DNA from: Candidatus Daviesbacteria bacterium | Lineage (GTDB): Bacteria; Patescibacteriota; Microgenomatia; Daviesbacterales; UBA10151 | Assembly (NCBI GenBank): GCA_030648645.1 | Contig: JAUSHL010000038.1 | Location: forward strand, 3,657 to 67,656 | Length of the DNA stretch: 64,000 nucleotides | Direction: 5' to 3' | Part shown: piece by piece, positions 1-64,000 of the stretch | How the letters are laid out: each line of letters starts with the position of its first letter | How positions within the stretch are numbered: position 1 is the stretch's first letter | Made by a program: the position numbers and the translations under genes | The notes under the pieces: model-generated | The model's database searches: none | What the model saw: the letters and a program-made list of their open reading frames with translations, nothing else | What the model was told of the DNA's origin: nothing

Positions 1-12
1 GTAGCTCATAAT

Positions 13-510
13 TTGGAAATATCTCCCCCCAAATTTACCTCGCCGATAGGCGGGCCAAAACTAGTCAGAATAGCTCCCAGAATTTTACCTCCCCAACAAC
101 CCATACTTCCCCCATTACCCCAACCTATTCCTCAACCTGTAATTACCATTCCTCTACCACCAAAATTTACACCCTCAACTCCAGTTGTCACTATCGCCGA
201 AAAACCAAAAATGGTGCAAAAGTCTCTGGTTTTAACATCTTTACCCAATGTAGTCAATGGTATTGTGACTGATTTTTCCGGCAATTATATTGAAAATGTG
301 ATTGTGATTATTCACAATCAAGATGGAATTCCGGTTAGAGCCTCCAAAACCAATAAACTAGGTCAATTTTCCGGTGCCACTCCGCTTCCGGCCGGTCTTT
401 ATAATGTCACTTTTGAAAAAGAAGGATTAAGTTTTGAAACTTTACAGATTAATTTAAATAATGAAATTATGCCGGCCTTAAGTATTCAACCAATGAAAGG
501 AATCTCGTGA
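13..510 (+). CDS. Pro-rich protein with C-terminal carboxypeptidase-regulatory-like beta-sandwich motif; first visible gene of a T4SS-like operon (true N-terminus may lie outside window)
   Basis: ORF track; long PQP/PxP low-complexity stretch then VVNGIVTDFSGNYIENVIVII...GLYNVTFEKEG resembling CarbopepD_reg-like folds; stop overlaps GTG start of next gene (GTGA). Confidence 0.3.
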   Translation: MEISPPKFTSPIGGPKLVRIAPRILPPQQPILPPLPQPIPQPVITIPLPPKFTPSTPVVTIAEKPKMVQKSLVLTSLPNVVNGIVTDFSGNYIENVIVIIHNQDGIPVRASKTNKLGQFSGATPLPAGLYNVTFEKEGLSFETLQINLNNEIMPALSIQPMKGIS

Positions 511-1262
511 ATTCTTCCCAAAATTTCATACCAATTAAAAATATTCAGGACGATTTAGTTTTTTTGAATGATGGTGCAGCTAGTATGGTAATTTCCACTT
601 CAGCTGTAAATTTTGGATTATTATTTGAAACTGAACAAATTTCTATTATTGAATCATTTGCCGGTTTTTTAAATTCTTTGTCTTTTCCAATTCAAATTGT
701 AATTTTATCTCATCGGTTAGATATCTCTTCATATTTAAAAACATTAGACAAAGCTCAAAGTTTACAAACTAACCCCAAGCTAAAAGAATTAACCGCCCAT
801 TATCATCAATTCATTGAAAGTATTATTAAAGAAAATGATGTTTTAGATAAAAAATTTTATGTTTGCCTCAATGTTGGATCTGCTGAACTGGGACTATTAT
901 CAAAAAGCATTGCTGATACCAGTAGAAAAGCTTTTACTCTACTATCCCCCAGAAGAGATCATATTATCCGTCAATTAGGACGAATGGGGCTCAAAGCCAG
1001 ACAACTAACCACTAAAGAGCTCATTAAGCTCTTTTATGTGGTTTACAACGACTTGGAAGATATCATAATCGAGGAACCTACCTCACCAAATCCAGGCGGG
1101 ACTGCAAAAATTCCTACTCCAACTATCCCAACTCCACCTCCGGTTTTACAACCTGCTGTTTTACCTGTTGTTCCACCTCCTCAATCCATACCTATATCCA
1201 CACCCCAACCAATTAGCAGATCTGCGCCTTTTATTGTGGAGGAGTTAAATGATGACAACTGA
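507..1262 (+). CDS. VirB4-N-terminal-domain-like protein (resembles the N-terminal region of Gram-positive TrsE/TcpF/PrgJ-type conjugation ATPases) with Pro-rich C-terminal tail
   Basis: Motif IKNIQDDLVFLNDGAASMVISTSAVNFGLL resembles start of VirB4/TrsE proteins; overlaps downstream ATPase gene by 14 nt; ends in PTPTIPTPPPVLQPAVLPVVPPP tail. Confidence 0.4.
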   Translation: MNSSQNFIPIKNIQDDLVFLNDGAASMVISTSAVNFGLLFETEQISIIESFAGFLNSLSFPIQIVILSHRLDISSYLKTLDKAQSLQTNPKLKELTAHYHQFIESIIKENDVLDKKFYVCLNVGSAELGLLSKSIADTSRKAFTLLSPRRDHIIRQLGRMGLKARQLTTKELIKLFYVVYNDLEDIIIEEPTSPNPGGTAKIPTPTIPTPPPVLQPAVLPVVPPPQSIPISTPQPISRSAPFIVEELNDDN

Positions 1263-2988
1263 CCCTAAAAAAAATACTGTTGATTTTTCTTTGGCCGATG
1301 CCATTGCTCCTTTGGAAATTGAGGTAGATTTCGCTCATTTAAGATTAAATCAAACACTATACCGTACTTTTTTTGTTTCAGGCTACCCACGATTCGTTGC
1401 CCCAAATTGGCTGGAACCTTTAATTTCTTTTGAACATTCTTTAAATGTTTCAATGTTTATTTACCCGACTAAATCAGCCGGAGTTTTAGGTGAGTTAAAG
1501 CGAAAAATTGCCGAGATGGAAGCCACTATTCAAACCGATTCCGATCGCGGCAGGGAAATAGATCCGGCAGTATTGGCTTCGTTAGAAGATGCACAAGAGT
1601 TACAGGCACAAATGGTCCGCGGTGCCGAAAGATTTTTTCAATTTAGTTTATATGTCACTGTACCTGCGCAGAATAAAGAAGAATTAAATAATATTTCTAA
1701 ACTCGTGGAATCAACTCTGGGAAGTATCTCTATTACCACTCATCCTGTGACCTTACAGATGACTGAAGGTTTTTCTTCAACTGTTCCTTTGGGTGAAAAT
1801 CCCTTGTATCTAACTCATAACATGGATACAACGTCCTTAGCCACAACATTTCCTTTTACAACCTCAGAACTTACTTCACCTGAAGGAGTGGTTTATGGAA
1901 TCAATGAACACAATGATTCTTTAATTATTTATGACCGGTTTGCCGGAGAAAACGCCAATTCAGTGATACTTGCTACCTCAGGATCCGGCAAATCCTATTT
2001 TATAAAATTGGAAGCTTTAAGGTCATTAATGCTGGGAACAGATGTTATTATCATTGATCCGGAAAAAGAATATGCTCATTTGGCAGAAGCGGTTGGTGGT
2101 GACTATATTAATTTTTCTACCTCCTCTCCTGTTAAAATTAATCCTTTTGATTTGCCTTCTCCAACAACAGAGTCACAAGGTGAAGATGAGTTGGGTAGAA
2201 AAATATTATCGTTGATGGGATTTTTAAAATTGGTTTTAGGTGATCTGAATGCTAATGAAACAGCAATGCTGGATAGGGCAATTAATACTACTTACAGATT
2301 AAAAGGAATTACCAAATCAGCAGATTATCAACAGGGTATGCAACTGCCTTTAATGGAGGATTTATATAAGGTACTAATTGGCATGGAAGATGCGATGTCC
2401 CAAAGTTTGGCCCTGCGACTCGAAAGATTTATCAAAGGATCACTGGCCGGTATTTTTTCTGCCCAGTCAAATGTGCAGATTAATAATCAACTCACAGTAT
2501 TTTCAGTCAGGGATTTACCGGAATCCTTAAGACCATTGGCAATGTATCTAATTTTGGATTATATCTGGACCAAAATCAGATTTGAACTTAAAAAAAGAAT
2601 ACTAATCGTTGATGAAGCTTGGTACATGATGAAATATCCTGATTCGGCAGCATTCTTAGTAGAACTTGTGAAAAGAGCCAGAAAATATTATTTGGGAGTA
2701 ACAACGATCTCACAGGATGTAGAAGATTTTTGGGGAGAAAATAAAGGTAAGGAAATAATTTCCAACTCTGCTATGCAGGTACTATTTAAACAAGCTCCGG
2801 TTTCGATTGAAAGAATTGGAGACACTTTTAATTTATCTCAAGGAGAAAGAAGGTTACTACTTTCAGCAGGAGTTGGAAGAGGGATTTTTTTTGCCGGTAA
2901 TGTTCATGTAGCAATGAGAGTAGTAGCCTCTGAGGAGGAACATAAATTAATTACCACTAAACCGGAAGAGATCATTAAAGCAACATGA
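1249..2988 (+). CDS. virB4: VirB4/TraC/TrsE-family type IV secretion (conjugal transfer) ATPase
   Basis: Walker A ATSGSGKSYF, Walker B ILIVDEAWYM, conserved N-region YRTFFVSGYPRFVAPNWLEPL typical of the VirB4 family; operon with neighbours. Confidence 0.75.
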   Translation: MMTTDPKKNTVDFSLADAIAPLEIEVDFAHLRLNQTLYRTFFVSGYPRFVAPNWLEPLISFEHSLNVSMFIYPTKSAGVLGELKRKIAEMEATIQTDSDRGREIDPAVLASLEDAQELQAQMVRGAERFFQFSLYVTVPAQNKEELNNISKLVESTLGSISITTHPVTLQMTEGFSSTVPLGENPLYLTHNMDTTSLATTFPFTTSELTSPEGVVYGINEHNDSLIIYDRFAGENANSVILATSGSGKSYFIKLEALRSLMLGTDVIIIDPEKEYAHLAEAVGGDYINFSTSSPVKINPFDLPSPTTESQGEDELGRKILSLMGFLKLVLGDLNANETAMLDRAINTTYRLKGITKSADYQQGMQLPLMEDLYKVLIGMEDAMSQSLALRLERFIKGSLAGIFSAQSNVQINNQLTVFSVRDLPESLRPLAMYLILDYIWTKIRFELKKRILIVDEAWYMMKYPDSAAFLVELVKRARKYYLGVTTISQDVEDFWGENKGKEIISNSAMQVLFKQAPVSIERIGDTFNLSQGERRLLLSAGVGRGIFFAGNVHVAMRVVASEEEHKLITTKPEEIIKAT

Positions 2989-4607
2989 ATGAACAAAATC
3001 AATTTTCTGCAAAATTATTACAAAACACTAAGGATTTAGTTTCCCTTTATAATACCGACAGTGAATTTAAGAAAGTCTTCAATAGGTTAGTGACTGTTCC
3101 TAAAGTAACATATAAAGGACAACTTCTGCGTACTTACGTTCACATAATTGCTGTCACTACTCCTAAATATTATCCGTTTGAAAGAAAGGTTGGTAATTCA
3201 CCGGAAAAATATGAGGAGCTATTCACTTCTTTTTATAAAGATCCACGGGGATATTCTGTGCTTGCAAAAAATTTAACAGATATTAAAAATGGAAAATATT
3301 CTTTACCTTTGACTCCTCAGGAACTAAAACTTCTGCAGGAATTAGATAAAATGCCGGATGATAATTCCAAATTATCTGCCGGTGATAAAAAGAAAAAGGA
3401 AGAAATTATTACCAAAATATCCGGAGGTTCCGGACATACTGATCAGAAAATCGCTGAAGAAAATAAAATTAAAGAAGACAAAGAAAAACAGGAACAAACA
3501 CAGACAGAGGAGCAAAAACCGGCAGAAAAAACCGAAGAAAAAGTAGTCGAAACACCGGTAATAATTGTTCCGGAAACCTCAGGCTTAAAAGATGTTAATG
3601 GTGAGCCTTTAAAGGTTTACAATCCTCAACCTATTTCCGCAATCACTCCTCCCATTATTATTCCTACTATCACTTCTATTCCGATGTCTGATTCTGCCCC
3701 ATCCGGCTCTTCTTCTGCCTCTGGGCCATCCTTTCATCTTCCTTCAGTCCGTCTTCCTTCAAGTGTTAAAGAGGGTTTAAAAAACAGTATGTCAAAAGCT
3801 AAAATATCTGCCGGTAATTTTTTAAAGAAAACTTTCCCAAAAGCTTCAAAGGGTATATTAAAAGGCTTAGGACTGGGAGCAAAAACAGCTGCCGGACTGG
3901 GAGCCAAAGCGGGATTGGCTGCCACCGGAGTTGGTGCACCTGTCGCTGCCGCTTTAATGGCACCAGATATTATTAAAGCCGGATTAAAAATTGCAAAATA
4001 TGTTGCCATTATTGTTGGAGCAATTATATTTTACTTTTTATTTAGTGATGTAAACCAAACAGGTTCACTATTTTCTCCCGGTACAATCACTGAATCAGCC
4101 GTTTTGCCACCGGAAGACACATATATCGCCTCCTGTCCTGCCTCAGGAAAAATAAGTTACCCTTCATATCGTGAAAATGGTCATTGCTCCGAAGGCTATG
4201 GTTTTGGTTGTCCTTGCACTCCGGTCGGACAGGGAAGACGGGCCAATGCCATCGATGTTTACACAAATAATCAAAGCATTATTCTGCCAAAAATCGATGA
4301 ACAAAATGTTCAATGGCAATTAATTGCCAAAAATTATCCGGTTAATAGTTCGGAAGGTGGGGGGTTTGGAGATACTTTTAAAGCATCCGTGGGAGGTGAT
4401 ACTTGGTTTTTAGATTTAATCCATCTTCAATCAATCAATCTTGAAACAAATATATTGTATCCATCCGGACAATCTATTGCCCAATCTGACGGACCAATTG
4501 TTCATATTAGTATTGGTAAAAATATTCAAGATCCGGTAGTTATTAGTCCCGGCAGTAGTTATGATTGTTCACCTAATTGGATTCCGGCTGATTTTATGTG
4601 TCAATAA
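2985..4607 (+). CDS. T4SS-operon membrane protein: K/E-rich N-domain, Pro/Ser-rich linker, single TM segment, Cys-rich C-terminal extracytoplasmic domain (possible hydrolase)
   Basis: ORF track; hydrophobic stretch ...AKYVAIIVGAIIFYFLF; C-terminal region with many Cys/His (GHCSEGYGFGCPCT...); 4-nt overlap with virB4 stop. Confidence 0.3.
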   Translation: MNEQNQFSAKLLQNTKDLVSLYNTDSEFKKVFNRLVTVPKVTYKGQLLRTYVHIIAVTTPKYYPFERKVGNSPEKYEELFTSFYKDPRGYSVLAKNLTDIKNGKYSLPLTPQELKLLQELDKMPDDNSKLSAGDKKKKEEIITKISGGSGHTDQKIAEENKIKEDKEKQEQTQTEEQKPAEKTEEKVVETPVIIVPETSGLKDVNGEPLKVYNPQPISAITPPIIIPTITSIPMSDSAPSGSSSASGPSFHLPSVRLPSSVKEGLKNSMSKAKISAGNFLKKTFPKASKGILKGLGLGAKTAAGLGAKAGLAATGVGAPVAAALMAPDIIKAGLKIAKYVAIIVGAIIFYFLFSDVNQTGSLFSPGTITESAVLPPEDTYIASCPASGKISYPSYRENGHCSEGYGFGCPCTPVGQGRRANAIDVYTNNQSIILPKIDEQNVQWQLIAKNYPVNSSEGGGFGDTFKASVGGDTWFLDLIHLQSINLETNILYPSGQSIAQSDGPIVHISIGKNIQDPVVISPGSSYDCSPNWIPADFMCQ

Positions 4608-4625
4608 TGTATAATAATAAATAAG

Positions 4626-5105
4626 ATGCCAAAACTTAATTTAAAACAAATTATTATTGCAATTGTCACAATAATTGGAGCATTACTGATCTTAATTTTT
4701 GGCAGAGGGTTATATTCTTCCCCACCAGCTTCTCAAAAAAACACAGCAGTAAAATCTGCCCAAACAGAGACAAAAGATGAAAATAATAAAGAAATAAAAG
4801 TAGTTTCCACTAACCCTGAAGATCTGGACGGCTCAACAATTTTACCCAACCAAACCATCGAAATAACTTTCAATCAGCCAATGGAAAACAGAGGTGAATT
4901 TAAAAATAAAATTGAACCTCCCGCAGATTATGAAATCAAGCTTTCTGATGACCGGAAAACTGCCAAAATTATTTTAGCCAAACCATTTAAATTAGGCACA
5001 GGTTATACTTTATTTATAAAATCTGATACAAAATTCGATGGAAAGAAAACTTTAGATAAAGAAATAATTTATCATTTTAATACAATATCATACAAAGGAG
5101 TTTAA
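4626..5105 (+). CDS. small secreted/membrane-anchored protein (N-terminal TM, possible Ig-like domain)
   Basis: N-terminal hydrophobic IIIAIVTIIGALLILIF; last gene of same-strand cluster. Confidence 0.3.
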   Translation: MPKLNLKQIIIAIVTIIGALLILIFGRGLYSSPPASQKNTAVKSAQTETKDENNKEIKVVSTNPEDLDGSTILPNQTIEITFNQPMENRGEFKNKIEPPADYEIKLSDDRKTAKIILAKPFKLGTGYTLFIKSDTKFDGKKTLDKEIIYHFNTISYKGV

Positions 5106-5169
5106 TTTTAAATTTTTAATTTTAAATTTTAAAATTGATTTAAAATTTGATTTTTGAGTTTTAAAATTA

Positions 5170-6270
5170 TCAACTTAGATTCACCGGCATTATAATATAT
5201 TGTAACCCCTCTTCTCCAATTGGTTTAATTAAAGTCGCAGATAAAATCCCGGAAAATTCCATTACTACCTTTGTGGTATTTAAATTAGAAAAAGCATCAA
5301 TTAAAAACTTAGTATTAAAAGCAATAGCAATATCTTCTCCCTCTTTTTCTGCTTCAAATTGTTTTTCCTGACTCCCCAACTCTTTTGCCTCAGAACTTAA
5401 AATAATTTTTCCCTCCAGACAATTTAATTTAACAATATTGGCTTCATTTCGGGAAAACACAGCTGCCAATTTTACTGCTTTCAAAAATCCACTTCTGTCT
5501 AAAATAACTTTAGTAATTACTTTTTCCGGAATAATTTTTTCCCAAGCCGGAAATTGTCCTTCAATCAAGCGGGAGGATACTTGGGTATTACCAAAAGAAA
5601 AAATCATTTGATTATTATCTTCCGACACGGCAATTTTAACCAAATCAGCAGAATCTTCTGAAATTAAACGGACAATTTCTTCAAAAGTCCTCTTTGGCAC
5701 TAAAGCTTTAAAAGAAGATGTTTCGGCAATCGGCACAATTTTATGTGCCAGACGATAACCGTCGGTGGCAACCAATTGTAGTTTTTTATCTTTTATCTCC
5801 GTTAAAATTCCGGTTAAAGTTGGTCTGCCATCATCCATGGCGGCGGCAAAAATAATTTCCGGCAAAGATTTAACTAAAATTTCCGATTCAATTGAAACTG
5901 TATCTTTCCCAAGTAAAGGAATTGATGGAAATTCCAAAGCCGAAATACCGTTTAATTTGGAAGAAAAAGTCGGAGTAGAAATTTCTATTTGATCATTACT
6001 TCCACTTATTTCAATTTTTTCACCTGATAAATTAGCAATTACTTCCACAAAAGTTTTAGCCGGCACTGTCACTTCTCCTTCTTCTAAAATTTCGGCATTA
6101 ATAAATTTTACTACGCCAATTTCTAAGTTTGTGGAAGAAAGTTTTAATTTTCCGGAAGAAGCCTGAACTAAAACATTGCCCAAAACCGGAAGTTGTGCAC
6201 GCACACCAGTTGATCTGGCGACAGCTTGCAGTGTGGGTATTAAATCCTGTTGTAAGATTATAAATTTCAT
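5170..6270 (-). CDS. dnaN: DNA polymerase III beta subunit (sliding clamp)
   Basis: N-terminus MKFIILQQDLIPTLQAVARSTGVRAQLPVLGNVLV typical of DnaN; 366 aa; adjacent to dnaA. Confidence 0.9.
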   Translation of the reverse strand: MKFIILQQDLIPTLQAVARSTGVRAQLPVLGNVLVQASSGKLKLSSTNLEIGVVKFINAEILEEGEVTVPAKTFVEVIANLSGEKIEISGSNDQIEISTPTFSSKLNGISALEFPSIPLLGKDTVSIESEILVKSLPEIIFAAAMDDGRPTLTGILTEIKDKKLQLVATDGYRLAHKIVPIAETSSFKALVPKRTFEEIVRLISEDSADLVKIAVSEDNNQMIFSFGNTQVSSRLIEGQFPAWEKIIPEKVITKVILDRSGFLKAVKLAAVFSRNEANIVKLNCLEGKIILSSEAKELGSQEKQFEAEKEGEDIAIAFNTKFLIDAFSNLNTTKVVMEFSGILSATLIKPIGEEGLQYIIMPVNLS

Positions 6271-6354
6271 ATTTTTATAATGAGTATAATTTTAAATTTT
6301 AAATTTTAAATTTTAAAATTGCTTTAAAATTTTAATTTTGGATTTTAAAATTAC

Positions 6355-6816
6355 TCATTTTCCTCTGGTGACAAACCCATGTACTTCTTCTTCACTAACT
6401 TTAATCAATCTAAAATTAACTCTCCCGGTTGTAATTAGGTTTTTAATGTGTTTTTCCTCTTCTGTCAAGACATGAAAATTTCCTGACTTTACTTCAATAA
6501 AATCAATTCTCTCATTATTTTTAATACCAATAAAATCTACAGGCTGACCTAAAGGAATAATCCGGTCATAATCATATCTAAGTTCAGCATAAGTTAAAAG
6601 CTCAGCCATTTTCCCCTTTTGCGGATTAATTGATCCCTGAATAGTTTGCAATACTCTGGCTGGTAAATCCTGTAATCCTTTGTACAGATCAATTAAATCA
6701 GTTGGAATATCACTCCCACCCTTGCGGTGAAGCCTGCCAAACAAATAAGCTACCAATAAGGCTAAAATACCTATTAAAATGTAAATAAAAGTTTGATCCA
6801 TTGTTAGTTTGTCCAC
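6355..6816 (-). CDS. membrane-anchored protein with putative PD-(D/E)xK nuclease-like fold
   Basis: N-terminal TM helix; PVDFIGI...(11 aa)...DFIEVKSG resembles D...(D/E)xK core of Hjc/Mrr-like nucleases; sits between dnaA and dnaN. Confidence 0.3.
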   Translation of the reverse strand: MDKLTMDQTFIYILIGILALLVAYLFGRLHRKGGSDIPTDLIDLYKGLQDLPARVLQTIQGSINPQKGKMAELLTYAELRYDYDRIIPLGQPVDFIGIKNNERIDFIEVKSGNFHVLTEEEKHIKNLITTGRVNFRLIKVSEEEVHGFVTRGK

Positions 6817-7124
6817 ATAGAGCCTGAACTACTTTTTGTAATTAATAAAATAGTAGTAGTATTTATAGGCAGTGTTGATAAGTGTATAAATAGGGTATAT
6901 TTATGAGTAATTGATTGGTGGATAAGCATAGAATCATTTTACAGCTTCAACGAACAACAAACAACAGTCTGTTTACTCTCGAGCTTTTGTCTTATTTTCG
7001 TGTGTAAAAAGTATAGTCAACTTGGGGATAAGTTAGTGGATAACTTCATGTGTAATGTGGAAAACTCTGGAAGAATGAAGAATGAAGAATGAAGAATGAA
7101 GAATTAAGAATTAAGAATTAAGAA
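6808..7124. promoter_or_regulatory. dnaA-dnaN intergenic region with a cluster of DnaA-box-like 9-mers; candidate oriC segment
   Basis: TTGTCCACA (6808-6816), TGTTGATAA (6873-6881, reverse of TTATCAACA), GTGGATAAG (~6919), GGGATAAG (~7025), TGGATAAC (~7037); AT-rich; heptamer tandem repeat at 7071-7127. Confidence 0.6.
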
Positions 7125-7127
7125 TTA
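7071..7127. repeat. 7-nt tandem repeat (AAGAATG x3 then AAGAATT x4) abutting dnaA stop codon
   Basis: Directly visible: gaagaatgaagaatgaagaatgaagaattaagaattaagaattaagaatta. Confidence 0.9.
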
Positions 7128-8459
7128 ATCCAATAATTTTTGCTTTATCTCTCCAATAATTTTTTGAATTTCACTGTCTGTATTTAAAATTACCCCAATT
7201 TTTTCTACGCCGTGCATAATAGTTGTGTGATCTCTTCCTCCCAACATTTCACCGATCTTTTCATAAGGTAGTTTACAGTCTTGATATAAGATATACATAG
7301 CAATCTGACGGGATCTGACGAGATCTTTTTTACGGTTTGGTCCCACTAAATCTGCCATTTTAATATCAAAATATTGATTAATACCGGCTAAAACCTTTTT
7401 TTGATCAATTTTAAAGCCACTGGTTACACTTACTTTTCCCAACAGAAATCGGACATTTTCCTCATTAAATTCTTTCCCTGTGAGTTTTAAGGTTTGAATA
7501 ATCTGCATTAATTTACCTTCTAACTCACGCCCATTGGTAGAGATATTTTCAGCAATTAAAGTTAAACAATTTTCCGGAATATCATCCCCTTTTTCCTTAC
7601 ATTTAGCCTTTAAAATTGCGACCCTAGTATCAAAATCAGGAAGTTGAATATCAACCATCATTCCTCCCTGAAAACGGGAAGCCAAACGGGGTTCTAATTT
7701 CTGAATTTCATGAGGAGGACGGTCGGCTGTGACAATAATTTGGATATTTTTACCTTGTAGATCATTAAAAGTGTGAAAAAATTCTTCCTGTGTTGAATCA
7801 CGGCCGGATAAAAATTGGACATCATCAATTAGTAATAAATTACAGCTCCTATATTTAGTTCTAAATTGGGTCATACTTTTGGTCTGAATCCCCTGTACTA
7901 AATCATTGGTAAATTGCTCCAGTGGTGAGTAAATTATTTTTAAATTAGGATTTTTTTTAAGAAGAGCGTGTCCTACACCGACCATTAAATGAGTCTTTCC
8001 TACTCCGGTTCCGCCATATAAAAATAAAGGATTGTAAGAAAGTCCGGGATTGGCAATGACAGCTTGGGCTGCAGCATAGGCTAGATTGTTAGAAAGTCCA
8101 ACCACAAAATTCTCCAGAGAATATTTGGGATTTAAGTTGGTAATATTAGTTTTTGGGGTACTGGAAAATAAATTTAGTTCAAAATTATCATCTTCCGGAT
8201 TTTCTTCAGAGCGAGATTTAGTACTGCTCACTCTCAAATCAATTGGAATGGGCTTACCTAGGATCTGTTTTACAGCTTCTTCTAATACATCCTGATGTTT
8301 AGTATGGATTTCCTGCTTGATAAAATGAGTTGCTACAAAAATCACAAATTTTCCATCCACTTCCCCATCACAACTAGCCTTAGCAAACCACATTTTGTAA
8401 TTTATCGGAGAAACCTGATCTTTTATTATTTCCAGTACTTTATGCCATTCTTTATTCAT
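7125..8459 (-). CDS. dnaA: chromosomal replication initiator protein DnaA
   Basis: AAA+ Walker A GGTGVGKTHL, DnaA box-binding C-terminal domain; 444 aa; followed by dnaN. Confidence 0.95.
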   Translation of the reverse strand: MNKEWHKVLEIIKDQVSPINYKMWFAKASCDGEVDGKFVIFVATHFIKQEIHTKHQDVLEEAVKQILGKPIPIDLRVSSTKSRSEENPEDDNFELNLFSSTPKTNITNLNPKYSLENFVVGLSNNLAYAAAQAVIANPGLSYNPLFLYGGTGVGKTHLMVGVGHALLKKNPNLKIIYSPLEQFTNDLVQGIQTKSMTQFRTKYRSCNLLLIDDVQFLSGRDSTQEEFFHTFNDLQGKNIQIIVTADRPPHEIQKLEPRLASRFQGGMMVDIQLPDFDTRVAILKAKCKEKGDDIPENCLTLIAENISTNGRELEGKLMQIIQTLKLTGKEFNEENVRFLLGKVSVTSGFKIDQKKVLAGINQYFDIKMADLVGPNRKKDLVRSRQIAMYILYQDCKLPYEKIGEMLGGRDHTTIMHGVEKIGVILNTDSEIQKIIGEIKQKLLD

Positions 8460-8647
8460 ATGTTATATCCAAAATTCTTATTTTGGATTCAAGCCATTTA
8501 ATGAGAATTATGCATCCGAGTTAAATTGGCTTATCCACATCCCAGATTCTAGTGTATAAGTTATCCACATTGAAAGATGGAGGAAGTATAAATAACTAGA
8601 TCAATTTTTATATTTAAAGATAATAATTTTTGTGATACTGTAAATAT
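8460..8647. promoter_or_regulatory. dnaA upstream region with two perfect DnaA boxes; candidate oriC segment / dnaA autoregulation
   Basis: TTATCCACA at 8531-8539 and 8561-8569. Confidence 0.65.
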
Positions 8648-9298
8648 ATGACAAATAATGATTTAGTTTATGGATTTTTAGACGAGTCTCCTAATTTACA
8701 GGATAAATTTGCTTTCTTTTCAGTAGTTATTATATTAAGCACTAACCCAGATGAGAAAAGTTATAGATCAATTTTTAAAAAAACTCGCAAGAATGTTCTT
8801 AAAAAGAAACAGAAAGAAATCCCTGAATTAAAGTTTGCCAATTCTACTCCTCAAGTAAGAATTAAAATACTGAAGGCCATTGGTAAAAGATCTATTAAAA
8901 TATCTGCTTATATTTTGGATAAAGCAGGAAGACGTATACCAGATACGCCTGAAAATTATGGTATTGTGGCTGGTTTTGCGATTAGTGAGGTATTAAAGAA
9001 ATACCCTGTTATTGTTTTAACTTTTGATAAAAAATATACCAAAGTTAAAGATCAAGAAGAAGTGGAGAGAGTAACATTAAAAGTTGTAGCTAAAGTTTTA
9101 AAGAAAGGTGTATTACAGTTTAAGGAGCATGGTGATAGCAAAGCAAACAGTATACTTCAAATGGCAGATTTTGTAGCTGGGGCAGTAAGTTATAAATACA
9201 ATTTGAATGATAAGAGCTACTGGGAGTTGATAAAGGATTTAATTGAACAGGAAAATAAGGAATCATGGATAGATATTAAAGCAATTTATAAGCAATAA
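8648..9298 (+). CDS. DUF3800-like protein (accessory cassette gene)
   Basis: N-terminal VYGFLDESPN resembles the Y-x-DESG signature of DUF3800; bracketed by repeat modules. Confidence 0.3.
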   Translation: MTNNDLVYGFLDESPNLQDKFAFFSVVIILSTNPDEKSYRSIFKKTRKNVLKKKQKEIPELKFANSTPQVRIKILKAIGKRSIKISAYILDKAGRRIPDTPENYGIVAGFAISEVLKKYPVIVLTFDKKYTKVKDQEEVERVTLKVVAKVLKKGVLQFKEHGDSKANSILQMADFVAGAVSYKYNLNDKSYWELIKDLIEQENKESWIDIKAIYKQ

Positions 9299-9485
9299 AA
9301 AAGAATAGTCAATCCCTGGGCTCCGATTCTCACCGCCTTTTTCGAGGGTAAACCCCGATGGGTCTACTTTGCACGGAATAAGACCGCTATTGCTGGACTA
9401 GAGATCCCAGGACTTACTCGACTATTCTTGATTAAGATTGTACCAAATTTTCACCAATTTTTCAAGGCCCAGATTTTAAAATAAC

Positions 9486-9722
9486 TCAAGCAAAGGAAGG
9501 AAGTATAAGCTTATTTAGTTTCACTAAATATCTTGAACCCAAAATAAGTATTTTGGGTATAATCTAATTCAACTCAAGCTTGTAAAAATTCGTTGAATAT
9601 CTTGAATTCAAAATGAAGCATTTTGAATATAAACCAATTTAACTCGTCCACCAGTGGCGGACTCATTAAATAGTTTGAACCAAAAATTTGCAAATTTTTG
9701 GTATAAATAACTAGATCAATTT
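9486..9722. repeat. ~235-bp direct repeat copy 1 (three tandem -35/palindrome/-10-like modules plus a GC hairpin), left flank of the HEPN/MNT cassette
   Basis: Near-identical to 10586-10812; contains TTGAAC-ccaaaatNNNattttgg-gTATAAT style units. Confidence 0.85.
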
Positions 9723-9736
9723 TTGAGTTCTGGGAG

Positions 9737-10093
9737 TTATTGGATTTTATCTTTCACAAAGCTTGTAATTTCTTTAGCAAACTTATAAGCTTCTTCTGAT
9801 TTTTCCTTAGTAAAATGAATAAATTCTGAAAGATCTGGGTAGCGTGAAGGAATGTAATAGGTGTTAAGAGCAACACACTCGTTTCTTAAACTCTCAAAAG
9901 ACTGGTCACTTTTAATACATTCTTCAAGTAGTGCTCTTAAATCGTGAATTTTCTTGATGTCTTTTTCTTGACTAATCAAATAAGCTTTTAGAGCTTTTTC
10001 CACTGCTTGCTGGGATGTAAAACAAGCTCCATACCAAATTTTTCCTTCCAGACTATTTTTGTAACTATTCAGAGTTTCCCAGTAGACTGTCAT
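9737..10093 (-). CDS. HEPN domain protein (toxin component of HEPN/MNT pair)
   Basis: C-terminal YYIPSRYPD motif characteristic of HEPN proteins partnered with minimal nucleotidyltransferases; 118 aa. Confidence 0.6.
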   Translation of the reverse strand: MTVYWETLNSYKNSLEGKIWYGACFTSQQAVEKALKAYLISQEKDIKKIHDLRALLEECIKSDQSFESLRNECVALNTYYIPSRYPDLSEFIHFTKEKSEEAYKFAKEITSFVKDKIQ

Positions 10094-10157
10094 CGCGAGG
10101 GTCGAAACTTCGACCCGTGGCGATCTAATTAGATTGCTTCGCTACGCTCGCAATGAC
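10088..10157. mobile_element. MITE-like GC-rich palindromic element (tgtcatcgcgagg...ctcgcaatgac)
   Basis: Terminal inverted repeats shared with >10 other copies in window; its terminal tgtcat supplies the ATG of the HEPN gene. Confidence 0.6.
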
Positions 10158-10261
10158 GATTTTATTGGGAAGAACTAATTAGTTACCTATTTTTTGTCCA
10201 GGAAAGATCATCTAATGCATAATTAAGCCATTTCTGAGATGACTTATTTATTGATTTACGA

Positions 10262-10558
10262 TTATCCATATACAATTTTACCAGTCTCGTTAGCCTCTTT
10301 TATAAAAAGATTATCTAGTTTTGCTTTTTCGAATTCCTGGGGTGTTAACACAAATATGTCAACAGCAGTTACTGTTCTTAGAAGTAGATGTACTTGTTTT
10401 TGTCTTTCAAGAAAAGGCAGGGTAGTTTTTTTTATAACGACAAGATCTACATCACTATCTGAGCTGGGTTTACCATTAGCATAAGATCCAAAAAGAATTA
10501 TTTTTTCCGGGTTATAAGGCATAATTTGATCAATAATGTCTTGAACTACTGAATTCAT
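10262..10558 (-). CDS. minimal nucleotidyltransferase (MNT, antitoxin component of HEPN/MNT pair)
   Basis: LFGSYANGKPSSDSDVDLVVI = GS...D.D nucleotidyltransferase motif; 98 aa. Confidence 0.7.
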   Translation of the reverse strand: MNSVVQDIIDQIMPYNPEKIILFGSYANGKPSSDSDVDLVVIKKTTLPFLERQKQVHLLLRTVTAVDIFVLTPQEFEKAKLDNLFIKEANETGKIVYG

Positions 10559-10585
10559 GAGTACATTGTATCATAAAAAAAAAGG

Positions 10586-10812
10586 GGGGGGAGGAAGTAT
10601 AAGCTTATTTAGTTTCACTAAATATCTTGAACCCAAAATTTTGGAGAATTTTAGGTATAAACCAATTTAACTCAATTTTACAACTCTCGTTAAATGGCTT
10701 GAATTCAAAATGAAGCATTTTGAATATAAACCAATTTAACTCGTCCACCAGTGGCGGACTCATTAAATAGTTTGAACCAAAAATTTGCAAATTTTTGGTA
10801 TAAATAACTAGA
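10586..10812. repeat. ~230-bp direct repeat copy 2, right flank of the HEPN/MNT cassette
   Basis: Near-identical to 9486-9722 (shared ggaagtataagcttatttagtttcactaaatatcttgaaccc... and ...tccaccagtggcggactcattaaatagtttgaaccaaaaatttgcaaatttttggtataaataactagatca). Confidence 0.85.
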
Positions 10813-10863
10813 TCAGTTTTTGGGGTTGATAAATTATGCCTCTGTGGTTTATACTTAATAAGT

Positions 10864-11001
10864 ATGCCAAAGCGCACATATCAACCAAAAAAATTAAAAA
10901 GATTGCGAAAACATGGATTCATCAAAAGAATGGAAACTCGTGATGGACAAAAAGTTTTAAAAAGAAGAAGAGCCAGGGGTAGAAAAAAGTTGACGGTATA
11001 G
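10864..11001 (+). CDS. rpmH: 50S ribosomal protein L34 (absent from the ORF track because it is only 45 aa)
   Basis: Translates to [45 protein letters not shown], a classic L34; precedes rnpA. Confidence 0.9.
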
Positions 11002-11003
11002 TC

Positions 11004-11114
11004 TGTCATTCTGAGCACTTCGATGTCATTGCGAGCGAAGTGAAGCAATCTCAGTGTAAACTCAGCGAAGAATCTCTTGAGATTGCTTCTCCGGCTTCGC
11101 CGGATCGCAATGAC
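11004..11114. mobile_element. MITE-like palindromic element between rpmH and rnpA
   Basis: gtcattgcgagcgaagtgaagcaatctc ... gagattgcttctccggcttcgccggatcgcaatgac forms one long imperfect palindrome. Confidence 0.6.
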
Positions 11115-11125
11115 AATAAAATAAA

Positions 11126-11470
11126 ATGCTTCCAAAAAATAAAAGACTTAATCTCAACAAAGATTTTAGATGGGTGGCTTCTGGGAAAAGAATTGAAAAT
11201 AATCTGGTAAAGATGTTTTTAAAAATGAGTCCACCATCTGATGTAGAATTACCACAACCCAAAATAGGAATTTCTCTATCTAAAAATGTTTTTAAGAAAG
11301 CTGTGGATAGAAACAGAGCAAGGCGTCTTGTTTCCAAAGCTTTAGAAAACCTGTATAATGAATTGCCAAGCGGGTTAAATATTGTAGCAATGCCCAAAAA
11401 AGATATTCTGGAAATGAACTCAAATGAGATTACCAAGAACTTGGAAGAGCTATTAAAGAAAGTTTGGTGA
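11126..11470 (+). CDS. rnpA: ribonuclease P protein component
   Basis: Position after rpmH; basic 114-aa protein with RNase P protein-like N-terminus. Confidence 0.8.
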   Translation: MLPKNKRLNLNKDFRWVASGKRIENNLVKMFLKMSPPSDVELPQPKIGISLSKNVFKKAVDRNRARRLVSKALENLYNELPSGLNIVAMPKKDILEMNSNEITKNLEELLKKVW

Positions 11471-11562
11471 ATTTTAAATTTTTAATTTTAAATCAATTTT
11501 TAATTTTTAAACATTTAAACATTAGAAATTCATTAGAAATTATTAATTAGAAATTAAAAATT

Positions 11563-11763
11563 ATGAAACAGATTATAATTTGGCTAATAAATTTTTATCA
11601 GACCTTTTTATCTTTTGATAAAGGGATGTTGGCTATCTTTGCTCCGGGTGGGGCTTGCAAAAACTCCCCCACTTGTTCAGAATATACAAAACTTATGATT
11701 AAAAAACACGGAAGTGTTAAAGGTATAATAATGGGTGGAAGGAGAATTATCTCGTGCAGGTAA
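11563..11763 (+). CDS. yidD: membrane protein insertion efficiency factor YidD
   Basis: SPTCSEY motif (YidD family CxxCSxY); sits between rnpA and yidC. Confidence 0.7.
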   Translation: MKQIIIWLINFYQTFLSFDKGMLAIFAPGGACKNSPTCSEYTKLMIKKHGSVKGIIMGGRRIISCR

Positions 11764-12587
11764 TAACTGATATTTTTAATACTTTCTTCATGGGACCAAT
11801 CCTTAATTTATTGGTACTGATTTTGGATGGTCTAAATTTCCTGCATATTCCGGGAGCTTTTGGTTTATCTATTATTATCCTGACTATTTTAATTAGAATT
11901 TTAGTTTGGCCATTAATGACTAAACAGCTAAAATCTGCCAAGAAAATGCAGGATTTAAAACCTCATTTGGATGCTTTAAAAGTCAAACATAAAGGTGACA
12001 AGAAAGCCTTTGCGGCAGCACAAATGGATCTTTATAAACAACATGGAGTAAATCCTGCCGGTGGATGTTTGCCGGTTTTAATCCAATTCCCGGTGTTGAT
12101 TGCTCTTTATCAAACTATTTTTGCTTTTTTTAATGGCCCCACAGGTTTGGTTCAGATAAATAATATGCTCTATCCTTTTGTCCCTCACCTAAAAACAGTC
12201 CCCAGTTTAGATTTTCTTGGAATTAGTTTAGCAGTTAAGCCTTCAGAATTTAGTCAATATGGTTTTTTACTTTTAGCAATTCCGCTGATCACGGCTCTTC
12301 TAACTTTTTTCCAGTCAAAAATGATGATGCCACCAAAACCATTAAAGGAATACCCAGCAGATTCTCCTAAAGAAAAGAAAGACAAAGTAAGTACTGAGGA
12401 TGCAATGGGGGCAATGCAGGGACAAATGATGTACATGATGCCTGTAATGATTGGTTATTTTGCTTTTCAGTTCCCCATTGGTTTGGCTCTTTATTGGAAC
12501 ACCATGACAATTTTAGGAATTTACCAACAATACAAAGTTTCCGGCTGGGGTGGAATGGAGAGTTGGGTGAAGATTATTAAAAAGTAG
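11754..12587 (+). CDS. yidC: membrane protein insertase YidC (short Gram-positive-type form)
   Basis: YidC/Oxa1 core ...LYKQHGVNPAGGCLPVLIQFPVLIALY...; 277 aa with multiple TM segments. Confidence 0.85.
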   Translation: MQVITDIFNTFFMGPILNLLVLILDGLNFLHIPGAFGLSIIILTILIRILVWPLMTKQLKSAKKMQDLKPHLDALKVKHKGDKKAFAAAQMDLYKQHGVNPAGGCLPVLIQFPVLIALYQTIFAFFNGPTGLVQINNMLYPFVPHLKTVPSLDFLGISLAVKPSEFSQYGFLLLAIPLITALLTFFQSKMMMPPKPLKEYPADSPKEKKDKVSTEDAMGAMQGQMMYMMPVMIGYFAFQFPIGLALYWNTMTILGIYQQYKVSGWGGMESWVKIIKK

Positions 12588-12600
12588 AGATTTTTGTTGT

Positions 12601-12788
12601 GTCATTGCGATCCGGCGAAGCCGGAGTGGCAATCTTTTCTATCTACAATAAACTAATTTAACTCGTCCGCCAACCGGCGGACTCGTTAAATATTTTGAAC
12701 CCAAAATTTTGATTAAAAGTTGTAGACTGGAGTATTTTGGGTATAGATTGCTTCGTCGTCCGCCAGCTGGCGGACTCCTCGCAATGAC
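12601..12788. mobile_element. composite MITE-like element (gtcattgcga...ctcgcaatgac termini) enclosing a hairpin plus promoter-like module
   Basis: Termini match the MITE family; interior carries atttaactcgtccgccaaccggcggactcgttaaat hairpin and ttgaacccaaaatttt...attttgggtata unit. Confidence 0.5.
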
Positions 12789-12924
12789 AGTAATTTTTTC
12801 TGATTGACTGATCCTAGATTTTCCTTTATACCCACATTACTTTAATGGGTTCAAACTTTTTAATGAGACCGCCAGCTGGCGGTTGCAAAATCGAATTAAA
12901 ATAGTTTATACTTACCTTCATTGT

Positions 12925-13416
12925 ATGGAACAAAAAGTTTCGGAAATTTTAGAAAATATTTTAGGACTCCTGGCCCTTGAGGGTTCATTTGAAGTTGTAG
13001 AAAATCCGGAAGAAGTTAGTGTAACTATTGAAACTACAGACCCGGGAAGGCTGATTGGTTTTAGAGGAGAAACTTTAGATTCTTTACAACTCATTGTAAA
13101 TTTAATTTTAAGCAGACAAATAAGTGATGAGGAAAAGTTTAAAAGAGTAGTGATTGATGTTGAAGGCTGGAGAAAAAATAAGGAAGCAGATTTACAAAGA
13201 AGGGCAGAAGATTGGGGCAAAGAAGTACTGGAAACCGGAAAAGAAATAGAACTTGAACCAATGCCTTCTTGGCAAAGAAGAATTGTACATATGGTAATTT
13301 CAGAAACAAAAGGTGTGGAATCAGAAAGTATGGGAGATGGACGAGATAGACATTTAGTCCTCAGACCGGAAATTACTAAAAAAGAAGTTACCAAAAAAAC
13401 TGCAAAGAAAGAATAA
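12925..13416 (+). CDS. jag: Jag/KhpB-like RNA-binding protein (KH + R3H domains)
   Basis: R3H motif region RRIVHMVISETKGVES...GDGRDRHLVL; classic position after yidC; start moved to ATG 12925 because 12883-12924 lies inside a repeat element. Confidence 0.65.
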   Translation: MEQKVSEILENILGLLALEGSFEVVENPEEVSVTIETTDPGRLIGFRGETLDSLQLIVNLILSRQISDEEKFKRVVIDVEGWRKNKEADLQRRAEDWGKEVLETGKEIELEPMPSWQRRIVHMVISETKGVESESMGDGRDRHLVLRPEITKKEVTKKTAKKE

Positions 13417-13479
13417 AGAATAAAGCTTAATTCTTTATTCTGGTTGCTTAATTCTCCATTAATTGGATAGAATAAAGAA

Positions 13480-14751
13480 GTGGATATTATTAAGAAAATT
13501 TTACATCAAACAAGTTGGCAGATGGTGGCCAAGGTTGTATCTTCCCTTTCAACAATTATCATTTTAAGTTTGGTTGCCAGAAATTATGGCACTTCCGGCA
13601 CCGGAGTTTATACTCTAGCCGTTGCCTATCTCTCATTCTTTTATATTGCTGTTGATTTTGGCATCAATGCTCATGTCCTGCCAAACTTAATCAAAGAAAA
13701 TTTTGGCTCCCCTTTTCAAAAACTTCTGGGACTGCGAATTTTATGGGCATTTGTACTAATGATTTTGGCCTCATCTATAATTTTGCTCTGGCCAGATGTT
13801 AATAAAGATTTCCAGCAGGCAGTTTTAATTGCCATTCCAGCTATTTTAGGAGTTGGTGTCTTTGCAACTTCCACAGCCCTATTTCAGGGAAAATTAAAAT
13901 TTCAACTGGCAACTATTGCTTCTTCCTTTGGGGTCTTAATAACTCTTTTACTGACCATACTTGTTGTTTATTTAGGTTTAGGTGCTCCCGATTTATTATT
14001 TGCTCATGCCGTAGGTCTTATTTTAGGTGCAGTATTATCCCTATTTTTAATCCAATCATTTACCAAAATTATTCCCCTGTTTGATTTTTCCTATATTAAG
14101 AAAACCGTTTCGCAGTCGTGGCCGATATCTCTGACACTTTTATTAAATATTATCTATTTTAGAGCCGATGCTTTTATTTTAACTTCCTTAAAAAGTTTTG
14201 CTGAGGTTGGAATTTATAATGTTGCTTATCAGGTTTTTCAATCACTACTTGTGATCCCTGCTTTTATTATGAATAGTTTTTATCCAATTATGTTAAAAGA
14301 TTTTGCAGAAGATAAGCCAAAGTTTATAAATAATTTATTGAAAATGTCTCTCACTATGTTTGGATTATCTTTTGTCGGTATGCTTTTAACACTACTTTTT
14401 GCTCCCCTTGTCATCGATATTATCACCGGTGGTAAAAGCTTTGCCGGATCCATCTCATCACTCCGTATGTTATCTTTGGGCTTTCCTGCTTTTTTTGTAA
14501 CCTCAGTGCTCATGTGGACTTTGATAGTTTTGAAAAAATATAAAACAATGTTGATAATTTATTTGGTAGGAATGATCTTCAATATTTCTTTGAACTTCAT
14601 TCTAATTCCTGCATATTCCTATATTGGAGCATCGGGAGTCACAGTATTATCAGAGTACTTGATTTTAAGCCTCCAGTTAGTTATTCTGATTCCTGCATTA
14701 AAAGAAAACTCAAAATCCAAAACTCAAATTTTAAGACCTTTGCAATCGTAA
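13480..14751 (+). CDS. polysaccharide/oligosaccharide flippase family protein (MOP superfamily, Wzx-like)
   Basis: ~12 predicted TM segments; N-terminal region typical of Polysacc_synt family. Confidence 0.55.
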   Translation: MDIIKKILHQTSWQMVAKVVSSLSTIIILSLVARNYGTSGTGVYTLAVAYLSFFYIAVDFGINAHVLPNLIKENFGSPFQKLLGLRILWAFVLMILASSIILLWPDVNKDFQQAVLIAIPAILGVGVFATSTALFQGKLKFQLATIASSFGVLITLLLTILVVYLGLGAPDLLFAHAVGLILGAVLSLFLIQSFTKIIPLFDFSYIKKTVSQSWPISLTLLLNIIYFRADAFILTSLKSFAEVGIYNVAYQVFQSLLVIPAFIMNSFYPIMLKDFAEDKPKFINNLLKMSLTMFGLSFVGMLLTLLFAPLVIDIITGGKSFAGSISSLRMLSLGFPAFFVTSVLMWTLIVLKKYKTMLIIYLVGMIFNISLNFILIPAYSYIGASGVTVLSEYLILSLQLVILIPALKENSKSKTQILRPLQS

Positions 14752-14832
14752 TTCAATAGGTCGCAAGGTCTTGCGAACTTGAGAGCAAGTTCTTAAACCA
14801 AATTTAAAATTTAAAATTAAAAATTTAAAATT

Positions 14833-15246
14833 ATGAACAAGATTATTATAAATACAGATGGTGGGTCGAGAGGTAATCCGGGTCCAGGTGCTTGTGCTTT
14901 TGTGATCTCGGATGAACATGGAAAACAAATTGCCGGAGAAGGGAAGTTCTTGGGTGTTTGTACCAATAATGAAGCCGAATATGAAGCAGTTATTTTGGCC
15001 TTTGAGTGGGTGGTAAATAATTTGGCAAATAATTTACCTGAGAATATAGCGTTCAAAGCCGATTCGAAATTAGTGGTAGAGCAACTTTCTGGCAGGTTCA
15101 AAGTCAAAAATCCTCGTATTGCAGTGTTACATGGGCGGGTGAGGGTATTGGAAAAAAATATGTCTGAAATTACTTACACTTATATTCCGCGTGAGGAGAA
15201 TTATCAGGCAGACAATCTGGTAAATCAAATCCTGGATCTTCAGTAA
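14833..15246 (+). CDS. rnhA: ribonuclease HI
   Basis: NTDGGSRGNPGPGACAFVI...TNNEAEYEAVILAFEW... matches RNase H catalytic DEDD core. Confidence 0.85.
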   Translation: MNKIIINTDGGSRGNPGPGACAFVISDEHGKQIAGEGKFLGVCTNNEAEYEAVILAFEWVVNNLANNLPENIAFKADSKLVVEQLSGRFKVKNPRIAVLHGRVRVLEKNMSEITYTYIPREENYQADNLVNQILDLQ

Positions 15247-15368
15247 TTTTAAAATTAAAAATTTAAAATTTAAAATTGACGCAGTCTTATACCTTTCCTC
15301 TCTCTTGATTTGAGCATGAAATATTACTAAGATGTGTGAAGTGGGTGATATCTATCATCTAAATTAAT

Positions 15369-18176
15369 ATGATTACGCTTTCGCGAAACGTACCTCTAGC
15401 CTTAGTTGTGGGAGCTGCCGGTTTCATAGGATCTCATCTAACAGAAAAACTTCTGGAAAAAAATGTGCAGGTTTTGGCGATTGATAATCTTTCGTCCGGT
15501 AATCATTCAAATATTGAAGAAGCAACCAAGGATAAGAATTTTCATCTACTTCATCAGTCAATTGCCGATAAACTGGAATTAGATCTCCCCCGCCTTGATT
15601 ATGCTTTCTTTATAATTTCTGAAGATATTAGTAAAACTGATTACCGTACTGGTATAAGCAACTTTGTAAAATTATGTGAAAAGTGGAGTCCTAAAATAGT
15701 TTATGTTTCCTCAATCGATCTGTATGATAAAAAAAGTGAGGGTTTAGAAAATATCCGCGAAGCCGAAAGATTTTTGGCAACTCACGCTTTCGAGAATAAA
15801 TCAAATATCCGTGTGGTAAGGTTGAGTGAAATATATGGTCCCCGCATGCATTTTCGGGGTTCTGATCCAATTATTAGATTACTTAAAAGTGCCGGCTTAA
15901 ACAATATTCAGGAAGATGGATCCCCTCTGGATTTTACTACCAGAGCTATTTTTATCAATGATGCAGTGAACTTATTAATTAAGGCTTTGATGCACGGTGC
16001 AACAGCCCAGAAAATTTATGATGGGACACTACTCAATCCAATCAAAGTTGCAGAAATAAAACAAATTTTACTTGATCCGCTGTGGCATGAAAACCGGAAT
16101 TTTGCTCCAACCGAGCTTCCACCTTGGCCAACTCCTAATATTTTAAAAACAGAAAAAGAGCTTGCCTGGAAACCAAGTACTAATATTGTTTCAGCTCTCA
16201 GGCAAACCTTATATTTTCTAAAAGAAAATCAGGAAAGATTGAAAGAGCCAGAAGAACCATCCACCTACGCTGACAGCCGTCGGCCAGAGCCTATGGCGTC
16301 GGACGAAGCTTCGGTGGACAAGAAGGAGCCAAAGGAAATAAAGATTAAGGAATTTAAGAAAAAGGGGAGTGGTAAATTTGGAAAATATTTAATCACGGGA
16401 TTTGGTTTAGCGATAATTATTTATGCTTTATTTTATCCATTATTTATTTTTGTCTGGCAGGCGGTGGTGACTAAAAATTATTTACAAAGCTCTTTGAGTC
16501 AAGTACGTGCGGGCAATATAGATCAAGCTGAAAATGAGCTAAAAATGACCGGAGAGAGTGCGCAATTTTTTCAAAAATGGGTCAGCAATTTTCAGGCTTT
16601 GGGTAATGCCGGCATATTTAAATCACAGCTCCAATTTGGGGAAGATTCATTAAATATTATGACTGACGGGATTAAGGCAGTGTCTTTTTGGATCAATGGC
16701 ATTAAGGATTTAGAGATATCGATGCAAATATTATCCGGTGGAAAAGAGGGGAATCTGGAAGAAATATATGCCGATGCCAACACTAATTTTAATTCTGCCG
16801 GTGCCATTTTAAGTGATATTAATCAAAAATTAACTGATCCAAGATATCAGAGAATTAGTGATTATAAAAAAAGAGTCGAGTTTTATCAGAAATTAGTTGA
16901 AGATTCAAAAAATATCGCCCGTATTTTGCCAAGTATTTTTAGCAATTCAGATAAATTTTTAATTGTTTTGGTAGATAATGATTATCAAAGAGCCGGTGGA
17001 GGAAAACCAAAAACTGTTGCCCAATTAAGCTTAGATCAGGGAAAATTAAAAGAGATAAAAATTGACTCGGTTGAGTCCTTGGATAAGAAACTGACAGAAA
17101 ATATAGAAATTCCCTTAAATCTAAAAAATTATTTACCTAAAGGTAATTGGAAGATGGGGGATACGAATTTTGAAGTTGATAATCCTGCCAATGGAAAATT
17201 GTTCGAATGGTTTTACCAAAAAGAATCCGGAGAAAAAACTGCCGGAGTTTTAACTTTGGATAAAAATGGTTTAAATGAACTATTAAAAGTGGTGGGACCG
17301 ATAACTTTATCTAGTCAAAAGCAGGTTAGCAGTGATAATTTTCTGGCAATGTCAGAAGGGGGTAGTGACCAATTTTACAGTGATGTTTTACAAGGAGTTT
17401 TAAATAATATCTTTTTCCTCTCCAATCAAAATTATGTGGGACTGGCGATGAATTTAAACAAGGCATTTACAGAAAAGCATGCTTTAATTTATATGAATAA
17501 TCCTTTACTTTTTTCGGAGTTAAATTCTTTAGGAATAGCAGGGGTTTTACCAAGACAACAAACAAGTAAAATAGGGGAGAAAGATGAATTTTTGGCAATC
17601 TTTGAAACAGATTTAAGCAGTGAAAGTTTTTCATTAAGTAAAAACATTAATTTGCAAAGTACAATTGAAAATACAGAAACAATTACTCATCAACTCCAAA
17701 TTAATTTCATTAATCAGTCAGGAGCAGTGAATGCTAAATTTAATGAACAGGTCTTTTTACCAGCTGGGACCAAGCTAAACAAGGCATCGTTTGCCGGAAA
17801 AGATATATTAAAAATGATAAGTTCTTATAGTGATTTTGGCAGGGCTGTGTATGCTGTAAATTTAGAAGTTGGATCCCCTTCGACAGATTCGACAGGCTCA
17901 CTGCAAGCAAGCTCAGGGCAAGGTAAAGAGGTAAAAACACTGATCTTAGAATATCAGGACAATAAAAAATTGGAATTTGATGCAGGGGTAGTAACTATTA
18001 ATCTGGAAGTTTTAAAACAAGCAGGGGAGGGGGATAATAATTTTAATTATAAACTTATTTATCCCCAAAATTTCACCTTGGTTTCTCCAACTAAGGATCA
18101 AAATATTCCTCAGGAAGTTTCTTTTTCAACAGTGCTAGATACAGATAAAAACTTTCAAGTAGTATTGAAAAAATGA
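15369..18176 (+). CDS. fusion protein: N-terminal NAD-dependent sugar epimerase/dehydratase domain, TM helix, large C-terminal extracytoplasmic domain (DUF4012-like?)
   Basis: Rossmann motif VVGAAGFIGSHL; hydrophobic helix YLITGFGLAIIIYALFYPLFIFVW near residue 335; ~570-aa C-terminal domain of unknown function. Confidence 0.5.
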   Translation: MITLSRNVPLALVVGAAGFIGSHLTEKLLEKNVQVLAIDNLSSGNHSNIEEATKDKNFHLLHQSIADKLELDLPRLDYAFFIISEDISKTDYRTGISNFVKLCEKWSPKIVYVSSIDLYDKKSEGLENIREAERFLATHAFENKSNIRVVRLSEIYGPRMHFRGSDPIIRLLKSAGLNNIQEDGSPLDFTTRAIFINDAVNLLIKALMHGATAQKIYDGTLLNPIKVAEIKQILLDPLWHENRNFAPTELPPWPTPNILKTEKELAWKPSTNIVSALRQTLYFLKENQERLKEPEEPSTYADSRRPEPMASDEASVDKKEPKEIKIKEFKKKGSGKFGKYLITGFGLAIIIYALFYPLFIFVWQAVVTKNYLQSSLSQVRAGNIDQAENELKMTGESAQFFQKWVSNFQALGNAGIFKSQLQFGEDSLNIMTDGIKAVSFWINGIKDLEISMQILSGGKEGNLEEIYADANTNFNSAGAILSDINQKLTDPRYQRISDYKKRVEFYQKLVEDSKNIARILPSIFSNSDKFLIVLVDNDYQRAGGGKPKTVAQLSLDQGKLKEIKIDSVESLDKKLTENIEIPLNLKNYLPKGNWKMGDTNFEVDNPANGKLFEWFYQKESGEKTAGVLTLDKNGLNELLKVVGPITLSSQKQVSSDNFLAMSEGGSDQFYSDVLQGVLNNIFFLSNQNYVGLAMNLNKAFTEKHALIYMNNPLLFSELNSLGIAGVLPRQQTSKIGEKDEFLAIFETDLSSESFSLSKNINLQSTIENTETITHQLQINFINQSGAVNAKFNEQVFLPAGTKLNKASFAGKDILKMISSYSDFGRAVYAVNLEVGSPSTDSTGSLQASSGQGKEVKTLILEYQDNKKLEFDAGVVTINLEVLKQAGEGDNNFNYKLIYPQNFTLVSPTKDQNIPQEVSFSTVLDTDKNFQVVLKK

Positions 18177-18185
18177 CAGTTGTAC

Positions 18186-18317
18186 TGTCATCCCGGACTT
18201 CGTCCAAAGGACGATCAGCCTTTGGCTGATGATCCGGGATCCATGAATTTATTTATATAGATTCCTGCCCCTCGGTCCTGAGTCCCTCGGGATCGAAGGA
18301 CTTTCGCAGGAATGACA
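18186..18317. mobile_element. MITE-like element, subfamily 2 (tgtcatcccgg...caggaatgaca)
   Basis: First 60 bp nearly identical to the copy inside valS at 21304-21388. Confidence 0.6.
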
Positions 18318-18359
18318 ATGTTTCTTGCTTCAATGAACAAAATGTGGTAAATTATCACA

Positions 18360-19124
18360 ATGGATAGAATAGCTTTAAAAGCGGAAGAACGGGAAATATT
18401 GGGTAAAAAAGTTAAAAACCTTCGAAGTCAGGGTTTAATTCCGGCCCACGTTTTCGGAAAGGGACTTCAAACAGAGCATGTTACAGTAAGTGCTTTAGAA
18501 TTTAAAAAAGTTTATGACCAAGCCGGAGAAACCGGTTTGATTGATTTAAAGATCGGGGCAGAAAAAATCAGACCGGTGTTGATTCGGGGTGTTCAACTGG
18601 ATCCGGTCAGAGATAATCTTTTACACATTGATTTTTATCAAGTTAATTTATCGGTGAAAGTTAAAGTATTTGTACCGATTGAAATTATTGGGGAAGAGGC
18701 AGAAGCAGTACATACAGGGGAAGCTGTGGTTATTCAGCCAATGTCAGAGATTGAAGTTGAAGCTTTACCTGCCGATTTGCCGGAAAAAATTACTGTGGAT
18801 ATTACCTCACTTAAAGCAATTGATGATGCAATTTTAGTTTCCGGTTTATCTGTACCGGAGGGGGTGACAATTTTAGCCGAACCTGAAGCAGTGGTGGTAA
18901 AGCTTGATAGCGCAGTAACTGAAGAAATGAAGAGATTATTGGAAGAGCAAGCTGCTGAAGCTGCGGCGGCAGCTGCTGCACAGGCTCCTGCCGAAGGAGA
19001 ACCCGCCTCCGCTGAAGCTACGGCGGGCAAGGAAGCAGAGGGAGAAAAAGGTGCACAAGTTTCAACTGAGGCTGAACCCGCCTCCGCTGAAGCTACGGTG
19101 GGCAAGGAAGAAACTCCTGAATAA
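18360..19124 (+). CDS. rplY: 50S ribosomal protein L25 / general stress protein Ctc with Ala/Glu-rich C-terminal extension
   Basis: N-terminal L25 fold sequence ...REILGKKVKNLRSQGLIPAHVFGKG...; tail contains tandem EPASAEAT.GKE repeat. Confidence 0.85.
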   Translation: MDRIALKAEEREILGKKVKNLRSQGLIPAHVFGKGLQTEHVTVSALEFKKVYDQAGETGLIDLKIGAEKIRPVLIRGVQLDPVRDNLLHIDFYQVNLSVKVKVFVPIEIIGEEAEAVHTGEAVVIQPMSEIEVEALPADLPEKITVDITSLKAIDDAILVSGLSVPEGVTILAEPEAVVVKLDSAVTEEMKRLLEEQAAEAAAAAAAQAPAEGEPASAEATAGKEAEGEKGAQVSTEAEPASAEATVGKEETPE

Positions 19125-19223
19125 GCCCCCTGCGGTGATTTTACGTTAAATTTGCGGTAATTTCAGGCACAAACCTATTTAAATATTACTATCTAGCCCA
19201 TATTTTGCTAATATTTATGTACT

Positions 19224-19751
19224 ATGGAAGGTTATAAAAAGTTGGCAAGCTATATTTTAGCTACAGTGATTCATGATTTAACTGCTATATTTGTTAAACG
19301 TTGGATAAGTCCATATTCCCGGACAACAGATCAAATGGAACAGGCAGCCAGATCCGGTAAACAAAATATTGCCGAAGGGTATACAGTCCAAAGCCTGGAG
19401 AGTTATATAAAACTTTGTGGAGTAGCTGAAGGCTCAATTAAAGAACTGGCAATTGATTTTGAAGATTTTTTAAGACAAAGAGGATATTCTATTTGGGATA
19501 AGAATGATGAAAGAGTTAGGGGATTTAGGGCTTTTAGGGCTGTTTGGAAAATACCTAATATCCCCAATACCCCAAATTTACCTAATAATCCTGAAGAAGC
19601 AGCAAATATGCTTTTAACTTTTTGCCAGATGGAGTCTTTTCTTCTTCATAGGCAAATTGAAGCTTTAAGAAATAAGTTTATTTCAGAGGGTGGTTTTAGA
19701 GAAAATTTATTCAAAGAAAGGTTGATAGAAAAGAAAAAGCAAATTAGATAG
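19224..19751 (+). CDS. four-helix-bundle protein of the 23S rRNA intervening-sequence-encoded family (TIGR02436-like), with C-terminal extension
   Basis: MEGYKKLASYILATVIHDLTAIFVKRW...EQAARSGKQNIAEGY resembles IVS-protein family; here free-standing. Confidence 0.45.
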   Translation: MEGYKKLASYILATVIHDLTAIFVKRWISPYSRTTDQMEQAARSGKQNIAEGYTVQSLESYIKLCGVAEGSIKELAIDFEDFLRQRGYSIWDKNDERVRGFRAFRAVWKIPNIPNTPNLPNNPEEAANMLLTFCQMESFLLHRQIEALRNKFISEGGFRENLFKERLIEKKKQIR

Positions 19752-21996
19752 TTTTTGGCCAATTTTTAGTCATAATAGATTCTCCTGGAGCTATCTTTTG
19801 CCATAACTCTTCTGATAAAAAAGGCATAAAAGGATGGAGGAGCTTTAAGCAGGTTTGGAAAACATATTCTAAAACTGGTTGAGCCTCAGCTCTTCTGTCT
19901 TTGCTTTTTTCAATATAAACATCAGCAAACTTATGCCAGATAAATTCATATAATGTTTCTGTGGCCAGATGAAGCTGGAAGGATTCTAAATTTTTGGTCA
20001 CATCATTAATAGTTTTGTTTAGTTCTTCTAGTATTTTTTTATTATCGATATGAGATTGCTTCTCCGGCAATTGCCGGATCGCAATGACGTCAGTGCCGAG
20101 CGTTGTTGAAATGTCATTGCGAGGAGCCGTAGGCGACGTGGCAATCTCTTTTGGTTTTAGTTCATAAATAAATCTGTAAATATTTTTTATCTTTGTCCCA
20201 AAGTTCCGGTAATTTCTGCATCTTTCATCTATTATTTGTCGGGAGGTTCTGCCATCACGGCCGGGGGCAGAGTAGGAATAGAGTGCCATGCGGGTAGCAT
20301 CTACTCCCCACAGTTGTACCAAATCATAAGGATTAATACCATTGCCTAATGATTTGGAAAACTTTTTTCCATCTATTCCTCTGAGTGTTCCATGGAAAAA
20401 CATGTTTTTAAAAGGAATACTATCCTTAAACCAAAGACTTAACATAATTTGGCGGGCAATCCAAAGGTATTTAATCTCCGGAGCAGTTAGTTCAAAATCC
20501 CAGGGGAAGTATTTTTCCAATTCATCAGATTTGTCAGGTTTACCCTCCGAAGCTTTAGCGGAGGAGGGCCAATTAAGTGTAGATAAGGGCCACATTCCGG
20601 AAGAAAACCAAGTGTCTAAAACTTTCTCTTCCTGCACCCAGTCTTCTCCAGGTGAGTCTTTTGATACTTGTATTTGATTCCCTTTGTACCATATCGGTAT
20701 ACGGTGTCCCCACCAAAGATTGCGTGAGATACACCAATCATGAATTCCACTTAGCCAGTCTCCCAGAATTTTGTCATAGTTTTTGGGTAAAAAGTTGATT
20801 TTATCTAAATTCTTTAAAGCTTTTTCTGCCAATGGTTTCATTTTGATAAACCATTCCTCGGAGATTAAAGGCTCAACAGTAGTTTTGCATCTTTCGCAAA
20901 CAGGGACTGAATGAGTATATTCTTCTACTTTTTCGATTGTTCCATTTTGTTCTAAAATTTCAGCAACTTTTGCTCGGGCCTCGGCAATTTTTAAACCCTG
21001 CAAATCTCCGGCTAGATCAGTCATTTTTCCTAATTTATCAATGGCATGTAAAATCGGAAGGTTATGATCTTTGCCGATGGCAAAGTCCAAAGGATCATGA
21101 CCGGGGGTAATTTTTAAAGCCCCAGTCCCAAAATCTTTTTCAACACGGGTATCTTCAAAAATTGGGATTTGATTATTGTTTAATGGATTGATGGCAAATT
21201 TTCCAATAAATTTGGCAAATTTTGGATGATTGGGAAAAACTGCAATACCGCAATCTGCATAAATTGTTTCCGGACGGGCGGTGGCAATAGTAATAAATTG
21301 ATCTGTCATCCCGTACTTCGTCCAAAAGACGATCAGCCTTTGGCTGATGATACGGGATCCATGGATTCCCGCTTCCGCGGGAATGACATTATTGTTTTGT
21401 ATTTGATATTTAACATAATAAAGCTTTTCTTTTCTTTCCTCATATTCCATTTCCACATCTTCAATGGCAGTGTTGCATTTGGGACACCACTCTACAATAT
21501 AAGCCCCTTTATAAATTAAATCTTGCTCCCACAAAGTTTTAAATTCTACAAAAGTGGCTTGTTGAATTTTGGGATCCAAGGTAAAAACTTCTCTTGACCA
21601 GTCAGCCGAAATACCTAAAAAAGTCCAGGTGTTATGAAAAGAATTATAAATTTTTTCTTTAAATTTCCAAGCCCTTTTCATCCAACTATCATATCCTAAC
21701 TTTTGTTTGGAAAGATTTTCTTTGGCCAGTTCTTTGTTAAAAGTTGATTCAAAAATAATGCCGGCATGATCAACCCCCGGTAATAATAAAACATCAAATC
21801 CTTGCATTCGTTTGAAACGGGCAACTGCATCCAAAATTGATTGTTGCATAGCATGACCGAGGTGCAAATCTCCATTGACATTGGGTGGAGGCATTAAAAG
21901 GGAATAAGGTTTTTTAGAAGACTTAGGATCTGCTTTAAACAGCCCCGCCTTTTCCCAGAAATCATACAATTTTTGTTCTGAAGTTTGTTCATCCAT
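19744..21996 (-). CDS. valS: valine--tRNA ligase (short form) carrying two in-frame repeat-element insertions
   Basis: HIGH-type motif PPPNVNGDLHLGHA, KMSKS-type KFSKSLGN, editing-domain region WCPKCNTAIEDVEME; insertions at 20052-20148 and 21304-21388. Confidence 0.8.
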   Translation of the reverse strand: MDEQTSEQKLYDFWEKAGLFKADPKSSKKPYSLLMPPPNVNGDLHLGHAMQQSILDAVARFKRMQGFDVLLLPGVDHAGIIFESTFNKELAKENLSKQKLGYDSWMKRAWKFKEKIYNSFHNTWTFLGISADWSREVFTLDPKIQQATFVEFKTLWEQDLIYKGAYIVEWCPKCNTAIEDVEMEYEERKEKLYYVKYQIQNNNVIPAEAGIHGSRIISQRLIVFWTKYGMTDQFITIATARPETIYADCGIAVFPNHPKFAKFIGKFAINPLNNNQIPIFEDTRVEKDFGTGALKITPGHDPLDFAIGKDHNLPILHAIDKLGKMTDLAGDLQGLKIAEARAKVAEILEQNGTIEKVEEYTHSVPVCERCKTTVEPLISEEWFIKMKPLAEKALKNLDKINFLPKNYDKILGDWLSGIHDWCISRNLWWGHRIPIWYKGNQIQVSKDSPGEDWVQEEKVLDTWFSSGMWPLSTLNWPSSAKASEGKPDKSDELEKYFPWDFELTAPEIKYLWIARQIMLSLWFKDSIPFKNMFFHGTLRGIDGKKFSKSLGNGINPYDLVQLWGVDATRMALYSYSAPGRDGRTSRQIIDERCRNYRNFGTKIKNIYRFIYELKPKEIATSPTAPRNDISTTLGTDVIAIRQLPEKQSHIDNKKILEELNKTINDVTKNLESFQLHLATETLYEFIWHKFADVYIEKSKDRRAEAQPVLEYVFQTCLKLLHPFMPFLSEELWQKIAPGESIMTKNWPKTI

Positions 21997-22028
21997 AGGG
22001 TAAGTATAAAGCTAGTACTATCTCTTGG

Positions 22029-23348
22029 TCAATCAGAAAGAGAGATGTTAGGGTTTGCTTGTAGTTTGATTGGTTCAATTGGGTGATAGTTGTATAAAGC
22101 ACTAGTTGCAATATAGACAGCATTATCGGTACAAAGCTTGGGGGTAGGAATAGAAATTCGCACATTCATCTTTTTTTGCAAAGATTGTGCCACAAGCTTT
22201 TTGGCAAGAATTTGGTTGGCTGCAACTCCTCCTGCAACCAAAATTTGTTCAACTTTAAATGTTTGGACGGCTTTTAAAGTTTTGGCAACTAAAACATCGG
22301 TGATTGCTTCTTGGATAGAGGCTGAGAGGTTTGATATTTCTTGGGATTGCTTCTCCGGCAATTGCCGGATCGCAATGACATTGTTCTTCTTGTCATCGCG
22401 AGGAGTGTTAACGACGAAGCGATCTCTTGCAATATTTGAAATTGCAGTTTTTAAACCGGAAAAAGAAAAATCCCAGCCATAGGCTGGTCCGCCTTTGGCG
22501 GAAAAATTTCCATTCTCCAGCATTGGTCGGGGTAGTGGATATGCTTTGGGATTTCCTTTTTCTGCCATTTTTGAAATGGACGGACCTCCGGGATAAGGTA
22601 AACCCAGTAGCCTGGCAGATTTATCAAAACATTCACCGGCAGCATCGTCACGGGTTCCACCTAAATATTTATATTTACCATGATCTGTCATTAAAATTAA
22701 ATCTGTATGACCTCCTGAAACAAGAAGACCAATGGCGGGGAAGGTGGGTACTGTAAAATTGTCATTGCGAGGAAGGTCGATACTTCGACCCGGCGCGGCA
22801 ATCTTATTAATTGATTTGGCAGATTGTTTCGCGGAGTTTACGCTGAGATTGCTTCGCTCTGCTCGCAATGACGTCGAAGTGTTCGCAATGACAGGAGAAA
22901 TCCAATTTGCATAAAAATGACCCAGTAAGTGATTCACCGGTATTAATGGTTTATTCCAAACAGTTGCCAGAACTTTAGCAGTTTCTACTCCCACAAGGAG
23001 AGAACCAATTAGCCCCGGACCTTCGGTAACAGCAATGGCATCGATAGATTTTATTATCTCTTTATTGTCATGCTGAACTTGTTTCAGCATCTTGTCTGTG
23101 GATCCCGAAATAAATTCGGGATGACACTTTGCTTGAGTAAGTGCTTCCTGAATGACGGGAATAATGGATTTTAATTGTTCACGGGCTGCCTGTTCCGGGA
23201 TCACACCGCCGAATTTAGCTTGTAACTCAGCCGAGGATGCCACAATATTGGACAATATCGTTACTCGTTTCTCGTCACTCGCCACGATAGCACAAGCTGT
23301 CTCATCACAGGATGACTCAATTCCTAAAATGATACGGGGATTTTTCAT
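22029..23348 (-). CDS. tsaD: tRNA N6-adenosine threonylcarbamoyltransferase TsaD (Kae1/Gcp family) carrying two in-frame repeat-element insertions
   Basis: N-terminus ILGIESSCDETACAIV, HLLGHFYAN and LVSGGHT motifs; 439 aa vs ~340 typical; insertions at 22345-22436 and 22760-22893. Confidence 0.85.
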   Translation of the reverse strand: MKNPRIILGIESSCDETACAIVASDEKRVTILSNIVASSAELQAKFGGVIPEQAAREQLKSIIPVIQEALTQAKCHPEFISGSTDKMLKQVQHDNKEIIKSIDAIAVTEGPGLIGSLLVGVETAKVLATVWNKPLIPVNHLLGHFYANWISPVIANTSTSLRAERSNLSVNSAKQSAKSINKIAAPGRSIDLPRNDNFTVPTFPAIGLLVSGGHTDLILMTDHGKYKYLGGTRDDAAGECFDKSARLLGLPYPGGPSISKMAEKGNPKAYPLPRPMLENGNFSAKGGPAYGWDFSFSGLKTAISNIARDRFVVNTPRDDKKNNVIAIRQLPEKQSQEISNLSASIQEAITDVLVAKTLKAVQTFKVEQILVAGGVAANQILAKKLVAQSLQKKMNVRISIPTPKLCTDNAVYIATSALYNYHPIEPIKLQANPNISLSD

Positions 23349-23827
23349 GGAAACAAACTCTCTGCTTTTAGACCTGTAAATTGCTCTATTCCCTGAGTAT
23401 AAGCATTAACTTTGCTCAATATTGTTGTTTTCCAAGGTTCAATGGTTTCTCTTAAAGCTTGTTTTGTATTCAAATTGCTTCTCACGATTGCCTGAACAAT
23501 AGCTTGGGCGATTCTTTCCTGACGGTGGTTATCAGATAAAGATAGTTCAATACATTCACCTGCCACAAGTCTTTCATCAAATTTTCTGCATAAAGATATA
23601 AATTGATCTTTGGAACATCCTGCAATATATAAAAGAGATTCCGGTGTCCAACCATTTATTTTTTCAGAAATTGCTTTTAAGTGATAAGACGGAAGACCAA
23701 CAAGTTGAATGGGGGGATTTTCTAAACTTATAAGTTCAACTAAATCTTGTACAACAGTCACTGCTCCCTCTAGTTTATTAGGCTGATGTGGATGCCAATG
23801 TGTCTGATCATGTTCAGGAATAGCCAT
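23345..23827 (-). CDS. hypothetical protein translationally coupled to tsaD
   Basis: ORF track; stop overlaps tsaD start by 4 nt; His-rich N-terminus HDQTHWHPH. Confidence 0.3.
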   Translation of the reverse strand: MAIPEHDQTHWHPHQPNKLEGAVTVVQDLVELISLENPPIQLVGLPSYHLKAISEKINGWTPESLLYIAGCSKDQFISLCRKFDERLVAGECIELSLSDNHRQERIAQAIVQAIVRSNLNTKQALRETIEPWKTTILSKVNAYTQGIEQFTGLKAESLFP

Positions 23828-23863
23828 GTCGTAAAGTATTGTAGCATAATCGTAAACTGATTA

Positions 23864-24280
23864 TTAGGTAGAAATTTTAACAGAGTGGGCTTTTAACCAT
23901 TCGGATATTTGTTCCACTGAATAATTTTCATTTACTACTTTTCTTGTAAATTTGACTGCTTCTTTCCTTTTAATTTTTAAGGAATATTTATTATATTCAA
24001 GAAATAAAATAGCACAAAAAAGGGAAGTTCTTTTGTTTCCATCTAAAAAAGGATGGTTATTGATTATAGAATGAAATAAAGATGCACTTTTATCAAAAAT
24101 GGATTTATAAGCATCTTGAAATCCGATTGACATTTGAGGCCTACCTACAGAAGAACTTAATATATGTAAATCCCTTACACCATGAATGCCACCAAATTGA
24201 GACACCAATTCTTCATTGATAGCGATTATTTCTGCCTCAGAAAGATAGTGAATTATTATACTCTTGCCAGATCTTGCCAT
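23864..24280 (-). CDS. doc: Fic/Doc family toxin (death-on-curing)
   Basis: Fic motif HPFLDGNKRTSLF. Confidence 0.75.
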   Translation of the reverse strand: MARSGKSIIIHYLSEAEIIAINEELVSQFGGIHGVRDLHILSSSVGRPQMSIGFQDAYKSIFDKSASLFHSIINNHPFLDGNKRTSLFCAILFLEYNKYSLKIKRKEAVKFTRKVVNENYSVEQISEWLKAHSVKIST

Positions 24281-24495
24281 ACTCCTGCATATTTTTTAGA
24301 AATTTTTTTAATCAACTTTACTACTGTTGGGTCTATATCTGTTGGTTTTTTAGCCTTTTTCTCGTGCATCAAGAGCAATCCTTCATCGGTATTTTTCCAC
24401 TCAATAGTGGATCCATCTCTAATACTGAGTTGATGAGCATAAGCTTTTGGTACTGTTACTGCTAGAGAGTTGCCGTTTTTAAATACTTTTCTCAT
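24256..24495 (-). CDS. AbrB/MazE-fold antitoxin (Phd-like partner of Doc)
   Basis: SpoVT/AbrB-like N-terminus MRKVFKNGNSLAVTVPKAY; overlaps doc start. Confidence 0.6.
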   Translation of the reverse strand: MRKVFKNGNSLAVTVPKAYAHQLSIRDGSTIEWKNTDEGLLLMHEKKAKKPTDIDPTVVKLIKKISKKYAGVWQDLARV

Positions 24496-24568
24496 ACGAT
24501 TATTATATCACATTATGTACTGACAATGTACTGACCCCGATTTAATCGGGGCTGGCCTTTTTGCTATA

Positions 24569-24596
24569 TTGAAAGTATCATTCTCGGATGTATAAT
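24569..24596 (+). promoter_or_regulatory. sigma70-like promoter (TTGAAA-16-TATAAT) upstream of the 457-aa gene
   Basis: ttgaaagtatcattctcggatgtataat. Confidence 0.4.
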
Positions 24597-24604
24597 CTGT
24601 CTAT

Positions 24605-25978
24605 ATGTTGGAAACAGAACAGCTTGCCAAAGAGAATTTTGCCTCGGCTGTAGCTTTGGCAAAGACATTTGATTTTCGTTCGGATCAAATCCGGCTCAAT
24701 AGTCATATTGGAAAGTGTCTCGCAGGAGCAGGATTAGATTATTCTGCACAACTGCAATTTTTGAGTAAGATTCTACCCAGAGTAAAAGGTAAGAAGGAAG
24801 CAGAAGAAAGAAGATCCGCTCTATATGGAATGGCAGATATATATTTGGCCGGTAATGATCCGCAGTCAGCTTTTAAAATAATCTCCTTGGATAGAAATCG
24901 GCAGTCATTTTTGCGACCACATTTTGATCTAAAAATTGCCAGAGAGTTTGCCAAATTAGGGCAAGATCCAAGCAAAGCTTTAAAAAGAGTGTCATCTAAT
25001 ATCAGAAATGTAACAGGAGAGGATGGATTAAAGGATTTTATACAGGCTAATGATTATATTGGACTTGCCGAAACACAATATGATTTAGGTATTGATCATA
25101 AGCCTGCATTAACTAAAGCACATTCTCTATTTGAAAAATTAGGTTCAGAAAAATCAGTTGTCGAAGGTAAGTTAGCAAGGCTGTATGCTATATTCGGCGA
25201 TCCGGAGATGGTTTTGGATATAGTGGAGAAAATACAAGATCAAAATCCGGATCAAACCATTCATCGAAAAACAGAGGTTTTGCGGTCTGCATCCAGAGCA
25301 AGTTTGGCCAGAGGAGATGTTGATACCGCATTGGAAATTGCTGATGAGGAATCGGATTTGCTTATGGCTGAAATTGCTGCAGGTGGAGCAGTACAGGCAG
25401 TACAAAATAAAAATAGTGAATCAGCAGGTATTTTAATTGGAGTTGCAATGGATCATATAGATAGACCACAAGAGGAAGCATTGTCAGATTATGAGGAGGG
25501 GTGGCAGGCAGAAGTTTATTCTTTGATAGACCGAGCTAAGATTTTAACCGGAGTGAATCATGTTATGTATGGAGGAAGACCTTTTCTCCAGTCTTTAGAT
25601 ATTGCCTCTATTGTACGGGATGCACTATATCGTGCATCAACATATAATGAGATAGCCAAAAATCAGGCCTTAGTTGATATAGACGCAAAACCGGCTTGGA
25701 AATTAGCCCTTGAATCTGTTGCCAAAGAACTGAGACGTTCAGAAGGAAATAGTTGGACTGAGGGGGTGTGTTTACTCACCTTGGAAGATTTTACAAATGA
25801 TCAGGTTGAATGCGGTTACTATGATACAGCTTTGGATACAGTGGAGCAAATGATTAAAATTGATGAAATTACAAGCAAGAAGCTTACTAATAGATATTAT
25901 GAAGTATTTAAAACAGAGGTATTGGCAGATATTGGGTTAGCCCAGGTCAAAAAATCCCGCAAATTGGGGGCATCTTGA
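24605..25978 (+). CDS. alpha-helical repeat protein of unknown function (partner of Cas4-like nuclease)
   Basis: ORF track; predicted all-helical, locally higher GC than surroundings; stop 4 nt before next ATG. Confidence 0.3.
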   Translation: MLETEQLAKENFASAVALAKTFDFRSDQIRLNSHIGKCLAGAGLDYSAQLQFLSKILPRVKGKKEAEERRSALYGMADIYLAGNDPQSAFKIISLDRNRQSFLRPHFDLKIAREFAKLGQDPSKALKRVSSNIRNVTGEDGLKDFIQANDYIGLAETQYDLGIDHKPALTKAHSLFEKLGSEKSVVEGKLARLYAIFGDPEMVLDIVEKIQDQNPDQTIHRKTEVLRSASRASLARGDVDTALEIADEESDLLMAEIAAGGAVQAVQNKNSESAGILIGVAMDHIDRPQEEALSDYEEGWQAEVYSLIDRAKILTGVNHVMYGGRPFLQSLDIASIVRDALYRASTYNEIAKNQALVDIDAKPAWKLALESVAKELRRSEGNSWTEGVCLLTLEDFTNDQVECGYYDTALDTVEQMIKIDEITSKKLTNRYYEVFKTEVLADIGLAQVKKSRKLGAS

Positions 25979-25982
25979 ATAA

Positions 25983-26831
25983 ATGATTCAAAGGAAAAAG
26001 GCAGGTTTTGTTAAAAATGCCCTTTACTTATCTCACACCACTTTAAATGATTTTTTAAATTGCCCCCGTGCCTATTATTTAAAAAATATTTATCGTAATC
26101 CTGAGACCGGTTATAAATTACAAATTGCTTCCCCATATCTCAGCTTGGGTGCTACAGTGCATGATGCTATAAAATGGTTTTTGGAACAGGGATCAAAGTT
26201 GTTTTTCAATGATATTGAAGGGCAATACCGTAATCATTGGCAAAAATACCGTGGTAAAAAAGGTGGATTTAGTTCGGATGAGGAAGAAGCAATTTTTGGT
26301 AAGAGGGGATTGAAAATGCTTCAGAATTTTGTCGAAAATTCTTCTAAATTGGAAAAACTCCTACCACTTATAAATTTTCCTAAATATCCATTAACGGAAA
26401 ATATTATTTTGCACGGAAATATGGATTTTGTGGGGGAAAGAAAAGATGACAGTTTGCATGTTTTGGATTTTAAAACCGGCACCCGTGATGAAGACAGTCC
26501 AATTCAGCTTTATATTTATGCAATTTTGGCAGAAAATAATTATGAAAAGCCGGTTTCAAAGGCAAGTTTTTGGTATTTAGATCGGGATGAAAATCCCAAA
26601 GAAATAGTTATTGATTCTTTAGAACACACTATTGATTGGTTAAAAGAAAAGGGTTTACTCATGCAAAAAGCCATTGCCGAAAATAATTGGGTTTGTAAAA
26701 ATGGTCCCGCACCAGACGGTGCAGGATTGTGTAGAGATTGCAAGGAATATCAGGCAATAATTGATGGTAAAGGGGAATTTATGTTCTCAGATTATGCTTT
26801 TAAAAAGGATATATATTTTTTATCTCATTGA
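25983..26831 (+). CDS. PD-(D/E)xK nuclease of the Cas4/RecB family with four-Cys cluster
   Basis: N-terminal Cys (NCPRAYY), GNMDF, VLDFKTG (D-x-K), QLYIYA, C-terminal CKNGPAPDGAGLCRDC. Confidence 0.65.
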   Translation: MIQRKKAGFVKNALYLSHTTLNDFLNCPRAYYLKNIYRNPETGYKLQIASPYLSLGATVHDAIKWFLEQGSKLFFNDIEGQYRNHWQKYRGKKGGFSSDEEEAIFGKRGLKMLQNFVENSSKLEKLLPLINFPKYPLTENIILHGNMDFVGERKDDSLHVLDFKTGTRDEDSPIQLYIYAILAENNYEKPVSKASFWYLDRDENPKEIVIDSLEHTIDWLKEKGLLMQKAIAENNWVCKNGPAPDGAGLCRDCKEYQAIIDGKGEFMFSDYAFKKDIYFLSH

Positions 26832-27434
26832 ATGATCAGGTAAAGGTGGAATTTGAAAATATTTAAAAATCTTTTCCGGCAAAAGGGAAGTTTTAAACTC
26901 AGCGACTACAGGTTGATCTGTTAATTTATCAATAAATTTGTTTTCATTCTTTTTAACAACTGCCCGAAAGTGGGGCAATGAAGGTTTGGGCAGAGAAAGT
27001 TGTTGTTTAGGAAAATGATGAGGACAAAGGGTAAGAATATAGTGCAATTCTTCCTCTACGGTATGTTCCTGGTAACCTCCCGGATAAAAAAATCTGTTAA
27101 AAAAATAAACAAAACGGAGGCGATTGATAGGGAAAAGACCTAATTTTTCTAGCTTTGTAGCCTTATCTATTTTGTTGTGACTAATTGTATTGAACCCTAT
27201 TGAAATAAGTTCTGTGGAACAAACACCCAGGCCTTGGGCTTTTGCTGACTGATAAGCTTCTCTGTGCCTTAAAAAATTGAGATATTTATATTGTTCTTCT
27301 AATTCCAGATTTGCATTGCTGATTCTTGAGCGAAAGGTATCAAATTTTTTCTGCAGTTGGAGGTAAGCATCTCTGGCAGTATTGAATTCTTCCAAACCCT
27401 GTTCATAATTTTTTGGTAATAATTTTTCTGGCAT
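26820..27434 (-). CDS. hypothetical protein
   Basis: ORF track only. Confidence 0.3.
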   Translation of the reverse strand: MPEKLLPKNYEQGLEEFNTARDAYLQLQKKFDTFRSRISNANLELEEQYKYLNFLRHREAYQSAKAQGLGVCSTELISIGFNTISHNKIDKATKLEKLGLFPINRLRFVYFFNRFFYPGGYQEHTVEEELHYILTLCPHHFPKQQLSLPKPSLPHFRAVVKKNENKFIDKLTDQPVVAEFKTSLLPEKIFKYFQIPPLPDHSMR

Positions 27435-27537
27435 ATTTTTTGTTAATTACATTATAAAAATGATGGGGAATATTTTCCAGCCAAGAGAATTTGAGTCAAA
27501 ATTATTTGACCTTTGATGTATAATTCAGTCACAACCT

Positions 27538-28203
27538 ATGCACCCTATTCAAAAACACATCCTGCATGAATTAATTTTTCACTCCTTTCTCCCTTATTCT
27601 CGGTTGAAACCACAAGGTATTGAAAGCAATTTGTTTATCTATCATTTAAAACAGCTAATTTCGGAAGGTTTAATCCAAAAAAGAGCTGATGGTAAATATG
27701 AGTTAAGTCCGGAGGGGCAAAGTTTTATTGAACACTTAAGTCTAAAAAACCTAAAACCAATAATTCAACCTAAAATTGTGACTTTAATTGTTTGTCAAAA
27801 TAAAAATGGAGAATTTTTGCTCTACAAAAGAAATCACCAGCCATTTTTAGGCCTCGTTGGTTTTCCTTATGGGAAGATACATTTGGGAGAGACGATTGCG
27901 GAGGCTGCAGAGAGGGAGTTAAAAGAAAAAACTGACTTGTCTGCAGAGCTACAACATCGGGGGGATGTTTATCTGACAACGTTTCGGGATAAAAATTTAC
28001 TCACCCAGACATTTTGTCATATTTTTACAGCAAACAATGTCAAAGGGGAACTTCTGGCAAAATCAGAAATTGGGGAATGCTTCTGGTCAAAAATAGATTT
28101 TTCTGAAGAAAAATTGATACCGGGGTTTAAAGATGTATTAAATTTGGTTAAAAAATCTAAAAATAATCTCTTTTTCGCTGAGTTTATTTATCATCTAAAA
28201 TAA
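27538..28203 (+). CDS. NUDIX hydrolase with N-terminal winged-helix-like domain
   Basis: Nudix box GKIHLGETIAEAAERELKEKTDL. Confidence 0.7.
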   Translation: MHPIQKHILHELIFHSFLPYSRLKPQGIESNLFIYHLKQLISEGLIQKRADGKYELSPEGQSFIEHLSLKNLKPIIQPKIVTLIVCQNKNGEFLLYKRNHQPFLGLVGFPYGKIHLGETIAEAAERELKEKTDLSAELQHRGDVYLTTFRDKNLLTQTFCHIFTANNVKGELLAKSEIGECFWSKIDFSEEKLIPGFKDVLNLVKKSKNNLFFAEFIYHLK

Positions 28204-28243
28204 AACGAAAAAATAGAAACTAATTAGTTCTTCTCATAGAGTT

Positions 28244-28322
28244 TGTCATTCCGAGTGCATCCGAGGAATCTTCCGTCTTAAGCGGGAAGATTGCCACGCT
28301 CACTATGTTCGCTCGCAATGAC
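28244..28322. mobile_element. MITE-like element (tgtcattccgag...ctcgcaatgac)
   Basis: Termini match the MITE family. Confidence 0.55.
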
Positions 28323-28360
28323 ATTAATGGGAAATACTAAATAGTTGCCAAAATAGGTAT

Positions 28361-28389
28361 TTGACATATTGTCATATGTATGCTATAAT
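28361..28389 (+). promoter_or_regulatory. vapBC promoter TTGACA-17-TATAAT with embedded palindrome tgacatattgtcatatg (probable antitoxin operator)
   Basis: ttgacatattgtcatatgtatgctataat. Confidence 0.55.
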
Positions 28390-28395
28390 ACTTGT

Positions 28396-28626
28396 ATGTT
28401 GATGAGAACTACCTTAAGAATAGAAGAAAACCTAAAAAGAATTGCTGAGCTTAAAGCTTTGGAAGAAGATACTACCCTGCAGGCAATTTTTAACCTGGCT
28501 TTGGAAGATTATTTGGAAAAAGATGCCCGTCAGAACGCCAAAAAGATTATTTTTAAAACACATCATTTAGGAGTTCCTTTAGATAACTTAACTAGGGACG
28601 ATTTTTATCCTGATCCGAAGATTTAA
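28396..28626 (+). CDS. vapB: VapB-family antitoxin (start uncertain: ATG 28396 or 28402; ORF track begins 28369, which would overlap the promoter)
   Basis: Small acidic protein directly preceding PIN gene; stop 2 nt before vapC ATG. Confidence 0.5.
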   Translation: MLMRTTLRIEENLKRIAELKALEEDTTLQAIFNLALEDYLEKDARQNAKKIIFKTHHLGVPLDNLTRDDFYPDPKI

Positions 28627-28627
28627 C

Positions 28628-29038
28628 ATGATTATTGATAGTAATATTTTAATCTATGCAATTAACTCCGACTCTCCCAAAAACAAAAAAGCTCAGGAAT
28701 TTTTAAGAGAGAATTTAAAAAATTTAGAAGTTACTCATCAAAATATATTAGAAACTCTAAGAGTTTTAACCCATCCGAAATTTTCCAAAAAAATGAAATC
28801 ACAAGATGCTCTAGAATCAATTACAGGTATAATAAGAGTTGCCAGAATTATCCAGCCCAGATATGAAACCTATTATGTATTTTTGGAGTTACTAAAAAAA
28901 CACCAGTTTGGGGGAGATAAAATTTTTGATATATATCTTATAGCTACAGCTTTAAGTAATAATATTGAGACAATAGCTACAGATAATACAAAAGATTTTA
29001 TAAAATTCAAGGAGATCAAGACAATAAATCCTTTTTAG
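28628..29038 (+). CDS. vapC: PIN-domain ribonuclease toxin VapC
   Basis: MIIDSNILIYAIN... conserved acidic residues of PIN fold. Confidence 0.75.
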   Translation: MIIDSNILIYAINSDSPKNKKAQEFLRENLKNLEVTHQNILETLRVLTHPKFSKKMKSQDALESITGIIRVARIIQPRYETYYVFLELLKKHQFGGDKIFDIYLIATALSNNIETIATDNTKDFIKFKEIKTINPF

Positions 29039-29108
29039 CTTTGGAGAGTCTTTTTTTGCTGAATTTACGTACCATTTAAAATAAAACATTGCATGGTATA
29101 ATACTACT

Positions 29109-29321
29109 ATGCAAGCTACTGACTGGACAAAAATTTATAAGAATTTCCAAGGTCTTTGGGTGGCTTTAAAAGATGATGAACAAACTGTGATTGCTTCAGG
29201 TAAAAGCTTAAAGGAAACCTCAGAAAAAGCTCTAAAAAAGGGTTTTAGTGATCCTATCTTTATGCAAGTACCTCAAAAGTCAGCTTATTTTATAGGAAGC
29301 ACACATAAAAGTGATATTTAA
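29109..29321 (+). CDS. small protein (DUF5678-like?) preceding retropepsin-like protease
   Basis: ORF track; overlaps next gene by 11 nt. Confidence 0.3.
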   Translation: MQATDWTKIYKNFQGLWVALKDDEQTVIASGKSLKETSEKALKKGFSDPIFMQVPQKSAYFIGSTHKSDI

Positions 29322-29730
29322 ATATCGAAAAATTAATTTATCATCTCCATTTGCTCGTAACAAATATCTTTTAAGACCAATAATTCCGGTAAGTTTAAAT
29401 TATAAAAATCATGCGATTCATTATGAAGCTTTGATTGATTCCGGCGCAGATTTTAGTATTTTTCCCATAGAAATTGCCCAGAAACTGGGTGTTAATTTAA
29501 AGAAGAAAGATGGTATTTGTTTTTCTGGCTTGGGAGAAGAATTTATAGAGGGATTTAAAAGTAAAATTATTTTAAGAATAGATAAATTGGAGTTTAAAAC
29601 CAATGTGGTCTTTGCAGATTTAAGTGGCAAAAGTGGCATTTTAGGACAGAATGGATTTTTTGATTTATATAAGGTTAAATTTAGTTTACTACAAAAAGAA
29701 ATAGAAATAACTCCTTACAAAATTAATTAA
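29311..29730 (+). CDS. retropepsin-like (clan AA) aspartic peptidase
   Basis: ALIDSGADFSIFP contains the D-S/T-G-A catalytic signature; 139 aa single-lobe size. Confidence 0.55.
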   Translation: MIFKYRKINLSSPFARNKYLLRPIIPVSLNYKNHAIHYEALIDSGADFSIFPIEIAQKLGVNLKKKDGICFSGLGEEFIEGFKSKIILRIDKLEFKTNVVFADLSGKSGILGQNGFFDLYKVKFSLLQKEIEITPYKIN

Positions 29731-30313
29731 GGGGTATTTCGGCAATAGTGTTGTGTTTATGAAATCCTTCTTCCGGAATTGATTCAAAAAGTTTAACAGA
29801 GGTAATATTGATTGATTCAAAATCTTCTTTTACTGCCATTTCCTGTAATTTTTTTTCCTGTTCTTCTGATAAAAAATAATTACTGACTTTACCAATCGCA
29901 ATGTGAGGAACATACCTCCTTTCATCAGTATTCAAACCCAATTTAGCAATTCCATCTTTAATTCGTTCACGTAGAACAAACAATTTATCAATATCACCCT
30001 TAACTCCCACCCAGAAAGTGTCAGGATTGTGCAGATTAGGAAAAGCATCAATATAAGCAGGAATGATGGAAAAAGGGGAAATTCCAGATACAGCTTCTTT
30101 GATAATACTGGTAAAATCATCAATCATTTTTTCAGATTGCTCACCAATAAAAGCAATAGTCAGGTGCAGTTTTTCATTATTGGTCAGACGGACTTCAGGC
30201 ACAATCTGTTGCAGATCTTTTTGCACAGCTTTTAAAGACTCTCTGCAGCTATCGGGAATTTCTAAAGCAATGAAAAATCTCATATTATTGTTTAGACGAT
30301 TTTTCCAGTGCAA
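29723..30313 (-). CDS. thpR: RNA 2',3'-cyclic phosphodiesterase / 2'-5' RNA ligase (2H phosphoesterase, LigT/ThpR)
   Basis: Two H-x-T/S-x motifs: HLTIAF and HIAIGK. Confidence 0.7.
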   Translation of the reverse strand: MHWKNRLNNNMRFFIALEIPDSCRESLKAVQKDLQQIVPEVRLTNNEKLHLTIAFIGEQSEKMIDDFTSIIKEAVSGISPFSIIPAYIDAFPNLHNPDTFWVGVKGDIDKLFVLRERIKDGIAKLGLNTDERRYVPHIAIGKVSNYFLSEEQEKKLQEMAVKEDFESINITSVKLFESIPEEGFHKHNTIAEIPLN

Positions 30314-30515
30314 GCACTGTAAAGAATCTCATATGATTGTAATTTTAAAGGTAAGATCCTTTGCGACGCAAGGCGTCTTGAAAAATCTCATATTAGTTTA
30401 TAGTATATGGTTTATGGTTTATTGTAAAATAGAGAAAATAACTTATTGTATTTTTTCTCTTTGTAATTGGATTGCTAGGTTTTGTTATTTCATTGAGTTT
30501 ATTGGAGTTTATAAT

Positions 30516-30788
30516 CTACTTAAACTGTACTGAAAGAGAAGTATCTAGGGCATTTGCCAATCTTTTTAGAAGAGATAAAGAAGGAGTACTTTGGCCACTT
30601 TCTACTCGGGAAATAACAGATTGCTTAGTTTTGAGTTTTTTGGCAAGTTGTGTTTGTGTTAGCTGTTTTTTTACTCTTGCAAGAATTAAAGCCTTGGCAA
30701 TATCATATTCAAGCCTAGTTTCTTTCCAAGCTTTTCTAACCTCAGGGTCTTTCATTAATATTTTTCTGTGTTTTTCCCAAGTCATCAT
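30516..30788 (-). CDS. XRE-family HTH antitoxin (HigA-like)
   Basis: HTH LTQTQLAKKLKTKQSVISRVESG; directly downstream of toxin gene. Confidence 0.65.
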   Translation of the reverse strand: MMTWEKHRKILMKDPEVRKAWKETRLEYDIAKALILARVKKQLTQTQLAKKLKTKQSVISRVESGQSTPSLSLLKRLANALDTSLSVQFK

Positions 30789-30821
30789 AATATAAACATT
30801 ATATCATAATATTGTGATATT

Positions 30822-31187
30822 TCAAGAATTAGTTTCTAGATGTGATTTATAATCATTCAGTCTATTAATGGCAGTTTTTATCTCTCTTGTATCAGTTTTT
30901 TGCTTCTTTTTTTGGAAAGCATGGAGCAATAAAAATTGTCGATTCACTACTGCTACATAAAAGATTCTAATATTGTCACTCCCAAGAATACGAAGTTCCC
31001 ATAAGGGTGTGCCTATTAATTTCTTTGAGTGGGGAGAACCAATTAAGGTACCAAGTTGTTTTAACAAATCCATAACACCTATGACTTTGGATTTAATTTT
31101 AGGATCAAGATTTTGGATAAATTCAAAAGCAGGGGAGCTACCTTGAGAAGTTTCGTAATAGATAATTTTCCATTTCTGATCCATCAA
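30822..31187 (-). CDS. RelE/ParE-superfamily toxin, HigB/phage Gp49-like, upstream of its antitoxin
   Basis: Size, position (toxin-first arrangement), weak similarity to HigB-like proteins. Confidence 0.5.
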   Translation of the reverse strand: MMDQKWKIIYYETSQGSSPAFEFIQNLDPKIKSKVIGVMDLLKQLGTLIGSPHSKKLIGTPLWELRILGSDNIRIFYVAVVNRQFLLLHAFQKKKQKTDTREIKTAINRLNDYKSHLETNS

Positions 31188-31208
31188 TTTAGTCTAGCAT
31201 AACAAGGA

Positions 31209-32972
31209 TTACTGAGTTCCCACTAAGTATATTGCCTGCCAGGGTTTATATGCAGATTTCCAGGTTTCATTGAGTAAAATTTCACCATTTCTGATGACAG
31301 TCCTTTTGAAAGAAACATTGGCTCCCCAAGCTGACCAGTCAACTTGTTTAACAGTGCCTCTTGGTAATGTTGGATCATCTTGTCGGAGTTCTGCAGGGGG
31401 TGGAGTTTGATCAGAAATAATTGGTTTGGTTAAAGTGGTTATTCTTCCATCTGAAGCTCCATATAAATCAATCGTTAAACTTGTGCCATATACATGAGCC
31501 TGAATTAAAACATAAGATCCGGTGTCGTTTTTAAATTGAAAATCAACACTTGGGGAAAAAACAGTTGCATCCAATCCTGCAGGATACCCCTGTTCATAAT
31601 AACCAACTCTGTAGGCATGAGCCGTCCTTTTTGTTACAGGTAATCCGGAATTTAGTACAGCTCTAAATAAAGTTGTGGAAACCTGACAAACTCCGCCACC
31701 ATCATCCAAGACAGTTCTGCCTTCTTTAATTACATAAGCCTGTTTGTAACCGGAATGGGCAGAAATATCCCCCACAGTTTTATTAAAAGAAAAAGTTGCT
31801 CCCGGATCAATTAATGATCCGTTAATTCTGGATGATGCCAGTCCAATATTATAAATCCTATTTTCAATTGATCCTGAAAAATTTGATTGACCCCGACCTA
31901 ATAAATCAGTAATGCCAAAATTATTAGTTTGGGCTGTTGAGATATTTGGTTCAGTAATTTTAACCGGTAAAGTAATATTGGAGTTGGAATTTGAGACTAG
32001 TGCTTGTTCAATTAAATATTTTGTCTGGACTACATCCAATTCTCTTCCCTGTTCAGCCGGTTTAAATTCCGATACTCTTTTACTTGCCGGATCAAAAGTA
32101 AATTTAGCATTTTGGACCGGTTGATTAATTGCCAAAGACAAATCCTCCAAATATGCATCCAGTTTTTTTTGATCGATAATATTATTATCAAAAGTTATAT
32201 TTTGTCCGACTATATTTGAATTTAAAGAAGTGGAAGAATTTTCTTTAAAATCCAAAAGAGAAAGTAGTGTTATCTGATCAATAATTAAAGTTTGTTTTTG
32301 GTAAGTTAATTTGATGGAATTTTCTTTAATTTTTTCCAAAATAGTTTTGTAATATTGAGCATTTTCTGTACTGAATTTTGGTTTTAAAATCTTGATTGGT
32401 AAATCATTAGGTTTTATTCCTTGCAGATTTAAATAATCCTTAATTTGGGAAAGTAGTTTTTGATCATCTAATTCTTTGCCATCTAAAGATGGAGTAATAA
32501 TTACTTCCTGATTGGCAATGGTAATTTTAGCAGATACAGGTTTAACTTTTACAGATTGATTAATCAAAGAAATTTGGGAAATTAAAGATGAGGGGCGGTC
32601 AAATTTTAAAGTGGTAATAAAGTTTTGACCAAAAATTGCAGTTTGAATTTGCTGTTTGGAAAAAATTTGATTTAGAGTTTGATCAATATTTAAAGACGGA
32701 GATGAAGAAGATAAATCAATGACGATTTCATTATCATTTATTGTAAATTGCAAACTATCGTTTGATCTTTTCTTGAATTCCTCGTTTAATAGTGTTTTTG
32801 CCTGTATCTTTGTTTTTCCTTGCAGGGAAATGTTATTGACTTTAATTCCCGGGTAAAATTTATTGCCAAAATAGAAAGTAAAAGCAAGATATGAATAACA
32901 AACTAAGATGGCAATTATTAAAATTACCAGTAGACTAATTCTTAATATTTTGTGTTTGTTTTTTGTTTTCAT
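31209..32972 (-). CDS. VanW-domain protein with N-terminal TM anchor
   Basis: GGGVCQVSTTLFRAVLNSGLPVTKRTAHAY matches the VanW domain signature region. Confidence 0.6.
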   Translation of the reverse strand: MKTKNKHKILRISLLVILIIAILVCYSYLAFTFYFGNKFYPGIKVNNISLQGKTKIQAKTLLNEEFKKRSNDSLQFTINDNEIVIDLSSSSPSLNIDQTLNQIFSKQQIQTAIFGQNFITTLKFDRPSSLISQISLINQSVKVKPVSAKITIANQEVIITPSLDGKELDDQKLLSQIKDYLNLQGIKPNDLPIKILKPKFSTENAQYYKTILEKIKENSIKLTYQKQTLIIDQITLLSLLDFKENSSTSLNSNIVGQNITFDNNIIDQKKLDAYLEDLSLAINQPVQNAKFTFDPASKRVSEFKPAEQGRELDVVQTKYLIEQALVSNSNSNITLPVKITEPNISTAQTNNFGITDLLGRGQSNFSGSIENRIYNIGLASSRINGSLIDPGATFSFNKTVGDISAHSGYKQAYVIKEGRTVLDDGGGVCQVSTTLFRAVLNSGLPVTKRTAHAYRVGYYEQGYPAGLDATVFSPSVDFQFKNDTGSYVLIQAHVYGTSLTIDLYGASDGRITTLTKPIISDQTPPPAELRQDDPTLPRGTVKQVDWSAWGANVSFKRTVIRNGEILLNETWKSAYKPWQAIYLVGTQ

Positions 32973-33142
32973 GACTTTTGCATTGTACCTGTTTAAAAAA
33001 ACTCTGGCAATGATATAACGGACTTGTGTAAAATAATATTGTTCGATACGCCATTGGCGGAGAGAACTAACTTCTCACTTCGCTATGCTTGTTCGAAGAA
33101 TAGATACATAAGCTCTAATATAATCAGTGGTATAATTTATCC

Positions 33143-34423
33143 ATGAAAAAATGGGTGGTACTTGTAATTATTTTAGCAACTACTTTGGGAATTATTTTTT
33201 GGAAATATTATCCGGCGATTTCCAATATGGGTCAGGAAAAAATTAAACAGGTAACTTTAACTTATTGGGGGCTTTCTGAGGATGAACAGATAATGAGACC
33301 GTTAATTTCTGCCTTTGAATCACAGCATCCCAATATTAAAATTAATTTTGAAAAACAATCTCCTTTAAATTATCAAACCAGAGCTCAAACTCAAATTAAA
33401 GCCAGTCCGGCAACTGCCGGGAGTCCGGATATTATTACTATTCACGAAAGCTGGTTACCTGCGTTTTTTCCTGATTTGAAACCGGCTCCAGATTCTTCAA
33501 TATCCTTAGCAGATTTTTCCCAGACATTTTATCCTGTAGCCCGCGATTCTTTAGTAGTTAATAATAAAATTTATGCTATGCCTTTGGAGGTAGACGGTTT
33601 GGCTCTTTTTTATAATGATGATATTTTAAAAGCAGCAGGAGTTAAGGTGCCCAAAAGTTGGCAGGATTTTATCAATGTTTCCCGCACTTTAACGGTAAAA
33701 AATCAGGATGGACAAATTCAAACAGCCGGTGCATCAGTGGGTACTACCACTAATGTTGATTTTTGGCCGGAAATTATTGCTTTGCTTTTTTTGCAACAAC
33801 CGGGAGGGGATTTAAGGTCGCCGGCAAATAATGCCGGAATAGAAATAGTAAAATTTTATACCGGATTTGTAACTGATCCGCAAAATAAAACCTGGGATGT
33901 TAATTTACCAAATTCCACAAAAATGTTTGCTGATGGAAAATTAGCTTTTTATTTTGCTCCATCTTCGCAAATTTCAGTAATTAAAGAATTAAATCCTAAT
34001 TTAAATTTTAAAGTGGCAACTGTTCCACAACTGCCCGGAAAAATTGTTGATCTAGGATCTTTTTGGGTAAAAGCAGTTTCAGTAAACTCTCCTAATCAAA
34101 CTGAGGCTTGGGAATTTTTGAATTTTTTGGCAGGAGCTGAGGTAATGCAGAGTGTAAATATCAATAAACCCTATTCCCGAGTTGATTTGGCAGGATTACA
34201 AATTAATGATCCTTACTTAGGAGCTTATGTGGCAGAAGGGCCTTACTATAAAGCTTGGTTTTTAAATTCTAATACCGGTGATTTAGGGATCAATGAGGAA
34301 ATGATAAAAAGTTATAAAGAGGGGGTTGATGGAATACTTGCAGGCAGAGATCCAATGCAGATGTTACAAATTACTCAAACAGGAGTCGGGCAGGCTTTGG
34401 GAAAATATGGGGTAGGGAAATAA
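33143..34423 (+). CDS. ABC transporter extracellular solute-binding protein (family 1, sugar type)
   Basis: N-terminal signal/anchor; SBP-like length and W/Y-rich composition; weak. Confidence 0.5.
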   Translation: MKKWVVLVIILATTLGIIFWKYYPAISNMGQEKIKQVTLTYWGLSEDEQIMRPLISAFESQHPNIKINFEKQSPLNYQTRAQTQIKASPATAGSPDIITIHESWLPAFFPDLKPAPDSSISLADFSQTFYPVARDSLVVNNKIYAMPLEVDGLALFYNDDILKAAGVKVPKSWQDFINVSRTLTVKNQDGQIQTAGASVGTTTNVDFWPEIIALLFLQQPGGDLRSPANNAGIEIVKFYTGFVTDPQNKTWDVNLPNSTKMFADGKLAFYFAPSSQISVIKELNPNLNFKVATVPQLPGKIVDLGSFWVKAVSVNSPNQTEAWEFLNFLAGAEVMQSVNINKPYSRVDLAGLQINDPYLGAYVAEGPYYKAWFLNSNTGDLGINEEMIKSYKEGVDGILAGRDPMQMLQITQTGVGQALGKYGVGK

Positions 34424-34443
34424 ATCTAAAATTATGGTAAAAT

Positions 34444-34719
34444 ATGAGCATGTTAAAACAAACTACTAAAGTTTTAGAGTATGAATTACCAATTAAAATA
34501 ACTCCTCAGAAAGAAGGAGGGTTTGTAGTAACTTGTCCTGTTTGGTCTACCTGTTATGCTCAGGGAGAAACTGTGGAAGAGGCTGTATTAGAAGCTACTG
34601 CTGTAGCTCAATCACTAATTGAAATTTACAAAGAAGAAGGTTTAAAAATTCCTCTTAAGAAGCAAGAAGAAAAAAGAATGGAAATGTCATTTAATGTTCC
34701 TGTTATTGTGGCTGCATGA
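34444..34719 (+). CDS. hicB: HicB-family antitoxin
   Basis: UPF0150/HicB-like ...GGFVVTCPVWSTCYAQGETVEEAVLEA... Confidence 0.6.
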   Translation: MSMLKQTTKVLEYELPIKITPQKEGGFVVTCPVWSTCYAQGETVEEAVLEATAVAQSLIEIYKEEGLKIPLKKQEEKRMEMSFNVPVIVAA

Positions 34720-34934
34720 TTTACAGACCCTTATCTTACCGGGAGGTAATTAAAAAGGCTCGCAAAGCAGGTTTTGTGTTTCGCCGAAATACTGGTGGTA
34801 CTCATGAGATTTGGTGGAATGAGGAAAAGAAAAAAACTTGTGTTATTCCCCATCATCATGAAATCAAAGCAGGAACATTGAAGAGTATTATTAATCAAAT
34901 GGGCTTAAAATCGGAAGAATTTGAAAAACTTTAA
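34716..34934 (+). CDS. hicA: HicA-family mRNA interferase toxin
   Basis: YREVIKKARKAGFVFRRNTGGTHEIWW; 4-nt overlap with hicB. Confidence 0.6.
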   Translation: MIYRPLSYREVIKKARKAGFVFRRNTGGTHEIWWNEEKKKTCVIPHHHEIKAGTLKSIINQMGLKSEEFEKL

Positions 34935-35135
34935 AATAATTTATGAATTGGGCAAGCGCTTTACAATCAGGACAGAAAATAGTACTGGCGACTTCTTCAA
35001 AGGATAGTAAACCACATGGAAATAAAAGAAGTTTTGATCTTGATAAAAAGGAAAAAGTTTTTTAGTAGATGATAACAAAAAATCAATGGGACAAAACTCA
35101 GCTATAGCTTAATGTTGTCCCACTGAATTTAATAG

Positions 35136-35163
35136 TTGACATATGTAAGATTTTATGTATAAT
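35136..35163 (+). promoter_or_regulatory. sigma70-like promoter TTGACA-16-TATAAT for the phd/relE-like pair
   Basis: ttgacatatgtaagattttatgtataat followed by AGGAG ribosome-binding site and ATG at 35185. Confidence 0.5.
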
Positions 35164-35184
35164 TATATGTAGGAGATTATATAT

Positions 35185-35463
35185 ATGAATATACCTTTAG
35201 GAAATTATGTTTCTGTGTCTGATGTGCAAAGGGATTACCGCAGAGTCTTTGACAAGGCTAAAAAAACTAAACAAACAGTTATGGTTCTTCGCGACAACAA
35301 GCCTGATGTAGGTGTGGTTGACGCAAAAATATTAATGGAAAGAGAAAAAAGATTAGAAGAGTTGGAAATTGAGGATGCCTTAAGAGCAGTTAAAGAAGGA
35401 GAAGAAGAATATCGGACTGGAAAAATTATAAAAGCAAAATCTTTAGCTGATTTACTTAAATGA
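35185..35463 (+). CDS. Phd/YefM-family antitoxin
   Basis: N-terminal Phd/YefM-like sequence; acidic C-terminus; overlaps toxin gene. Confidence 0.55.
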   Translation: MNIPLGNYVSVSDVQRDYRRVFDKAKKTKQTVMVLRDNKPDVGVVDAKILMEREKRLEELEIEDALRAVKEGEEEYRTGKIIKAKSLADLLK

Positions 35464-35723
35464 TCATTAAAATAAATTATGCTAAAAGATTTCTTCGCGC
35501 TTTTAAAAAATTAACTCCGAATAAACAACAACTAGCTATCGAAAGAGAAAAAATTTTTATAAAAGATCCATTTTCTTTAACACTGAAAACTCATAAATTA
35601 TCAGGAGAGCTGAAAGAATACTGGTCTTTTTCTATTACATATCAAGATAGGGTAATGTTTCGTTTTGTAAATGATCATGAGGTGATTTTTTATAGAATTG
35701 GTAGCCATGATATTTATAAATAA
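35460..35723 (+). CDS. RelE/ParE-family toxin
   Basis: C-terminal ...RVMFRFVNDHEVIFYRIGSHDIYK matches RelE/ParE consensus tail. Confidence 0.6.
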   Translation: MIIKINYAKRFLRAFKKLTPNKQQLAIEREKIFIKDPFSLTLKTHKLSGELKEYWSFSITYQDRVMFRFVNDHEVIFYRIGSHDIYK

Positions 35724-35734
35724 AACATATGCAG

Positions 35735-35835
35735 TACCAATTTAGTGGACGACCCGCCGGCTAACGCCTGAGCGCCCGCCCGCTTCGATATGCGAAGCAT
35801 TTCGTGCAGGTAGCGATGGCGGGCAGGTCGCATCA
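35735..35835. other. GC-rich (~65%) nested-hairpin element between convergent genes; candidate structured ncRNA or MITE
   Basis: Outer stem taccaatt/aattggta, inner GC stems (gacgacccgccgg / cggcgggcaggtcgc, gcttcg-atat-gcgaagc). Confidence 0.4.
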
Positions 35836-36558
35836 TGAATTGGTATGGAAAACACGTTTAGTAAATTTTTTAAAAATTCTCAATTGATCAGTGTTTGTTT
35901 GAAGATATAAATTCATTATATTGTCTACTCTCAAAATTATTTCTGCTGTGGCAGGATTTTTATTGGAAATACTATTATTTAACTCATAATATAAAGTTGC
36001 AGTTGGATTATTGGGTTTTATATTTAACATGGTGTATCTGAAATATCCTGTTTTATCTACAGAAATAAAATTATGAATTTTTTCATTTCTTTGTCTGTAA
36101 TCTAAAGGTTTTTTATCAAAACTTATTTCCAGCTTGTTTATATCCGGATCAGAAATATAATAAGTAATTTGTAATATTTCATCATTTATTTTTATTTCGC
36201 GTTGATAGGCAAAAGGGTTTGGTTTTGTTGTTTTTTTATCCTGTAATAATTTATCAATAATTAATTGTCTTAAAGTTTTGATTCTATTGAAGGTTTGCAG
36301 TTTTTCAGCATCTATAATATTTTGTTGTTCTTGGAGAACCGTTTTTTCTTCGAAGGTTTCAAGAAATGTACTTACGGGAACATTGGTATCTAAACACAAC
36401 CATGTTTCAACTTGTTCAATAATTTTTGTATAGGCAGTTATCGGGGTATAGGGTTGACCAATGGAGGTAGAAAATCGTTTACTTTCAACTAAAACTTCCA
36501 GATATTTTAATCTGTCATTAAAAGTTGGTTGACCAGTTGTTTCTTTTTCCTGCAACAT
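35833..36558 (-). CDS. hypothetical protein
   Basis: ORF track only; last codons lie inside the GC-rich element. Confidence 0.3.
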   Translation of the reverse strand: MLQEKETTGQPTFNDRLKYLEVLVESKRFSTSIGQPYTPITAYTKIIEQVETWLCLDTNVPVSTFLETFEEKTVLQEQQNIIDAEKLQTFNRIKTLRQLIIDKLLQDKKTTKPNPFAYQREIKINDEILQITYYISDPDINKLEISFDKKPLDYRQRNEKIHNFISVDKTGYFRYTMLNIKPNNPTATLYYELNNSISNKNPATAEIILRVDNIMNLYLQTNTDQLRIFKKFTKRVFHTNS

Positions 36559-36596
36559 AGACCTATATTATAACCGATAGTATAAGTAAATTCAAA

Positions 36597-37544
36597 TTAT
36601 AGTGGTGGTAGATTGATAAATTGAACTTCAGGTTCTAGGATAATTCCAAATTTTTCTTTTACTTCCTGCATTAAATTATGAGACAATTGCCAGACATCCG
36701 AAGCTTTGCCGTGCCCTTTATTAATTATCAAATTAGCATGAAAATTGGAAACTTCAATATCACCTATTTTTTTGCCTTTAGCTCCAATTAAATCCAAAAG
36801 TACTCCAGCCGGAACTTTTCCATAAACAATTTTATCTTTTGGAATAAGATTTAATCCGGCACCTGCCGGATCTGCAGGAATTTTTTCAACCGGAATATTT
36901 TTAAAAAATGATCCTGGACATTTTAATCCCTGAGGGTATTTGGCCATTCTTTGAGCCAGAATTTCCAGAGATTCTTTACTTAAAAGATCAGTATCTCCTT
37001 TAGGAAATTTAAAATAGGCTTCTAGAATAATTAGTCCGCCGACCGCCGAATTTCTTTTGAAGATACTTTCTCTGTAAGCAAACTCACATTGATTTTTGGG
37101 TAAAAGTTTAATTTCTGTACTATCTAAATAGGCCACTTCGGTTAAATAATCAGCAATAGTTTGTCCATAAGCTCCGGCATTGCCAAAAATTGCCCCACCG
37201 ACTGTGCCGGGAATTCCTGCCATTTTTTGTATTCCTGCCAAACCATTTTCGATACTGTAATCTACCAATTGAGAGAGTTTAGTTCCGCCCTGAACAATCA
37301 ATTCACCATCTTTCTTAATTCCCGAAATATCATTTTTAATAACCAGTCCGGCAAAACCTTCATCAGAGATAAGTAGATTACTGCCACTGCCTAAAATTAA
37401 AACAGGCAGATTTTTGGTCTTAGCCCATTTCACTCCTTCAATTAAATCTGCCTGATTATTTATTACCAGAAAATATTTAGCCGGACCACCAATATCAAAA
37501 GTGGTGAAAGGTGCCAGAGGAATATTTTCTTGAATACTGATCAT
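36597..37544 (-). CDS. murB: UDP-N-acetylenolpyruvoylglucosamine reductase
   Basis: N-terminus ...PLAPFTTFDIGGPAKYF...LPVLILGSGSNLL typical of MurB FAD-binding domain. Confidence 0.85.
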   Translation of the reverse strand: MISIQENIPLAPFTTFDIGGPAKYFLVINNQADLIEGVKWAKTKNLPVLILGSGSNLLISDEGFAGLVIKNDISGIKKDGELIVQGGTKLSQLVDYSIENGLAGIQKMAGIPGTVGGAIFGNAGAYGQTIADYLTEVAYLDSTEIKLLPKNQCEFAYRESIFKRNSAVGGLIILEAYFKFPKGDTDLLSKESLEILAQRMAKYPQGLKCPGSFFKNIPVEKIPADPAGAGLNLIPKDKIVYGKVPAGVLLDLIGAKGKKIGDIEVSNFHANLIINKGHGKASDVWQLSHNLMQEVKEKFGIILEPEVQFINLPPL

Positions 37545-37567
37545 AGTTTAATTATACTCCTTTAAAA

Positions 37568-39190
37568 TCAAAGACCCGGTAAACAGGAGATATAATCTTC
37601 CAAATCAGGCCCATGGGTTGAATAAATTGTTGGAGCAATCGTTCTACTTAAAAATAGTAGACATCTTTTAATCTCAGGAGGCAGATCTTTTAGATTTTTT
37701 GCTTTTATTGTTTTTGCTTCATCACAACCTGCAAATTCAATACAGTGAGCATCTAAATTATTTAACATTTGCTGATAGGGTATATATGGTGTTTCCAGAC
37801 CGGATTTTCTATCACTGTAGTGGGTAATAACCCGCATGGGCTGGTTTGGCCGGATAGCATCTAAATGAGTAACTGCCAGAAAATCATAACCGGCAACTCT
37901 TCGTAAATATTCCAATATAGATAAAGGAATAGGAGAAATACCTCTAAGTCGGCCTGTAGATTTACCTTTTTCCTTAAATTCTATTTGAATATCAGTTTCC
38001 CACTGTTCATTTTTGACATTTGGTAAATTTCTACAACCAACACTGGAGGTGTACGTTTTAAGTGTACCCATTCTATAGGCAATCTCATTCGGTATAATCC
38101 GTCCATATGTTGCATCGGAAATAAAATTTGATCCTGGACGACTGGCTGTTACATCCGGATAAACACCATGATAAGGATCAAGACCCATACCTTGGGCTCC
38201 TTCAAAGGTAATAGGGATGGAAGGATTATTCCAGACTGTTCCTAAAAGATGATAAGCATCTTTTAACAAATGTGGTTTCAAAACTTCACGGCACAACTCA
38301 AGTTTTTCAATAAATTCTCTTTTTGTTCCCACTGGTCGTTCAACTGGTTTACTCGATTTTAATGATTCTTTCATATTATAAACAGAAATTTCTGCTAAAT
38401 TGGCACCGAACCCCCAAAGTTGTTTTTCGCAAAAATCATAATGATTACCAAAAATTTCTTGATAATCCGGTTCAAACAAATCATTAAAGAAAACTGCATT
38501 GCGAAGGAGTAAACTGCTATAAGCAGGAGCAATGCCCCTACCGGTGGATCCCTTTGATCCGGGAAGATCTTGTTTATAAATTTTCTCGATTGCCCGGTGA
38601 GTGTCCAAAGCAAGTGGAGTAAAACCATCAATAAGTAAATTGGCAGGAAGTTTTGTTCCCAAGCTTTGTTCGACTGCATCCATTTCAACAATCAATTCGG
38701 TTGGATGTATTACCATGCCACGGGAGATAATAGCTGTTGCACCCTCTTGTGCAATTGCCATTGGTAATTGATGAGTTACTACAGTTAGTCCATTGAAAAC
38801 AGCTTCATGACCGGCATTTCCTCCTCCATTATATCTTAATGAATAAAGTTGATGATGTTTTTCGTATAATTGGTGGTTTATTTTTGCCATGACTGCACCT
38901 TTGCCTTCATCACCAAAAAGAGCTCCCTCGACACCGTAACTGTTTGGTCTGATATTAGATGTTTGGGATCTATTTAAAGAGTTGGTAAGACATTCGGAAA
39001 GTTCTTTGGTAAGAGTAGTGTCACTTAAGTTTTGTACATAATCATAAAAATATAAAATTTCTGTGCTTATCATTGTAAACAGGCAACCGGACAATTTTAA
39101 CAAATCAAAGAAAGAAAGCAAGTCCTTGACAATAGCAAGAAGCATGTTTAAAATATCAACCCAGAGAGTAATCTGCCAGCTCTTCGACAA
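37568..39190 (-). CDS. purA: adenylosuccinate synthetase-like protein with ~80-aa N-terminal extension
   Basis: FGDEGKG, GGGNAGH and GSTGRGIAPAY motifs match AdSS signatures. Confidence 0.65.
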   Translation of the reverse strand: MSKSWQITLWVDILNMLLAIVKDLLSFFDLLKLSGCLFTMISTEILYFYDYVQNLSDTTLTKELSECLTNSLNRSQTSNIRPNSYGVEGALFGDEGKGAVMAKINHQLYEKHHQLYSLRYNGGGNAGHEAVFNGLTVVTHQLPMAIAQEGATAIISRGMVIHPTELIVEMDAVEQSLGTKLPANLLIDGFTPLALDTHRAIEKIYKQDLPGSKGSTGRGIAPAYSSLLLRNAVFFNDLFEPDYQEIFGNHYDFCEKQLWGFGANLAEISVYNMKESLKSSKPVERPVGTKREFIEKLELCREVLKPHLLKDAYHLLGTVWNNPSIPITFEGAQGMGLDPYHGVYPDVTASRPGSNFISDATYGRIIPNEIAYRMGTLKTYTSSVGCRNLPNVKNEQWETDIQIEFKEKGKSTGRLRGISPIPLSILEYLRRVAGYDFLAVTHLDAIRPNQPMRVITHYSDRKSGLETPYIPYQQMLNNLDAHCIEFAGCDEAKTIKAKNLKDLPPEIKRCLLFLSRTIAPTIYSTHGPDLEDYISCLPGL

Positions 39191-39205
39191 GCTCAGGGTA
39201 AAAAT

Positions 39206-39535
39206 ATGGTAAAAAAAATAACTAGAACCTATAACCTAGAACCTAAAACCTCAGTCAAACCATTGGCAGGTTATGTTTTAATAGAACCTGCTGAAGCGGA
39301 AACTAAAACTTCTTCAGGTATAATCCTTCCGGAAAATGCTCAGGAAAAACCCAGTTTGGGAACAGTTTTAGCTTGTGGAGAAAGTTTGATCTTAGAAAAT
39401 GGCAAAACTATTGGATCCCCAGTCAAACCTGGGGACAAGGTTTATTTTAAAAAATGGGGCAGTGATGATATTAAAATTGAAGGAAAGGAATTAAAATTAG
39501 TCAAATTTGATGATCTGATGGCTATCGTTGAGTGA
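39206..39535 (+). CDS. groES: co-chaperonin GroES
   Basis: ...KPLAGYVLIEPAEAETKTSSGIILPENAQEKPSLGTVLACG... Confidence 0.85.
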   Translation: MVKKITRTYNLEPKTSVKPLAGYVLIEPAEAETKTSSGIILPENAQEKPSLGTVLACGESLILENGKTIGSPVKPGDKVYFKKWGSDDIKIEGKELKLVKFDDLMAIVE

Positions 39536-39554
39536 AGTTGACCCGCCTCTGGCG

Positions 39555-39704
39555 AGGTCATCCTGAGCGTAGTCGAAGGATTGATGACTTAATGGCAATA
39601 GTGGAGTGAGATTGCTTCTCCGCCAGTTGGCGGATCGCAATGACGCCAGCACTGAGTGTAGTTGAAGTGTCATTGCGAGGAGCCGAAGGCGACGTGGCAA
39701 TCTA
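39555..39704. mobile_element. MITE-like element immediately downstream of groES
   Basis: gaggtcatcctgagcg ... gagattgcttctccgccagttggcggatcgcaatgac ... gtcattgcgaggagccgaaggcgacgtggcaatct. Confidence 0.6.
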
Positions 39705-39722
39705 TGAAAAAGGGAGAAAAAT

Positions 39723-40109
39723 ATGGTTATAGAAACAAATAGACAATTTGAAGTGGATGCTAAATCGGTGGAATTAATTGATAGTGGGTTAGTGGCAAAA
39801 TCTGTAGATGGTACTAAACTGTTTAAGTGGGTTGATTACGGGAGCTCTATTATATTCGCCTATGCCCGACACTTATCAGATGACAAATCAGCAATAGAGA
39901 TGTTGGATAACATGTGTCAAGCACGAAATGGTAATATGTCAGCTTTAACTCAATATCGTAGTTTAGTAGAGTCATCATTAAAGCATTATCAACAACTGCA
40001 TCCAGAATATGAGAACTGTGTTTTAGGGGTGGATGTTTCAATTGAAAGAAGGGAACAGATAAAATATAATCATCGTGAAATTGGTATTTGGAAGCCAATT
40101 AGTATTTAA
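39723..40109 (+). CDS. hypothetical protein (gene 1 of 3 inserted between groES and groEL)
   Basis: ORF track; preceded by AGGGAGAAAAATATG. Confidence 0.4.
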   Translation: MVIETNRQFEVDAKSVELIDSGLVAKSVDGTKLFKWVDYGSSIIFAYARHLSDDKSAIEMLDNMCQARNGNMSALTQYRSLVESSLKHYQQLHPEYENCVLGVDVSIERREQIKYNHREIGIWKPISI

Positions 40110-40120
40110 AGGAGAAAAAT

Positions 40121-40573
40121 ATGACAGAAATAGTATCAGAAATAAAACAATTACAGATTAATCCCAGAACTATTAGAAGAAGTGAGGGGGAGTTTTTCGC
40201 AACAGGTAGAAATGGAGTAGATATTTTTTGTCTCTTAGGTAGTGTAGGAAGTTTGCTGGATGAATATCTTACTTATAAGCATTTAGCTGGTCAAAAATTA
40301 TCAGAAGAATTATCAGGCGAATATAGAGATTTAGCCAAAAGAGCTCTTGATTGGTATATAAAAGAAAATTTTGAAAATAGAAGGGATATGGCTTTAGGTG
40401 TTCTGGTTGATGAGAATGAAGAAGGAGAATTAATGTATAAGCATGATGATCTGGGTTATTGGAAAAAAGTTGGCAAAAAAGCTAGACATGCTGGAGGAGT
40501 AATAAGGATAAGGAGACAAAATGGTTATGCGGATGGATATTCATGGAGAATAGTAGAGATACCAGTAACTTAA
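40121..40573 (+). CDS. hypothetical protein (gene 2 of 3 inserted between groES and groEL)
   Basis: ORF track; preceded by TAAAGGAGAAAAATATG. Confidence 0.4.
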   Translation: MTEIVSEIKQLQINPRTIRRSEGEFFATGRNGVDIFCLLGSVGSLLDEYLTYKHLAGQKLSEELSGEYRDLAKRALDWYIKENFENRRDMALGVLVDENEEGELMYKHDDLGYWKKVGKKARHAGGVIRIRRQNGYADGYSWRIVEIPVT

Positions 40574-40583
40574 GGAGAAAAAT

Positions 40584-40865
40584 ATGGCAAATATTTATTT
40601 TGAAATAAGAACAGACCCATCTATAATAAAACAGTTGATAAATTCAAGTCAATGTTTGTGGAATAAAGTTTATGACAATGCCGTGGCAGTTGTTAAAGGG
40701 CAGGAAAAACCGGATTTTCGTGTGAATATTGCATATCTTGAAATCAAAAGGGATTTGGCTACTTTAACCGGGGATATTCATGAAGAAGGCAGACTGAATG
40801 ATTTAAGAAGAAATTTGGAAAGATCATCGAGCACATCCTCTGCTGAAAGAAGAAGGGGATATTAA
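40584..40865 (+). CDS. hypothetical protein (gene 3 of 3 inserted between groES and groEL)
   Basis: ORF track; preceded by TAAGGAGAAAAATATG. Confidence 0.4.
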   Translation: MANIYFEIRTDPSIIKQLINSSQCLWNKVYDNAVAVVKGQEKPDFRVNIAYLEIKRDLATLTGDIHEEGRLNDLRRNLERSSSTSSAERRRGY

Positions 40866-40880
40866 TTAAAGGAAAAAAAT

Positions 40881-42518
40881 ATGGCTAAAATATTGAAATT
40901 TGATAGTGAAGCAAGAGAGAAATTATTAAAAGGGATTAATATCCTGACTGAGGCTGTGGCTTCAACACTGGGACCCAAGGGAAGAAATGTTGCCATAGAT
41001 CGCAAATGGGGTGCTCCCAATGTGGTCCATGACGGAGTAACTGTTGCCAAAGAAATTGAACTGGAAGATCCATTTGAAAATATGGGGGCTCAACTGATTA
41101 AGGAAGCAGCCTCCAAAACCAATGATGTGGCAGGAGATGGAACCACCACTGCTACTATTTTGGCTCAAGCCATTGTGGCAGAAGGCTTAAAAAATATTCA
41201 GGCCGGAGCCAATCCAATGATTTTGCGACACGGTATTGAAAAGGCAGTTGATATTTTAGTTGAGGAATTGAAGAAAATGAGCAAAAAACTTACTCTGCCT
41301 TCAGAAATTACTCAGGTTGCCACTATTTCTGCTCAGGATGAAGTAATCGGTAAAATAATTTCTGATGCTATTTCCCGGGTTGGTAAAGATGGAGTAATTA
41401 CAGTTGAGGAGGGAAAAACTATGGAAATGAGCGTTGATTATAAGGAAGGTATGGAATTTGAAAAAGGCTATGCTTCTCCTTATTTTGTCACTGACACTGA
41501 TAAGATGGAATCTTCTATTGAAGATGCTCACATCTTAATTACTGATAAGAAAATCTCCAATATGGCCGAACTTTTGCCTTTCCTGGAAAAGTTTGTCCAA
41601 GTTTCGAAAAATTTAGTCATTATTGCTGATGAGATTGAGGGAGAAGCCTTAACTACATTGGTGGTTAATAAACTTCGGGGAGTATTTAATGTTTTGGCAG
41701 TAGGAGCACCAGGGTTTGGCGATCGAAGAAAAGAAATGCTTTCCGATATTGCTATTTTAACTGGTGGAACAATAATTTCCGAAGATACCGGCCGAAAACT
41801 TGATTCAGTTGAAGTGACTGATTTAGGTAGAGCTGGAAGAGTCACCTCTTCCAAAGATACAACTTTAATTGTTGATGGAAAAGGATCAAAGAGTAAAATT
41901 GATGCCCGAGTTTTGCAAATAAGAAAAGAACTGGAAAATTCTGATTCAGAATTTGATAAAGAAAAACTGGCTGAAAGATTGGCAAAACTTACCGGTGGAG
42001 TAGCAGTGATAAATGTGGGAGCAGCAACTGAGGTGGAAATGAAAGAGAAAAAAGAAAGAGTGATTGATGCAGTGGCTGCCACTAAAGCTGCCATTGAAGA
42101 AGGAATTGTGGCTGGAGGAGAGATTGCTTTACTTAGAGTAGTCTCAGTTTTAGATAAAACAAAAGCTGACCCTTCAACAGGCTCAGGGCAAGAGGAAAAA
42201 GTGGGAGTGGAAATTATCAAAAAAGCGATTGAACAGCCCTTTAGAAGATTAATGAGTAATGCCGGTTTTGATCCAGGGGTAATGCTTGCTAAAGTTTTAG
42301 AATCTGCAGGGAATATGGGGATAGATGTGTTGGATGGTAGTGTGAAAGATTTAGTCAAAGCAGGTATTATTGATCCGGTTAAAGTTACCAGAACAGCTTT
42401 GCAAAATGCCTCATCGGTGGCTATTATGGTGATGAGTACTAATTGTTTAATTACAGATTTACCGGAGAAAAATTCTCCAGCCATGCCCCAAATCCCTCAG
42501 GGAATGGGTGAATATTAA
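40881..42518 (+). CDS. groEL: chaperonin GroEL
   Basis: MAKILKFDSEAREKLLKGINILTEAVASTLGPKGRNV...AGDGTTTATILAQAIV; 545 aa. Confidence 0.95.
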   Translation: MAKILKFDSEAREKLLKGINILTEAVASTLGPKGRNVAIDRKWGAPNVVHDGVTVAKEIELEDPFENMGAQLIKEAASKTNDVAGDGTTTATILAQAIVAEGLKNIQAGANPMILRHGIEKAVDILVEELKKMSKKLTLPSEITQVATISAQDEVIGKIISDAISRVGKDGVITVEEGKTMEMSVDYKEGMEFEKGYASPYFVTDTDKMESSIEDAHILITDKKISNMAELLPFLEKFVQVSKNLVIIADEIEGEALTTLVVNKLRGVFNVLAVGAPGFGDRRKEMLSDIAILTGGTIISEDTGRKLDSVEVTDLGRAGRVTSSKDTTLIVDGKGSKSKIDARVLQIRKELENSDSEFDKEKLAERLAKLTGGVAVINVGAATEVEMKEKKERVIDAVAATKAAIEEGIVAGGEIALLRVVSVLDKTKADPSTGSGQEEKVGVEIIKKAIEQPFRRLMSNAGFDPGVMLAKVLESAGNMGIDVLDGSVKDLVKAGIIDPVKVTRTALQNASSVAIMVMSTNCLITDLPEKNSPAMPQIPQGMGEY

Positions 42519-42521
42519 GCG

Positions 42522-42788
42522 TTAATACACTTGATTGTGTGAGCCAATATCCATAAAAATAACTTCATCTTCTGAGATCGGCATATAAGTTATACGAATA
42601 TCTCCGGTAACAGAAAAAGAATCTAATCCCTTTTTAGCTCCGGATAGCTCGTGATTTTCTAAAAGGGGATTTCTTAAATTAGCTTTAAACAAATTTATTC
42701 TTGTTTCTGTCTGAAGCACCAATTTCTTATTAAGAGAGATTCTGATTTTGTAAGATTTTTTAAATTTACGATGAAGTCTAATTCTCAT
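42522..42788 (-). CDS. relE: RelE/StbE-family toxin
   Basis: C-terminal ...IRITYMPISEDEVIFMDIGSHNQVY RelE/ParE tail. Confidence 0.6.
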   Translation of the reverse strand: MRIRLHRKFKKSYKIRISLNKKLVLQTETRINLFKANLRNPLLENHELSGAKKGLDSFSVTGDIRITYMPISEDEVIFMDIGSHNQVY

Positions 42789-43062
42789 TCAAATGCTTCA
42801 TTAAGTCACTGACATTTGTAAATGTTGTAAGCTTTGCCTTGCCTGATTCTATTTCATCAATCATCTTGTCATATCGTTTAATAGCTTTAGGGGAGAGTTG
42901 AATAGCTTCTTCAAATTTGAGATTAACTTCTCCGACAGCTATTTTATTGATAAATAATCTTATAATCTCCTGTAAAGAAGAAAAACCCATTTTTTCCACT
43001 CTTAAAGTAGCCTGATCGCGTACGCTTTTATTTATAGGAACCTGTAAAGTAACACTGTTCAT
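42778..43062 (-). CDS. relB: RelB/DinJ-family antitoxin
   Basis: Position upstream of and overlapping relE; small acidic protein. Confidence 0.5.
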   Translation of the reverse strand: MNSVTLQVPINKSVRDQATLRVEKMGFSSLQEIIRLFINKIAVGEVNLKFEEAIQLSPKAIKRYDKMIDEIESGKAKLTTFTNVSDLMKHLNEN

Positions 43063-43143
43063 AGTAATATAATTATACTGTTTTGATATTATTTGTCAAG
43101 ACTAGTAGTAGCGAGATGATGAAAATTGTGTACAATATAGTTA

Positions 43144-43734
43144 ATGGCAAAACTGCACTATCAAAAACCACCAACAGAAAAAGAAAAAAAAGATTATGCC
43201 AAGTTTTTGGCAGAGGATGAAGAATTAGTTTTAATCACCGGTTTGGGAAAAATATATCTTCGATCTTATTTTATCATTGGAATTGCCTGGCCGGGAGGGA
43301 TTTTTTTAATCTTAGGTTTAATTGCTTCTTATTTATTAAGAGTAAATTTAGCTTGGGGTTTAAGTTTTGGTCTGATTTTGGCTTGTGTGGTGGCCTTTGT
43401 AAAAACAAGTTATACCAATCATGCCAATAAATATTTACTAACTACCAGACGGGTAATTATTAAAAAAAGTATTGTGGCTGTAAAACTTACAGCAGCCTTG
43501 TATGACAAAATTACTCACATTGAAGTAGAACAATCGTTTGCAGATAAAATCTTTTATCAACACGGAACAATAATTATTAACACTGCCGGAACAAATAAAG
43601 GTGAAATTACTTTAAAATATATTGATTATCCGGTTGAATTTAAGAATTTATTGGAAAGATTAATTAATAGAGAAAGAGAGCAATATGGATTTAGGGCTGG
43701 GCATTTGGAGACAATAGAAGGGGAAGTAGTTTAG
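43144..43734 (+). CDS. membrane protein with bacterial PH (bPH_2/YdbT-like) domain
   Basis: Two TM helices followed by ...HGTIIINTAGTNKGEITLKYIDYPVEFKNLL typical of bPH_2. Confidence 0.5.
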   Translation: MAKLHYQKPPTEKEKKDYAKFLAEDEELVLITGLGKIYLRSYFIIGIAWPGGIFLILGLIASYLLRVNLAWGLSFGLILACVVAFVKTSYTNHANKYLLTTRRVIIKKSIVAVKLTAALYDKITHIEVEQSFADKIFYQHGTIIINTAGTNKGEITLKYIDYPVEFKNLLERLINREREQYGFRAGHLETIEGEVV

Positions 43735-44359
43735 GTAAAATAAGTTCAGGATTAAAATATTCTCCATTTTTAGTAGTTTCCAAGTGAGTGTGTGGTCCAC
43801 TGGTGCGTCCGGTCATTCCAACTTCCCCTAAAATTGAATTTTGGGTAACAATATCATCTTTTTTTACAAAAATTCTGCCCATATGGCCATAAGTAGATTT
43901 AATGCCCTGTTCATGTTCAATTACTACATAATGTCCTAATCCAAAATAACCAAAAGAGACTTCTATAATTTTACCGGAATTGATCGGATGTATCGGCATT
44001 CCTAATCCCGTGGCGATATCTACTCCAGGATGTCCCGCTGAAAAACTGGTAGTTTTATAACCCGGATGAGGTAGAATAAAAGGATCCTTGAAGCTGGAAT
44101 TTTGGATAATTTGTTCCTGAGAAAATTCAGCTTTGACAATTGATTGGGTAATAGGCGGAATATCTAAAGTAGGCTGGTATCCGGAAAAATAAAATAACAA
44201 AGAGAGCCCCAAAATGACTTTGGAGAGTAAGGAACACTTGAATATTTTTAGCTTTTCGGAACCCCTAACCCTGAAGCTATGTTGGGAAACTATACGATTT
44301 AGGGCGACCCTTTCGTGTAGTTTCTTAGGCAAAAGGCTTTTTAACCTATCTTTAAACAA
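43691..44359 (-). CDS. M23-family peptidoglycan metalloendopeptidase
   Basis: HPGVDIA...GHYVVIEHEQGIKSTYGHM...GPHTHLE (HxxxD and HxH motifs). Confidence 0.8.
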   Translation of the reverse strand: MFKDRLKSLLPKKLHERVALNRIVSQHSFRVRGSEKLKIFKCSLLSKVILGLSLLFYFSGYQPTLDIPPITQSIVKAEFSQEQIIQNSSFKDPFILPHPGYKTTSFSAGHPGVDIATGLGMPIHPINSGKIIEVSFGYFGLGHYVVIEHEQGIKSTYGHMGRIFVKKDDIVTQNSILGEVGMTGRTSGPHTHLETTKNGEYFNPELILPKLLPLLLSPNAQP

Positions 44360-44475
44360 ACTTGTGAATTATAAGCCAATTTAACTCAAATTGCAACTTT
44401 CGTTAAATGGCTTGAGCCCAAATTAAAGTATTTGGGCATAACAAAATTTAGGCACAAAAGCAAATCTGGGTGCGA

Positions 44476-44643
44476 TTAAACTTCCACAAAAGCTCTAATA
44501 GCTTTTTCTGTGTTCTCATAAGCTTCTTTTTTAGTTTTACCCTGTGACATACATCCATATAAATTTACCACATCAGACACATAACCTTTATAGTCCTTGT
44601 CATAAGTCAATTTAATTATGTAATCCAATTTGTCGTGTCTCAT
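44476..44643 (-). CDS. small HicB-like (UPF0150) protein, 55 aa, absent from the ORF track; orphan
   Basis: Translates to MRHDKLDYIIKLTYDKDYKGYVSDVVNLYGCMSQGKTKKEAYENTEKAIRAFVEV; pattern Y.A..E.D.dGGY....P.LPGC.SQGDT.eEA..N..EAI. Confidence 0.35.
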   Translation of the reverse strand: MRHDKLDYIIKLTYDKDYKGYVSDVVNLYGCMSQGKTKKEAYENTEKAIRAFVEV

Positions 44644-45220
44644 CTTTCAATTATACCATCAAATTTCAATATGGTATACTAAAAAGGTGAACACTTCGAA
44701 GCTCAGTGCAAGTCAAAAAGGTTTCGCTACCATTTTAATTTTGGTTGGAATATTGGTAATAGTAGCAGTAGTTGGTGGGACATATTATTTTGATAAATTC
44801 CAAATTTCTAAATCTCAGCCTCAAAGTTCAGTGGCACAAGCCGTGCAGCCGACTATTGTTTTACAACCTACATTAGCAACGAATAACCTGAACACGAATG
44901 AATTGCAAGGGTTTCCAGCTTATCCTAATGCTATCTATATAGGAAAACAACCTATTGTTCCTTGTAGTAACGGCACTGAGCAAAATGGATTCAGTACATG
45001 TAATGCTGTGATTTATTCATGGAAAACATCAGACGATTATGATCAAGTAATACTCTATTATAGAAATAAAGAGTGGTTGTGTGGTGGAGCTGGTTCATAT
45101 GATGGACCAAGGAGTGCTTCTGGGGGAGGTAATAATTGTACCAAGAATAATAGGCGTTTTGGGACTTTTTTTGATGCTTCTGCTAAAGAAACGAAGATAG
45201 ATTTTGCACTATACCCTTAA
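44630..45220 (+). CDS. secreted protein with prepilin-like N-terminus (KG/FATILILVG...); true start probably downstream of the annotated ATG
   Basis: SQKGFATILILVGILVIVAVVGG resembles class III signal peptide but lacks Glu at +5; annotated start overlaps the HicB-like ORF. Confidence 0.3.
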   Translation: MSCLIFQLYHQISIWYTKKVNTSKLSASQKGFATILILVGILVIVAVVGGTYYFDKFQISKSQPQSSVAQAVQPTIVLQPTLATNNLNTNELQGFPAYPNAIYIGKQPIVPCSNGTEQNGFSTCNAVIYSWKTSDDYDQVILYYRNKEWLCGGAGSYDGPRSASGGGNNCTKNNRRFGTFFDASAKETKIDFALYP

Positions 45221-45314
45221 CTCATCAAATTCTTTCCACTTTTAGATTCAACTAATGATCACTACAAGTAAACTTACTCAGTAAATCACAAACTCTTGGA
45301 CGGCCACATCATAA

Positions 45315-45404
45315 ATATCACACCCTTGTGTGTCATATCACACCCCAAGGGTGTGATATGACACACCCTTGGGGTGTGATATGACATTGGGGTGTGATAT
45401 GACA
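45315..45404. repeat. array of 15-16-bp repeats GGGTGTGATATGACA (one inverted pair followed by direct copies)
   Basis: atatcacaccc, tgtcatatcacacccc, gggtgtgatatgaca, ggggtgtgatatgaca, ggggtgtgatatgaca in 90 bp. Confidence 0.85.
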
Positions 45405-45500
45405 AAGGATTAATTTCATACCAATTGCTTGGACGATCGTACACTAAATTGGTTTAACTTTTTCTAATCTTTCAAACTGGTATAATAGATGTAATCTTTT

Positions 45501-46292
45501 ATGAAAAAGAAAATTTTTGTTATTTTAATAGTTTTGAGTGTTTTAGCCTTGCTTTTTCGTTTTGGAGTGCCAATGCTCGCTAGTTTGTGGGAAAATCCTA
45601 AATCAGGGCTGCAGATTAGCTCAACTCCCGAAGCTGATGTTTTATTTGATGGTCAACCAGTGGGCAGAACTCCTTATGAAAATAATGATTTAAAAGTAAG
45701 AGATTATAAAATTACACTTAAAGCAGGAGAATCTATCTGGCAGGGAATGATTCCAACAACAGCAGGTACGGTTTCTATTCTAAATAGAGATTTAGCTCCC
45801 AATATTGCTTCTTCTTCCGGAGAAGCTTTGGTATTAAGAAAAGGAAAAGGGGTTTTTTTAACTTCAACTCCCTCTGAGACAGAAATAGAAATTAATGGGA
45901 AAGTTTATGGTAAAACTCCTCTTTTAATTTCAGATTTAGCACCTGCCGAATATGTTTTTTTGTTATCTCATTCAGGATATAATAAGAGACAAATTAGAGT
46001 AGTTTTACCACCTCAAATGCAACTAAATATTAATACCGACTTAGCTGTCACGGAAGTTGATTTAGGAGTAAGTTCCAATATTCCTAAAGTAAGTTCTGAA
46101 ACTAAAGTTACAGTCAAACAAACTCCCACAGGATTTTTGAGAGTAAGAAATAAACCATCAACTACGGGAAAGGAATTAGCCAGAGTTTCTGCTGGCGATA
46201 GTTTAATTTTATTGGAAGAAGGTACTTGGGATAAAATCAGGACTACTGATGGAATAGAAGGTTATGTTTCCGGGGTTTATATAATTAAGTGA
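45501..46292 (+). CDS. PEGA-domain protein with C-terminal SH3b domain
   Basis: Two PEGA-like segments (PEADVLFDGQPVGRTPY; PSETEIEINGKVYGKTP) and SH3_3-like C-terminus. Confidence 0.5.
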   Translation: MKKKIFVILIVLSVLALLFRFGVPMLASLWENPKSGLQISSTPEADVLFDGQPVGRTPYENNDLKVRDYKITLKAGESIWQGMIPTTAGTVSILNRDLAPNIASSSGEALVLRKGKGVFLTSTPSETEIEINGKVYGKTPLLISDLAPAEYVFLLSHSGYNKRQIRVVLPPQMQLNINTDLAVTEVDLGVSSNIPKVSSETKVTVKQTPTGFLRVRNKPSTTGKELARVSAGDSLILLEEGTWDKIRTTDGIEGYVSGVYIIK

Positions 46293-46295
46293 TTT

Positions 46296-47228
46296 TTAAC
46301 CTCCCAAGTAGTAGATAATTACTATAATAGTGATTAACCAAAGAATAACTGTAGCCAAAATTGGAGTATCAGTTAAAATGACTCTTTCCGGAGACTCTCC
46401 CTCTCTTTTTTCATAAATAATGTAAAGATATCTCATCACTCCATAAAGCACTAAAGGTACAGTGATCATTAAATATTTAGCTTCAATAAAAGGAATAGCA
46501 GCGATATTGAAAAAACCTGTAAAGATAGGTTTTATAATAATAGGGGGTTGTTGAAAAGCAAATAAAGCGTAGGTAAGCCAAGCAGACGTGGCAAACATCG
46601 CAGTTAAAATATCCAAAAAATTTTCCGGGTAATGAAGTAATGTCTCTCTTTGTTTGCCAGCTTCTTTTCGCCAAAGAGTAAGTTCTGATCTTCTTTTTCC
46701 AATTGCTAAAAAGAGAGCGCAGGCAATAATTGAAAGTAAAAACCAAACATTTAAATGAGCATCGATTACCCAAATTCCGGCATAAATTCGAAGGACAAAT
46801 CCGGCTGCAATAACTATTACATCTATTAAAATAATAGATTTTAAATAAGCAGAATATAAAAGTTGTAGTATCAAATAGCCCAAACCTGCATAGAAAAATG
46901 AAGGATTAAGACGGTATGAAAGCGGTAACAAGATGGCAATTAAAACTATGGCGATAGTTATAGCTACTTTGGGTGAAATTAAACCTGAGGCGATAGGGCG
47001 GCGTTTTTTAAATGGATGTTGTCTGTCGCGATTAATATCAAAAACATCATTAATAAAATATGTCGCAGAAGAAAGTCCGCAAAAAATTATAAAAGCCTGA
47101 GTAACAATAAACAGAGAATTTGAATTATCCAGTTGTCCAGAAAAAATTAACCCAGCAAAGAGGGCAAAGTTTTTTATCCATTGTCGCGGTCTGGCCGTTT
47201 TGATAAGTCCCCAAAGGAATTTAGCCAT
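46296..47228 (-). CDS. UbiA-family prenyltransferase, decaprenyl-phosphate phosphoribosyltransferase-like
   Basis: N-terminal ARPRQWIKN motif plus multiple TM segments. Confidence 0.6.
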   Translation of the reverse strand: MAKFLWGLIKTARPRQWIKNFALFAGLIFSGQLDNSNSLFIVTQAFIIFCGLSSATYFINDVFDINRDRQHPFKKRRPIASGLISPKVAITIAIVLIAILLPLSYRLNPSFFYAGLGYLILQLLYSAYLKSIILIDVIVIAAGFVLRIYAGIWVIDAHLNVWFLLSIIACALFLAIGKRRSELTLWRKEAGKQRETLLHYPENFLDILTAMFATSAWLTYALFAFQQPPIIIKPIFTGFFNIAAIPFIEAKYLMITVPLVLYGVMRYLYIIYEKREGESPERVILTDTPILATVILWLITIIVIIYYLGG

Positions 47229-48295
47229 AAAATAAATCCTACAAATATTGTTGATACTGCAATTAAAGCAAATATTTTACTTTGAGTATCGACAAATAAT
47301 GCAATTGCTCCTAAGATAACACTTCCGAAAATATAAAACAAGCTGATTTTTTGATGTGACCAGCCAAGATCATCATATAATCTATGATGCAAGTGTCCGC
47401 GGTCTCCCCAAACGGGTGAGTGACCGGATTTTACTCTTCGATAAAAGGTATAAATAAAATCAGCAGTGGGAATACCTAAAACAAGTAGGGCTGTTGCCAA
47501 TTTTGCTCCGGATAAAATTGCTAAAATTGCCAAAAGATAAGCCAGTATTGTTGATCCGGAAAAACCCGGAAAAATTTTTGCCGGATGCCAATTAAAAATC
47601 AAAAATCCCAAAGATACTCCGGCTGTAATAAAGGCAAGTTTGGCAATGGGTAATTGATTAATATCTCCCTGAATATAAAATTTTAAGGAGAGTATTCCCA
47701 AGACAATAGCTGCAACCATTGTTATCCCGGGCATTTGCCCATCAACTCCTTTGGACCAATTAATAATTTGAGTTAGAGCTACGATCCAAATGAAGGCTAA
47801 AATATCTGCTAATAAAATTATCTTGTGAGTTCCATAAAAATCTACAGGAATAATAATTTGATCTAAGCTTAAAATTGGCGTAGTTAAATTAATTGGTAAA
47901 AGGGGAATATGAGTTAACGGATTGTTAATAAAAGCAACACCAATACCTGCTCCGACAGCACAGCCTGCTGCCAAAAAAATTAATACCAGTCGGAAGTAAG
48001 GGCTAAAATTTCTTTTTTTATCATCAATTAAACCTGTGATTAGAAGGATAGTAATACCTATAAATATGCCAATGAAAGCTTTAGTAATGGGTAAAAATAA
48101 TAAAACGCTGATTACTACTCCAATATAAATAGCTAATCCTCCAGCCCGGGGAATAATATCCAAATGGATATGAGCAGGGTGTGGTCTATTTTTAGGATTA
48201 TCAACTAAATCATATTTTTTGGCCAGTTTAATTACAAATGGTATGGACAGAATAGTTATTAAACAAGAAAAAATAAAAATTAATAAAATTTCCAT
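47174..48295 (-). CDS. glycosyltransferase family 4 polyprenyl-phosphate sugar-1-phosphate transferase (MraY/WecA family)
   Basis: ...KKYDLVDNPKNRPHPAHIHLDIIPRAGGLAIY... typical of WecA/MraY; 11 TM segments. Confidence 0.7.
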   Translation of the reverse strand: MEILLIFIFSCLITILSIPFVIKLAKKYDLVDNPKNRPHPAHIHLDIIPRAGGLAIYIGVVISVLLFLPITKAFIGIFIGITILLITGLIDDKKRNFSPYFRLVLIFLAAGCAVGAGIGVAFINNPLTHIPLLPINLTTPILSLDQIIIPVDFYGTHKIILLADILAFIWIVALTQIINWSKGVDGQMPGITMVAAIVLGILSLKFYIQGDINQLPIAKLAFITAGVSLGFLIFNWHPAKIFPGFSGSTILAYLLAILAILSGAKLATALLVLGIPTADFIYTFYRRVKSGHSPVWGDRGHLHHRLYDDLGWSHQKISLFYIFGSVILGAIALFVDTQSKIFALIAVSTIFVGFILWLNSFGDLSKRPDRDNG

Positions 48296-48301
48296 AACTT
48301 T

Positions 48302-48661
48302 TTATAAAAAAATAGATAATATTTTTAAGAAAGTGGTTAAAATAATCAAATCAATAAATATTAAACTGAGCATTAATAATCTTTTTAAAACTTTTTGCAA
48401 AGGATGAAGTTGAGAAACAATGAAAGTATTGATTAATATTATAACCGATAAAACAATCGGCAATAGAAATAATTGTTGTTTTGAAACCAATTGATTATCT
48501 CCCCAAGATAAAGAATAAAAAAGAGGTAATTGTGGTGGTAGTGATATAAAAAAAATCCAAATTAATATGGTAATTAACAGCACTGTAAATAAGGATATTA
48601 AAAGGGGAATTAAAAAATATTGATCTTTGGATTCAAAAATGAGAGATAGTTTTTTTTTCAT
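48302..48661 (-). CDS. small integral membrane protein
   Basis: ORF track; three hydrophobic segments; 4-nt overlap with upstream GT2 gene. Confidence 0.3.
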   Translation of the reverse strand: MKKKLSLIFESKDQYFLIPLLISLFTVLLITILIWIFFISLPPQLPLFYSLSWGDNQLVSKQQLFLLPIVLSVIILINTFIVSQLHPLQKVLKRLLMLSLIFIDLIILTTFLKILSIFL

Positions 48662-50457
48662 TTTGTAGAAATTCTGGCTTTATTAGTAGTTCTAAATTCC
48701 ATATATTTTCCCAGCATTAGTCGAGTTTGAGCATCAAGTGCGGGAATAGTTAAAATGGATACAAGAGCAATGGGAATAAAAACCCATTGGATATAAGACC
48801 AAATTTTTTGCCAAATATTCCAAGTAGATGGTCTTTTGGGAGCCAATTTTTCATTTACATAAATAGTGGAAAAAAGCCCGATAAAAGCGGCTGTTAAAAT
48901 CCAAGAGGCAATTATATTTAAATTATGCGAAACTACCGATTCGGAATAACCCGGATTAATCAACGGAATAAAAAACCCACCAAAAGTAATAAATAGTGCC
49001 AATGTTCCCCATTTAAAATATGACCAAAGAATAAAGGTTAATTTGTCCATTCTATCATTAAAGTTCATATCTTTATTTTTGAAAAATTGCATGATAATAA
49101 AAGGAATATGTTCCACACCATAAGCCCATCTTTTAAGTTGCAAATATTGATTTTGGAAAGTTTTGACTAAAGTTGTATCCAAACAGGCATCGGCCGAAAT
49201 AGGTAAATAATGAGGAATAACTTTATAATCGCCTTTGAAATGATAATAAGCTTTCCAATAAAAACCGGAGTCGTCATTAACTTTATTGGGGATCCATAGT
49301 CCAATATCCAGTAATGTTTTCATATTAATTGATAGAGAGGAGAAATTAATATATTTATCGGATCCGACCATTTCGGATAATTGCCAAAAGGCAGTACCTG
49401 TAGCAATAATTCTCATGGGAGTTGGAGCCTGCCAGTAATTATTGTTATAGAGAAAAGTTCCGGTGAATGATCTTTTATTTCTTTCATTTTCCGGCGTTTT
49501 CAAATATTTATGCAAAGCACCAGTTAAAAATTGTTTATTAATTACAAAATCGGCATCGAGTGTAGTAACTATTACCTGCTCAGGTTTGATATTTAATTTA
49601 TTAAATTCTTTGATGGCACAATTTATCATCCAATTTCTGTTTGTAGCCGGTCCGGGAATTTCTCCTTCCAGTTCTACAGGATGTAAAGTTGCAAAAACTC
49701 CGCCAATTTTGGAAGAAAGTTTTTTCACGGCATTCATTCTTGTCTTTACTCCTTCCGGATCTTTTTGCATCATCCGATCTTCAAAACCAACTATTAAAAA
49801 AACTTTTTTCTTGGGATAATCAGAATCAATTACGGCATTAATAGCCGGCATAATTACCTCCGATCCTTCGTTATAAGTCGGTAAGACTAACAAATGGTAA
49901 TAATTTTCCCAAGTATCAGGAAAATCATGTTTCAATTTTTCCAGCCAATTTTGTTTCTTGGCAAAATCCATTCTTTTATATCCAACATAAAGTAAAACGG
50001 AAATTCTAATAGCCGAAATGAACCAATAAACATCAGCTAAAATTATCAGATATGCAACAGCAAAGGGGAGTGCAAATGATAACCAAATCGGGGAAGTTAG
50101 AGCCAACCAAGTTAAGGCTCCTGGTAAAATTTCTAGTAATCTTTCAATAGTGCTCTCATGTTTTTTGGCAAAACGCATTTCAATGTCTTCGGAAAGAATA
50201 TAACTTTTGGAAAAAAGATGATGAAAAATTAAACCAAAGCCTGAGCCAATTAAAAAAATAGAAAACAAATATTTAAGAGGTTCAGAAGATGTGAAGAATA
50301 ATCCTGTAAATCCTGCAAAAATTAAAAAAATACCAAAAATACTATGATTGATATGGATTATTTTATTCAGGCCAATTTTTCTGACTAAAGATACCAGGAT
50401 TTCTGCTAAATAAAAACAGATTATTAACCCGACCAGAAAACTTAATAATATTCTCAT
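48658..50457 (-). CDS. membrane glycosyltransferase family 2 (processive, cellulose/chitin-synthase-like, QxxRW)
   Basis: TLDADF (DxD region) and QLKRWAYG (QxxRW) with N- and C-terminal TM bundles. Confidence 0.6.
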   Translation of the reverse strand: MRILLSFLVGLIICFYLAEILVSLVRKIGLNKIIHINHSIFGIFLIFAGFTGLFFTSSEPLKYLFSIFLIGSGFGLIFHHLFSKSYILSEDIEMRFAKKHESTIERLLEILPGALTWLALTSPIWLSFALPFAVAYLIILADVYWFISAIRISVLLYVGYKRMDFAKKQNWLEKLKHDFPDTWENYYHLLVLPTYNEGSEVIMPAINAVIDSDYPKKKVFLIVGFEDRMMQKDPEGVKTRMNAVKKLSSKIGGVFATLHPVELEGEIPGPATNRNWMINCAIKEFNKLNIKPEQVIVTTLDADFVINKQFLTGALHKYLKTPENERNKRSFTGTFLYNNNYWQAPTPMRIIATGTAFWQLSEMVGSDKYINFSSLSINMKTLLDIGLWIPNKVNDDSGFYWKAYYHFKGDYKVIPHYLPISADACLDTTLVKTFQNQYLQLKRWAYGVEHIPFIIMQFFKNKDMNFNDRMDKLTFILWSYFKWGTLALFITFGGFFIPLINPGYSESVVSHNLNIIASWILTAAFIGLFSTIYVNEKLAPKRPSTWNIWQKIWSYIQWVFIPIALVSILTIPALDAQTRLMLGKYMEFRTTNKARISTK

Positions 50458-50583
50458 TTTTTATGGCAAGTTAGTTAATTATATCCAAAACACTCGCTTA
50501 ATCAAAGTTTTGGATTCAAGCTATTTAACGAGACCGCCAGCTGGCGGTTGCAAATTCGAGTTAAATTAGCTTATACTTAAAAT

Positions 50584-51417
50584 TTAGGAGAAATGGAAAA
50601 GTATCTGGGCGTTGTGGAAAGTGACTTGAGCAATTTTCTCACAAGATAAGTCTTTAATTTGGGCAATGACTTTGACCACTTCCACTACATCAGCCGGTTC
50701 ACATCTTTGTCCGCGTTTACTTTGTGGCGGTAAAAAAGGACAATCTGTTTCAGTTAAAATCTTATCTTGTGGCATGAATTTAATAATTTCCCGGAGATAT
50801 TCATTTTTAGGGTAAGTAATAATACAGGAAAATGATAAATAAAATCCTAAATTTAAGGCTTTTTGGGCATCATCAAAGTTGGAAGTAAAACTATGAAAGA
50901 CACCACTTATACCTGTAAAATCAAAATTAAAAATATCTTCCCAAGCCGATCTGCAATGAATTATTAATGGTAGATTGAGCTTTCTGGCTAAATCAATTTG
51001 GGCCTGGAAAAGTTTTTTCTGGATAAACACCTCCGAGGTGGGCTTTGACTCCTCGGAGGTGGAAAAGAAATCCAAACCACATTCACCAACGCCAATCACT
51101 TTTTGCGGATTTGCTAAATATATTTTTTCCAAAGCTCTTATTTTTTCCGGAATAGATTTTGCCGGATTTGCAATTGGCACATATTCAGGGTGTAATCCAA
51201 TGGTAGAAAACATTTTAATTTGATCATTTTCTAATTGGGTTGCTGCCTTAGCAGAATTAACACTGGGCCCAATATTTATAATAGTTGTGACTCCGGCTAT
51301 TTTGGCTCTTTCAATAACATTCTCAAAATCAGGCTTAAATTGCTTCACATCCAGATGTGCATGAGTGTCAATAAGTTGATTCATATAAAAATAAATTAAT
51401 TTTAATTTAGGGAACAA
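50584..51417 (-). CDS. tatD: TatD-family metal-dependent hydrolase/DNase
   Basis: LIDTHAHLD N-terminal motif; ~277 aa. Confidence 0.8.
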   Translation of the reverse strand: MFPKLKLIYFYMNQLIDTHAHLDVKQFKPDFENVIERAKIAGVTTIINIGPSVNSAKAATQLENDQIKMFSTIGLHPEYVPIANPAKSIPEKIRALEKIYLANPQKVIGVGECGLDFFSTSEESKPTSEVFIQKKLFQAQIDLARKLNLPLIIHCRSAWEDIFNFDFTGISGVFHSFTSNFDDAQKALNLGFYLSFSCIITYPKNEYLREIIKFMPQDKILTETDCPFLPPQSKRGQRCEPADVVEVVKVIAQIKDLSCEKIAQVTFHNAQILFHFS

Positions 51418-51451
51418 TTAATCGCTATAGCGACTCGTTGTCCCCCTTTGG

Positions 51452-52081
51452 TCATTTAGACTTTTGGCCAATAAATTTAATTAATTTTACTTTATCTTTA
51501 TATGATTTTCCCTCATGATCCATGATTAAAGTCTTAAATTGGTAAGAAAATTTTTCCATTGATTGAATACTAAAAAATCGTTTAGTAATTCCCGGTAGTA
51601 ATTCAAAAAAATCATTTTCAATTTTATTGCCAGTATTATATTCAGGATCTTTTGTAGAATTAACAATTACAGCTAGTATTCCTTCTGGTTTCAGGACTCT
51701 GTAAATTTCAGAAAATATTTGTGTAGTAATTTTATTATCAAAAAAATGAATTGCAAGGTGTGCATAAATAATGTTGAATTCGTTATCATTAAAAGGGAAG
51801 ACTTTTTTTAGATTTAATTTTTGAATTGAAATTTGTTTAAGGGAGTGTTTTTGTAAATTATATTTTAGAGCTGTTTCTGAAAAATCCGTAGAAATAACTG
51901 AGTATCCTTTGGTTGCAAAAAAATTACCATCTTGACCATGACCAGCGCCTAATTCTAATAATTTGCCGTTTTTGGGAAAAAATTGAATAGCCCACTTTGC
52001 AAAAATAGAGGGTTTATCAATCCATTTTTCTTTGGAATATCCTGTGATTTTTTTATCCCAATAATTTTGCTGATTATCCAT
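51452..52081 (-). CDS. class I SAM-dependent methyltransferase
   Basis: Motif I LLELGAGHGQDGNFFA. Confidence 0.6.
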   Translation of the reverse strand: MDNQQNYWDKKITGYSKEKWIDKPSIFAKWAIQFFPKNGKLLELGAGHGQDGNFFATKGYSVISTDFSETALKYNLQKHSLKQISIQKLNLKKVFPFNDNEFNIIYAHLAIHFFDNKITTQIFSEIYRVLKPEGILAVIVNSTKDPEYNTGNKIENDFFELLPGITKRFFSIQSMEKFSYQFKTLIMDHEGKSYKDKVKLIKFIGQKSK

Positions 52082-52084
52082 AAG

Positions 52085-53476
52085 TTAAATTCTGGGAAAA
52101 AGTGGTGGGGCGGATTTTATTTCACCAGAAAATTGTTTCATAATTTTTTCTGCAGTTTCTGGGAGGAATGGTTTTAAATTAAAGGCAATTTGCTGGATTT
52201 TTAAAACTAAATCTTCCAGAATTGGTTTGGCTTTTTCTTGATCCAATTCCCATGGTTTTGTTTCATTGATTTTTTTATCTGCTTCAGTAATTTCTGACCA
52301 GATATAACTTAAAGCCTCATTTAATTTATATTCTTCAATTAAAGTGCCGAGATTTTTTGCTATTGCAAGATTTCTCGTCACCCCACTAATATTATTATTC
52401 TCACATAGTTTGGCAACGCGGGCTATCAAATTTCCCAAACCATTGGCGAGGTCACTATTGTATTTTTCATTAAACCAAGCAAAATCAACTTCACTATCAG
52501 AATTGTAAGGCATACTGACAGCGAGTAAGTAACGTGTTCCGTCAGTACCATATTTTTCTAACAAATCATCGACAGTAACAGCATTCCCCAAAGATTTTCC
52601 AACTTTTTTTCCTTCAACATTATAATATCCATGAACAAAGATTTTTTTAGGTAGGGGAAGTTCTAGTGAAAGAAGCAGTGCCGGCCAGATTACAGAATGA
52701 AACCAATTATTTCCTTTACCTAAAAAATGTAAATCTGCCGGCCAAAAATCATCTTTTTTAAAAATTTTTGTAGCAGTGTAATAATTCATTAAAGCTTCTA
52801 CCCAAACGTAAACAGTTTGTTGTTCATCCCAAGGTAATTTAATTCCCCAAGGAACATTTTGGCGGGAAATGGATAAATCATGAATTTCGCCATCCAAACG
52901 TGCAAGAATTTCTTTCTTTTTGCTTTCCGGTTCTAAGGGTAATGTGCCATCAAGAATATATTTTTTAATAGTAGGGATATATTTTGTTAATTTGAAAAAA
53001 TAATTTTCTTCTTCTTTTGTTGAAATTTGATCAGAGCGATGTTCAGGACAATGACCATCAACCAAATCCCTTTCCGATTTAAATTCTTCACAACCCACAC
53101 AATACACTCCTGTATAAGTTGCTTTATAAATATCTCCATTTTCTTTGATTTGATTTAAAAGTTTGGCAACTATTTCTTTGTGTTCAGGCAGAGTCGTTCT
53201 CATAAAAATATCATGGCTGATATTTAATTTTTGCCAATAATCCTGCCATTTTTGGGCAAGTTCATCAACAAATTGTTGAGGTTCTTTATCTTCCTTCTTT
53301 GATGCCAGATAAACTTTTTCTCCATGTTCATCTAAACCTGTTAAGAAAAGTACATCATTTTCTTTTAATCTGTTATATCTGGCAATAATATCAGCAAAAA
53401 TAGTTGTGCCGATGTGTCCAATATGAGGATTATCATTGGCATAATAGATTGGCGTAGTCAGATAAAATTTTTTCAT
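52085..53476 (-). CDS. metG: methionine--tRNA ligase (short form)
   Basis: YYANDNPHIGHIGTT (HIGH region), KVGKSLGN (KMSKS), Zn-knuckle-like CVGCEEF...GHCPEH. Confidence 0.85.
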   Translation of the reverse strand: MKKFYLTTPIYYANDNPHIGHIGTTIFADIIARYNRLKENDVLFLTGLDEHGEKVYLASKKEDKEPQQFVDELAQKWQDYWQKLNISHDIFMRTTLPEHKEIVAKLLNQIKENGDIYKATYTGVYCVGCEEFKSERDLVDGHCPEHRSDQISTKEEENYFFKLTKYIPTIKKYILDGTLPLEPESKKKEILARLDGEIHDLSISRQNVPWGIKLPWDEQQTVYVWVEALMNYYTATKIFKKDDFWPADLHFLGKGNNWFHSVIWPALLLSLELPLPKKIFVHGYYNVEGKKVGKSLGNAVTVDDLLEKYGTDGTRYLLAVSMPYNSDSEVDFAWFNEKYNSDLANGLGNLIARVAKLCENNNISGVTRNLAIAKNLGTLIEEYKLNEALSYIWSEITEADKKINETKPWELDQEKAKPILEDLVLKIQQIAFNLKPFLPETAEKIMKQFSGEIKSAPPLFPRI

Positions 53477-53573
53477 ATTATATTTTTAAGGTTAAAATTT
53501 TGATGCTTAGCTTAAAACGTAAAAAGTTTTAATGCTACGCAATATATATTTCATGGCTAAATTGTATCCTTAC

Positions 53574-53813
53574 TTATAACTTTTGTAAATTAGATAGTTT
53601 AGGAATTTTTTTGGACGAGATTTTTTTGGGAATTTTTTTAAAAAACATTTTAAAGATCAGATTAAGTAAAAAGAATAAAAATAAAAACAGGGGAATAAAA
53701 AATAATCCTAATTGTAAAACGGAAGCAAAAGCAAGATCTTTTGGAGGAGTTACTTGATTTATAATAATAATGAAAATGGCTCCAAAAAATAAAATGGGCA
53801 CTAATTTTTTCAT
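53574..53813 (-). CDS. small membrane protein
   Basis: ORF track; two hydrophobic segments. Confidence 0.25.
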   Translation of the reverse strand: MKKLVPILFFGAIFIIIINQVTPPKDLAFASVLQLGLFFIPLFLFLFFLLNLIFKMFFKKIPKKISSKKIPKLSNLQKL

Positions 53814-53982
53814 TAGTTTATTTTAACTGTTTCAGAAGACAGAATGAAGTCTTTACTTTGTTTAAATCATTGATATAAGATGGATATAAGCTAATTTAAC
53901 TCGAGTATGTAGCTCTCGTTAAATATCTTGAACCCAAAATATTATAATATTTTGGGTATAGAGCAAGAAAGGAAAGTTTTAA

Positions 53983-54192
53983 ATGAAAGCAAAGAAACAT
54001 TCAACAGCCAAAATCCAGAAAAAACAAAAAAATTCATTAACTTCCATTCATGGAATGGGAATTGGAGCCGTTGTTATGGCAATTGGCTGGCTGATTGCAG
54101 CCAGTATGGTTACCATAATCGGAGTCTTGATTTTTGTTCCATCAGCAGGCATGGCTCTTGCCAAACATTTTAAAAAGATAAAAAAACACTAA
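53983..54192 (+). CDS. small membrane protein
   Basis: ORF track; hydrophobic core GIGAVVMAIGWLIAASMVTIIGVLIFV. Confidence 0.25.
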   Translation: MKAKKHSTAKIQKKQKNSLTSIHGMGIGAVVMAIGWLIAASMVTIIGVLIFVPSAGMALAKHFKKIKKH

Positions 54193-54575
54193 GGTATGTC
54201 CGTAGTGTCGGCTTCAGCTTCAGCTTTAGTTTTATGGATAACTCCATCCTTGTGATTTGCTGGGCTATAAATTGTGTAAAGTTTTAGTCCGGTACCTCCT
54301 GCGATCACATTATGTTGTGTGCCTGCTGGAACGACGATTGCAAATCCATCGGAAATTTGATGTTGCTCACCATTCATTACAACTTTTCCGGATCCTTTTT
54401 CTATCCTAAAAAATTGGTCAACATTTTCGTGCATTTCCATACCAATTTCCTTATTCGGATTAAGGCTCATTAAAACAAGTTGTGAATGTGGCGCGGTGAA
54501 AATTACTTTTCGGAAATTATCGTTACCTAAAGTGTCAGTGTCTATATTGGTTACAAATCCTGCCATTAAATTCAC
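54189..54575 (-). CDS. cupin-domain protein
   Basis: Cupin_2-like ...GFAIVVPAGTQHNVI... Confidence 0.55.
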   Translation of the reverse strand: MNLMAGFVTNIDTDTLGNDNFRKVIFTAPHSQLVLMSLNPNKEIGMEMHENVDQFFRIEKGSGKVVMNGEQHQISDGFAIVVPAGTQHNVIAGGTGLKLYTIYSPANHKDGVIHKTKAEAEADTTDIP

Positions 54576-54748
54576 CCCCTTTAGAAGTTCAGTATATCAT
54601 GTTGGGTATTTTTAAATGGTTCCATATTTATAATTTATACATATGCTTGAAACATACCAAAATTTCGCTGGAGCGAATAATTGGTATGAAATATATAAAT
54701 ATCATTCTCACTGATTTTAAATTATAATTAGCTAGAATTTACTAAAGT

Positions 54749-55399
54749 ATGAATAGTTTTTTTGAAATCACAAAATATGATCCAAAAATAGATTCTGAAG
54801 AACTTTTAAAAGAGCAAGTAAATAACGCCTATGAGGCAAATAAATTATTTTTTGGGCAGGATGTAGAAATAAAAATAAATATTATTTATAAGCGGGAAGA
54901 AATGAATCAAGTACAGGGTAGAAAAACTGATGATTGGATAGTTGGTACAGCCAGAAATGATCAGATAACAATATTTAGTCCGGAAGTATTTGATAAAGTT
55001 TCAAATCATTCTCGATCTGATTTTAATTTTGTGCTTACTCATGAGATTACACATATATTTACAGATAAAATGTATGGATTTAAATTTCCTGTGTGGTTTA
55101 AAGAAGGATTGGCAGGTTATGTAGCAGAACAATATAAACAAAGTACCATAAATACGGAAAATGTTCAGGATTTTCAAATGTTGCATGGTTATAAAGATTG
55201 GCAGGAACATCCAAATTATAGGCAGGCTTATTCTTTTATTAATTATATAGTCAAAAATGCAGGAAAAGATAAATTGTTCGAATTTTGTTCTAAATTAGAA
55301 GAAAAAGAATCTTATGAAGATTTTTGTCAAAAATTTAAAGAAAATTTTGGTGATGATTTAGATAAATATAAACAAAAGTGGATGCAAAAATTAATTTAA
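54749..55399 (+). CDS. putative HExxH zinc metallopeptidase-like protein
   Basis: VLTHEITHIF motif. Confidence 0.35.
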   Translation: MNSFFEITKYDPKIDSEELLKEQVNNAYEANKLFFGQDVEIKINIIYKREEMNQVQGRKTDDWIVGTARNDQITIFSPEVFDKVSNHSRSDFNFVLTHEITHIFTDKMYGFKFPVWFKEGLAGYVAEQYKQSTINTENVQDFQMLHGYKDWQEHPNYRQAYSFINYIVKNAGKDKLFEFCSKLEEKESYEDFCQKFKENFGDDLDKYKQKWMQKLI

Positions 55400-55430
55400 T
55401 TGAATTATAGAGGTACAATTAGTCGCATCA

Positions 55431-55450
55431 GATTCGTCAGCTGACGAATC
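55431..55450 (+). terminator. perfect 10-bp inverted repeat hairpin after the HExxH gene
   Basis: gattcgtcag/ctgacgaatc; no clear T-run. Confidence 0.3.
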
Positions 55451-55508
55451 GCAAGCTCTGTTTATAGCGATTCATTGCACCCCTAAAATTTCATTGTAGA
55501 TTCGGAAG

Positions 55509-56720
55509 GTGTGTTTTAGTATACTCATACTCAACTTACACAAAAAAATAATCATGACCAATTCTAATAACAAAATGACTGTAACCTGTCCAAAATGCCA
55601 GCATAAATTTTCTGTTGATGAGGCACTGGTTCCGCAAATTGCCGAAGCCCGTTCTCAAATTGAAACAGAACTCCGCCAAAAAATGCTTGATTGGCAAAAA
55701 AATAAAGAAGAAATACTAAATAAGGATGTGGAAGAGAAATTAAAAGCACTAAAAAAAGAAAATGAAAAAAAGACAGAAGAACTTAAAAAAACCCGTGAGT
55801 TGGAACTGAAACTATTAAATGAGAAAAAAGCTTTTGAAGATGAAAAACAAACCTTTGAATTAAAAGTTCAACGGCAGATGAATGAAGAAAGAGAAAAAAT
55901 CCGGGAAAATGTCAGTAAAGTATTAATGGAAGAGCATCAACTTAAGGATGCTGAGAATTTGAAAAAAATTGCTGATATGTCCAAAATGATTGAGGAACTT
56001 AAATTAAAAGCCGGACAAGGTTCACAGCAATTACAGGGTGAAGTTTTGGAATTAGAACTGGAAGAATTACTTATTAAAACTTTTCCTTTGGATGAAATTT
56101 TACCGGTTGGTAAAGGGATTACCGGAGCGGATGTCGTACAAAAAGTTCGTGACACACAGGGTAAAGTGTGTGGGTCAATTATTTGGGAATCAAAAAGAAC
56201 TAAAAACTGGACAGAAGGATGGGTTATGAAATTAAAAGATGATTTGCGCGCGTCAAAAGGAAATGTGGCAGTACTGGTTACTTCAGTTTTACCACCGGAG
56301 ATTAATAAATTTGGTCCCCGCGATGGAATTTATGTGACTAATTTTGAAAGTTTCTTAAGTGTTGCCTCACTACTCCGGATTGCTTTAATTGAACAAAATA
56401 AAACAAAACTTTCTGTGGTGGGAAAAAATGAAAAAATGGATGCAATTTATAATTATTTATCAGGAAGTGAGTTCCGTCAAAGAGTGGAGGCAATCGTCGA
56501 AAGCTTTTCCGGAATGCAATCTGATTTGGAAAAAGAAAAAAGAATGTATACCCAAATTTGGGCAAAAAGAGAAAAACAAATTCAAAAAGTTTTGGATTCA
56601 ACCATTGGTATGCATGGAGATTTACAAGGATTAATGGGAGCATCTTTACCCCAACTACCAAGCTTAGATATTGAAATTGATGAAATTGAAATTATGATTG
56701 AAGAAAATTTAGAAAAATGA
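55509..56720 (+). CDS. DUF2130/RmuC-like protein: N-terminal C4 zinc ribbon, long coiled coil, conserved C-terminal domain (start may be the ATG at 55554)
   Basis: CPKCQHKF zinc ribbon; E/K-rich heptads; C-terminal GSIIWESKRTKNWTEGWVMKLKDD resembles DUF2130. Confidence 0.45.
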   Translation: MCFSILILNLHKKIIMTNSNNKMTVTCPKCQHKFSVDEALVPQIAEARSQIETELRQKMLDWQKNKEEILNKDVEEKLKALKKENEKKTEELKKTRELELKLLNEKKAFEDEKQTFELKVQRQMNEEREKIRENVSKVLMEEHQLKDAENLKKIADMSKMIEELKLKAGQGSQQLQGEVLELELEELLIKTFPLDEILPVGKGITGADVVQKVRDTQGKVCGSIIWESKRTKNWTEGWVMKLKDDLRASKGNVAVLVTSVLPPEINKFGPRDGIYVTNFESFLSVASLLRIALIEQNKTKLSVVGKNEKMDAIYNYLSGSEFRQRVEAIVESFSGMQSDLEKEKRMYTQIWAKREKQIQKVLDSTIGMHGDLQGLMGASLPQLPSLDIEIDEIEIMIEENLEK

Positions 56721-59700
56721 TTTCTAATACTTTTGATAAACTTTATAAACGATTAAATCCGGAACAAAAATTAGCTGTTGATGAGATAGAAGGACCAGTG
56801 ATGGTGATTGCCGGTCCGGGGACCGGAAAGACTCAAATTCTCACACTTCGGATTGCTAATATTTTAATTAAAACTCAAGTTAATCCGGAAAATATTCTGG
56901 CTCTAACTTTTACAGAATCTGCCAAATCAGAAATGAGGCAAAGATTAGTAGAAATTATTGGCACGCCGGCATACCGTGTACAAATTAATACTTTTCATGG
57001 TTTTTCCAATGAAGTTATAAAATCAAATCCAGAAAATTTTCCTCATTTAATTTCCTCAGAAAGTATTACTGAAGTTGAACAAATTGAAAGTTTGGAAAAA
57101 ATTATAACTAACACGGATTTGCAATTTTTAAAACCATTTGGTGATCCGCTGTATTATTTAAAACCCTCTTTATCGGAAATCAGTAATCTAAAAAAAGAGG
57201 GGATTGATTCAAATTTATTGGAGGAAGCAATAAAAAAATGGGAAGATGATTTTACTAAAATTGATGACTTATATCATGAAAAAGGAAAATACGCAGGAGA
57301 AATGAAAGGTAAATATCAAGACGAACTGAAAAGTATTAATAAGACAAAAGAACTGTTATTAATTTATAAAAAATATCAGGAATATTTATTAAAAGAAAGA
57401 AAATATGATTTTAATGACATGCTCTTGGAAGTAAAAAAAGCTTTGGAAAATGATAAAGGCTTATTACTTAGATTACAAGAAAAATATCAATACATTTTAA
57501 TTGATGAACATCAGGATACTAATGCAGTGCAAAATAAAATTGCTGAACTTTTAGGAAGTTTTTTCGAAGACAACCCAAATCTTTTTGTAGTGGGGGATGA
57601 AAAACAGGCAATTTTCCGTTTTCAAGGAGCCTCTCTGGAGAATTTTTTATATTTTCAAAAAAAATATCCAAAAGCTAAAATTATAAAACTTACAGAAAAT
57701 TACCGGTCGCATCAAAAAATCTTAGATGCTGTTGATAGTTTGATTTCTAATAATATTACCGCGAATTTATTATCTCCCAAGAAAATTATTTTGCATGCCC
57801 AATCAAAAAAAATATCTGAACCAATAAAACTGGCGGTGTTAAATAATTATTTTACTGAATATCAATTTATAGTTGATGATATTTCGAAAAAAATTAAACA
57901 AGGAATTCCACTGGAAGAAATTGCTATTATTGGCCGTAATAATAAAGATTTAAAAGTTGTTGCAGAATCCTTGGAAAGAAATGGTATTCCATATTCACTG
58001 CATAGTGATCAAAATATTTTTAATGATTTATATATGCAAAAATTGATCCTGATACTGGAAGCAGTAGGATCTGTGGGAAAGGACTTTGAACTATTAAAAG
58101 TCATGCATATTGATTTATTCAACATTGAGCCTTTGGACATTTATAAAATAATGGGGTATGCCCGCAAAAATAGAAGCTCCGTGTACGAGGTTTTGAGTAC
58201 TTTGAACAAAAGCTTAGCAAAAGAATTAAAACTTAAAAGTTTTGATTCATTAATTTCTTTTTATCAAAAATTAAATAATTGGCAAAAGACTGTACACAAC
58301 GAAAGTTTTGAAAAATTATTTATACAGGTTATAAACGAATCAGGATTTAAGGAAGCAATTTTAAAAAGTCCAAAAAGATTGGAACTTTTAGATAAATTGA
58401 TTACACTTTTTGAAGAAATTAAATCATTGGTTGAAAAAAATCCCAAATTCGGATTAAAGGATTTTTTAGATTATTTGCAGATGTGTCAAAAACATGAGTT
58501 ACCTTTAAAAAGTCATGTAATTTCGATTGATCAAAAAGCAGTAAAACTGATGACGGCACACCGTTCCAAAGGATTGGAATTTGATTATGTTTATATTGTT
58601 AATGCTTACGATGGACATTGGGGAAATGCTAAAAAAAGATCAGCTGGGCTTAAAATTCCTTGGGATATTTTAGGAATTACTTTAAATCTGGATACTGAAA
58701 ATGAAGATGAAAGAAGATTATTTTATGTAGCAATGACCCGCGCCCGCCAAGATATTATTATTACTTATTCAACACGCTGCCTTGAAGGAACAGAAAAAAT
58801 TCCATCACAATTTTTATCAGAAATTAATCCAAAATTAGTTGAAAAAATTGACACGGAGAAATTTGAAAAAGATTTTTTGCAGAAAAAAGAGGTAATTTTT
58901 GATGTAAGTACTGCGGTAAAAATTCCAGTGAAGAATGAATCTTCTCGAGGAGAAGCTTCTCCTAGAAAGGATCAACAATTTTTTAAAGAACTTTTTTTGC
59001 TTAGGGGATTATCAGCAACCGGACTTGATAATTATTTGAAATGTCCATGGCAATATTTTTACCGTAATTTATTGCAGTTTCCTGAAAGTAAAGAGAATTA
59101 TTTAATTTTTGGAACTGCAATCCACTTTGCTTTGGATTCTTTTATTTATCAAAGAAAAATAAAAAAATTAACTGGTAATTTTCTGGTAGAAAAATTTTCG
59201 GAAAGTTTAGATAATGAATTTCTTGTTGAACAAGACCGCAAAACACTTTTAGAAAAAGGTAAAAAAGCTCTACTTGGATACTTTGAAAATATTATTCCAA
59301 CTTGGGGGAAGGAAACCATGAGTGAGTTAAAAATATCTGGAGTAAAATTAACTGAAAATGTAACAATAACCGGAAGATTGGATATGATTGAAATAATTTC
59401 AGGAAACAGTGTTGCAGTACATGATTTTAAAACCGGAAAAATAAAATCCAGATCACAAATTGATGAGACAAATGAAAAAAGTGATTACCATTATTTGCGC
59501 CAGTTAACTTTTTATAAAATCTTATTAGATCGAAGTAAAAACGGATTAATGAAAATGACAGAAGGGGTAATAGATTTTATTGAACCAAATGAAAAAGGAA
59601 TATTTAAAAGTGAGAAATTTGAAGTGACAGAAATAATGGCAAAAGATTTGGAAAAAGAAATTATTAAAGTATCAAATGAGATTATAAATTTAGAATTTTG

Positions 59701-59767
59701 GGATAAAAGATGTGATGATCTAAAATGTGAATATTGTAAATTAAGAGATTTAACTATTTCAGAATAA
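56717..59767 (+). CDS. UvrD/PcrA-like superfamily-1 helicase fused to a C-terminal Cas4/AddB-like PD-(D/E)xK nuclease with Cys cluster
   Basis: Walker A AGPGTGKTQIL, DEHQDTN, VGDEKQAIFRFQGA, ENYRS; C-terminal CPWQYF...HDFKTGK...YLRQLTFY...CDDLKCEYCKL. Confidence 0.75.
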   Translation: MISNTFDKLYKRLNPEQKLAVDEIEGPVMVIAGPGTGKTQILTLRIANILIKTQVNPENILALTFTESAKSEMRQRLVEIIGTPAYRVQINTFHGFSNEVIKSNPENFPHLISSESITEVEQIESLEKIITNTDLQFLKPFGDPLYYLKPSLSEISNLKKEGIDSNLLEEAIKKWEDDFTKIDDLYHEKGKYAGEMKGKYQDELKSINKTKELLLIYKKYQEYLLKERKYDFNDMLLEVKKALENDKGLLLRLQEKYQYILIDEHQDTNAVQNKIAELLGSFFEDNPNLFVVGDEKQAIFRFQGASLENFLYFQKKYPKAKIIKLTENYRSHQKILDAVDSLISNNITANLLSPKKIILHAQSKKISEPIKLAVLNNYFTEYQFIVDDISKKIKQGIPLEEIAIIGRNNKDLKVVAESLERNGIPYSLHSDQNIFNDLYMQKLILILEAVGSVGKDFELLKVMHIDLFNIEPLDIYKIMGYARKNRSSVYEVLSTLNKSLAKELKLKSFDSLISFYQKLNNWQKTVHNESFEKLFIQVINESGFKEAILKSPKRLELLDKLITLFEEIKSLVEKNPKFGLKDFLDYLQMCQKHELPLKSHVISIDQKAVKLMTAHRSKGLEFDYVYIVNAYDGHWGNAKKRSAGLKIPWDILGITLNLDTENEDERRLFYVAMTRARQDIIITYSTRCLEGTEKIPSQFLSEINPKLVEKIDTEKFEKDFLQKKEVIFDVSTAVKIPVKNESSRGEASPRKDQQFFKELFLLRGLSATGLDNYLKCPWQYFYRNLLQFPESKENYLIFGTAIHFALDSFIYQRKIKKLTGNFLVEKFSESLDNEFLVEQDRKTLLEKGKKALLGYFENIIPTWGKETMSELKISGVKLTENVTITGRLDMIEIISGNSVAVHDFKTGKIKSRSQIDETNEKSDYHYLRQLTFYKILLDRSKNGLMKMTEGVIDFIEPNEKGIFKSEKFEVTEIMAKDLEKEIIKVSNEIINLEFWDKRCDDLKCEYCKLRDLTISE

Positions 59768-59799
59768 ATTTAATGTGTAATTTTTAATTAACTGCTATA

Positions 59800-60366
59800 A
59801 TGAAACAATCAATGAAAGCTACACAGCAATTAAAAGACGAACATCAAGGTGTACTCATAGCTCTTTCCATATTGGAAAAAATTAACAAGAAACTTAAAAA
59901 GGGTGAAAATGTTGATTATAAACATCTTGAACAACTTTTAGAATTTATAAGGGTATTTGTCGATAAATGCCATCATGGTAAAGAAGAAGATTTACTTTTT
60001 CCGGCGATGGAAAAAGCTGGAATCCCAAATGAGGGCGGACCAATTGGGATGATGTTAGAAGAACATAATTTAGGAAGAAATTATGTCAAAAATTTTGCTC
60101 AAGCTATAGAAGATTTTAAAACAGGTGATCCAAAAGCTGCTAATAAAATTATCAAAAGTACTAGTAGTTATATCGCTCTATTGAAAGACCATATTGATAA
60201 AGAGGATAATATTTTATACATGATTGCCGATGCTCATCTTTCCCAAAAAACTCAAAAAGATTTATTAGAGAAATTTGAGATAGTTGAGAATGAAAAAGTT
60301 GGTAAAGGAAAACATGAAGAATTTCATAAAATGCTGGATAATTTACAAAAGATTTATCTGAGCTAA
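59800..60366 (+). CDS. hemerythrin-like (HHE cation-binding) domain protein
   Basis: H/E/D ligands in helical repeats: DEHQGV, CHHGKEEDLLFP, EEHNLG, HIDKED. Confidence 0.6.
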   Translation: MKQSMKATQQLKDEHQGVLIALSILEKINKKLKKGENVDYKHLEQLLEFIRVFVDKCHHGKEEDLLFPAMEKAGIPNEGGPIGMMLEEHNLGRNYVKNFAQAIEDFKTGDPKAANKIIKSTSSYIALLKDHIDKEDNILYMIADAHLSQKTQKDLLEKFEIVENEKVGKGKHEEFHKMLDNLQKIYLS

Positions 60367-60393
60367 AATTTATTTTATTCTTGAACCAGAATA

Positions 60394-60469
60394 CCTCGCA
60401 GCTTGCTGCGAGGATGAATGGTTCACAGAAGAACTTGCCCGAAGGGATACTCCGCAATTTATTGCGGAG
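60394..60469. terminator. two perfect palindromes between convergent genes (likely bidirectional terminators)
   Basis: cctcgcagc-tt-gctgcgagg (60394-60413) and ctccgcaat-tt-attgcggag (60450-60469). Confidence 0.4.
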
Positions 60470-60476
60470 TAGTTCA

Positions 60477-61262
60477 TTATTTCTTCTGCCAACCAGTAAT
60501 GACATGATTTTTAAATCTTCGGGGGTCGAAAATTTCTAAAATATCTGTTTTTTGAAATTTAGTTTTTAAATATTTTTCCAATTCAAATCCACCATTTCTT
60601 GATTCTTGATTATGAGCAGGTCTGTTAAAAATAATCATGCCATCATTTTTTAAAAATGGCATAATTTTTTCAATAAAGTTTGGCTGATTAGAATTTAAAG
60701 AAACATAGGGTGGTTGCCCGGTAAAAATATCAACAATTATAATATCGAATAAAGAATTAAGAATAAAGAATTTAGAATAAGCGGAGCTTGCGAGCAGATG
60801 CTCTTTAAGAATCTGAAATGCGTCAGCTTTTAAAATCTGATAATTGGGTAATTGATCCAGATTAAAATATTTTCGGCAGGCTTCAATTATAAATTTATCT
60901 ATTTCAATAATAGTCTGAAGAATTTTGGGATTTTTTTGAGCAATTAAACTAGGAATAGTGTTTGCCCCTAATCCCAAAAGTAGTACTTGGCTATTCTTCC
61001 TTGAAGAACAAAATTTAACTACTAATTCTGCTACGGTGAACCAATAACTTTTTTCGATACTTTGATCTTTAATGGAAACTCCCTGAGGATATGAATTTAT
61101 CGTTAAAACTTTTTCTTTATTATATTTTTCAAAAACTTCAATTTTTCCCAAAATAAGGGATTTATAAATTGCTATTTTTTTTAACCGGAGTCTCCAATAA
61201 AAAAATAACAAAATTGGAATTAATATTAAAGTAAAAATTATTAAGGTAAAATTTTGCTGCAT
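60477..61262 (-). CDS. membrane-anchored spermidine-synthase-like / class I methyltransferase-fold protein
   Basis: N-terminal TM; LLLGLGANT glycine-rich motif, IIIVDIF acidic motif. Confidence 0.4.
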   Translation of the reverse strand: MQQNFTLIIFTLILIPILLFFYWRLRLKKIAIYKSLILGKIEVFEKYNKEKVLTINSYPQGVSIKDQSIEKSYWFTVAELVVKFCSSRKNSQVLLLGLGANTIPSLIAQKNPKILQTIIEIDKFIIEACRKYFNLDQLPNYQILKADAFQILKEHLLASSAYSKFFILNSLFDIIIVDIFTGQPPYVSLNSNQPNFIEKIMPFLKNDGMIIFNRPAHNQESRNGGFELEKYLKTKFQKTDILEIFDPRRFKNHVITGWQKK

Positions 61263-62173
61263 AAATATAATAACTTATAAACCGGATTATAAATTTTTAT
61301 AAAAGATCCGGGATATTCAATGACATTACCATGAAATCTTTTTTTGAACTCAGAAAAATTTTTCCATGATTTTCTCTCTTTCGGAAATCTTGGATCATAA
61401 ATTCCTTCAAAATCAAAAATAGGCAATTTTTTACTTTTGGCAAATTTAATACTTTCCCAAACCAATAAATAATTTGCTAAGGTTTCATAGCCTACTTTGG
61501 TAATACCTGTGTTCATATAAACAGCCCGATCTTCTAAAATTCCCAGCCAAACAGCTGCGACGGGTTGAGAAGATTGCTTCTCCGGCTTTCGCCGGATCGC
61601 AATGACATTATGATAGGCAAATAAAATATATGAAGAGTTTTTAAAAGCCATCATTTTTTTATGAAATTCGGAATGTCCCGGAATATAAAATTTTTTTAAA
61701 TGAGTTAAATTAGATAAAAGAGAATAAAATTTTTTAAATTGTAAATCACGGTCGCTATCTTTTAATGAAATTATTTTAATTTCTAAATTATTATTTTGCG
61801 CCTTTTTAATATTTCTTCTGGCATTTTCGGAAAATCCGGATAAAATTTTATTCTCTGATTTATTTATATCAATATAAATTGTTGAAGTGTGAGTGAGAGA
61901 GCTTTTCGATCGAACATATCCATTTTTTAAAACAGCTTCTTTATTAAAGTTATTTTTATCCGGTTCTAAAATTACAAATAAAGAATGATGCTTTTTGGCA
62001 AATTTATCAATTTCGGAAAATGATAAATTATTTTGAGGATGTTGAATTTTAATAACTGAATATTTTAAAAATGGTAAATTTCGAATAAAGACCCGAGAGT
62101 TTCCGATTTTTTCTACTTTCCAGCCAATTGAAGATAAATAATCTCCCCATTCTTTTGATTGTCTGATGTCCAT
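61241..62173 (-). CDS. FemAB-family peptidoglycan aminoacyltransferase-like protein carrying an in-frame repeat half-element
   Basis: FemAB-like N-terminus ...SKEWGDYLSSIGW...; VAIRRKPEKQSS encoded by MITE half-copy 61572-61616. Confidence 0.5.
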   Translation of the reverse strand: MDIRQSKEWGDYLSSIGWKVEKIGNSRVFIRNLPFLKYSVIKIQHPQNNLSFSEIDKFAKKHHSLFVILEPDKNNFNKEAVLKNGYVRSKSSLTHTSTIYIDINKSENKILSGFSENARRNIKKAQNNNLEIKIISLKDSDRDLQFKKFYSLLSNLTHLKKFYIPGHSEFHKKMMAFKNSSYILFAYHNVIAIRRKPEKQSSQPVAAVWLGILEDRAVYMNTGITKVGYETLANYLLVWESIKFAKSKKLPIFDFEGIYDPRFPKERKSWKNFSEFKKRFHGNVIEYPGSFIKIYNPVYKLLYLCSKILP

Positions 62174-62244
62174 AAAAAATTTCTAATTTCTAATTTCTAA
62201 TTTCTAATAAGCGAAGCTTGAAAACTCAGTTTTCAAGCAAGCTT

Positions 62245-63342
62245 TCAAACTTCGTTTATTAACCTAAGAAGTAATAATTTTAGTGGCATAAATTTTTCAA
62301 CTATATTAAATAAAATATAAATTGGCCAATTTAAAATTAAATCATAAGTTCCAATATATTCTATAAGTTCGGCACCCAACCCTCCTTTAAATTTAGTAAA
62401 TCCAAAATAAGAATCTTTTTCTCCTTTACTGAGATCTGCTGCTCCCCAAAGATCAAATTTTTTTAATCCCAATTTTTTACCCAATCTGATGGCATCCCAA
62501 GCCAATAAATTAGATGACATTACATTACGGTGTAATTCTGATGAGCCACCATAAGGATAATATAATGTATCTTTAAAATTTATTAACATCCAAGCGGTTA
62601 AAGGAATTTTTTCATAATAAGCAACTAATACTCTAACCATATTTTCTTTTTTCAGAGATTGCCAGACTGATTTGTGATAACTCATATTGTGTCCATGATA
62701 GCCTTGTCGTTTGGTAGTATCGAAATATAATTTTATGTAATCTGCAAAAAGCTGATCATCTGTGCCTTCTTTGATTATGACTTCATGTTTTTTTGCTACC
62801 TTGATGTTATATCTAAATTTTTGATGCATGTTTTGTAAAATTTCATCTTCGGATTTGGTTAAATCTAAAACATAATTGAATTTGGTAAAAAGTGGTTTAG
62901 GCGATGGTTTAAATTTTTTTGATATCAATGTGTTGTCATTGCGAGGAGCTCCGGCAGAGCCGGACGACGAAGCAATCTCTGTTTCAGATTGCTTCTCCGG
63001 CAATTGCCGGATCGCAATGACATCAGGTTCAATCTTAATGAAGGCACAATTATTTTCTTTGCCAATTTGTGTTAGGGCTTTGGCCAAATTTTTATCAGGA
63101 AATGGGCCTTTTGGTAAATATCCTACAAAATATTTTGTCAGAGGAATTTTATGAAAAGTAATTTGAAAAGCAGTTACTAATTGATTATTTTCAAAAAGAC
63201 CATATCTTTTTAATTTTGTATCCAAACTTTTTCTAAACTGCCCCCAAGCCCATGATTGCATGAGATGAGATACTGATTTATTGTAAATATTTTTTTCTTT
63301 TTCAGTAATTTCTCGCAAGTCCATAGCTGAATTATATATCAA
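62245..63342 (-). CDS. FemAB-family peptidoglycan aminoacyltransferase (FemX-like) carrying an in-frame repeat element
   Basis: ...HLMQSWAWGQFRKS...YLPKGPF... FemAB signature; insertion PDVIAIRQLPEKQSETEIASSSGSAGAPRNDNTLIS from 62934-63021. Confidence 0.6.
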   Translation of the reverse strand: MIYNSAMDLREITEKEKNIYNKSVSHLMQSWAWGQFRKSLDTKLKRYGLFENNQLVTAFQITFHKIPLTKYFVGYLPKGPFPDKNLAKALTQIGKENNCAFIKIEPDVIAIRQLPEKQSETEIASSSGSAGAPRNDNTLISKKFKPSPKPLFTKFNYVLDLTKSEDEILQNMHQKFRYNIKVAKKHEVIIKEGTDDQLFADYIKLYFDTTKRQGYHGHNMSYHKSVWQSLKKENMVRVLVAYYEKIPLTAWMLINFKDTLYYPYGGSSELHRNVMSSNLLAWDAIRLGKKLGLKKFDLWGAADLSKGEKDSYFGFTKFKGGLGAELIEYIGTYDLILNWPIYILFNIVEKFMPLKLLLLRLINEV

Positions 63343-63372
63343 AAAGGTGGTTTGTGGTAAAATACCCTAGTT

Positions 63373-63969
63373 ATGGATCAAAGAAACAAAGTTATCATTT
63401 TTGGAGGGGTGGGTTTGCTTATTTTAGCCGTAGTTTTTGTGTCTTTATTTTATATTTTAAAATCTTCTAAAATTACGAAGGTAACACAGTCGGCAAATGT
63501 GCCCAATTCTTTATCCAGACTTCCCAGTGTGGCAACTACTCCTTCTATAGTTTCTGATTTATCGCCTACACCAGTTTTATCAAATGATAAAATTTTTAAA
63601 GGTTTAGGTTATACTTTAAACTTTCCCAATAATTGGGGACTTTTAACTTGTAATAATTCCAATAATTTTGAGTTTGATCCAAGCGGTGAAAACAGAAAAG
63701 ATATAGTTTGTGATAGCGCCTTAAAACCGGTGACATTTTTGATAGTAAATAAGTTAAATTGCAGTGGCGAACCAATTAAATTAGGTGATAATCATGCGAC
63801 CAAAACAAAAACTTTAAGTGATAATGGGGATATTTCTTATAGATGGTGCTCAGCAGTAAGAGGTACGAATTTTGATATTTCTCACAGAGTATCACAGGAC
63901 GGAAGCCGGGCTACAAGTAAAAATGATTTTTCTAAGGAAGTGGAACAGATTATTTCTTCAATTAAATGA
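63373..63969 (+). CDS. membrane-anchored secreted protein, unknown function
   Basis: N-terminal TM VIIFGGVGLLILAVVFVSLFYIL; four Cys in ectodomain. Confidence 0.3.
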   Translation: MDQRNKVIIFGGVGLLILAVVFVSLFYILKSSKITKVTQSANVPNSLSRLPSVATTPSIVSDLSPTPVLSNDKIFKGLGYTLNFPNNWGLLTCNNSNNFEFDPSGENRKDIVCDSALKPVTFLIVNKLNCSGEPIKLGDNHATKTKTLSDNGDISYRWCSAVRGTNFDISHRVSQDGSRATSKNDFSKEVEQIISSIK

Positions 63970-64000
63970 AATCTAGAAGATAGAAACTTTAGCAGATGAT

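What the first reader, a model, noticed from the sequence alone, without database searches (positions are those of the whole stretch)
12650..12910. Dispersed intergenic promoter-plus-hairpin repeat units
Short units related to the cassette repeats recur in many intergenic regions. Examples are 8470-8525, 12650-12740, 12840-12910, 44360-44445, 50500-50580 and 53870-53950. Each has ...tttaactcg-[GC palindrome such as gtccgccaaccggcggac / accgccagctggcggt]-cgttaaat... followed by ttgaacccaaaat...attttgggtata. They read like portable terminator/promoter modules. The palindromic spacer between the -35-like and -10-like hexamers is unusual and could be an operator for a global regulator.
Basis: seen in the sequence. 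Interest (0 to 1): 0.55.

Follow-up and report, generated by a model that had tools for sequence, protein, structure and literature searches.

The report
Mobile double-hairpin promoter repeat in Daviesbacteria
The window, from an uncultured Candidatus Daviesbacteria genome, carries 12 copies of a 58-99-base non-coding repeat with two covarying hairpins between TATA boxes, which was copied into sites in front of genes and most likely supplies outward-facing promoters; this is a new variant of a known kind of mobile promoter repeat.

Summary
A profile finds exactly 12 copies in 8 intergenic places and none in genes. All six listed sites are copies. The other six form two tandem triplets between dnaA and rpmH.

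Each unit reads TATA, hairpin A (12-bp bulged stem), GA, hairpin B (9-bp stem), TATA. Both stems covary strongly (15 of 21 pairs).

Homologous units occur in other Microgenomates MAGs at unrelated loci. About 127 kb of related, largely syntenic DNA has none. At three orthologous sites the relative has a single TATA-like site where the window has TATA-unit-TATA, and two of these sites are the -10 box of a gene with almost no leader.

A -35-like hexamer sits at each hairpin apex, 16-18 bp from the terminal TATA. Across genomes, start codons follow either end within 6-14 nt.

Best reading: a copy-and-paste, MITE-like element carrying bidirectional promoters. The GC palindrome is optional (6 of 12 copies) and occurs mainly where the left side abuts a gene's 3' end.

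The operator idea is not supported, and terminator function is unproven. No TIRs or transposase were found, and there are no transcript data. It works like Neisseria Correia elements and 'mobile promoters', and I found no description of it in CPR bacteria.

The parts
8464..8535 (-). Unit U1, short form with AT-rich apex in hairpin A. Its right end abuts the dnaA start (8459). Its left end is formed by a perfect DnaA box (TGTGGATAAG).
   Evidence: The related locus L013 lacks this unit, and there the DnaA box is followed directly by TCATGGCATAAAG.
8585..8609 (+). Unit-free ('empty') copy of the cassette junction, GGAGGAAG-TATA-AATAACTAGATCA, upstream of the DUF3800 gene.
   Evidence: The filled copies at 9495 and 10589 have three units between the same flanks. 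L013 has another empty copy and a copy with about 1.5 units.
9504..9705 (+). Tandem triplet U2-U3-U4 (9504-9561, 9558-9631, 9628-9705). Neighbouring units share one TATA. U4 carries the GC palindrome (9648-9660).
   Evidence: (D4, D10).
10598..10802 (+). Tandem triplet U5-U6-U7 (10598-10659, 10656-10728, 10725-10802), between the MNT start (10558, - strand) and rpmH. U7 carries the GC palindrome (10745-10757).
   Evidence: rpmH has its own promoter-like site at 10826-10855.
12647..12745 (+). Unit U8, long form: hairpin B has a 26-nt loop containing TTGTAG. The GC palindrome GTCCGCCAACCGGCGGAC sits at the apex of hairpin A. The unit lies behind the yidC stop codon.
   Evidence: (DNA fold -19.1 kcal/mol, z -4.75).
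12746..12786 (+). REP-like element of a different family (GATTGC...GCAATG) that contains the same GC palindrome. It lies between U8 and U9 and is not part of the unit.
   Evidence: (D2, D12).
12827..12910 (-). Unit U9, inverted relative to U8. Read on the + strand, its left face gives TTGCAA-18-TATACT, 12 nt before the jag start (12925). The GC palindrome lies just upstream of that -35.
   Evidence: (12883-12912). In L025 (97% Jag identity) similarity to the window resumes exactly at TTATAC|TTACCTTCATTGTATGG.
44370..44440 (+). Unit U10, short form. Its left face reads TTGCAA-17-TATAAT, 7-8 nt before the TTG start of the M23 peptidase gene (44359, - strand).
50480..50575 (-). Unit U11, with an intermediate hairpin B loop (15 nt). 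It holds both TTGCAA and the GC palindrome in hairpin A. It fills the spacer between the TatD stop (50584) and the start of the 599-aa gene (50457). Its right face reads TTGATT-16-TATAAT.
   Evidence: Empty site in L027...TTTTAGGTATAA|TTGTGGGGGTATGAGAATATT.
53885..53960 (+). Unit U12, short form, between divergent small membrane-protein genes (53813 on the - strand, 53983 on the + strand).
   Evidence: The L027 ortholog lacks exactly this segment: GATGATTTAA|GAGCAAGAAAGG.

Best explanation
The units are copies of a small non-autonomous, copy-and-paste repeat. It is MITE-like but has no detectable terminal inverted repeats. It is found in Candidatus Daviesbacteria and other Microgenomates (CPR bacteria).

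Anatomy (shown): TATA, hairpin A, GA, hairpin B, TATA.
- Hairpin A stem: AARCY-A-ATTTAAC ... GTTAAAT-RGYTT.
- Hairpin B stem: ACCCAAAAT ... ATTTTGGGT.
- Nearly every conserved base lies in a stem, and both stems keep pairing through compensatory changes.

Insertion (shown by comparison with related genomes): the unit sits at a TATA-type site and has TATA on both sides. At two of the three clean orthologous sites, that TATA is the -10 box of a gene with almost no leader.

Function (inferred): each hairpin apex carries an outward-facing -35-like hexamer.
- Left face: TTGCAA in hairpin A, 17-18 bp from the left TATA.
- Right face, long form: TTGTAA in the hairpin B loop, 16 bp from the right TATA.
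- Right face, short form: TTGAAC, at 18-19 bp when the loop is 3-4 nt.
Together with the terminal TATA plus two flank bases, each end rebuilds a sigma-70-type promoter. Insertion into a -10 box therefore keeps the downstream gene expressed and can also drive a divergent gene.

The GC palindrome is an optional insert at the apex of hairpin A. It occurs mainly where the left side faces a gene's 3' end and no leftward -35 is needed. It may insulate or terminate read-through (speculative).

The hairpins themselves are most likely needed in single-stranded DNA for copying or mobilisation, or are kept perfect by templated repair of palindromes. Which of these applies is unknown.
For: Family and specificity:
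- 12 copies and no weaker ones.
- The patterns have 0 chance matches in shuffles.
- All copies are intergenic.

Structure:
- 94.6% of cells pair.
- 15 of 21 pairs carry double changes.
- 0 of 500 shuffles reach the observed score, and slid controls pair at 18-53%.
- The five extension pairs were taken at fixed offsets, so arm-picking did not bias them. They also covary (6-26: AU 13, GC 7; 8-24: UA 14, CG 7).
- DNA folds have z-scores of -2.7 to -5.8.

Mobility:
- Homologous units lie at unrelated loci in at least 6 other Microgenomates MAGs or metagenomes.
- There are none in L017-L029, 127 kb of held sequence that includes duplicate loci and is largely syntenic with the window.
- The yidC-jag spacer is 337 nt here. 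It is 56 to about 220 nt, without units, in five relatives at 77-97% Jag identity.
- Filled-versus-empty junctions are seen at TatD/glycosyltransferase-like gene, jag and the 69-aa gene.
- The paralogous cassette junctions hold 0, about 1.5, 3 and 3 units.

Promoter function:
- The -35/-10 geometry holds on both faces.
- ATG follows the right end after 6-13 nt in L001, L002 (ruvX), L006, L014 (cca) and L016.
- ATG follows the left end after 6-14 nt in L004, L007, L009 (efp), L012, L014, U9 (jag) and U10.
- In this genome 24 of 60 ORFs have a TATAAT-like hexamer 4-14 nt before the start, against 12% of all ATG triplets. Only 9 have an SD-like motif.
- The GC palindrome replaces the leftward -35 in 7 of 9 units behind a 3' end but in only 1 of 11 divergent units (p=0.0045).
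- The hairpin B loop is conserved in sequence but unpaired, as expected for protein-read DNA.
Against: - There are no transcript data, so every promoter or terminator statement is inference.
- rpmH and the DUF3800-III RNA have their own promoter-like sites between the unit and the gene. The tandem arrays are therefore not simply their promoters.
- U4 and U8 face no gene start on either side.
- Short forms with 5-8-nt loops put TTGAAC 20-23 bp from the -10, which is too far.
- For U1, TATAAC ends only 2 nt before the dnaA ATG.
- Promoter function does not explain why the stems covary.
- Terminal inverted repeats are not significant against shuffles.
- No transposase, integrase or RAYT domain was found in 47 window ORFs.
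- The flanking direct repeat is imperfect in about 9 of 23 units, and its length (TA, TATA or TATAA) cannot be fixed.
- In L025 the whole yidC-jag spacer differs from the window, so that site is not a clean simple insertion.
Confidence: 0.6

Rival explanations
1. A purely structural or selfish palindromic repeat, REP/BIME-like or PATE-like. The hairpins are all that matters, for mobilisation through single-stranded DNA or for binding nucleoid proteins. The promoter-like hexamers would be by-products of AT-rich sequence. The position next to start codons would only reflect the few places in a compact genome where an insertion is tolerated.
For: - Almost all conserved bases are in stems, and covariation is very strong.
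- Even the 'TT' of TTGAAC pairs with the 'AA' of TATAA.
- Promoter-like matches are not enriched over shuffles in this AT-rich DNA (22 found against 18.3 expected).
- Some units face no gene (U4, U8).
- Tandem arrays with variable copy number are seen.
Against: - The unpaired hairpin B loop, with TTGTAA at a fixed 16 bp from TATA, is conserved across genomes.
- The apex TTGCAA is retained where a divergent gene follows and replaced by the GC palindrome where none does (p=0.0045).
- Start codons follow both ends at 6-14 nt in about 12 independent loci.
- No RAYT or TnpA gene is in the window.
- The two hairpins differ in sequence, unlike the left-end and right-end hairpins of IS200/IS605 elements (own knowledge).
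Confidence: 0.2
2. A site for site-specific recombination that bounds mobile gene cassettes, like attC or Xer/dif sites. The dispersed copies would be secondary sites.
For: - Unit arrays sit exactly at the repeated junction GGAGGAAG-TATA-AATAACTAGATCA. This junction flanks the DUF3800 and HEPN/MNT cassettes between dnaA and rpmH.
- A related strain has different cassettes at the same junctions.
- The consensus arms ATTTAAC/GTTAAAT fit the attC core pattern RYYYAAC/GTTRRRY and resemble the outer XerD arm of dif (own knowledge).
Against: - One junction copy has no unit at all (8585-8609), so the junction rather than the unit is the cassette boundary.
- Arm variants ATTTAGT/ACTAAAT and ATTTTGC/GCAAAAT break the AAC/GTT core.
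- The spacing between the arms varies from 3 to 43 nt.
- No integrase or recombinase is in the window.
- Most units lie between housekeeping genes that are syntenic in relatives.
Confidence: 0.07
3. A structured RNA element: a cis-acting stabiliser or processing site at a 3' or 5' end, or a small RNA, acting through the two hairpins after transcription.
For: - Two hairpins with compensatory changes.
- Several units lie directly behind a gene's 3' end (U8, U11, L002, L006, L015), where they would be read through.
Against: - No Rfam family matches, even at E up to 10.
- There are almost no G-U intermediates, and mismatches give no strand preference: C.A on one strand in some copies, U.G in others. 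That points to a DNA-level palindrome.
- Units occur in both orientations relative to flanking genes.
- Many sit between divergent genes, where neither strand would be transcribed from the neighbours.
- Genes start 6-14 nt after the unit, so it is not a leader.
Confidence: 0.06
4. One reading: the palindrome is an operator for a global regulator, located inside a promoter spacer.
For: - Inverted repeats are located in promoter-like DNA.
- The same sequence recurs in front of many unrelated genes.
Against: - The half-sites covary instead of being conserved.
- Their spacing varies from 3 to 43 nt.
- The GC palindrome is absent from half the copies and is shared with the REP-like elements.
- The downstream genes have no functional coherence: dnaA, jag, ruvX, cca, efp, HU, galE-like and others.
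Confidence: 0.04

Closest known systems
Correia elements (CREE/NEMIS) of Neisseria
   Same: - Around 100-nt, non-coding, dispersed intergenic repeats.
- Often located 5' of genes, and polymorphic between related strains.
- They carry functional outward promoters and an IHF site (Delihas 2011, PMC3184786).
- From my own knowledge: they duplicate a TA target, and their TATA-like termini contribute the -10 box.
- Here likewise: TATA on both sides, a -10 at the junction and a -35 inside. A WATCAANNNNTTR-like match lies in the long-form hairpin B loop, which is a weak lead only.
   Different: - Correia elements have 26-bp terminal inverted repeats that pair end to end. Here no significant TIR was found.
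- Instead, two different internal hairpins lie side by side, and their stems covary.
- There is no sequence similarity.
- The host is a CPR bacterium.
- Promoter activity is measured for Correia elements and only inferred here.
Putative mobile promoters (Matus-Garcia, Nijveen and van Passel 2012, PMC3488235)
   Same: 50-100-nt upstream regions with at least 80% identity, reused in front of non-homologous genes both within and between genomes. This family fits that operational definition.
   Different: That concept is purely statistical and specifies no structure or mechanism. Here the unit has defined boundaries (TATA), a double-hairpin architecture, empty sites in relatives and tandem arrays.
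REP/BIME elements and pneumococcal BOX/RUP repeats
   Same: Extragenic palindromic units, in modular and tandem arrangements with variable copy number (for the classes of repeat).
   Different: - REPs are single GC-rich palindromes mobilised by RAYTs (own knowledge). No RAYT gene was found here.
- The window has its own separate REP-like family, GATTGC...GCAATG, with 16 copies.
- The unit is AT-rich, has two distinct hairpins in a fixed order, and has TATA flanks.
Integron attC sites
   Same: An imperfect palindrome whose outer arms in the consensus fit RYYYAAC...GTTRRRY, with a variable centre. Copies occur at cassette junctions.
   Different: - The arm variants break the AAC/GTT core.
- The arm-to-arm length is 17-57 nt, against 57-141 for attC (own knowledge).
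- No IntI gene is present.
- Most copies are not next to cassettes.

Membership tests
MITE (miniature inverted-repeat transposable element) | Small, non-coding, multi-copy and extragenic | tested here: met
   Units are 58-99 nt. There are 12 copies in 8 intergenic loci and none in genes.
MITE (miniature inverted-repeat transposable element) | Terminal inverted repeats | tested here: not met
   Local alignment of the left 34 nt against the reverse complement of the right 34 nt, in 7 long-form units, scores no better than shuffles (21-361 of 500 shuffles reach the observed score).
MITE (miniature inverted-repeat transposable element) | Target-site duplication, with a single copy of the target at the empty site | tested here: inconclusive
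   TATA lies on both sides in most units. Empty sites show a single TATAA (L027, L025, junction 8585-8609) or TTTAA (L027, U12 site). The repeat length (TA, TATA or TATAA) cannot be fixed, and the flank repeats are imperfect in about 9 of 23 units.
MITE (miniature inverted-repeat transposable element) | Presence/absence polymorphism between related genomes | tested here: met
   No unit in L017-L029 (127 kb held, including duplicate loci; largely syntenic), although the flanking genes are orthologous. Units sit at other loci in other genomes.
MITE (miniature inverted-repeat transposable element) | A cognate autonomous element or transposase | tested here: not met
   No transposase, integrase or RAYT domain in 47 window ORFs. 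The rest of the genome could not be searched.
Sigma-70-type promoter | -35 and -10 hexamers separated by 16-18 bp | tested here: met
   Right face, long form: TTGTAA/TTGCAA/TTGATT-16-TATAAT/TATAAC. Left face: TTGCAA/TTGTAA-17/18-TATAAT/TATACT. Short forms have 18-23 bp, so they meet the criterion only in part.
Sigma-70-type promoter | A transcription start about 7 nt downstream of the -10 | not testable with these tools
   No transcript data. Indirect support: start codons 6-14 nt after the -10 in about 12 loci, and the same arrangement at 24 of 60 window ORFs.
Intrinsic terminator | GC-rich stem followed by a T-run | tested here: not met
   The consensus scan of 8300-13100 finds no terminator at any unit. 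The GC stem is followed by TCGTTAAATATTTTG, which is only moderately T-rich.
Operator of a dimeric regulator | Conserved half-sites at fixed spacing | tested here: not met
   The arms covary, and the spacing between them is 3-43 nt.
Integron attC | Conserved R''/R' cores (RYYYAAC/GTTRRRY) and an integron integrase nearby | tested here: not met
   The variants ATTTAGT/ACTAAAT and ATTTTGC/GCAAAAT break the cores. No integrase was found.
Any Rfam RNA family | A covariance-model match | tested here: not met
   No match at the gathering threshold in the window. None at E up to 10 in 8400-13000, apart from DUF3800-III at 9302-9428, which is a different feature.
IS200/IS605-derived PATE or REP/RAYT element | Similar subterminal hairpins at both ends, no target duplication, and a Y1 HUH transposase | tested here: not met
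   The two hairpins have different sequences. TATA lies on both sides. Units right of the putative origin are in mixed orientation (+,-,+,-,+). No HUH or Y1 domain was found. The defining features themselves are from my own knowledge.

The most novel reading that the evidence does not exclude
The element may be a 'promoter-swapping' mobile repeat that specifically targets the TATA of -10 boxes of leaderless genes. It would replace the native upstream promoter with its own module. Each -35 sits at the apex of an extrudable hairpin, so promoter strength would depend on cruciform formation, and hence on supercoiling. This would be a mobile, structure-gated bidirectional promoter, a kind not described for any bacterium.
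Probability: 0.15. Interest if true: 0.75.

Novelty: new variant of a known kind. Interest (0 to 1): 0.5.

Why it matters
Almost nothing is known about how CPR (Patescibacteria) bacteria start transcription, or about their mobile non-coding DNA.

- This family gives a ready-made, testable candidate promoter: a -35/-10 pair immediately in front of leaderless start codons. It recurs in several Microgenomates genomes.
- Promoters of core genes (dnaA, jag, a large membrane glycosyltransferase-like gene) appear to have been replaced by a copied module in one lineage but not in its close relatives. That would be direct rewiring of housekeeping expression in a reduced genome.
- For annotation, the units and their tandem arrays generate spurious ORFs (for example 10605-10877) and can mislead start-codon calls (dnaA).
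- If the hairpin-apex position of the -35 matters, it would be an unusual link between DNA structure and promoter activity.

Tried and rejected
- Rfam, at gathering threshold and at E up to 10: nothing at the units.
- Viral contig scans with both patterns: 0 hits, so there is no sign of a phage origin.
- The consensus promoter/terminator scan is not informative in this AT-rich DNA. It found 22 promoter-like sites against 18.3 expected, and no terminator at the units.
- Reading tttaac...gttaaat as -35/-10: rejected, because the two pair with each other and their spacing varies.
- oriC element: rejected. Five of the eight loci lie far from dnaA. The DnaA-box cluster is at 6809-7064, with two more boxes at 8531 and 8561.
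- attC or dif-like site: rejected because of arm covariation, variable spacing and the absence of a recombinase.
- TIR test: not significant.
- Strand of a possible RNA, judged from G-U versus C-A mismatches: no consistent strand.
- Exact-protein look-ups of the window's own Jag protein found no record, so the rest of the 68-kb source contig could not be read.
- The M23-peptidase orthologous site in L028 is too diverged to serve as an empty-site comparison.
- Papers on MITEs or promoter repeats in Patescibacteria or Microgenomates: none found in the held library.

Full report
CONTEXT. The window has about 34% G+C. Its Jag protein is 100% identical to a protein from a 68,474-nt NCBI contig named 'MAG: Candidatus Daviesbacteria bacterium', so the source is a CPR/Microgenomates genome. 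It contains the classical origin-proximal gene set: dnaN, dnaA (7125-8459, - strand), rpmH (10864-11001), rnpA, yidD, yidC (11754-12587) and jag (12925-13416). Between dnaA and rpmH lie accessory cassettes:
- a DUF3800 gene (8648-9298);
- an Rfam DUF3800-III RNA (9302-9428, - strand);
- a HEPN/nucleotidyltransferase pair (9737-10558, - strand).

The sequence at the stated coordinates and the repeat finder (D5, D7, D9, D19, I3, I6, I20) show one recurring unit. I aligned 12 copies and built an nhmmer profile from them. The profile recovers exactly those 12 at E of 1e-19 to 8e-12, and the next hit has E=0.36. Two degenerate patterns each match 7 copies, with 0.00 matches expected in shuffles. 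All copies are intergenic, although mechanical ORFs cover about 92% of the window. The region 12650-12910 holds two units in inverted orientation with an unrelated REP-like element between them.

ANATOMY. Each unit reads TATA, hairpin A, GA, hairpin B, TATA.
- Hairpin A has a 12-bp stem with one bulged A: AARCY-A-ATTTAAC ... GTTAAAT-RGYTT. Its interior varies from 3 to 43 nt.
- Hairpin B has a 9-bp stem: ACCCAAAAT ... ATTTTGGGT. Its loop is 3-8 nt in 'short' forms (9 of the 12 window copies) and 25-29 nt in 'long' forms (one window copy, 12647-12745, and most copies in other genomes). The copy at 50480-50575 has an intermediate 15-nt loop that keeps the start of the long-form loop sequence.

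I tested pairing on a loop-excised alignment of 23 distinct units from this window and other genomes:
- 94.6% of cells pair;
- 15 of 21 pairs carry changes on both sides;
- none of 500 shuffles reaches the observed covariation;
- sliding the partners drops pairing to 18-53%.

The arm positions of the inner stems were chosen by best pairing, which biases them. The five outer pairs of hairpin A were taken at fixed offsets, and they covary just as clearly (AU 13 and GC 7; UA 14 and CG 7). One-sided (G-U) states are almost absent, and the few mismatches favour neither strand. This fits a DNA-level palindrome better than an RNA. Folded as single-stranded DNA, the units are much more stable than shuffles (z of -2.7 to -5.8). 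RNAalifold on ten long forms predicts only these two hairpins. It leaves the long hairpin B loop unpaired, although the loop is conserved in sequence: TTTTGATTAAAAGTTGTAAATTGGAGT.

THE GC PALINDROME IS OPTIONAL. It occurs in 6 of 12 copies. A motif search for it finds 8 sites in the window, and 2 of them lie in an unrelated REP-like family, GATTGC...GCAATG, which has 16 copies. It either replaces the apex of hairpin A or is inserted beside it.

RELATIVES AND MOBILITY. These include Candidatus Daviesbacteria JAQTZF01, Microgenomates JBAZXP01 and a 44% G+C MAG whose hairpin A reads ATTTTGC/GCAAAAT. They lie next to unrelated genes: ruvX, cca, efp, HU, a galE-like gene, recJ-like and others. In contrast, L017-L029 contain no unit at all. 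These loci total 127 kb of held sequence, including duplicate loci. Most are syntenic with the window. They were fetched through Jag and TatD homologs and have about 75-89% nucleotide identity with the window.
- The yidC-jag spacer is 337 nt here. It is 56 to about 220 nt, without units, in five relatives.
- TatD to 599-aa gene junction. L027 reads stop-GTTTTAGGTATAA|TTGTGGGGGT-ATGAGAATATT. The window reads stop-ATTTTAAGTATAA|[unit]GGATATAA|TTAACT...ATGAGAATATT. The unit therefore sits exactly at the TATAAT box in front of that gene, with TATA(A) on both sides.
- jag. In L025 (97% Jag identity), similarity to the window resumes exactly at the unit's terminal TATA, which is jag's TATACT box.
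- 69-aa gene. L027 lacks precisely the unit.
- Cassette junction. GGAGGAAG-TATA-AATAACTAGATCA occurs with 0 units (8585-8609), 3 units (9495...) and 3 units (10589...) in the window. In the related L013 it occurs with 0 and about 1.5 units.
- dnaA. L013 lacks the unit in front of dnaA.

Sequences this similar at non-orthologous sites, together with empty sites in relatives, show copying rather than independent evolution or vertical conservation.

PROMOTER READING (INFERRED).
- Left face. The apex of hairpin A usually reads TTGCAA or TTGTAA, 17-18 bp from the left TATA. For jag this gives TTGCAA-18-TATACT, which the consensus scan also picks up.
- Right face, long forms. The hairpin B loop carries TTGTAA, TTGCAA or TTGATT, 16 bp from the right TATA.
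- Right face, short forms. With 3-4-nt loops, TTGAAC lies 18-19 bp away. With longer loops the spacing is 20-23 bp and the geometry is poor.
- Start codons after the right end: 6-13 nt in L001, L002, L006, L014 and L016.
- Start codons after the left end: 6-14 nt in L004, L007, L009, L012, L014, U9 and U10. A further 8 faces have a start within 20-55 nt.
- This matches the genome's general habit. 24 of 60 ORFs have a TATAAT-like hexamer 4-14 nt before the start, against 12% of all ATG triplets. Only 9 have an SD-like motif.
- Units whose left side abuts a gene's 3' end have the GC palindrome in place of the leftward -35 in 7 of 9 cases. Units with a divergent gene on the left have it in 1 of 11 (Fisher p=0.0045). 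This is what selection on a used -35 would produce.

WHAT DOES NOT FIT.
- rpmH and the DUF3800-III RNA have their own promoter-like sites between the array and the gene.
- U4 and U8 face no gene start.
- The U1 TATAAC ends 2 nt before the dnaA ATG.
- The terminator scan finds nothing at the units.
- No significant terminal inverted repeat exists.
- No transposase, integrase or RAYT domain was found in 47 ORFs of the window.
- Promoter function does not explain stem covariation. Either the hairpins serve copying or mobilisation in single-stranded DNA, or templated repair of quasi-palindromes keeps them perfect (established mutational mechanism, own knowledge). I cannot decide between these.

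COMPARISON WITH KNOWN SYSTEMS. Functionally the closest are the Correia elements of Neisseria. These are intergenic repeats of about 100-150 bp, polymorphic between strains, often 5' of genes, with functional outward promoters and an IHF site (PMC3184786). Also close are the 'putative mobile promoters' defined statistically by Matus-Garcia et al. (PMC3488235). The unit fails the TIR criterion of a canonical MITE. It is not a REP, an attC site, an operator or any Rfam family (see the membership table). I found no paper describing MITEs or promoter repeats in Patescibacteria or Microgenomates in the held library.

VERDICT. Its hexamer assignment and operator idea are not supported, and the terminator role is unproven. 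The best explanation is a MITE-like, TATA-flanked double-hairpin element with outward promoters (confidence 0.6). It is a new variant of a known kind, and I rate its interest at 0.5.

Noticed in passing
window 8585-8609, 9495-9510 with 9702-9724, 10589-10604 with 10799-10821; L013 (reverse complement) about 785-815 and 1690-1790: A repeated junction, GGAGGAAG-TATA-AATAACTAGATCA, bounds accessory cassettes between dnaA and rpmH: the DUF3800 gene plus DUF3800-III RNA, and the HEPN/MNT pair. A related strain (L013/L010) carries a different MntA/HepT-type pair at the same junction, followed by DUF3800. This looks like an att-like hot spot for cassette integration next to the origin region.
   Followed up: partly
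window 9302-9428 (-): Rfam DUF3800-III RNA (52 bits, E=2e-9), directly downstream of and antisense to a DUF3800 gene (8648-9298). It has its own TTGAAA-17-TACAAT promoter-like site at 9465-9437. The function of these RNAs is unknown (Weinberg 2017, PMC5737381).
   Followed up: partly
window, 16 sites, e.g. 10132, 11027, 11081, 12603, 12746, 20054, 20115, 22345, 22763, 22847, 28289, 39610, 39671, 61572, 62937, 62987: A second, REP-like repeat family, GATTGC...[GC hairpin]...GCAATG. Several copies lie inside long ORFs. Three lie in the TsaD-like ORF 22029-23348, which is 439 aa here against 376 aa in relative L020 and gives three separate Pfam stretches. This suggests in-frame insertions or broken ORF calls.
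   Followed up: partly
window 6809-7125 and 8531-8569: Six one-mismatch DnaA boxes cluster in the 308-nt spacer downstream of dnaA (6809-7064), followed by a 7-nt tandem repeat, GAATGAA/GAATTAA (7066-7125). Two perfect TTATCCACA boxes lie upstream of dnaA. The minimum of cumulative GC skew is at about 6-8 kb. This is the likely oriC.
   Followed up: partly
window 8459-8535 versus L013: The unit in front of dnaA appears to have changed the DnaA N-terminus. The window has ATG-AAT-AAA-GAA-TGG (MNKEW...). The related L013 lacks the unit and would have to start at a GTG inside the DnaA box (V/M-DKS-W...).
   Followed up: partly
whole window: Gene starts are mostly leaderless or have very short leaders. 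24 of 60 long ORFs have a TATAAT-like hexamer 4-14 nt upstream of the start, against a 12% background at all ATG triplets. Only 9 have an SD-like motif.
   Followed up: partly
window 5103-5170, 6286-6354, 11470-11510, 14793-14834, 15242-15279: AT-only repeat blocks of the type AATTTTAAATTTTAAAATT flank several genes, in both orientations (D1, D3, D6, I2, I7, I8). Their function was not examined.
   Followed up: no
window 18180-18249 and 21298-21367: A 70-nt repeat (91% identical) with an internal GC-rich palindrome, TGTCATCCCGGACTTCGTCCAAAGGACGATCAGCCTTTGGCTGATGATCCGGGATCC. One copy is intergenic. The other lies inside the 750-aa ORF 19744-21996.
   Followed up: no
long-form units, e.g. window 12700-12720; L001, L004, L005, L012, L014, L016: The reverse strand of the long hairpin B loop reads AATCAAAATTTTG. 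This fits the IHF consensus WATCAANNNNTTR (recalled from memory) in 8 of 11 long-form or intermediate units, counted by eye from the sequences. The AAAATTTT...AAAAG stretch upstream of the -35 also resembles an UP element. Both could be chance in AT-rich DNA.
   Followed up: no
window 10576-10592: A homopolymer run, A9 followed by G8 (AAAAAAAAAGGGGGGGG), lies between the MNT start and the first unit of the second triplet. It could be a slippage-prone tract.
   Followed up: no
window 1249-2988 and neighbouring ORFs 13-5105: A TraG/VirB4-like P-loop ATPase (PF19044, PF12846) with adjacent unknown ORFs and a Big_5-domain protein lies upstream of dnaN. The same block is conserved in relative L020, so it is a conserved secretion- or pilus-like cluster rather than a recent island. 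The window also holds several toxin-antitoxin pairs (35185-35723, 42522-43062, HicB-like 34444-34719 and 44476-44643, PIN 28628-29038, Fic 23864-24280).
   Followed up: partly

Follow-up and report, generated by a model that had tools for sequence, protein, structure and literature searches.

Hairpin repeats of probable REP/RPE type within the valyl-tRNA synthetase reading frame of a Candidatus Daviesbacteria bacterium

The valyl-tRNA synthetase (ValRS) gene of a Candidatus Daviesbacteria bacterium (valS; 19744-21996, minus strand) bears three insertions within an uninterrupted open reading frame of 750 aa, and these segments are very likely translated insertions of the REP/RPE type. The gene lies on a metagenome-assembled contig known from one assembly, of which a stretch of 64 kb (the window) was analysed, and the evidence consists of sequence and predicted structure. 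For 25 years, in-frame palindromic repeats have been known as an oddity of Rickettsia and a small number of Proteobacteria; Rickettsia palindromic elements were reportedly described by Ogata et al. in 2000 and 2002. The same kind of element appears to be active in the ultra-small CPR bacteria, within genes that they cannot lose.

The explanation favoured here, which is considered likely as a whole and is held slightly less firmly than the nature of the segments themselves, combines the insertion of hairpin repeats and their translation as loops with three further steps, namely selfish spread, an Ssn mobiliser and a filter by selection. The units would be non-autonomous selfish elements that spread as single-stranded hairpins, served by a trans-acting enzyme; the best candidate would be a GIY-YIG nuclease of the single-strand-specific Ssn family, with its gene at another place in the genome. 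Integration itself would be fairly unselective, and selection would retain only stop-free copies whose length is divisible by three and which lie in loops or domain linkers. The retained phase would encode a hydrophilic peptide (GTC ATT GCG, read as V-I-A..., or ...CGC AAT GAC, read as ...R-N-D). We know of no enzyme that moves CGTC-tagged repeats.

Insertions in valS and their predicted place in the protein

A preliminary description of this DNA had placed two repeats inside the ValRS frame, and both are present there as elements A (20051-20147) and B (21304-21388), with coding-strand translations as it had quoted them; a third insertion of 30 nt (20539-20568) had been overlooked. Element A is a head-to-head dimer of two type-A units with a 24-nt spacer and encodes the peptide EIATSPTAPRNDISTTLGTDVIAIRQLPEKQSH (aa 617-649). 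One of its units (20054-20088, minus strand; GTCATTGCGATCCGGCAATTGCCGGAGAAGCAATC) is read as VIAIRQLPEKQS, and the second (20113-20146, plus strand; GTCATTGCGAGGAGCCGTAGGCGACGTGGCAATC) has near-identical counterparts at 39669-39702 and in two other loci (L019 and L055). Element B (peptide NVIPAEAGIHGSRIISQRLIVFWTKYGMT, aa 203-231) is a tail-to-tail pair of hairpin units, comprising an NTS-like hairpin (21361-21388, minus strand; TGTCATTCCCGCGGAAGCGGGAATCCAT) and a second unit (21305-21359, plus strand; GTCATCCCGTA...TACGGGATC) that has two nested hairpins in its loop and is 91% identical to 18187-18241. The third insertion (peptide PSSAKASEGK, aa 477-486) is GC-rich and carries no YGTC tag; its family is uncertain, no second copy was found within the window, and its single-strand fold is not significant. 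Against shuffled sequences, the single-strand DNA folds gave z = -3.8 and -4.6 for element A and z = -6.0 for element B. Stretches of the ValRS insert peptides include VIPAEAGIHGSR and VIAIRQLPEK.

The basic unit has a YGTC tag and an outer stem starting with AT, followed by an inner hairpin that varies and by a short tail. Single units are found, as are pairs joined head to head or tail to tail and units lodged in the loop of another. All units open with GTC-AT... and close with ...AT-C, which makes the first two stem pairs A-T. A Y precedes GTCAT in 38/38 type-A units (24 T, 14 C), and tGTCAT is likewise the reading in the two units of element B. In the window's type-A units, an outer stem of 5 bp is accompanied by an internal loop and a variable inner hairpin (26-52 nt), with CTN as the tail. 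The stems of type-A units covary: the head ATCGC is met by the tail GCGAT in 5/5 units, and the head ATTGC by GCAAT in 32/33 and by GTAAT in 1/33. The NTS-like unit of element B has the stem ATTCCCGC, the loop GGAA, the stem GCGGGAAT and the tail CCA. Elements A and B are different unit types, and not two subfamilies of one repeat family as had been proposed; the dimers of both have inverted ends (terminal inverted repeats). Counts of units were made with defined head motifs because a generic detector (GTCAT plus GC-rich) was too noisy in loci of higher GC content.

The host gene is intact. Its product scores above the NCBIfam equivalog cut-off for ValRS (NF004349; 778 bits vs 704), contains the Pfam domains tRNA-synt_1 and Anticodon_1, and has its catalytic motifs in place (HLGH at aa 45 and KFSKS at aa 545). 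The possibility that valS is a decaying pseudogene, or that the assembly of a repeat-rich metagenome bin produced the insertions as artefacts, draws on the single MAG contig and on a ValRS without the four-cysteine knuckle. However, the knuckle-less form is common to 17 other orthologs, the full-length frame is intact, in-frame units of this kind recur at these sites in independent assemblies, and an artefact would not keep frame ten times in one window. Of the alternatives weighed here, it is the one given the least credence.

The AF2 model of ValRS has a mean pLDDT of 84 and superposes on the Thermus thermophilus enzyme (1GAX) with a TMq of 0.75. The pLDDT falls below 50 in five stretches (aa 205-227, 478-487, 622-641, 180-182 and the KMSKS loop), and the three inserts coincide with three of these five. 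In the model, the insert sites map to a beta-hairpin tip that precedes the editing domain and to a linker before the anticodon-binding helices. The repeat segments are probably transcribed and translated with valS as extra, probably disordered surface loops. The insert peptides have no NCBIfam match at E <= 10, the window has no tRNAs, and at Rfam gathering thresholds no family was found on the repeats, the sole match being a DUF3800-III RNA elsewhere. By segment length, repeat-derived residues make up ~9% of ValRS and ~21% of TsaD, the product of a second host gene in the window. Such insertions inflate and diversify CPR protein sequences and may mislead alignment, phylogeny and annotation.

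Copies elsewhere, empty sites and the pattern of insertion

The 35-nt type-A unit of element A occurs five times in the window at <=3 mismatches (0 in 100 shuffles). It is 100% identical at 20054-20088 (valS), 22345-22379 (tsaD) and 62987-63021 (a FemAB-like gene), where it is read as VIAIRQLPEKQS every time, and has 3 mismatches at 39610-39644 and 61572-61606; the peptide VIAIRQLPEKQS is found in four proteins, in the same codon phase. Identity between copies in different genes could also stem from gene conversion instead of recent movement. Element A has a partial copy in tsaD and a full-length intergenic copy downstream of groES (39607-39703; 89% identity), in which one stem pair is altered on both sides (CCGGC/GCCGG to CCGCC/GGCGG). 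Element B shares 91% identity over 70 nt with 18180-18249, within an intergenic B-type double hairpin (18187-18316, plus strand) between a DUF4012-type gene and rplY. The preliminary description had given 18186-18317 as ~90% identical to element B, which holds for the first 70 nt (91%); the remainder differs by a 14-nt AT-rich spacer and an extra nested hairpin.

Further copies lie both within and between genes. The tsaD gene (22029-23348, minus strand; TIGR03723, 338 bits vs a cut-off of 296) encodes 439 aa, vs 347 aa in the closest syntenic relative, and has four insertion sites: a head-to-head type-A dimer (22342-22428; RDRFVVNTPRDDKKNNVIAIRQLPEKQS), a 30-nt insertion with two mini-hairpins (22473-22502; peptide SAKGGPAYGW), a cluster of type-A units, one nested within another (22752-22895), and two small tagged hairpins (23052-23130; GTCATGCTGAAC... 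and GTCATCCCGAA...). Two adjacent FemAB-family genes carry a tail-to-tail type-A dimer (62935-63021, peptide DVIAIRQLPEKQSETEIASSSGSAGAPRND; gene 62245-63342, minus strand) and a single type-A unit (61572-61606, minus strand, peptide VIAIRRKPEKQS; gene 61241-62173, minus strand). Between genes, a type-A dimer lies at 10089-10157, flanked by nucleotidyltransferase and HEPN genes, its upstream unit (10089-10125, plus strand) being the ATCGC/GCGAT stem variant. In a cluster upstream of rnpA (11005-11114), the loop of a GTCATTCTGAGC unit encloses a type-A unit, and another type-A unit follows in reversed orientation. Two type-A units downstream of yidC (12601-12788; 12601-12634 on the plus strand, 12746-12788 on the minus strand) flank a copy of an AT-rich repeat, and a GTCATTCCGAG unit forms an intergenic tail-to-tail pair with a type-A unit at 28245-28322.

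Empty sites are found in relatives. The closest syntenic relative (L073; tsaD-valS-rplY) has a ValRS of 708 aa that is 76% identical. None of the three valS segments, and none of those in tsaD, is present there, the sites being empty, and unit heads number 0 in 8.1 kb vs 11 in the window's matching 8 kb. In T. thermophilus ValRS, aa 203-233 have no counterpart and aa 477-486 fall in a gap of 10 residues, and the segments are missing from most of 120 ValRS orthologs. This alignment to orthologs and structure, called for in the preliminary description, supports a reading of the valS segments as lineage-specific insertions. Homologous segments in unrelated lineages had been named as evidence that would speak against it; similar segments do occur at the same ValRS positions in some unrelated-looking lineages, and they are different or independently arranged units and do not represent an ancestral segment that was conserved. 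Comparison of filled with empty sites, at valS site 1 in six genomes and at every site against L073, showed neither a consistent target-site duplication nor a consistent target motif; its precision is limited by ~25-30% divergence, and only the elements' own GTCAT/ATGAC ends are consistent.

Insertions in the orthologs cluster near aa 202, 477 and 614-633. The aa-477 site holds different short GC-rich peptides in other orthologs, and in-frame units occupy the same valS sites in independent assemblies of other studies (L001, L002, L003, L008, L018, L030 and L043). In other loci, valS holds 23/65 unit heads vs 12.6% of the sequence (p = 2e-6). In a rough neighbour-joining tree, the orthologs filled at site 1 (the window's, P0002 and P0014) adjoin empty ones, and a shared indel conflicts with the tree. 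Recurrent insertion at the same loops across species serves as a natural map of where ValRS and TsaD are permissive.

This recurrence, together with the over-representation of valS as a host, could also mean that the hairpins are kept for host benefit, either as Ssn cut marks that limit the replacement of essential genes by transformation, a role proposed for NTS in Neisseria (PMC11893778), or as mRNA hairpins that slow ribosomes at domain boundaries. The modelled sites ahead of the editing domain and the anticodon-binding helices would suit such a role, stem covariation shows maintenance of the hairpin itself, and NTS repeats are concentrated near important genes and affect how N. meningitidis is transformed (PMC11893778). 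However, the insertions are missing from most orthologs, including the closest relative, and a given site is filled by unrelated units from one species to another. Furthermore, units are ~4x denser between genes (0.216/kb) than in genes (0.053/kb) in 1.28 Mb of related genomes, and a filter for permissive loops would yield recurrence too. Host benefit is therefore judged improbable, and selfish spread filtered by selection is preferred.

The same 1.28 Mb provides evidence on translation. Of 60 genic unit heads, 49 (82%) are in phase with GTC or GAC as a codon, and every genic copy keeps the frame and has no stop codons. These observations bear on the possibility that the ValRS protein lacks the segments, owing to their removal as an intron or intein or by ribosomal bypass, for which their strong single-strand structure could be cited; Lang et al. 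are said to have found in 2014 that the ribosome bypasses GC-rich mobile hairpins in AT-rich yeast mitochondrial genes. Removal would make the preservation of frame and phase unnecessary, which counts against it, as do the small size of the segments (30-97 nt) and the negative Rfam and NCBIfam results. It is very improbable, although rated marginally above the pseudogene or artefact. An intein or self-splicing intron was rejected on the same grounds of size, with no Rfam match at gathering score and no protein-family match. Both excision and a pseudogene had been put forward as tests of the first reading, and the intact frame, with HLGH and KFSKS present, favours translation of the repeats as part of ValRS.

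Association with Ssn-type GIY-YIG nuclease genes

The biochemistry of the nuclease SsnA and its association with NTS/Ssn-related repeats have been described in Neisseria meningitidis (Chenal et al., 2025; PMC11893778). The hairpin at 21361-21388 (minus strand) differs from the Neisseria NTS consensus CGTCATTCCCGCGMAVGCGGGAATCYRG by 3 mismatches (25/28 identical; 0 in 100 shuffles), and type-A units have no match to this consensus. The published degenerate SRM pattern, which was hand-built from 29 genomes (PMC11893778), had 0 matches in the window (mean of 0.04 in shuffles); it is unsuited to these stems, and the NTS consensus and our own unit definitions were used instead.

In CPR genomes, both unit types are found beside GIY-YIG genes. 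These genes encode ~100 aa and have an NTS-ssnA-NTS layout. The exact 27-nt NTS consensus adjoins those examined in L074/75 and L077-L082, and NTS-type hairpins flank small single-domain GIY-YIG genes in L031, L074, L076, L077 and L079-82, that of L031, from Daviesbacteria, having NTS-like hairpins at both sides. The double hairpin that precedes CPR GIY-YIG genes can be aligned with element B and has the same architecture. Type-A units flank the GIY-YIG genes of L203 and L204, in L204 as a perfect inverted pair, and have a CCA tail there. From their size, single PF01541 domain and exact NTS flanks, the CPR proteins can be placed putatively in the Ssn family (SsnA of N. meningitidis, cd10448).

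Searches for a mobilising gene in the window were negative. No GIY-YIG gene was found in the 64 kb by regex and by tblastn with GIY-YIG seeds, and no IS200/RAYT-like gene in the window or the 73 loci by tblastn with an IS608 TnpA sequence. No transposase with the elements' ends was found, the sole gene sharing those ends being the GIY-YIG nuclease. The type-A unit is also present in at least 120 IMG/VR viral contigs, with phage structural genes as neighbours and no GIY-YIG gene in the fetched stretches of 120 such contigs. Among the IMG/VR matches listed, the unit is cosmopolitan, which is uninformative on the enzyme.

Spread and likeness of the copies could instead result mainly from recombination or gene conversion between copies and from template switching at hairpins, without a dedicated enzyme. 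Units are reshuffled, the identical 35-nt unit being joined to a different partner, across a different spacer, in each of valS, tsaD and the FemAB-like gene; consistent target-site duplications and a mobilising gene in the window were not seen; and no dedicated transposase was found for CGTC repeats by Di Nocera, De Gregorio and Rocco (2013; PMC3733652). However, conversion cannot make a copy at an empty site, and relatives have empty sites. Both unit types are moreover the terminal repeats of Ssn-type cassettes, a layout like that of an IS. Spread without a dedicated enzyme is considered unlikely, if less so than host benefit.

Mobilisation in trans is still preferred. Since both unit types are the terminal hairpins of putative Ssn-family GIY-YIG cassettes, the nuclease is the likely, though unproven, candidate for the mobiliser. 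Ssn has been shown only to cut single-stranded DNA, with no pasting activity, and a role in moving repeats has the standing of a hypothesis (PMC11893778); as a claim of its own, that Ssn moves the repeats is tentative and falls somewhat short of an even chance. An equally tentative extension is that Ssn cassettes may be the autonomous partners of CGTC-tagged repeats, their shed terminal hairpins giving rise to coding palindromes (RPE-4/-6 in Rickettsia and the present elements), and that they may be active in CPR, repeatedly remodelling the same ValRS and TsaD loops. With both valS repeat types ending Ssn-type cassettes, the mobiliser question is open to direct experiment.

Comparison with known systems

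The literature covered, which is partial, contained no report of RPE, MITE or palindromic repeats in CPR or Patescibacteria, and the present elements would place a known kind of selfish DNA in that lineage. By their tag and first stem pairs, the units appear to belong to the superfamily of CGTC/TGTC-tagged REPs, together with dRS3/NTS of Neisseria and RPE-4/-6 of Rickettsia; Di Nocera et al. placed RPE-4 and RPE-6 of R. conorii, and Neisseria dRS3 (CGTC-1), among the CGTC-tagged REPs (PMC3733652). The RPE-like behaviour that had been suggested at the outset is supported, and the comparison is better than an analogy, with the YGTC tag and the stem starting with AT both found in CGTC-tagged REPs. 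Shared features are the CGTC/TGTC tag, the two first A-T stem pairs, a short tail (CCA in element B and the cassette copies), dimers, genic copies encoding 20-30 extra residues and tRNA synthetase hosts (PMC3733652). The published stem is 8-9 bp with a loop of 4-5 nt and a CCA tail, which the NTS-like unit of element B matches; type-A units here differ, with a 5-bp outer stem and CTN; nesting of units in loops is common here, and Patescibacteria/CPR lie outside the five phyla listed in that paper (PMC3733652).

Rickettsia palindromic elements are likewise palindromic, genic and intergenic, and in-frame in unrelated housekeeping genes, with a preferred frame (PMC10969869). They sit at positions compatible with the fold, for which the structure model gives a predicted counterpart here. 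They differ in being ~100-150 nt long, whereas the present elements are modular and of 30-97 nt, belong to another phylum and appear to record many independent events at the same loops of one protein across species. The NTS/Ssn system resembles the present elements through the NTS-like hairpin of element B and the CPR GIY-YIG genes flanked by exact NTS or type-A units. However, a term search of the text of PMC11893778 returned neither copies inside reading frames nor CPR.

MITEs (e.g., Coxiella QMITE1, ERIC and Correia) are also small and non-autonomous, with inverted ends, and are sometimes fused in-frame to host genes (PMC10969869, PMC5896051). The MITE-like label first given to the repeats does not hold in the strict sense: the present units are far smaller and hairpin-based, with no DDE-transposase parent IS, and strict MITE identity was rejected, no consistent target-site duplication being present at inspected sites and no transposase having been found. 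GTAG-tagged REPs with RAYT share dimer-forming hairpins that are thought to move as single strands and flank a small gene; they differ in that the tag here is YGTC and the flanked gene is a GIY-YIG nuclease.

Repeat insertions in the ValRS reading frame

The valS gene (19744-21996, minus strand) of this Candidatus Daviesbacteria (Microgenomates, CPR) metagenome-assembled contig is a 750-aa ORF with the Pfam domains tRNA-synt_1 and Anticodon_1; its product is 100% identical to an NCBI MAG protein. The preliminary description placed two palindromic repeat segments inside this frame, and both its coordinates and its translations proved right. These segments, element A (20051-20147) and element B (21304-21388), are accompanied by a 30-nt insertion (20539-20568), which is counted with the repeat insertions by context only. 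Predicted ValRS stretches that cross insert junctions are, for example, ...YQIQNNNVIPAEAGIHGSR... and ...DVIAIRQLPEKQSHIDNK....

Alignment with an ortholog and a known structure bore out the reading of the segments as insertions. Compared with Thermus thermophilus ValRS (1GAX), the window protein is longer in the region of aa 618-648, has a stretch without counterpart at aa 203-233, and faces a gap of 10 residues at aa 477-486. The closest relative among those compared, locus L073 (ValRS 76% identical; synteny over tsaD, valS, rplY and a DUF4012-type gene), lacks aa 201-229 (nt 21310-21396) and aa 477-486 (nt 20539-20568) and has net 23 residues fewer at aa 625-647. Unit heads, the YGTCAT... 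starts of the repeats, number 0 in 8.1 kb of L073 versus 11 in the corresponding 8 kb of the window. In an AlphaFold2 model made from 85 orthologs (mean pLDDT 84), pLDDT is below 50 only at aa 180-182, 205-227, 478-487 and 622-641 and, around the KMSKS motif, at aa 547-552. The model thus flags all three inserts; the rest superposes on 1GAX with a TMq of 0.75. The insertion load of tsaD (22029-23348, minus strand) is heavier than that of valS, with 439 aa against 347 aa in L073, or about 92 extra residues over four sites, and its product is still above the TIGR03723 cut-off.

The possibility that valS is a pseudogene is contradicted by its family score (778 bits against a cut-off of 704 for NCBIfam NF004349), and the HLGH and KFSKS motifs are present. 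Similarly, an origin of the insertions as assembly artefacts is contradicted by independent assemblies. A four-cysteine knuckle found in 96 of 120 orthologs is not in the window ValRS (20686-20784, aa about 436-455), and since this short knuckle-less form is common to 17 other orthologs, it is a clade feature and not decay. The 3' end of valS has an 8-nt overlap with a convergent gene at 19224-19751, whose product has a weak, sub-cut-off Pfam match to the 23S-rRNA-intervening-sequence family; this gene is missing from L073.

Anatomy of the repeats and their surroundings

Element A recurs at full length at 39607-39703 (89%); tsaD contains a related copy, and lone units are found at other places. 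Element B has a 91% match to intergenic 18180-18249. The valS copy of the 35-nt unit GTCATTGCGATCCGGCAATTGCCGGAGAAGCAATC of element A recurs with 100% identity in tsaD and in a FemAB-like gene, and two further window copies carry 3 mismatches. As single-stranded DNA, both elements fold far above shuffles (z = -3.8 to -6.0); an Rfam search of the repeats at gathering thresholds returned no family match. Type-A units, the hairpin repeats of the kind forming element A, were extracted, 18 in the window and 20 in 72 ValRS loci belonging to related genomes; these 38 take the form YGTC-ATTGCGA, then 8-44 nt that are usually a hairpin, then NRGCAAT-CT. The base 5' of GTCAT is C or T in all 38. An ATCGC head is paired with a GCGAT tail in 5/5 units and an ATTGC head with GCAAT in 32/33 (GTAAT in 1/33), so that the outer stem covaries; the inner stem, CCGGC/GCCGG in the valS copy, is also altered on its two sides, to CCGCC/GGCGG, in the copy at 39610. 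Some units stand alone; others are paired, either head-to-head (as in element A, with a 24-nt spacer) or tail-to-tail (as in element B), or lie within the loops of other units (11005-11114 and 22847-22892). The terminus of element B, TGTCATTCCCGCGGAAGCGGGAATCCAT, has 3 mismatches to the consensus of the NTS, a Neisseria hairpin repeat containing dRS3.

The window holds other repeats. A second, AT-rich dispersed family (…TTAAATATCTTGAACCCAAAATTTTGG…TATAAACCAATTTAACTC…, often accompanied by a GC hairpin of the GGCGGAC type) lies at 9495-9725, 10589-10822, 12640-12720, 12846-12914, 44369-44424, 50511-50579 and 53885-53966; every copy is intergenic, two are near-identical over 136 nt (97%), and the TTGAAC…TATAAT spacing looks promoter-like. 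Upstream of ORF 45501-46292, at 45314-45403, lies a cluster of TGTC-tagged AT-rich palindromes with stems of 11 bp (GTCATATCACACCCnnGGGTGTGATATGAC), which may represent a further branch of the tagged-hairpin superfamily. A GC-rich (about 60%) 110-nt island at 35729-35848, with 11-nt inverted ends CAGTACCAATT / AATTGGTATGG, follows a RelE-like ORF; its sole Rfam signal, to a group I intron, is sub-threshold (14 bits, E = 0.4) and probably due to chance. A DUF3800-III RNA (Rfam RF02962, 52 bits; 9302-9428) adjoins ORF 8648-9298, a putative DUF3800-family protein gene judged from its translation by eye only. A REP dimer (10089-10157) sits between the genes of a toxin-antitoxin type nucleotidyltransferase/HEPN pair (9737-10558). 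Between groES and groEL (39206-42518) there are a 200-nt repeat cluster and three small ORFs, the latter at 39723-40109 (no Pfam match), 40121-40573 and 40584-40865.

Reading frame and insertion hot spots

Gene context was examined in the window together with 73 loci (1.28 Mb), using simple, crude ORF-based gene calls. With these calls, 60 defined unit heads were genic and 31 intergenic, or 0.053 versus 0.216 per kb. GTC (sense) or GAC (antisense) formed a codon in 49/60 genic heads, against an expectation of 40%, which is two of five open phases, the sixth containing a stop. The 35-nt unit GTCATTGCGATCCGGCAATTGCCGGAGAAGCAATC is read as VIAIRQLPEKQS in four different proteins (VIAIRRKPEKQS in one case). 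Removal of the segments before translation is contradicted by these frame data: splicing or bypass of the segments would leave a kept frame and a phase bias without purpose, and on this sequence evidence the segments are taken to be translated.

Among 120 ValRS orthologs of 686-778 aa, additional segments are clustered at positions that match those in the window ValRS, and many contain repeat-type peptides (IPAEAEIHGSRVKPGM, VILGSEATPESQ, FDFAQDK, RRSLDEGG, PRNDVIASEAKQS). For the intact valS genes of the loci (n = 63), insertion clusters lie at about aa 202, 477 and 614-633, and also at about aa 437-453, where the knuckle region is variable by nature. Across non-window loci, valS holds 23/65 unit heads in 12.6% of bases (p = 2e-6). 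At site 1 (about aa 202), units are arranged in five different ways across six genomes, at almost the same codon. Filled orthologs adjoin empty ones in a rough tree, but one shared indel conflicts with that tree, and thus independent insertion at site 1 is likely, as judged from these sequences. Spread of copies by conversion alone cannot explain filled versus empty sites. The inspected insertion sites showed neither a consistent target duplication nor a consistent target motif. A host function has also been considered, in which the hairpins serve as Ssn cut sites limiting essential-gene replacement or cause ribosome pausing at domain borders; however, most orthologs have no inserts and the same site is filled by different units, and such a function is less probable and not needed. 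In ribosomal protein L25, two copies of EPASAEATxGK in the C-terminal tail (18957-19106) are encoded by a GC-rich tandem duplication of 75 nt (75% identity); this peptide resembles short ValRS site 2 inserts of other species.

GIY-YIG cassettes and CGTC-tagged repeats

SsnA, a GIY-YIG nuclease of roughly 100 aa, binds and cuts the NTS hairpin as single-stranded DNA; its gene is typically hairpin-flanked, and an IS-like layout of ssn genes has been offered as a hypothesis only (Chenal et al., PMC11893778). No GIY-YIG gene was found in the 64-kb window. Small GIY-YIG genes of related CPR genomes, termed Ssn-type from their size, single PF01541 domain and exact NTS flanks, have a constant layout in loci L031 (Daviesbacteria), L074, L076, L077 and L079-82. 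Upstream lie GTCATTCCCGCGAAAGCGGGAATCCAG, an AT-rich spacer and then AGATTCCC...GGGAATGAC, and downstream CTGGATCCCCGATC...TCGGGGATGAC; all 27 specified NTS consensus bases are exact beside the genes in L074/75 and L077-L082. The upstream double hairpin aligns with element B and its intergenic copy, and the 14-nt AT-rich spacer is missing in valS element B and in the 51-nt same-site version of L002, another related locus. Type-A units also flank such genes, in L204 (gene at 1201-1575) as a perfect inverted pair (ctatGTCATTGCGAGTACTCGAAGCAATCCAG ... CTGGATTGCTTCGAGTACTCGCAATGACa); in L203 three such units lie upstream, and the first part of another lies downstream. Among the best 150 of 13,348 nuclease relatives (E <= 0.001; 1.84 billion cluster representatives), a few have extensions reading through type-A units, and L203 and L204 are the loci of two of these.

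Given both kinds of flank, the two valS repeat types are terminal hairpins of putative Ssn-type gene cassettes. A link of the repeats to Ssn-family nucleases is plausible, and we infer that the putative Ssn-type nucleases may move them. ORFs adjoining these genes often extend into the flanking hairpins, as do the nuclease ORFs themselves (L031 1117-1710 and the nuclease ORF 1766-2083; proteins P0121-P0390), with tails such as ...SFPRKPS... or ...DWIPDQVGNDN as the outcome. Many of the putative genes are on contigs <2 kb, as expected for repeated mobile DNA.

Literature searches, which covered the literature in part, returned no report of such repeats in CPR. 'CGTC-tagged' REPs have a CGTC/TGTC tag, a CCA tail and stems whose first pairs are A-T; family CGTC-1 includes Neisseria dRS3 and Rickettsia conorii RPE-6, RPE-4 belongs to CGTC-4, copies occur inside genes, tRNA synthetase genes among them, and no dedicated transposase was found (Di Nocera et al., PMC3733652). 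The 'RPE-like' label of the preliminary description does not extend to the encoded peptides, which had no family match in NCBIfam, but it is right at the superfamily level, since the window units follow the CGTC-REP tag and stem rules. The evidence thus supports the valS segments as palindromic repeats of the CGTC/TGTC-tagged kind that lie in-frame, in a phylum new to them.

What the first reader, a model, noticed from the sequence alone, without database searches (positions are those of the whole stretch)
22345..22893. Two in-frame repeat insertions in tsaD, sharing the VIAIRQLPEKQS peptide with valS and the FemAB genes
TsaD here is 439 aa versus ~340 typical. The excess comes from copy 22345-22436 (encodes ...NNVIAIRQLPEKQSQEISN...) and copy 22760-22893 (encodes ...IANTSTSLRAERSNLSVNSAKQSAKSINKIAAPGRSIDLPRNDNFTV...). 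Both are clear members of the gtcattgcgag/ctcgcaatgac family. The opposite strand of these copies yields three spurious ORFs (22138-22482, 22427-22756, 22732-22914). An essential tRNA-modification enzyme carries ~75 extra residues of repeat-derived sequence.
Basis: seen in the sequence. Interest (0 to 1): 0.8.

Follow-up and report, generated by a model that had tools for sequence, protein, structure and literature searches.

The report
Hairpin repeats inserted in-frame in tsaD
An essential tRNA-modification gene (tsaD) of an uncultured ultra-small bacterium carries four in-frame copies of short hairpin-forming DNA repeats that add about 100 amino acids in variable, low-confidence loop regions, a known kind of selfish-DNA insertion seen here in a new bacterial group and at unusually high load.

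Summary
tsaD (22029-23348, minus strand) is an intact 439-aa ORF. It carries four repeat-derived in-frame inserts, not two: 22344-22425, 22473-22502, 22761-22892 and 23066-23126. Together they make 305 nt, about 102 aa. The remaining 337 codons are a normal-length TsaD.

The inserts are short palindromic REP-type repeats. Each has a [T/C]GTC tag, a stem that starts with AT, a variable apical hairpin and a short tail. They occur as single units or as head-to-head or tail-to-tail dimers. This is the architecture of the CGTC-tagged REP superfamily (Di Nocera 2013), which includes Rickettsia RPE-4/RPE-6 and is already known inside genes.

About 15 elements lie in the window. Eight are intragenic: tsaD 4, valS 2, FemAB 2. 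No transposase was found.

The closest TsaD relatives have empty loops. More distant ones carry REPs of the same or other families in the same loops. Identity is confined to the elements, while synonymous sites are saturated.

Verdict: a new member of a known kind, in Patescibacteria (CPR). One point stays unresolved: why the same sites are occupied again and again by near-identical elements.

The parts
22029..23348 (-). tsaD coding sequence, 439 aa, intact
   Evidence: ORF list. Pfam TsaD 2.3e-76. NCBIfam TIGR03723 scores 338 bits against a cut-off of 296. AlphaFold model against E. coli TsaD 4ydu gives TM 0.92 normalised to the target.
22344..22425 (.). Insert at site 3 (aa ~308-335, ..DRFVVNTPRDD-KKNN-VIAIRQLPEKQS). 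It is a head-to-head REP dimer. One arm is 22344-22379, the spacer is 22380-22391, and the other arm is 22392-22425, an ATCGC/GCGAT stem variant.
Evidence: Folds with z = -3.2. Model pLDDT is about 63.
22473..22502 (.). Insert at site 4 (aa 283-292, SAKGGPAYGW). It is a 30-nt twin mini-hairpin, CCAGCC-ATA-GGCTGG plus TCCGCC-TTT-GGCGGA on the + strand.
   Evidence: Absent from 110 of 120 orthologs. 30/30 nt identical in L003 and L154, with a compensatory variant in L002. The same twin hairpin lies inside the REP arms at 18187-18240 and 21305-21358. pLDDT is below 50 at aa 283-287.
22761..22892 (.). Insert at site 2 (aa 153-196, VIANTSTSLRAERSNLSVNSAKQSAKSINKIAAPGRSIDLPRND). It is a tail-to-tail REP dimer. 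One arm is 22761-22804, the spacer is 22805-22820, and a composite arm is 22821-22892 with a nested unit at 22846-22872.
   Evidence: The composite arm is 87% complementary to 11003-11069 (I1). Folds with z = -3.35. pLDDT is below 50 for aa 155-190. The loop is 4-5 aa in 28 of 120 orthologs.
23066..23126 (.). Insert at site 1 (aa 75-94, CHPEFISGSTDKMLKQVQHD). It is a tail-to-tail heterodimer of two other TGTC-tagged units, with ATGCTGAA and ATCCCGAA stems.
   Evidence: Folds with z = -6.1. This site is 15 aa in 64 of 120 orthologs and 37 aa here. pLDDT is 62-69.
20053..20147 (.). Head-to-head REP dimer inside valS (aa 617-648, EIATSPTAPRND..VIAIRQLPEKQS)
   Evidence: (D8). valS is confirmed by NCBIfam (778 bits against a cut-off of 704).
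21305..21387 (.). Tail-to-tail dimer inside valS (aa 204-231, VIPAEAGIHGSR..YGMT). One arm is the classic CGTC-1 form, TGTC-ATTCCCGC-GGAA-GCGGGAAT-CCA.
   Evidence: The peptide matches the R. conorii CGTC-1 peptide VIPAKAGI in PMC3733652 supplementary file 4.
61571..61606 (.). Single REP unit inside the FemAB-family ORF 61241-62173 (VIAIRRKPEKQS)
   Evidence: (D2).
62935..63021 (.). Tail-to-tail REP dimer inside the FemAB-family ORF 62245-63342 (VIAIRQLPEKQSETEIASSSGSAGAPRND)
   Evidence: (z = -8.7).
10089..10157 (.). Intergenic tail-to-tail REP dimer. Its apical hairpin belongs to the same subfamily as the tsaD site-2 arm.
11003..11114 (.). Composite REP cluster, mostly intergenic. It has the same nested arm as tsaD site 2.
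   Evidence: (I1, I9).
12601..12788 (.). Intergenic tail-to-tail REP pair with a 113-nt spacer that holds another repeat
18187..18316 (.). Intergenic tail-to-tail dimer of long TGTC-tagged units that contain the twin mini-hairpin
   Evidence: (D17).
28245..28322 (.). Intergenic tail-to-tail REP dimer
39557..39701 (.). Intergenic single unit plus a head-to-head dimer that is 89% identical to the valS dimer
   Evidence: (D8).
22138..22914 (+). Three antisense ORFs (22138-22482, 22427-22756, 22732-22914). They are kept open by the largely stop-free repeat sequence and are judged spurious.
   Evidence: They overlap a frame with strong TsaD homology. The repeat units are open in 2-5 of 6 frames.

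Best explanation
The extra ~100 residues of this TsaD come from four in-frame insertions of short palindromic REP-type repeats. Each unit has a [T/C]GTC tag, a stem starting with AT, a variable apical hairpin and a short tail. Units occur singly or as head-to-head or tail-to-tail dimers.

These non-autonomous hairpin elements are scattered over the genome. Copies that land in genes survive only under three conditions: they keep the reading frame, they avoid the stop-containing frame, and they fall in permissive surface loops or domain linkers. There they are transcribed and translated as extra, largely disordered loops, and the TsaD catalytic core stays intact.

Shown:
- The repeat identity of all four segments.
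- An intact ORF and a conserved core.
- Empty sites in the nearest relatives.
- Nucleotide identity that is limited to the elements.

Inferred:
- That the elements are, or recently were, mobile or copied. The enzyme responsible is unknown.
- That the inserts are translated and tolerated.
- That selection is the filter that restricts them to these loops.
For: Repeat identity:
- The motif occurs 20 times against 0.34 expected.
- The modular units, tags and tails are listed.
- All inserts fold as hairpins, with z from -3.2 to -8.7.
- The inserts have 43-67% GC against 40% for the rest of the gene and 34% for the window.

Arithmetic: the four inserts total 305 nt, about 102 aa, which leaves 337 codons. 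Insert-free orthologs are 331-337 aa.

Core intact:
- Pfam, NCBIfam and PDB matches.
- The invariant residues are retained, including H140 and H144 of the conserved H-x3-H pair and D408.
- The AlphaFold model has mean pLDDT 82.7, with low confidence only in the inserts.
- Foldseek gives TM 0.92 against E. coli TsaD, normalised to the target.

Insertion, not ancestral sequence:
- The nearest relatives P0003, P0004 and P0006 have 5-aa loops at site 2.
- Site lengths range over 4-52, 10-51 and 13-62 aa in 120 orthologs.
- Bearers of the element are scattered over the tree.
- The left arm is read as VIA, SLR or VIP in different orthologs.

Element-limited identity:
- Four-fold degenerate sites are 34-50% identical, which is saturated.
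- The repeat termini are nevertheless invariant.
- A valS REP arm is 35/35 nt identical between L002 and L005, while its flanks are about 60% identical.
- The site-4 unit is 30/30 identical in three genomes.

Selection filter: 8 of 15 elements are intragenic although 83% of the window lies in ORFs of at least 120 aa (P = 0.007).

Precedent: intragenic CGTC-type REPs with the same peptide signatures (VIPAKAGI..AGMT..RGND) are known in tRNA synthetases and tRNA-modification enzymes of other bacteria (PMC3733652).
Against: There is no direct evidence of expression, translation of the inserts, or enzyme activity.

No transposase or other mobilising gene was found in the window, and no target-site duplication is visible. 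Mobility is therefore inferred only from copy number and patchy distribution.

The same loops are occupied in many deeply diverged orthologs, sometimes at the identical codon boundary. Site 4 is the example: 10 of 120 orthologs in about 8 lineages. A pure model of random insertion plus selection explains this only if the insertion rate is very high.

Only one assembly of this organism exists, so polymorphism and sequencing errors could not be checked.
Confidence: 0.78

Rival explanations
1. The hairpins are kept at these positions because they act at the nucleic-acid level. They could be mRNA structures that affect stability, processing, attenuation or translation pausing at domain boundaries, or they could be protein-binding DNA sites. 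On this view the encoded peptide is a by-product.
For: Identity is confined to the elements across genes whose synonymous sites are saturated. The substitutions that do occur keep the stems paired: ATTGC/GCAAT becomes ATCGC/GCGAT, TCCGCC/GGCGGA becomes TCGTCC/GGACGA (which changes the peptide from SAKGG to SSKGR), and A>G gives a G.T pair. The left arm is read in different frames in different orthologs. The site-4 hairpin is followed by a T-run and resembles a terminator on the sense strand. L153 keeps the site-4 unit although its 21 kb hold no REP units.
Against: The same pattern is expected for young copies drawn from conserved master families of a selfish element. Both stem variants of the site-4 unit also exist elsewhere as repeat subfamilies. 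Different families and arrangements occupy the same loop. Most orthologs, including the nearest ones, lack the elements. The T-run after site 4 is dictated by the conserved DFSFSG codons.
Confidence: 0.13
2. The extra segments are old, vertically inherited, lineage-specific protein loops with a protein-level role, such as contacts with partner proteins or tRNA. Their similarity to the repeats would then be secondary.
For: The three main loops are expanded in most of the 120 related TsaD proteins. REP-like peptides recur at the same sites in distant orthologs. The left arms are read as V-I-x in 14 of 18 intragenic units, which could reflect selection on the peptide.
Against: The nearest relatives have empty loops. 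The loop peptides are not conserved, and the left arm is read in different frames. The same DNA units occur between genes and in unrelated genes. The segments are predicted with low confidence. The count includes orthologous sites and is not made of independent events.
Confidence: 0.05
3. The gene is not expressed as read. It could be a decaying pseudogene, or the inserts could be removed after transcription or translation in an intron-like or intein-like way.
For: Four insertions in one essential gene is a heavy load. One insert creates a terminator-like site.
Against: The ORF is intact, and all family-invariant residues are kept. The NCBIfam equivalog cut-off is passed. The inserts are 30-132 nt. 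From general knowledge, that is far below the size of group I or II introns and of inteins. No Rfam family matches them. The same kind of insert is seen in intact orthologs from independent assemblies.
Confidence: 0.03
4. The inserts are an assembly artefact: repeat-induced chimeric joins in a metagenome-assembled genome.
For: The contig comes from a MAG, and short repeats can mislead assemblers.
Against: Every insert keeps the frame. The flanking tsaD sequence is collinear with orthologs, and the tsaD-valS gene order is conserved. Equivalent inserts occur at the same sites in independent assemblies from NCBI, ENA and Logan. The units are shorter than typical reads.
Confidence: 0.01

Closest known systems
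CGTC-tagged REPs (Di Nocera, De Gregorio & Rocco 2013, PMC3733652). The class includes Rickettsia RPE-6 (CGTC-1), RPE-4 (CGTC-4) and Neisseria dRS3.
   Same: An unpaired CGTC or TGTC tag at one end. A stem that begins with AT. A short tail. Many dispersed copies. Head-to-head and tail-to-tail dimers with spacers. No associated transposase. Documented in-frame copies inside genes, including tRNA synthetases and tRNA-modifying enzymes. The valS arm TGTC-ATTCCCGC-GGAA-GCGGGAAT-CCA and its peptide VIPAEAGI match CGTC-1 (VIPAKAGI) directly.
   Different: The main family in tsaD (ATTGCGAG...GCAAT-CT) has a 5-bp basal stem, an internal loop and a variable apical hairpin, 25-47 nt in all. The described families have an 8-9 bp stem and a 4-5 nt loop. 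Its peptides (VIA..KQS, IA..PRND) are not found in the paper's supplementary files held as text. Tail-to-tail dimers outnumber head-to-head ones here, the reverse of the paper. The host is a Patescibacteria (CPR) genome, a group not covered in 2013. Four inserts in one 337-codon gene is an unusually high load.
Rickettsia palindromic elements, RPE-1 (Ogata et al. 2000 and 2002; recalled from my own knowledge, mentioned in PMC3733652 and PMC1779305)
   Same: Palindromic repeats are inserted in-frame in essential genes without destroying them. They are read mostly in one frame and are thought to sit on protein surfaces.
   Different: RPE-1 is a single unit of about 100-150 bp from one family in an obligate intracellular alphaproteobacterium. 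Here the inserts are modular units of 25-60 nt and their dimers, from several families. Sequence homology to RPE-1 was not tested.
REPINs and GTAG-type REPs mobilised by RAYT transposases (Bertels & Rainey 2011, recalled from my own knowledge; discussed in PMC3733652)
   Same: Two inverted REP units separated by a spacer form a larger hairpin. Families have conserved bases and evolve as populations of copies.
   Different: The GTAG head is absent. No RAYT (Y1 transposase) is present in the window. REPINs are essentially extragenic.
Bacterial MITEs inserted in genes (for example the Coxiella QMITEs, PMC5896051; review PMC10969869; titles and abstracts only)
   Same: Small non-autonomous palindromic elements that can add peptide segments to proteins.
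   Different: MITEs have terminal inverted repeats derived from an IS element and leave target-site duplications. No duplication and no parent IS were seen here.

Membership tests
CGTC-tagged REP superfamily (PMC3733652) | Unpaired terminal tag CGTC, often TGTC or CCTC, at one end of the unit | tested here: met
   All GC-rich units in the window are preceded by T or C before GTC, apart from a single unit at 39557-39581 that starts GGTC. In 182 units of the same family from other phyla, 159 have T or C there.
CGTC-tagged REP superfamily (PMC3733652) | The stem begins with complementary A-T residues at positions 1 and 2 | tested here: met
   ATTGC..GCAAT, ATCGC..GCGAT, ATTCC..GGAAT, ATCCC..GGGAT and ATGCT..AGCAT.
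CGTC-tagged REP superfamily (PMC3733652) | Stem of 8-9 bp with a loop of 4-5 nt | tested here: not met
   This is met only by the valS arm ATTCCCGC-GGAA-GCGGGAAT and by the site-1 arms, which have 8-bp stems and 5-nt loops. The main tsaD family has a 5-bp basal stem, an internal loop and a variable apical hairpin, 25-47 nt in total. It is therefore at best a new family of the superfamily.
CGTC-tagged REP superfamily (PMC3733652) | Short unpaired tail, consensus CCA | tested here: inconclusive
   The tail is CCA in the ATTCCC and ATCCCG units, and CT(C) in the ATTGCGAG family.
CGTC-tagged REP superfamily (PMC3733652) | Many dispersed copies, commonly as inverted dimers (head-to-head predominant in the paper) | tested here: met
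   About 15 elements in 64 kb. There are 3 head-to-head and about 8 tail-to-tail dimers. The predominance of tail-to-tail dimers differs from the paper.
CGTC-tagged REP superfamily (PMC3733652) | Intragenic copies give the characteristic peptides (VIPAKAGI, ..AGMT, ..RGND) | tested here: met
   valS has VIPAEAGI..YGMT. Other TsaD orthologs have VIPAKAGIY..SGMT at site 2. These were compared with supplementary file 4 of the paper. The tsaD units of the ATTGCGAG family give VIA..KQS and ..PRND, which were not found in the paper's supplementary files.
Rickettsia palindromic elements (RPE) | In-frame insertion in protein-coding genes that leaves the host protein's conserved core intact | tested here: met
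Rickettsia palindromic elements (RPE) | Sequence homology to the RPE-1 to RPE-8 consensus | not tested
   No RPE consensus sequences were available in the tools. The only link is the indirect CGTC-1 (= RPE-6) peptide match for the valS unit.
MITE | Target-site duplication flanking the element | tested here: not met
   The flanks of all elements were read, and no direct duplication was seen. The ATTTT on both sides of the site-4 unit is also present at empty sites.
MITE | A parent IS element with the same terminal inverted repeats | not testable with these tools
   No transposase domain was found in any ORF of at least 120 aa in the window. The rest of the genome is not available.
REPIN/RAYT system | GTAG head and a RAYT gene flanked by the repeats | tested here: not met
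   The heads are [T/C]GTC. No Y1 transposase is present in the window. A whole-genome check was not possible.
TsaD (t6A transferase subunit), for the host gene | Equivalog-level profile match and retention of family-invariant residues such as the conserved His pair and the TDN aspartate | tested here: met
   TIGR03723 scores 338 bits against a cut-off of 296. H140, H144 and D408 fall in nearly invariant or invariant columns. The Fe ligands His111 and His115 in E. coli are described in PMC4330362. Enzyme activity was not tested.

The most novel reading that the evidence does not exclude
The loops are not merely tolerant. On this reading they are persistent docking sites for an active hairpin-element system in Patescibacteria. 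Units would be inserted site-specifically, replaced, or homogenised against other copies. Alternatively, the hairpins have a selected RNA- or DNA-level role inside these mRNAs.

Either version would explain four observations:
- Near-identical units sit at identical codon boundaries in TsaD and ValS genes whose synonymous sites are saturated.
- Different families replace one another at the same site.
- Stem-preserving changes alter the encoded peptide.
- A genome without other REPs in the 21 kb examined still keeps the site-4 unit.
Probability: 0.22. Interest if true: 0.75.

Novelty: new member of a known kind. Interest (0 to 1): 0.45.

Why it matters
Practical consequences:
- About a quarter of an essential, universally conserved enzyme is repeat-derived here. 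Such inserts inflate protein lengths and create spurious antisense ORFs.
- They could be mistaken for lineage-specific domains in surveys of Patescibacteria (CPR) proteins. They can also disturb protein clustering and structure prediction.

Biological consequences:
- A REP class so far described mainly in Proteobacteria is abundant, and apparently recently active, in a tiny and streamlined genome with no obvious transposase nearby.
- The ATTGCGAG family is spread over many phyla, yet a sequence search of the literature found no description of it.
- These small genomes may be a good place to look for whatever propagates CGTC-type REPs, which remains an open question in PMC3733652.
- Repeated occupation of the same loops in TsaD and ValS offers a natural map of insertion-tolerant sites. 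It is also a test case for how selfish hairpins add new surface loops to old proteins.

Tried and rejected
- **Rfam.** A search of the whole window at gathering thresholds found only DUF3800-III RNA at 9302-9428 and nothing on the repeats.
- **Literature search by sequence.** Searching for the motif strings returned only unrelated primer hits.
- **Literature search by topic.** In the 12 top-ranked papers of a search combining CPR/Patescibacteria terms with REP, RPE or MITE terms, none contained a REP, RPE or MITE term.
- **Strain-level polymorphism.** The exact protein has one member on one contig, and the next relative is 66% identical. A metagenome scan with a 20-nt tsaD anchor found no contig from the same species. 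The exact protein is not on record in the contig index.
- **Transposase search.** Pfam scans of all ORFs of at least 120 aa found no Y1, RAYT or DDE transposase.
- **Target-site duplication or a common target motif.** None was seen in the flanks.
- **Intron or intein removal.** Rejected on size and on the lack of any RNA-family match.
- **A single ancient insertion at site 2.** This was considered, because five syntenic orthologs carry the same dimer type at the same codon position. It was judged unlikely as simple neutral descent. Four-fold sites are saturated while the repeat termini are invariant, the left arm is read in different frames, and the nearest relatives are empty.
- **Horizontal transfer of gene segments.** Rejected, because the identity stops at the element borders.
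- **Formal covariation test.** Not attempted. The units were selected by their pairing, so the test would be circular.
Full report
**1. The observation**

The ORF at 22029..23348 on the minus strand encodes 439 aa. It is TsaD by three tests:
- Pfam PF00814 at 2.3e-76.
- The NCBIfam equivalog TIGR03723, 338 bits against a cut-off of 296.
- phmmer hits to solved TsaD chains of 327-343 aa.

The PDB alignments break into blocks. They leave the query unaligned at about aa 79-95, 151-199 and 310-338, and they gap ten further residues within aa 279-292.

The motif GTCATTGCGAG, with up to one mismatch, occurs 20 times in the window against 0.34 expected. VIAIRQLPEKQS is exact in tsaD, in valS and in one FemAB ORF. 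The other FemAB ORF has VIAIRRKPEKQS. The three antisense ORFs exist.

**2. Four inserts, not two**

Comparison with orthologs and with the repeat termini defines four segments:
- Site 1: 23066-23126, CHPEFISGSTDKMLKQVQHD.
- Site 2: 22761-22892, 44 aa.
- Site 4: 22473-22502, SAKGGPAYGW.
- Site 3: 22344-22425, ..DRFVVNTPRDDKKNNVIAIRQLPEKQS.

Together the segments are 305 nt, about 102 aa. The remaining 1015 nt are 337 codons plus the stop. That equals the length of insert-free orthologs (331-337 aa) and of E. coli TsaD. The inserts have 43-67% GC, against 40% for the rest of the gene and 34% for the window.

**3. Anatomy of the repeats**

The basic unit has four parts: a tag [T/C]GTC, a stem that begins with AT (ATTGC..GCAAT in the main family), a variable apical hairpin, and a short tail (CT or CCA).

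Units occur in three arrangements:
- Alone, as at 61571-61606.
- As tail-to-tail dimers, as at tsaD sites 1 and 2, 62935-63021 and 10089-10157.
- As head-to-head dimers, as at tsaD site 3, valS 20053-20147 and 39611-39701.

One arm of site 2 carries a nested unit, and the same composite recurs at 11003-11069 (I1).

Site 4 is a 30-nt twin mini-hairpin. It also forms the apical part of the long units at 18187-18240 and 21305-21358. The motif CAGCCNNNGGCTG occurs 3 times against 0.01 expected.

All inserts fold better than shuffled controls, with z from -3.2 to -8.7 for the intragenic ones. Stem variants are compensatory, for example ATTGC/GCAAT becoming ATCGC/GCGAT.

I count about 15 elements in the window. 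Eight are inside genes: tsaD 4, valS 2, FemAB 2. ORFs of at least 120 aa cover 83% of the window, so genes are under-populated (binomial P = 0.007).

The units are open in 2-5 of 6 frames. One frame of the reverse arm ends in TGA.

In 18 intragenic units from the window and eight related loci, the forward arm is read as V-I-x in 14. The reverse arm is mostly read as ..RND. These counts include orthologous sites, so they are suggestive only.

No ORF of at least 120 aa in the window has a transposase domain. No target-site duplication is visible.

**4. Consequences for the protein**

All columns that are invariant in 120 related TsaD sequences are kept. These include H140 and H144 of the conserved H-x3-H pair and D408 (the E. 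coli Fe ligands His111 and His115 are described in PMC4330362).

The AlphaFold model has mean pLDDT 82.7. Low confidence is confined to the inserts:
- Below 50 at aa 155-190 and 283-287.
- 62-69 at aa 80-100.
- About 63 at aa 310-330.

Foldseek superposes the model on E. coli TsaD with TM 0.92 normalised to the target. The extra residues therefore lie outside the core.

By alignment to Salmonella and E. coli TsaD, the four sites map as follows:
- Site 1 lies between helix alpha1 and the following strand.
- Site 2 lies just after the helix that carries the conserved His pair, in the connection to the second domain.
- Site 4 lies before the DFSFSG motif.
- Site 3 lies at about residues 221-236.

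Site 1 is adjacent to the helices that form the TsaB interface (V85, L89, S97, F100 in E. coli; PMC4330362). Any effect on partner binding is inference only.

**5. Comparative evidence**

The exact protein is known from one NCBI MAG contig, and the next relative is 66% identical. Names attached to the homologs place the organism in Patescibacteria (CPR).

Ten orthologous loci were fetched, and where the contigs extend far enough tsaD is followed, directly or after one small ORF, by valS.

In 120 orthologs the loop lengths vary widely:
- Site 1: 10-51 aa.
- Site 2: 4-52 aa.
- Site 3: 13-62 aa.

Site 4 is occupied in only 10 of 120.

The nearest relatives, P0003, P0004 and P0006, have a 5-aa site 2. 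More distant orthologs carry, in the same loop, several different kinds of insert:
- The same dimer type (P0005, P0007, P0009, P0035, P0055, P0057, P0075, P0104, P0106).
- A single arm (P0118).
- Units of the VIPAKAGI..SGMT family (P0027, P0078, P0082).
- Another palindrome, HLPGVKAHLEGV.
- Palindromes built of inverted heptamer repeats.

On a neighbour-joining tree the bearers are scattered.

At the DNA level, the site-2 dimer starts and ends at the same place in six genomes. Its left arm is read as VIA, SLR or VIP, while the right arm is always ..PRND. The conserved feature is therefore the DNA, not the peptide.

Four-fold degenerate sites between these genes are 34-50% identical, which is saturated. 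Against that background:
- The repeat termini are invariant.
- By my count on alignment A3, the window and L001 site-2 elements are about 87% identical.
- In valS, REPs occupy the same two sites (aa ~200 and ~615) in the orthologs, but with different families and arrangements.
- One valS arm is 35/35 nt identical between L002 and L005 although its flanks are about 60% identical.
- The site-4 unit is 30/30 identical in the window, L003 and L154.
- In L153 the site-4 unit has one change that gives a G.T pair and one loop change.
- In L002 it has a double compensatory change that alters the peptide.
- In all these genomes the neighbouring conserved codons differ at synonymous positions.

**6. Mechanism**

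The best-supported account is that these are REP-type hairpin repeats that are, or recently were, copied around the genome. Selection removes most genic copies. It leaves those that keep the frame and sit in permissive loops or linkers, where they are translated as flexible surface segments. I put this at about 0.78.

What is not explained by random insertion plus selection alone is the repeated occupation of identical sites by near-identical units across saturated divergence. Three refinements remain open:
- Site-specific insertion.
- Replacement or conversion of resident units by other copies.
- Nucleic-acid-level constraint on old units, with many precise losses.

A selected RNA- or DNA-level role is the main rival (0.13). 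Three other rivals are unlikely for the reasons given under each: old protein-level loops, a pseudogene or post-transcriptional removal, and assembly error.

**7. Relation to known systems**

Di Nocera et al. 2013 (PMC3733652) describe two REP superfamilies tagged by GTAG or CGTC. For the CGTC class they report:
- The tag is often TGTC.
- Stems start with AT, and tails are short.
- Dimers are frequent.
- No dedicated transposase is known.
- Rickettsia RPE-4, RPE-6 and Neisseria dRS3 are members.
- Intragenic copies encode 20-30 aa as dimers and 43-82 aa as clusters, including in tRNA synthetases and tRNA-modifying enzymes.

Their supplementary table lists the peptides VIPAKAGI..IPASAGMT and DSRFRGND. 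These are the signatures of the valS insert at 21305-21387 and of several TsaD orthologs.

The main family in tsaD (ATTGCGAG..GCAAT) shares the tag, the AT start and the dimer habit. It differs in having a bipartite stem with a variable apical hairpin, and its peptides are not found in the paper's supplementary files.

A scan of species-representative genomes found this unit in many phyla: Chloroflexota, Planctomycetota, Bacteroidota including Pedobacter, Proteobacteria, Firmicutes, Nitrospirota and Patescibacteria. The same tag and tail preferences hold there, with T or C before GTC in 159 of 182 units.

I file the inserts as members of the CGTC/TGTC-tagged REP class in the broad sense. The main family is a probable new family of that class, because the stem and loop dimensions that define the four described families are not met.

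**8. Novelty and score**

In-frame REP/RPE insertions are known, so this is a new member of a known kind. Four points are new here:
- The host group. I found no paper linking CPR with REP, RPE or MITE elements, although absence from the searchable library is weak evidence.
- The load: four inserts, about 23% of the protein.
- The clade-wide reuse of the same loops by different families.
- The identity limited to the elements across saturated divergence.

Interest is 0.45.

**9. Limits**

- Expression, translation and activity were not tested.
- Only one assembly of this organism exists.
- The tree is a simple neighbour-joining tree with long terminal branches.
- The counts of elements rest on my own pattern definition.
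- Claims about RPE-1 and REPINs beyond what PMC3733652 states are from my own knowledge.

Noticed in passing
window 22473-22487 with the following T-run (sense strand, minus): On the tsaD sense strand, the second site-4 hairpin (CCAGCCTATGGCTGG) is followed by GATTTTTCTTTTT, the codons for DFSFSG. This gives an intrinsic-terminator-like site in the middle of the gene. The same arrangement is present in the four other orthologs that carry this unit and have DNA available.
   Followed up: partly
window 19744-21996 (valS); L001, L002, L004, L005, L006, L127: valS carries REP inserts at two sites (aa ~204-231 and ~617-648). The orthologous valS genes carry REPs of different families and arrangements at the same two sites. 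One arm is 35/35 nt identical between two valS genes whose flanks are about 60% identical.
   Followed up: yes
window 5170-8459 and 8460-11000: dnaN (5170-6270) and dnaA (7125-8459) mark the replication-origin region. They are followed by about 2.5 kb with few ORFs, packed with several repeat families (D4, D5, D7, D9, D10). A DUF3800-III RNA (9302-9428, minus) lies next to a DUF3800 gene (8648-9298).
   Followed up: no
window 9495-9725, 10589-10822, 12667-12716, 12846-12914, 44369-44443, 50498-50584, 53879-53966: A second dispersed intergenic repeat of the form ..CTCGTTAAATATCTTGAACCCAAAAT..ATTTTGGGTATA.., often in inverted pairs. It contains TTGAAC and TATAAT-like hexamers, so it may be a recurrent promoter cassette.
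   Followed up: no
window 5103-5170, 6286-6354, 14793-14834, 15242-15279: AT-rich arrays of TTTAAAATTTTAAA-type units lie at gene ends. They are mutually complementary at up to 95% (I2, I7, I8, I13).
   Followed up: no
window 18957-19106: A 75-nt tandem duplication (75% identical) encodes an Ala/Glu-rich C-terminal extension of the ribosomal protein L25 gene (18360-19124) (D18).
   Followed up: no
window 45332-45385: Overlapping intergenic palindromic units, TGTCATATCACACCC..GGGTGTGATATGACA, carry the same TGTCAT head as the REPs but have an unrelated stem.
   Followed up: no
L127 tsaD site 3; L001 tsaD site 3; L149 and L129 tsaD site 2: Other CPR TsaD genes carry, in the same loops, palindromes made of short tandem repeats of about seven nucleotides in inverted orientation, for example CAGTTAT/CAGTTGT facing ACAGAAA. 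This is a different class of hairpin insert from the REPs.
   Followed up: partly
L012 (Chloroflexus sp. MAG) 1372-1956: Five copies of the ATTGCGAG unit lie within 600 bp. Three of them are direct repeats spaced about 50 nt apart, so the family can also form tandem clusters.
   Followed up: no
window 23864-24280 and 24256-24495; 28628-29038; 30822-31187: Small toxin-antitoxin-like genes (Fic/DOC with an upstream small ORF, PIN, Gp49-like) flank the tsaD region. The orthologous loci have MazE-Fic pairs immediately upstream of tsaD.
   Followed up: no
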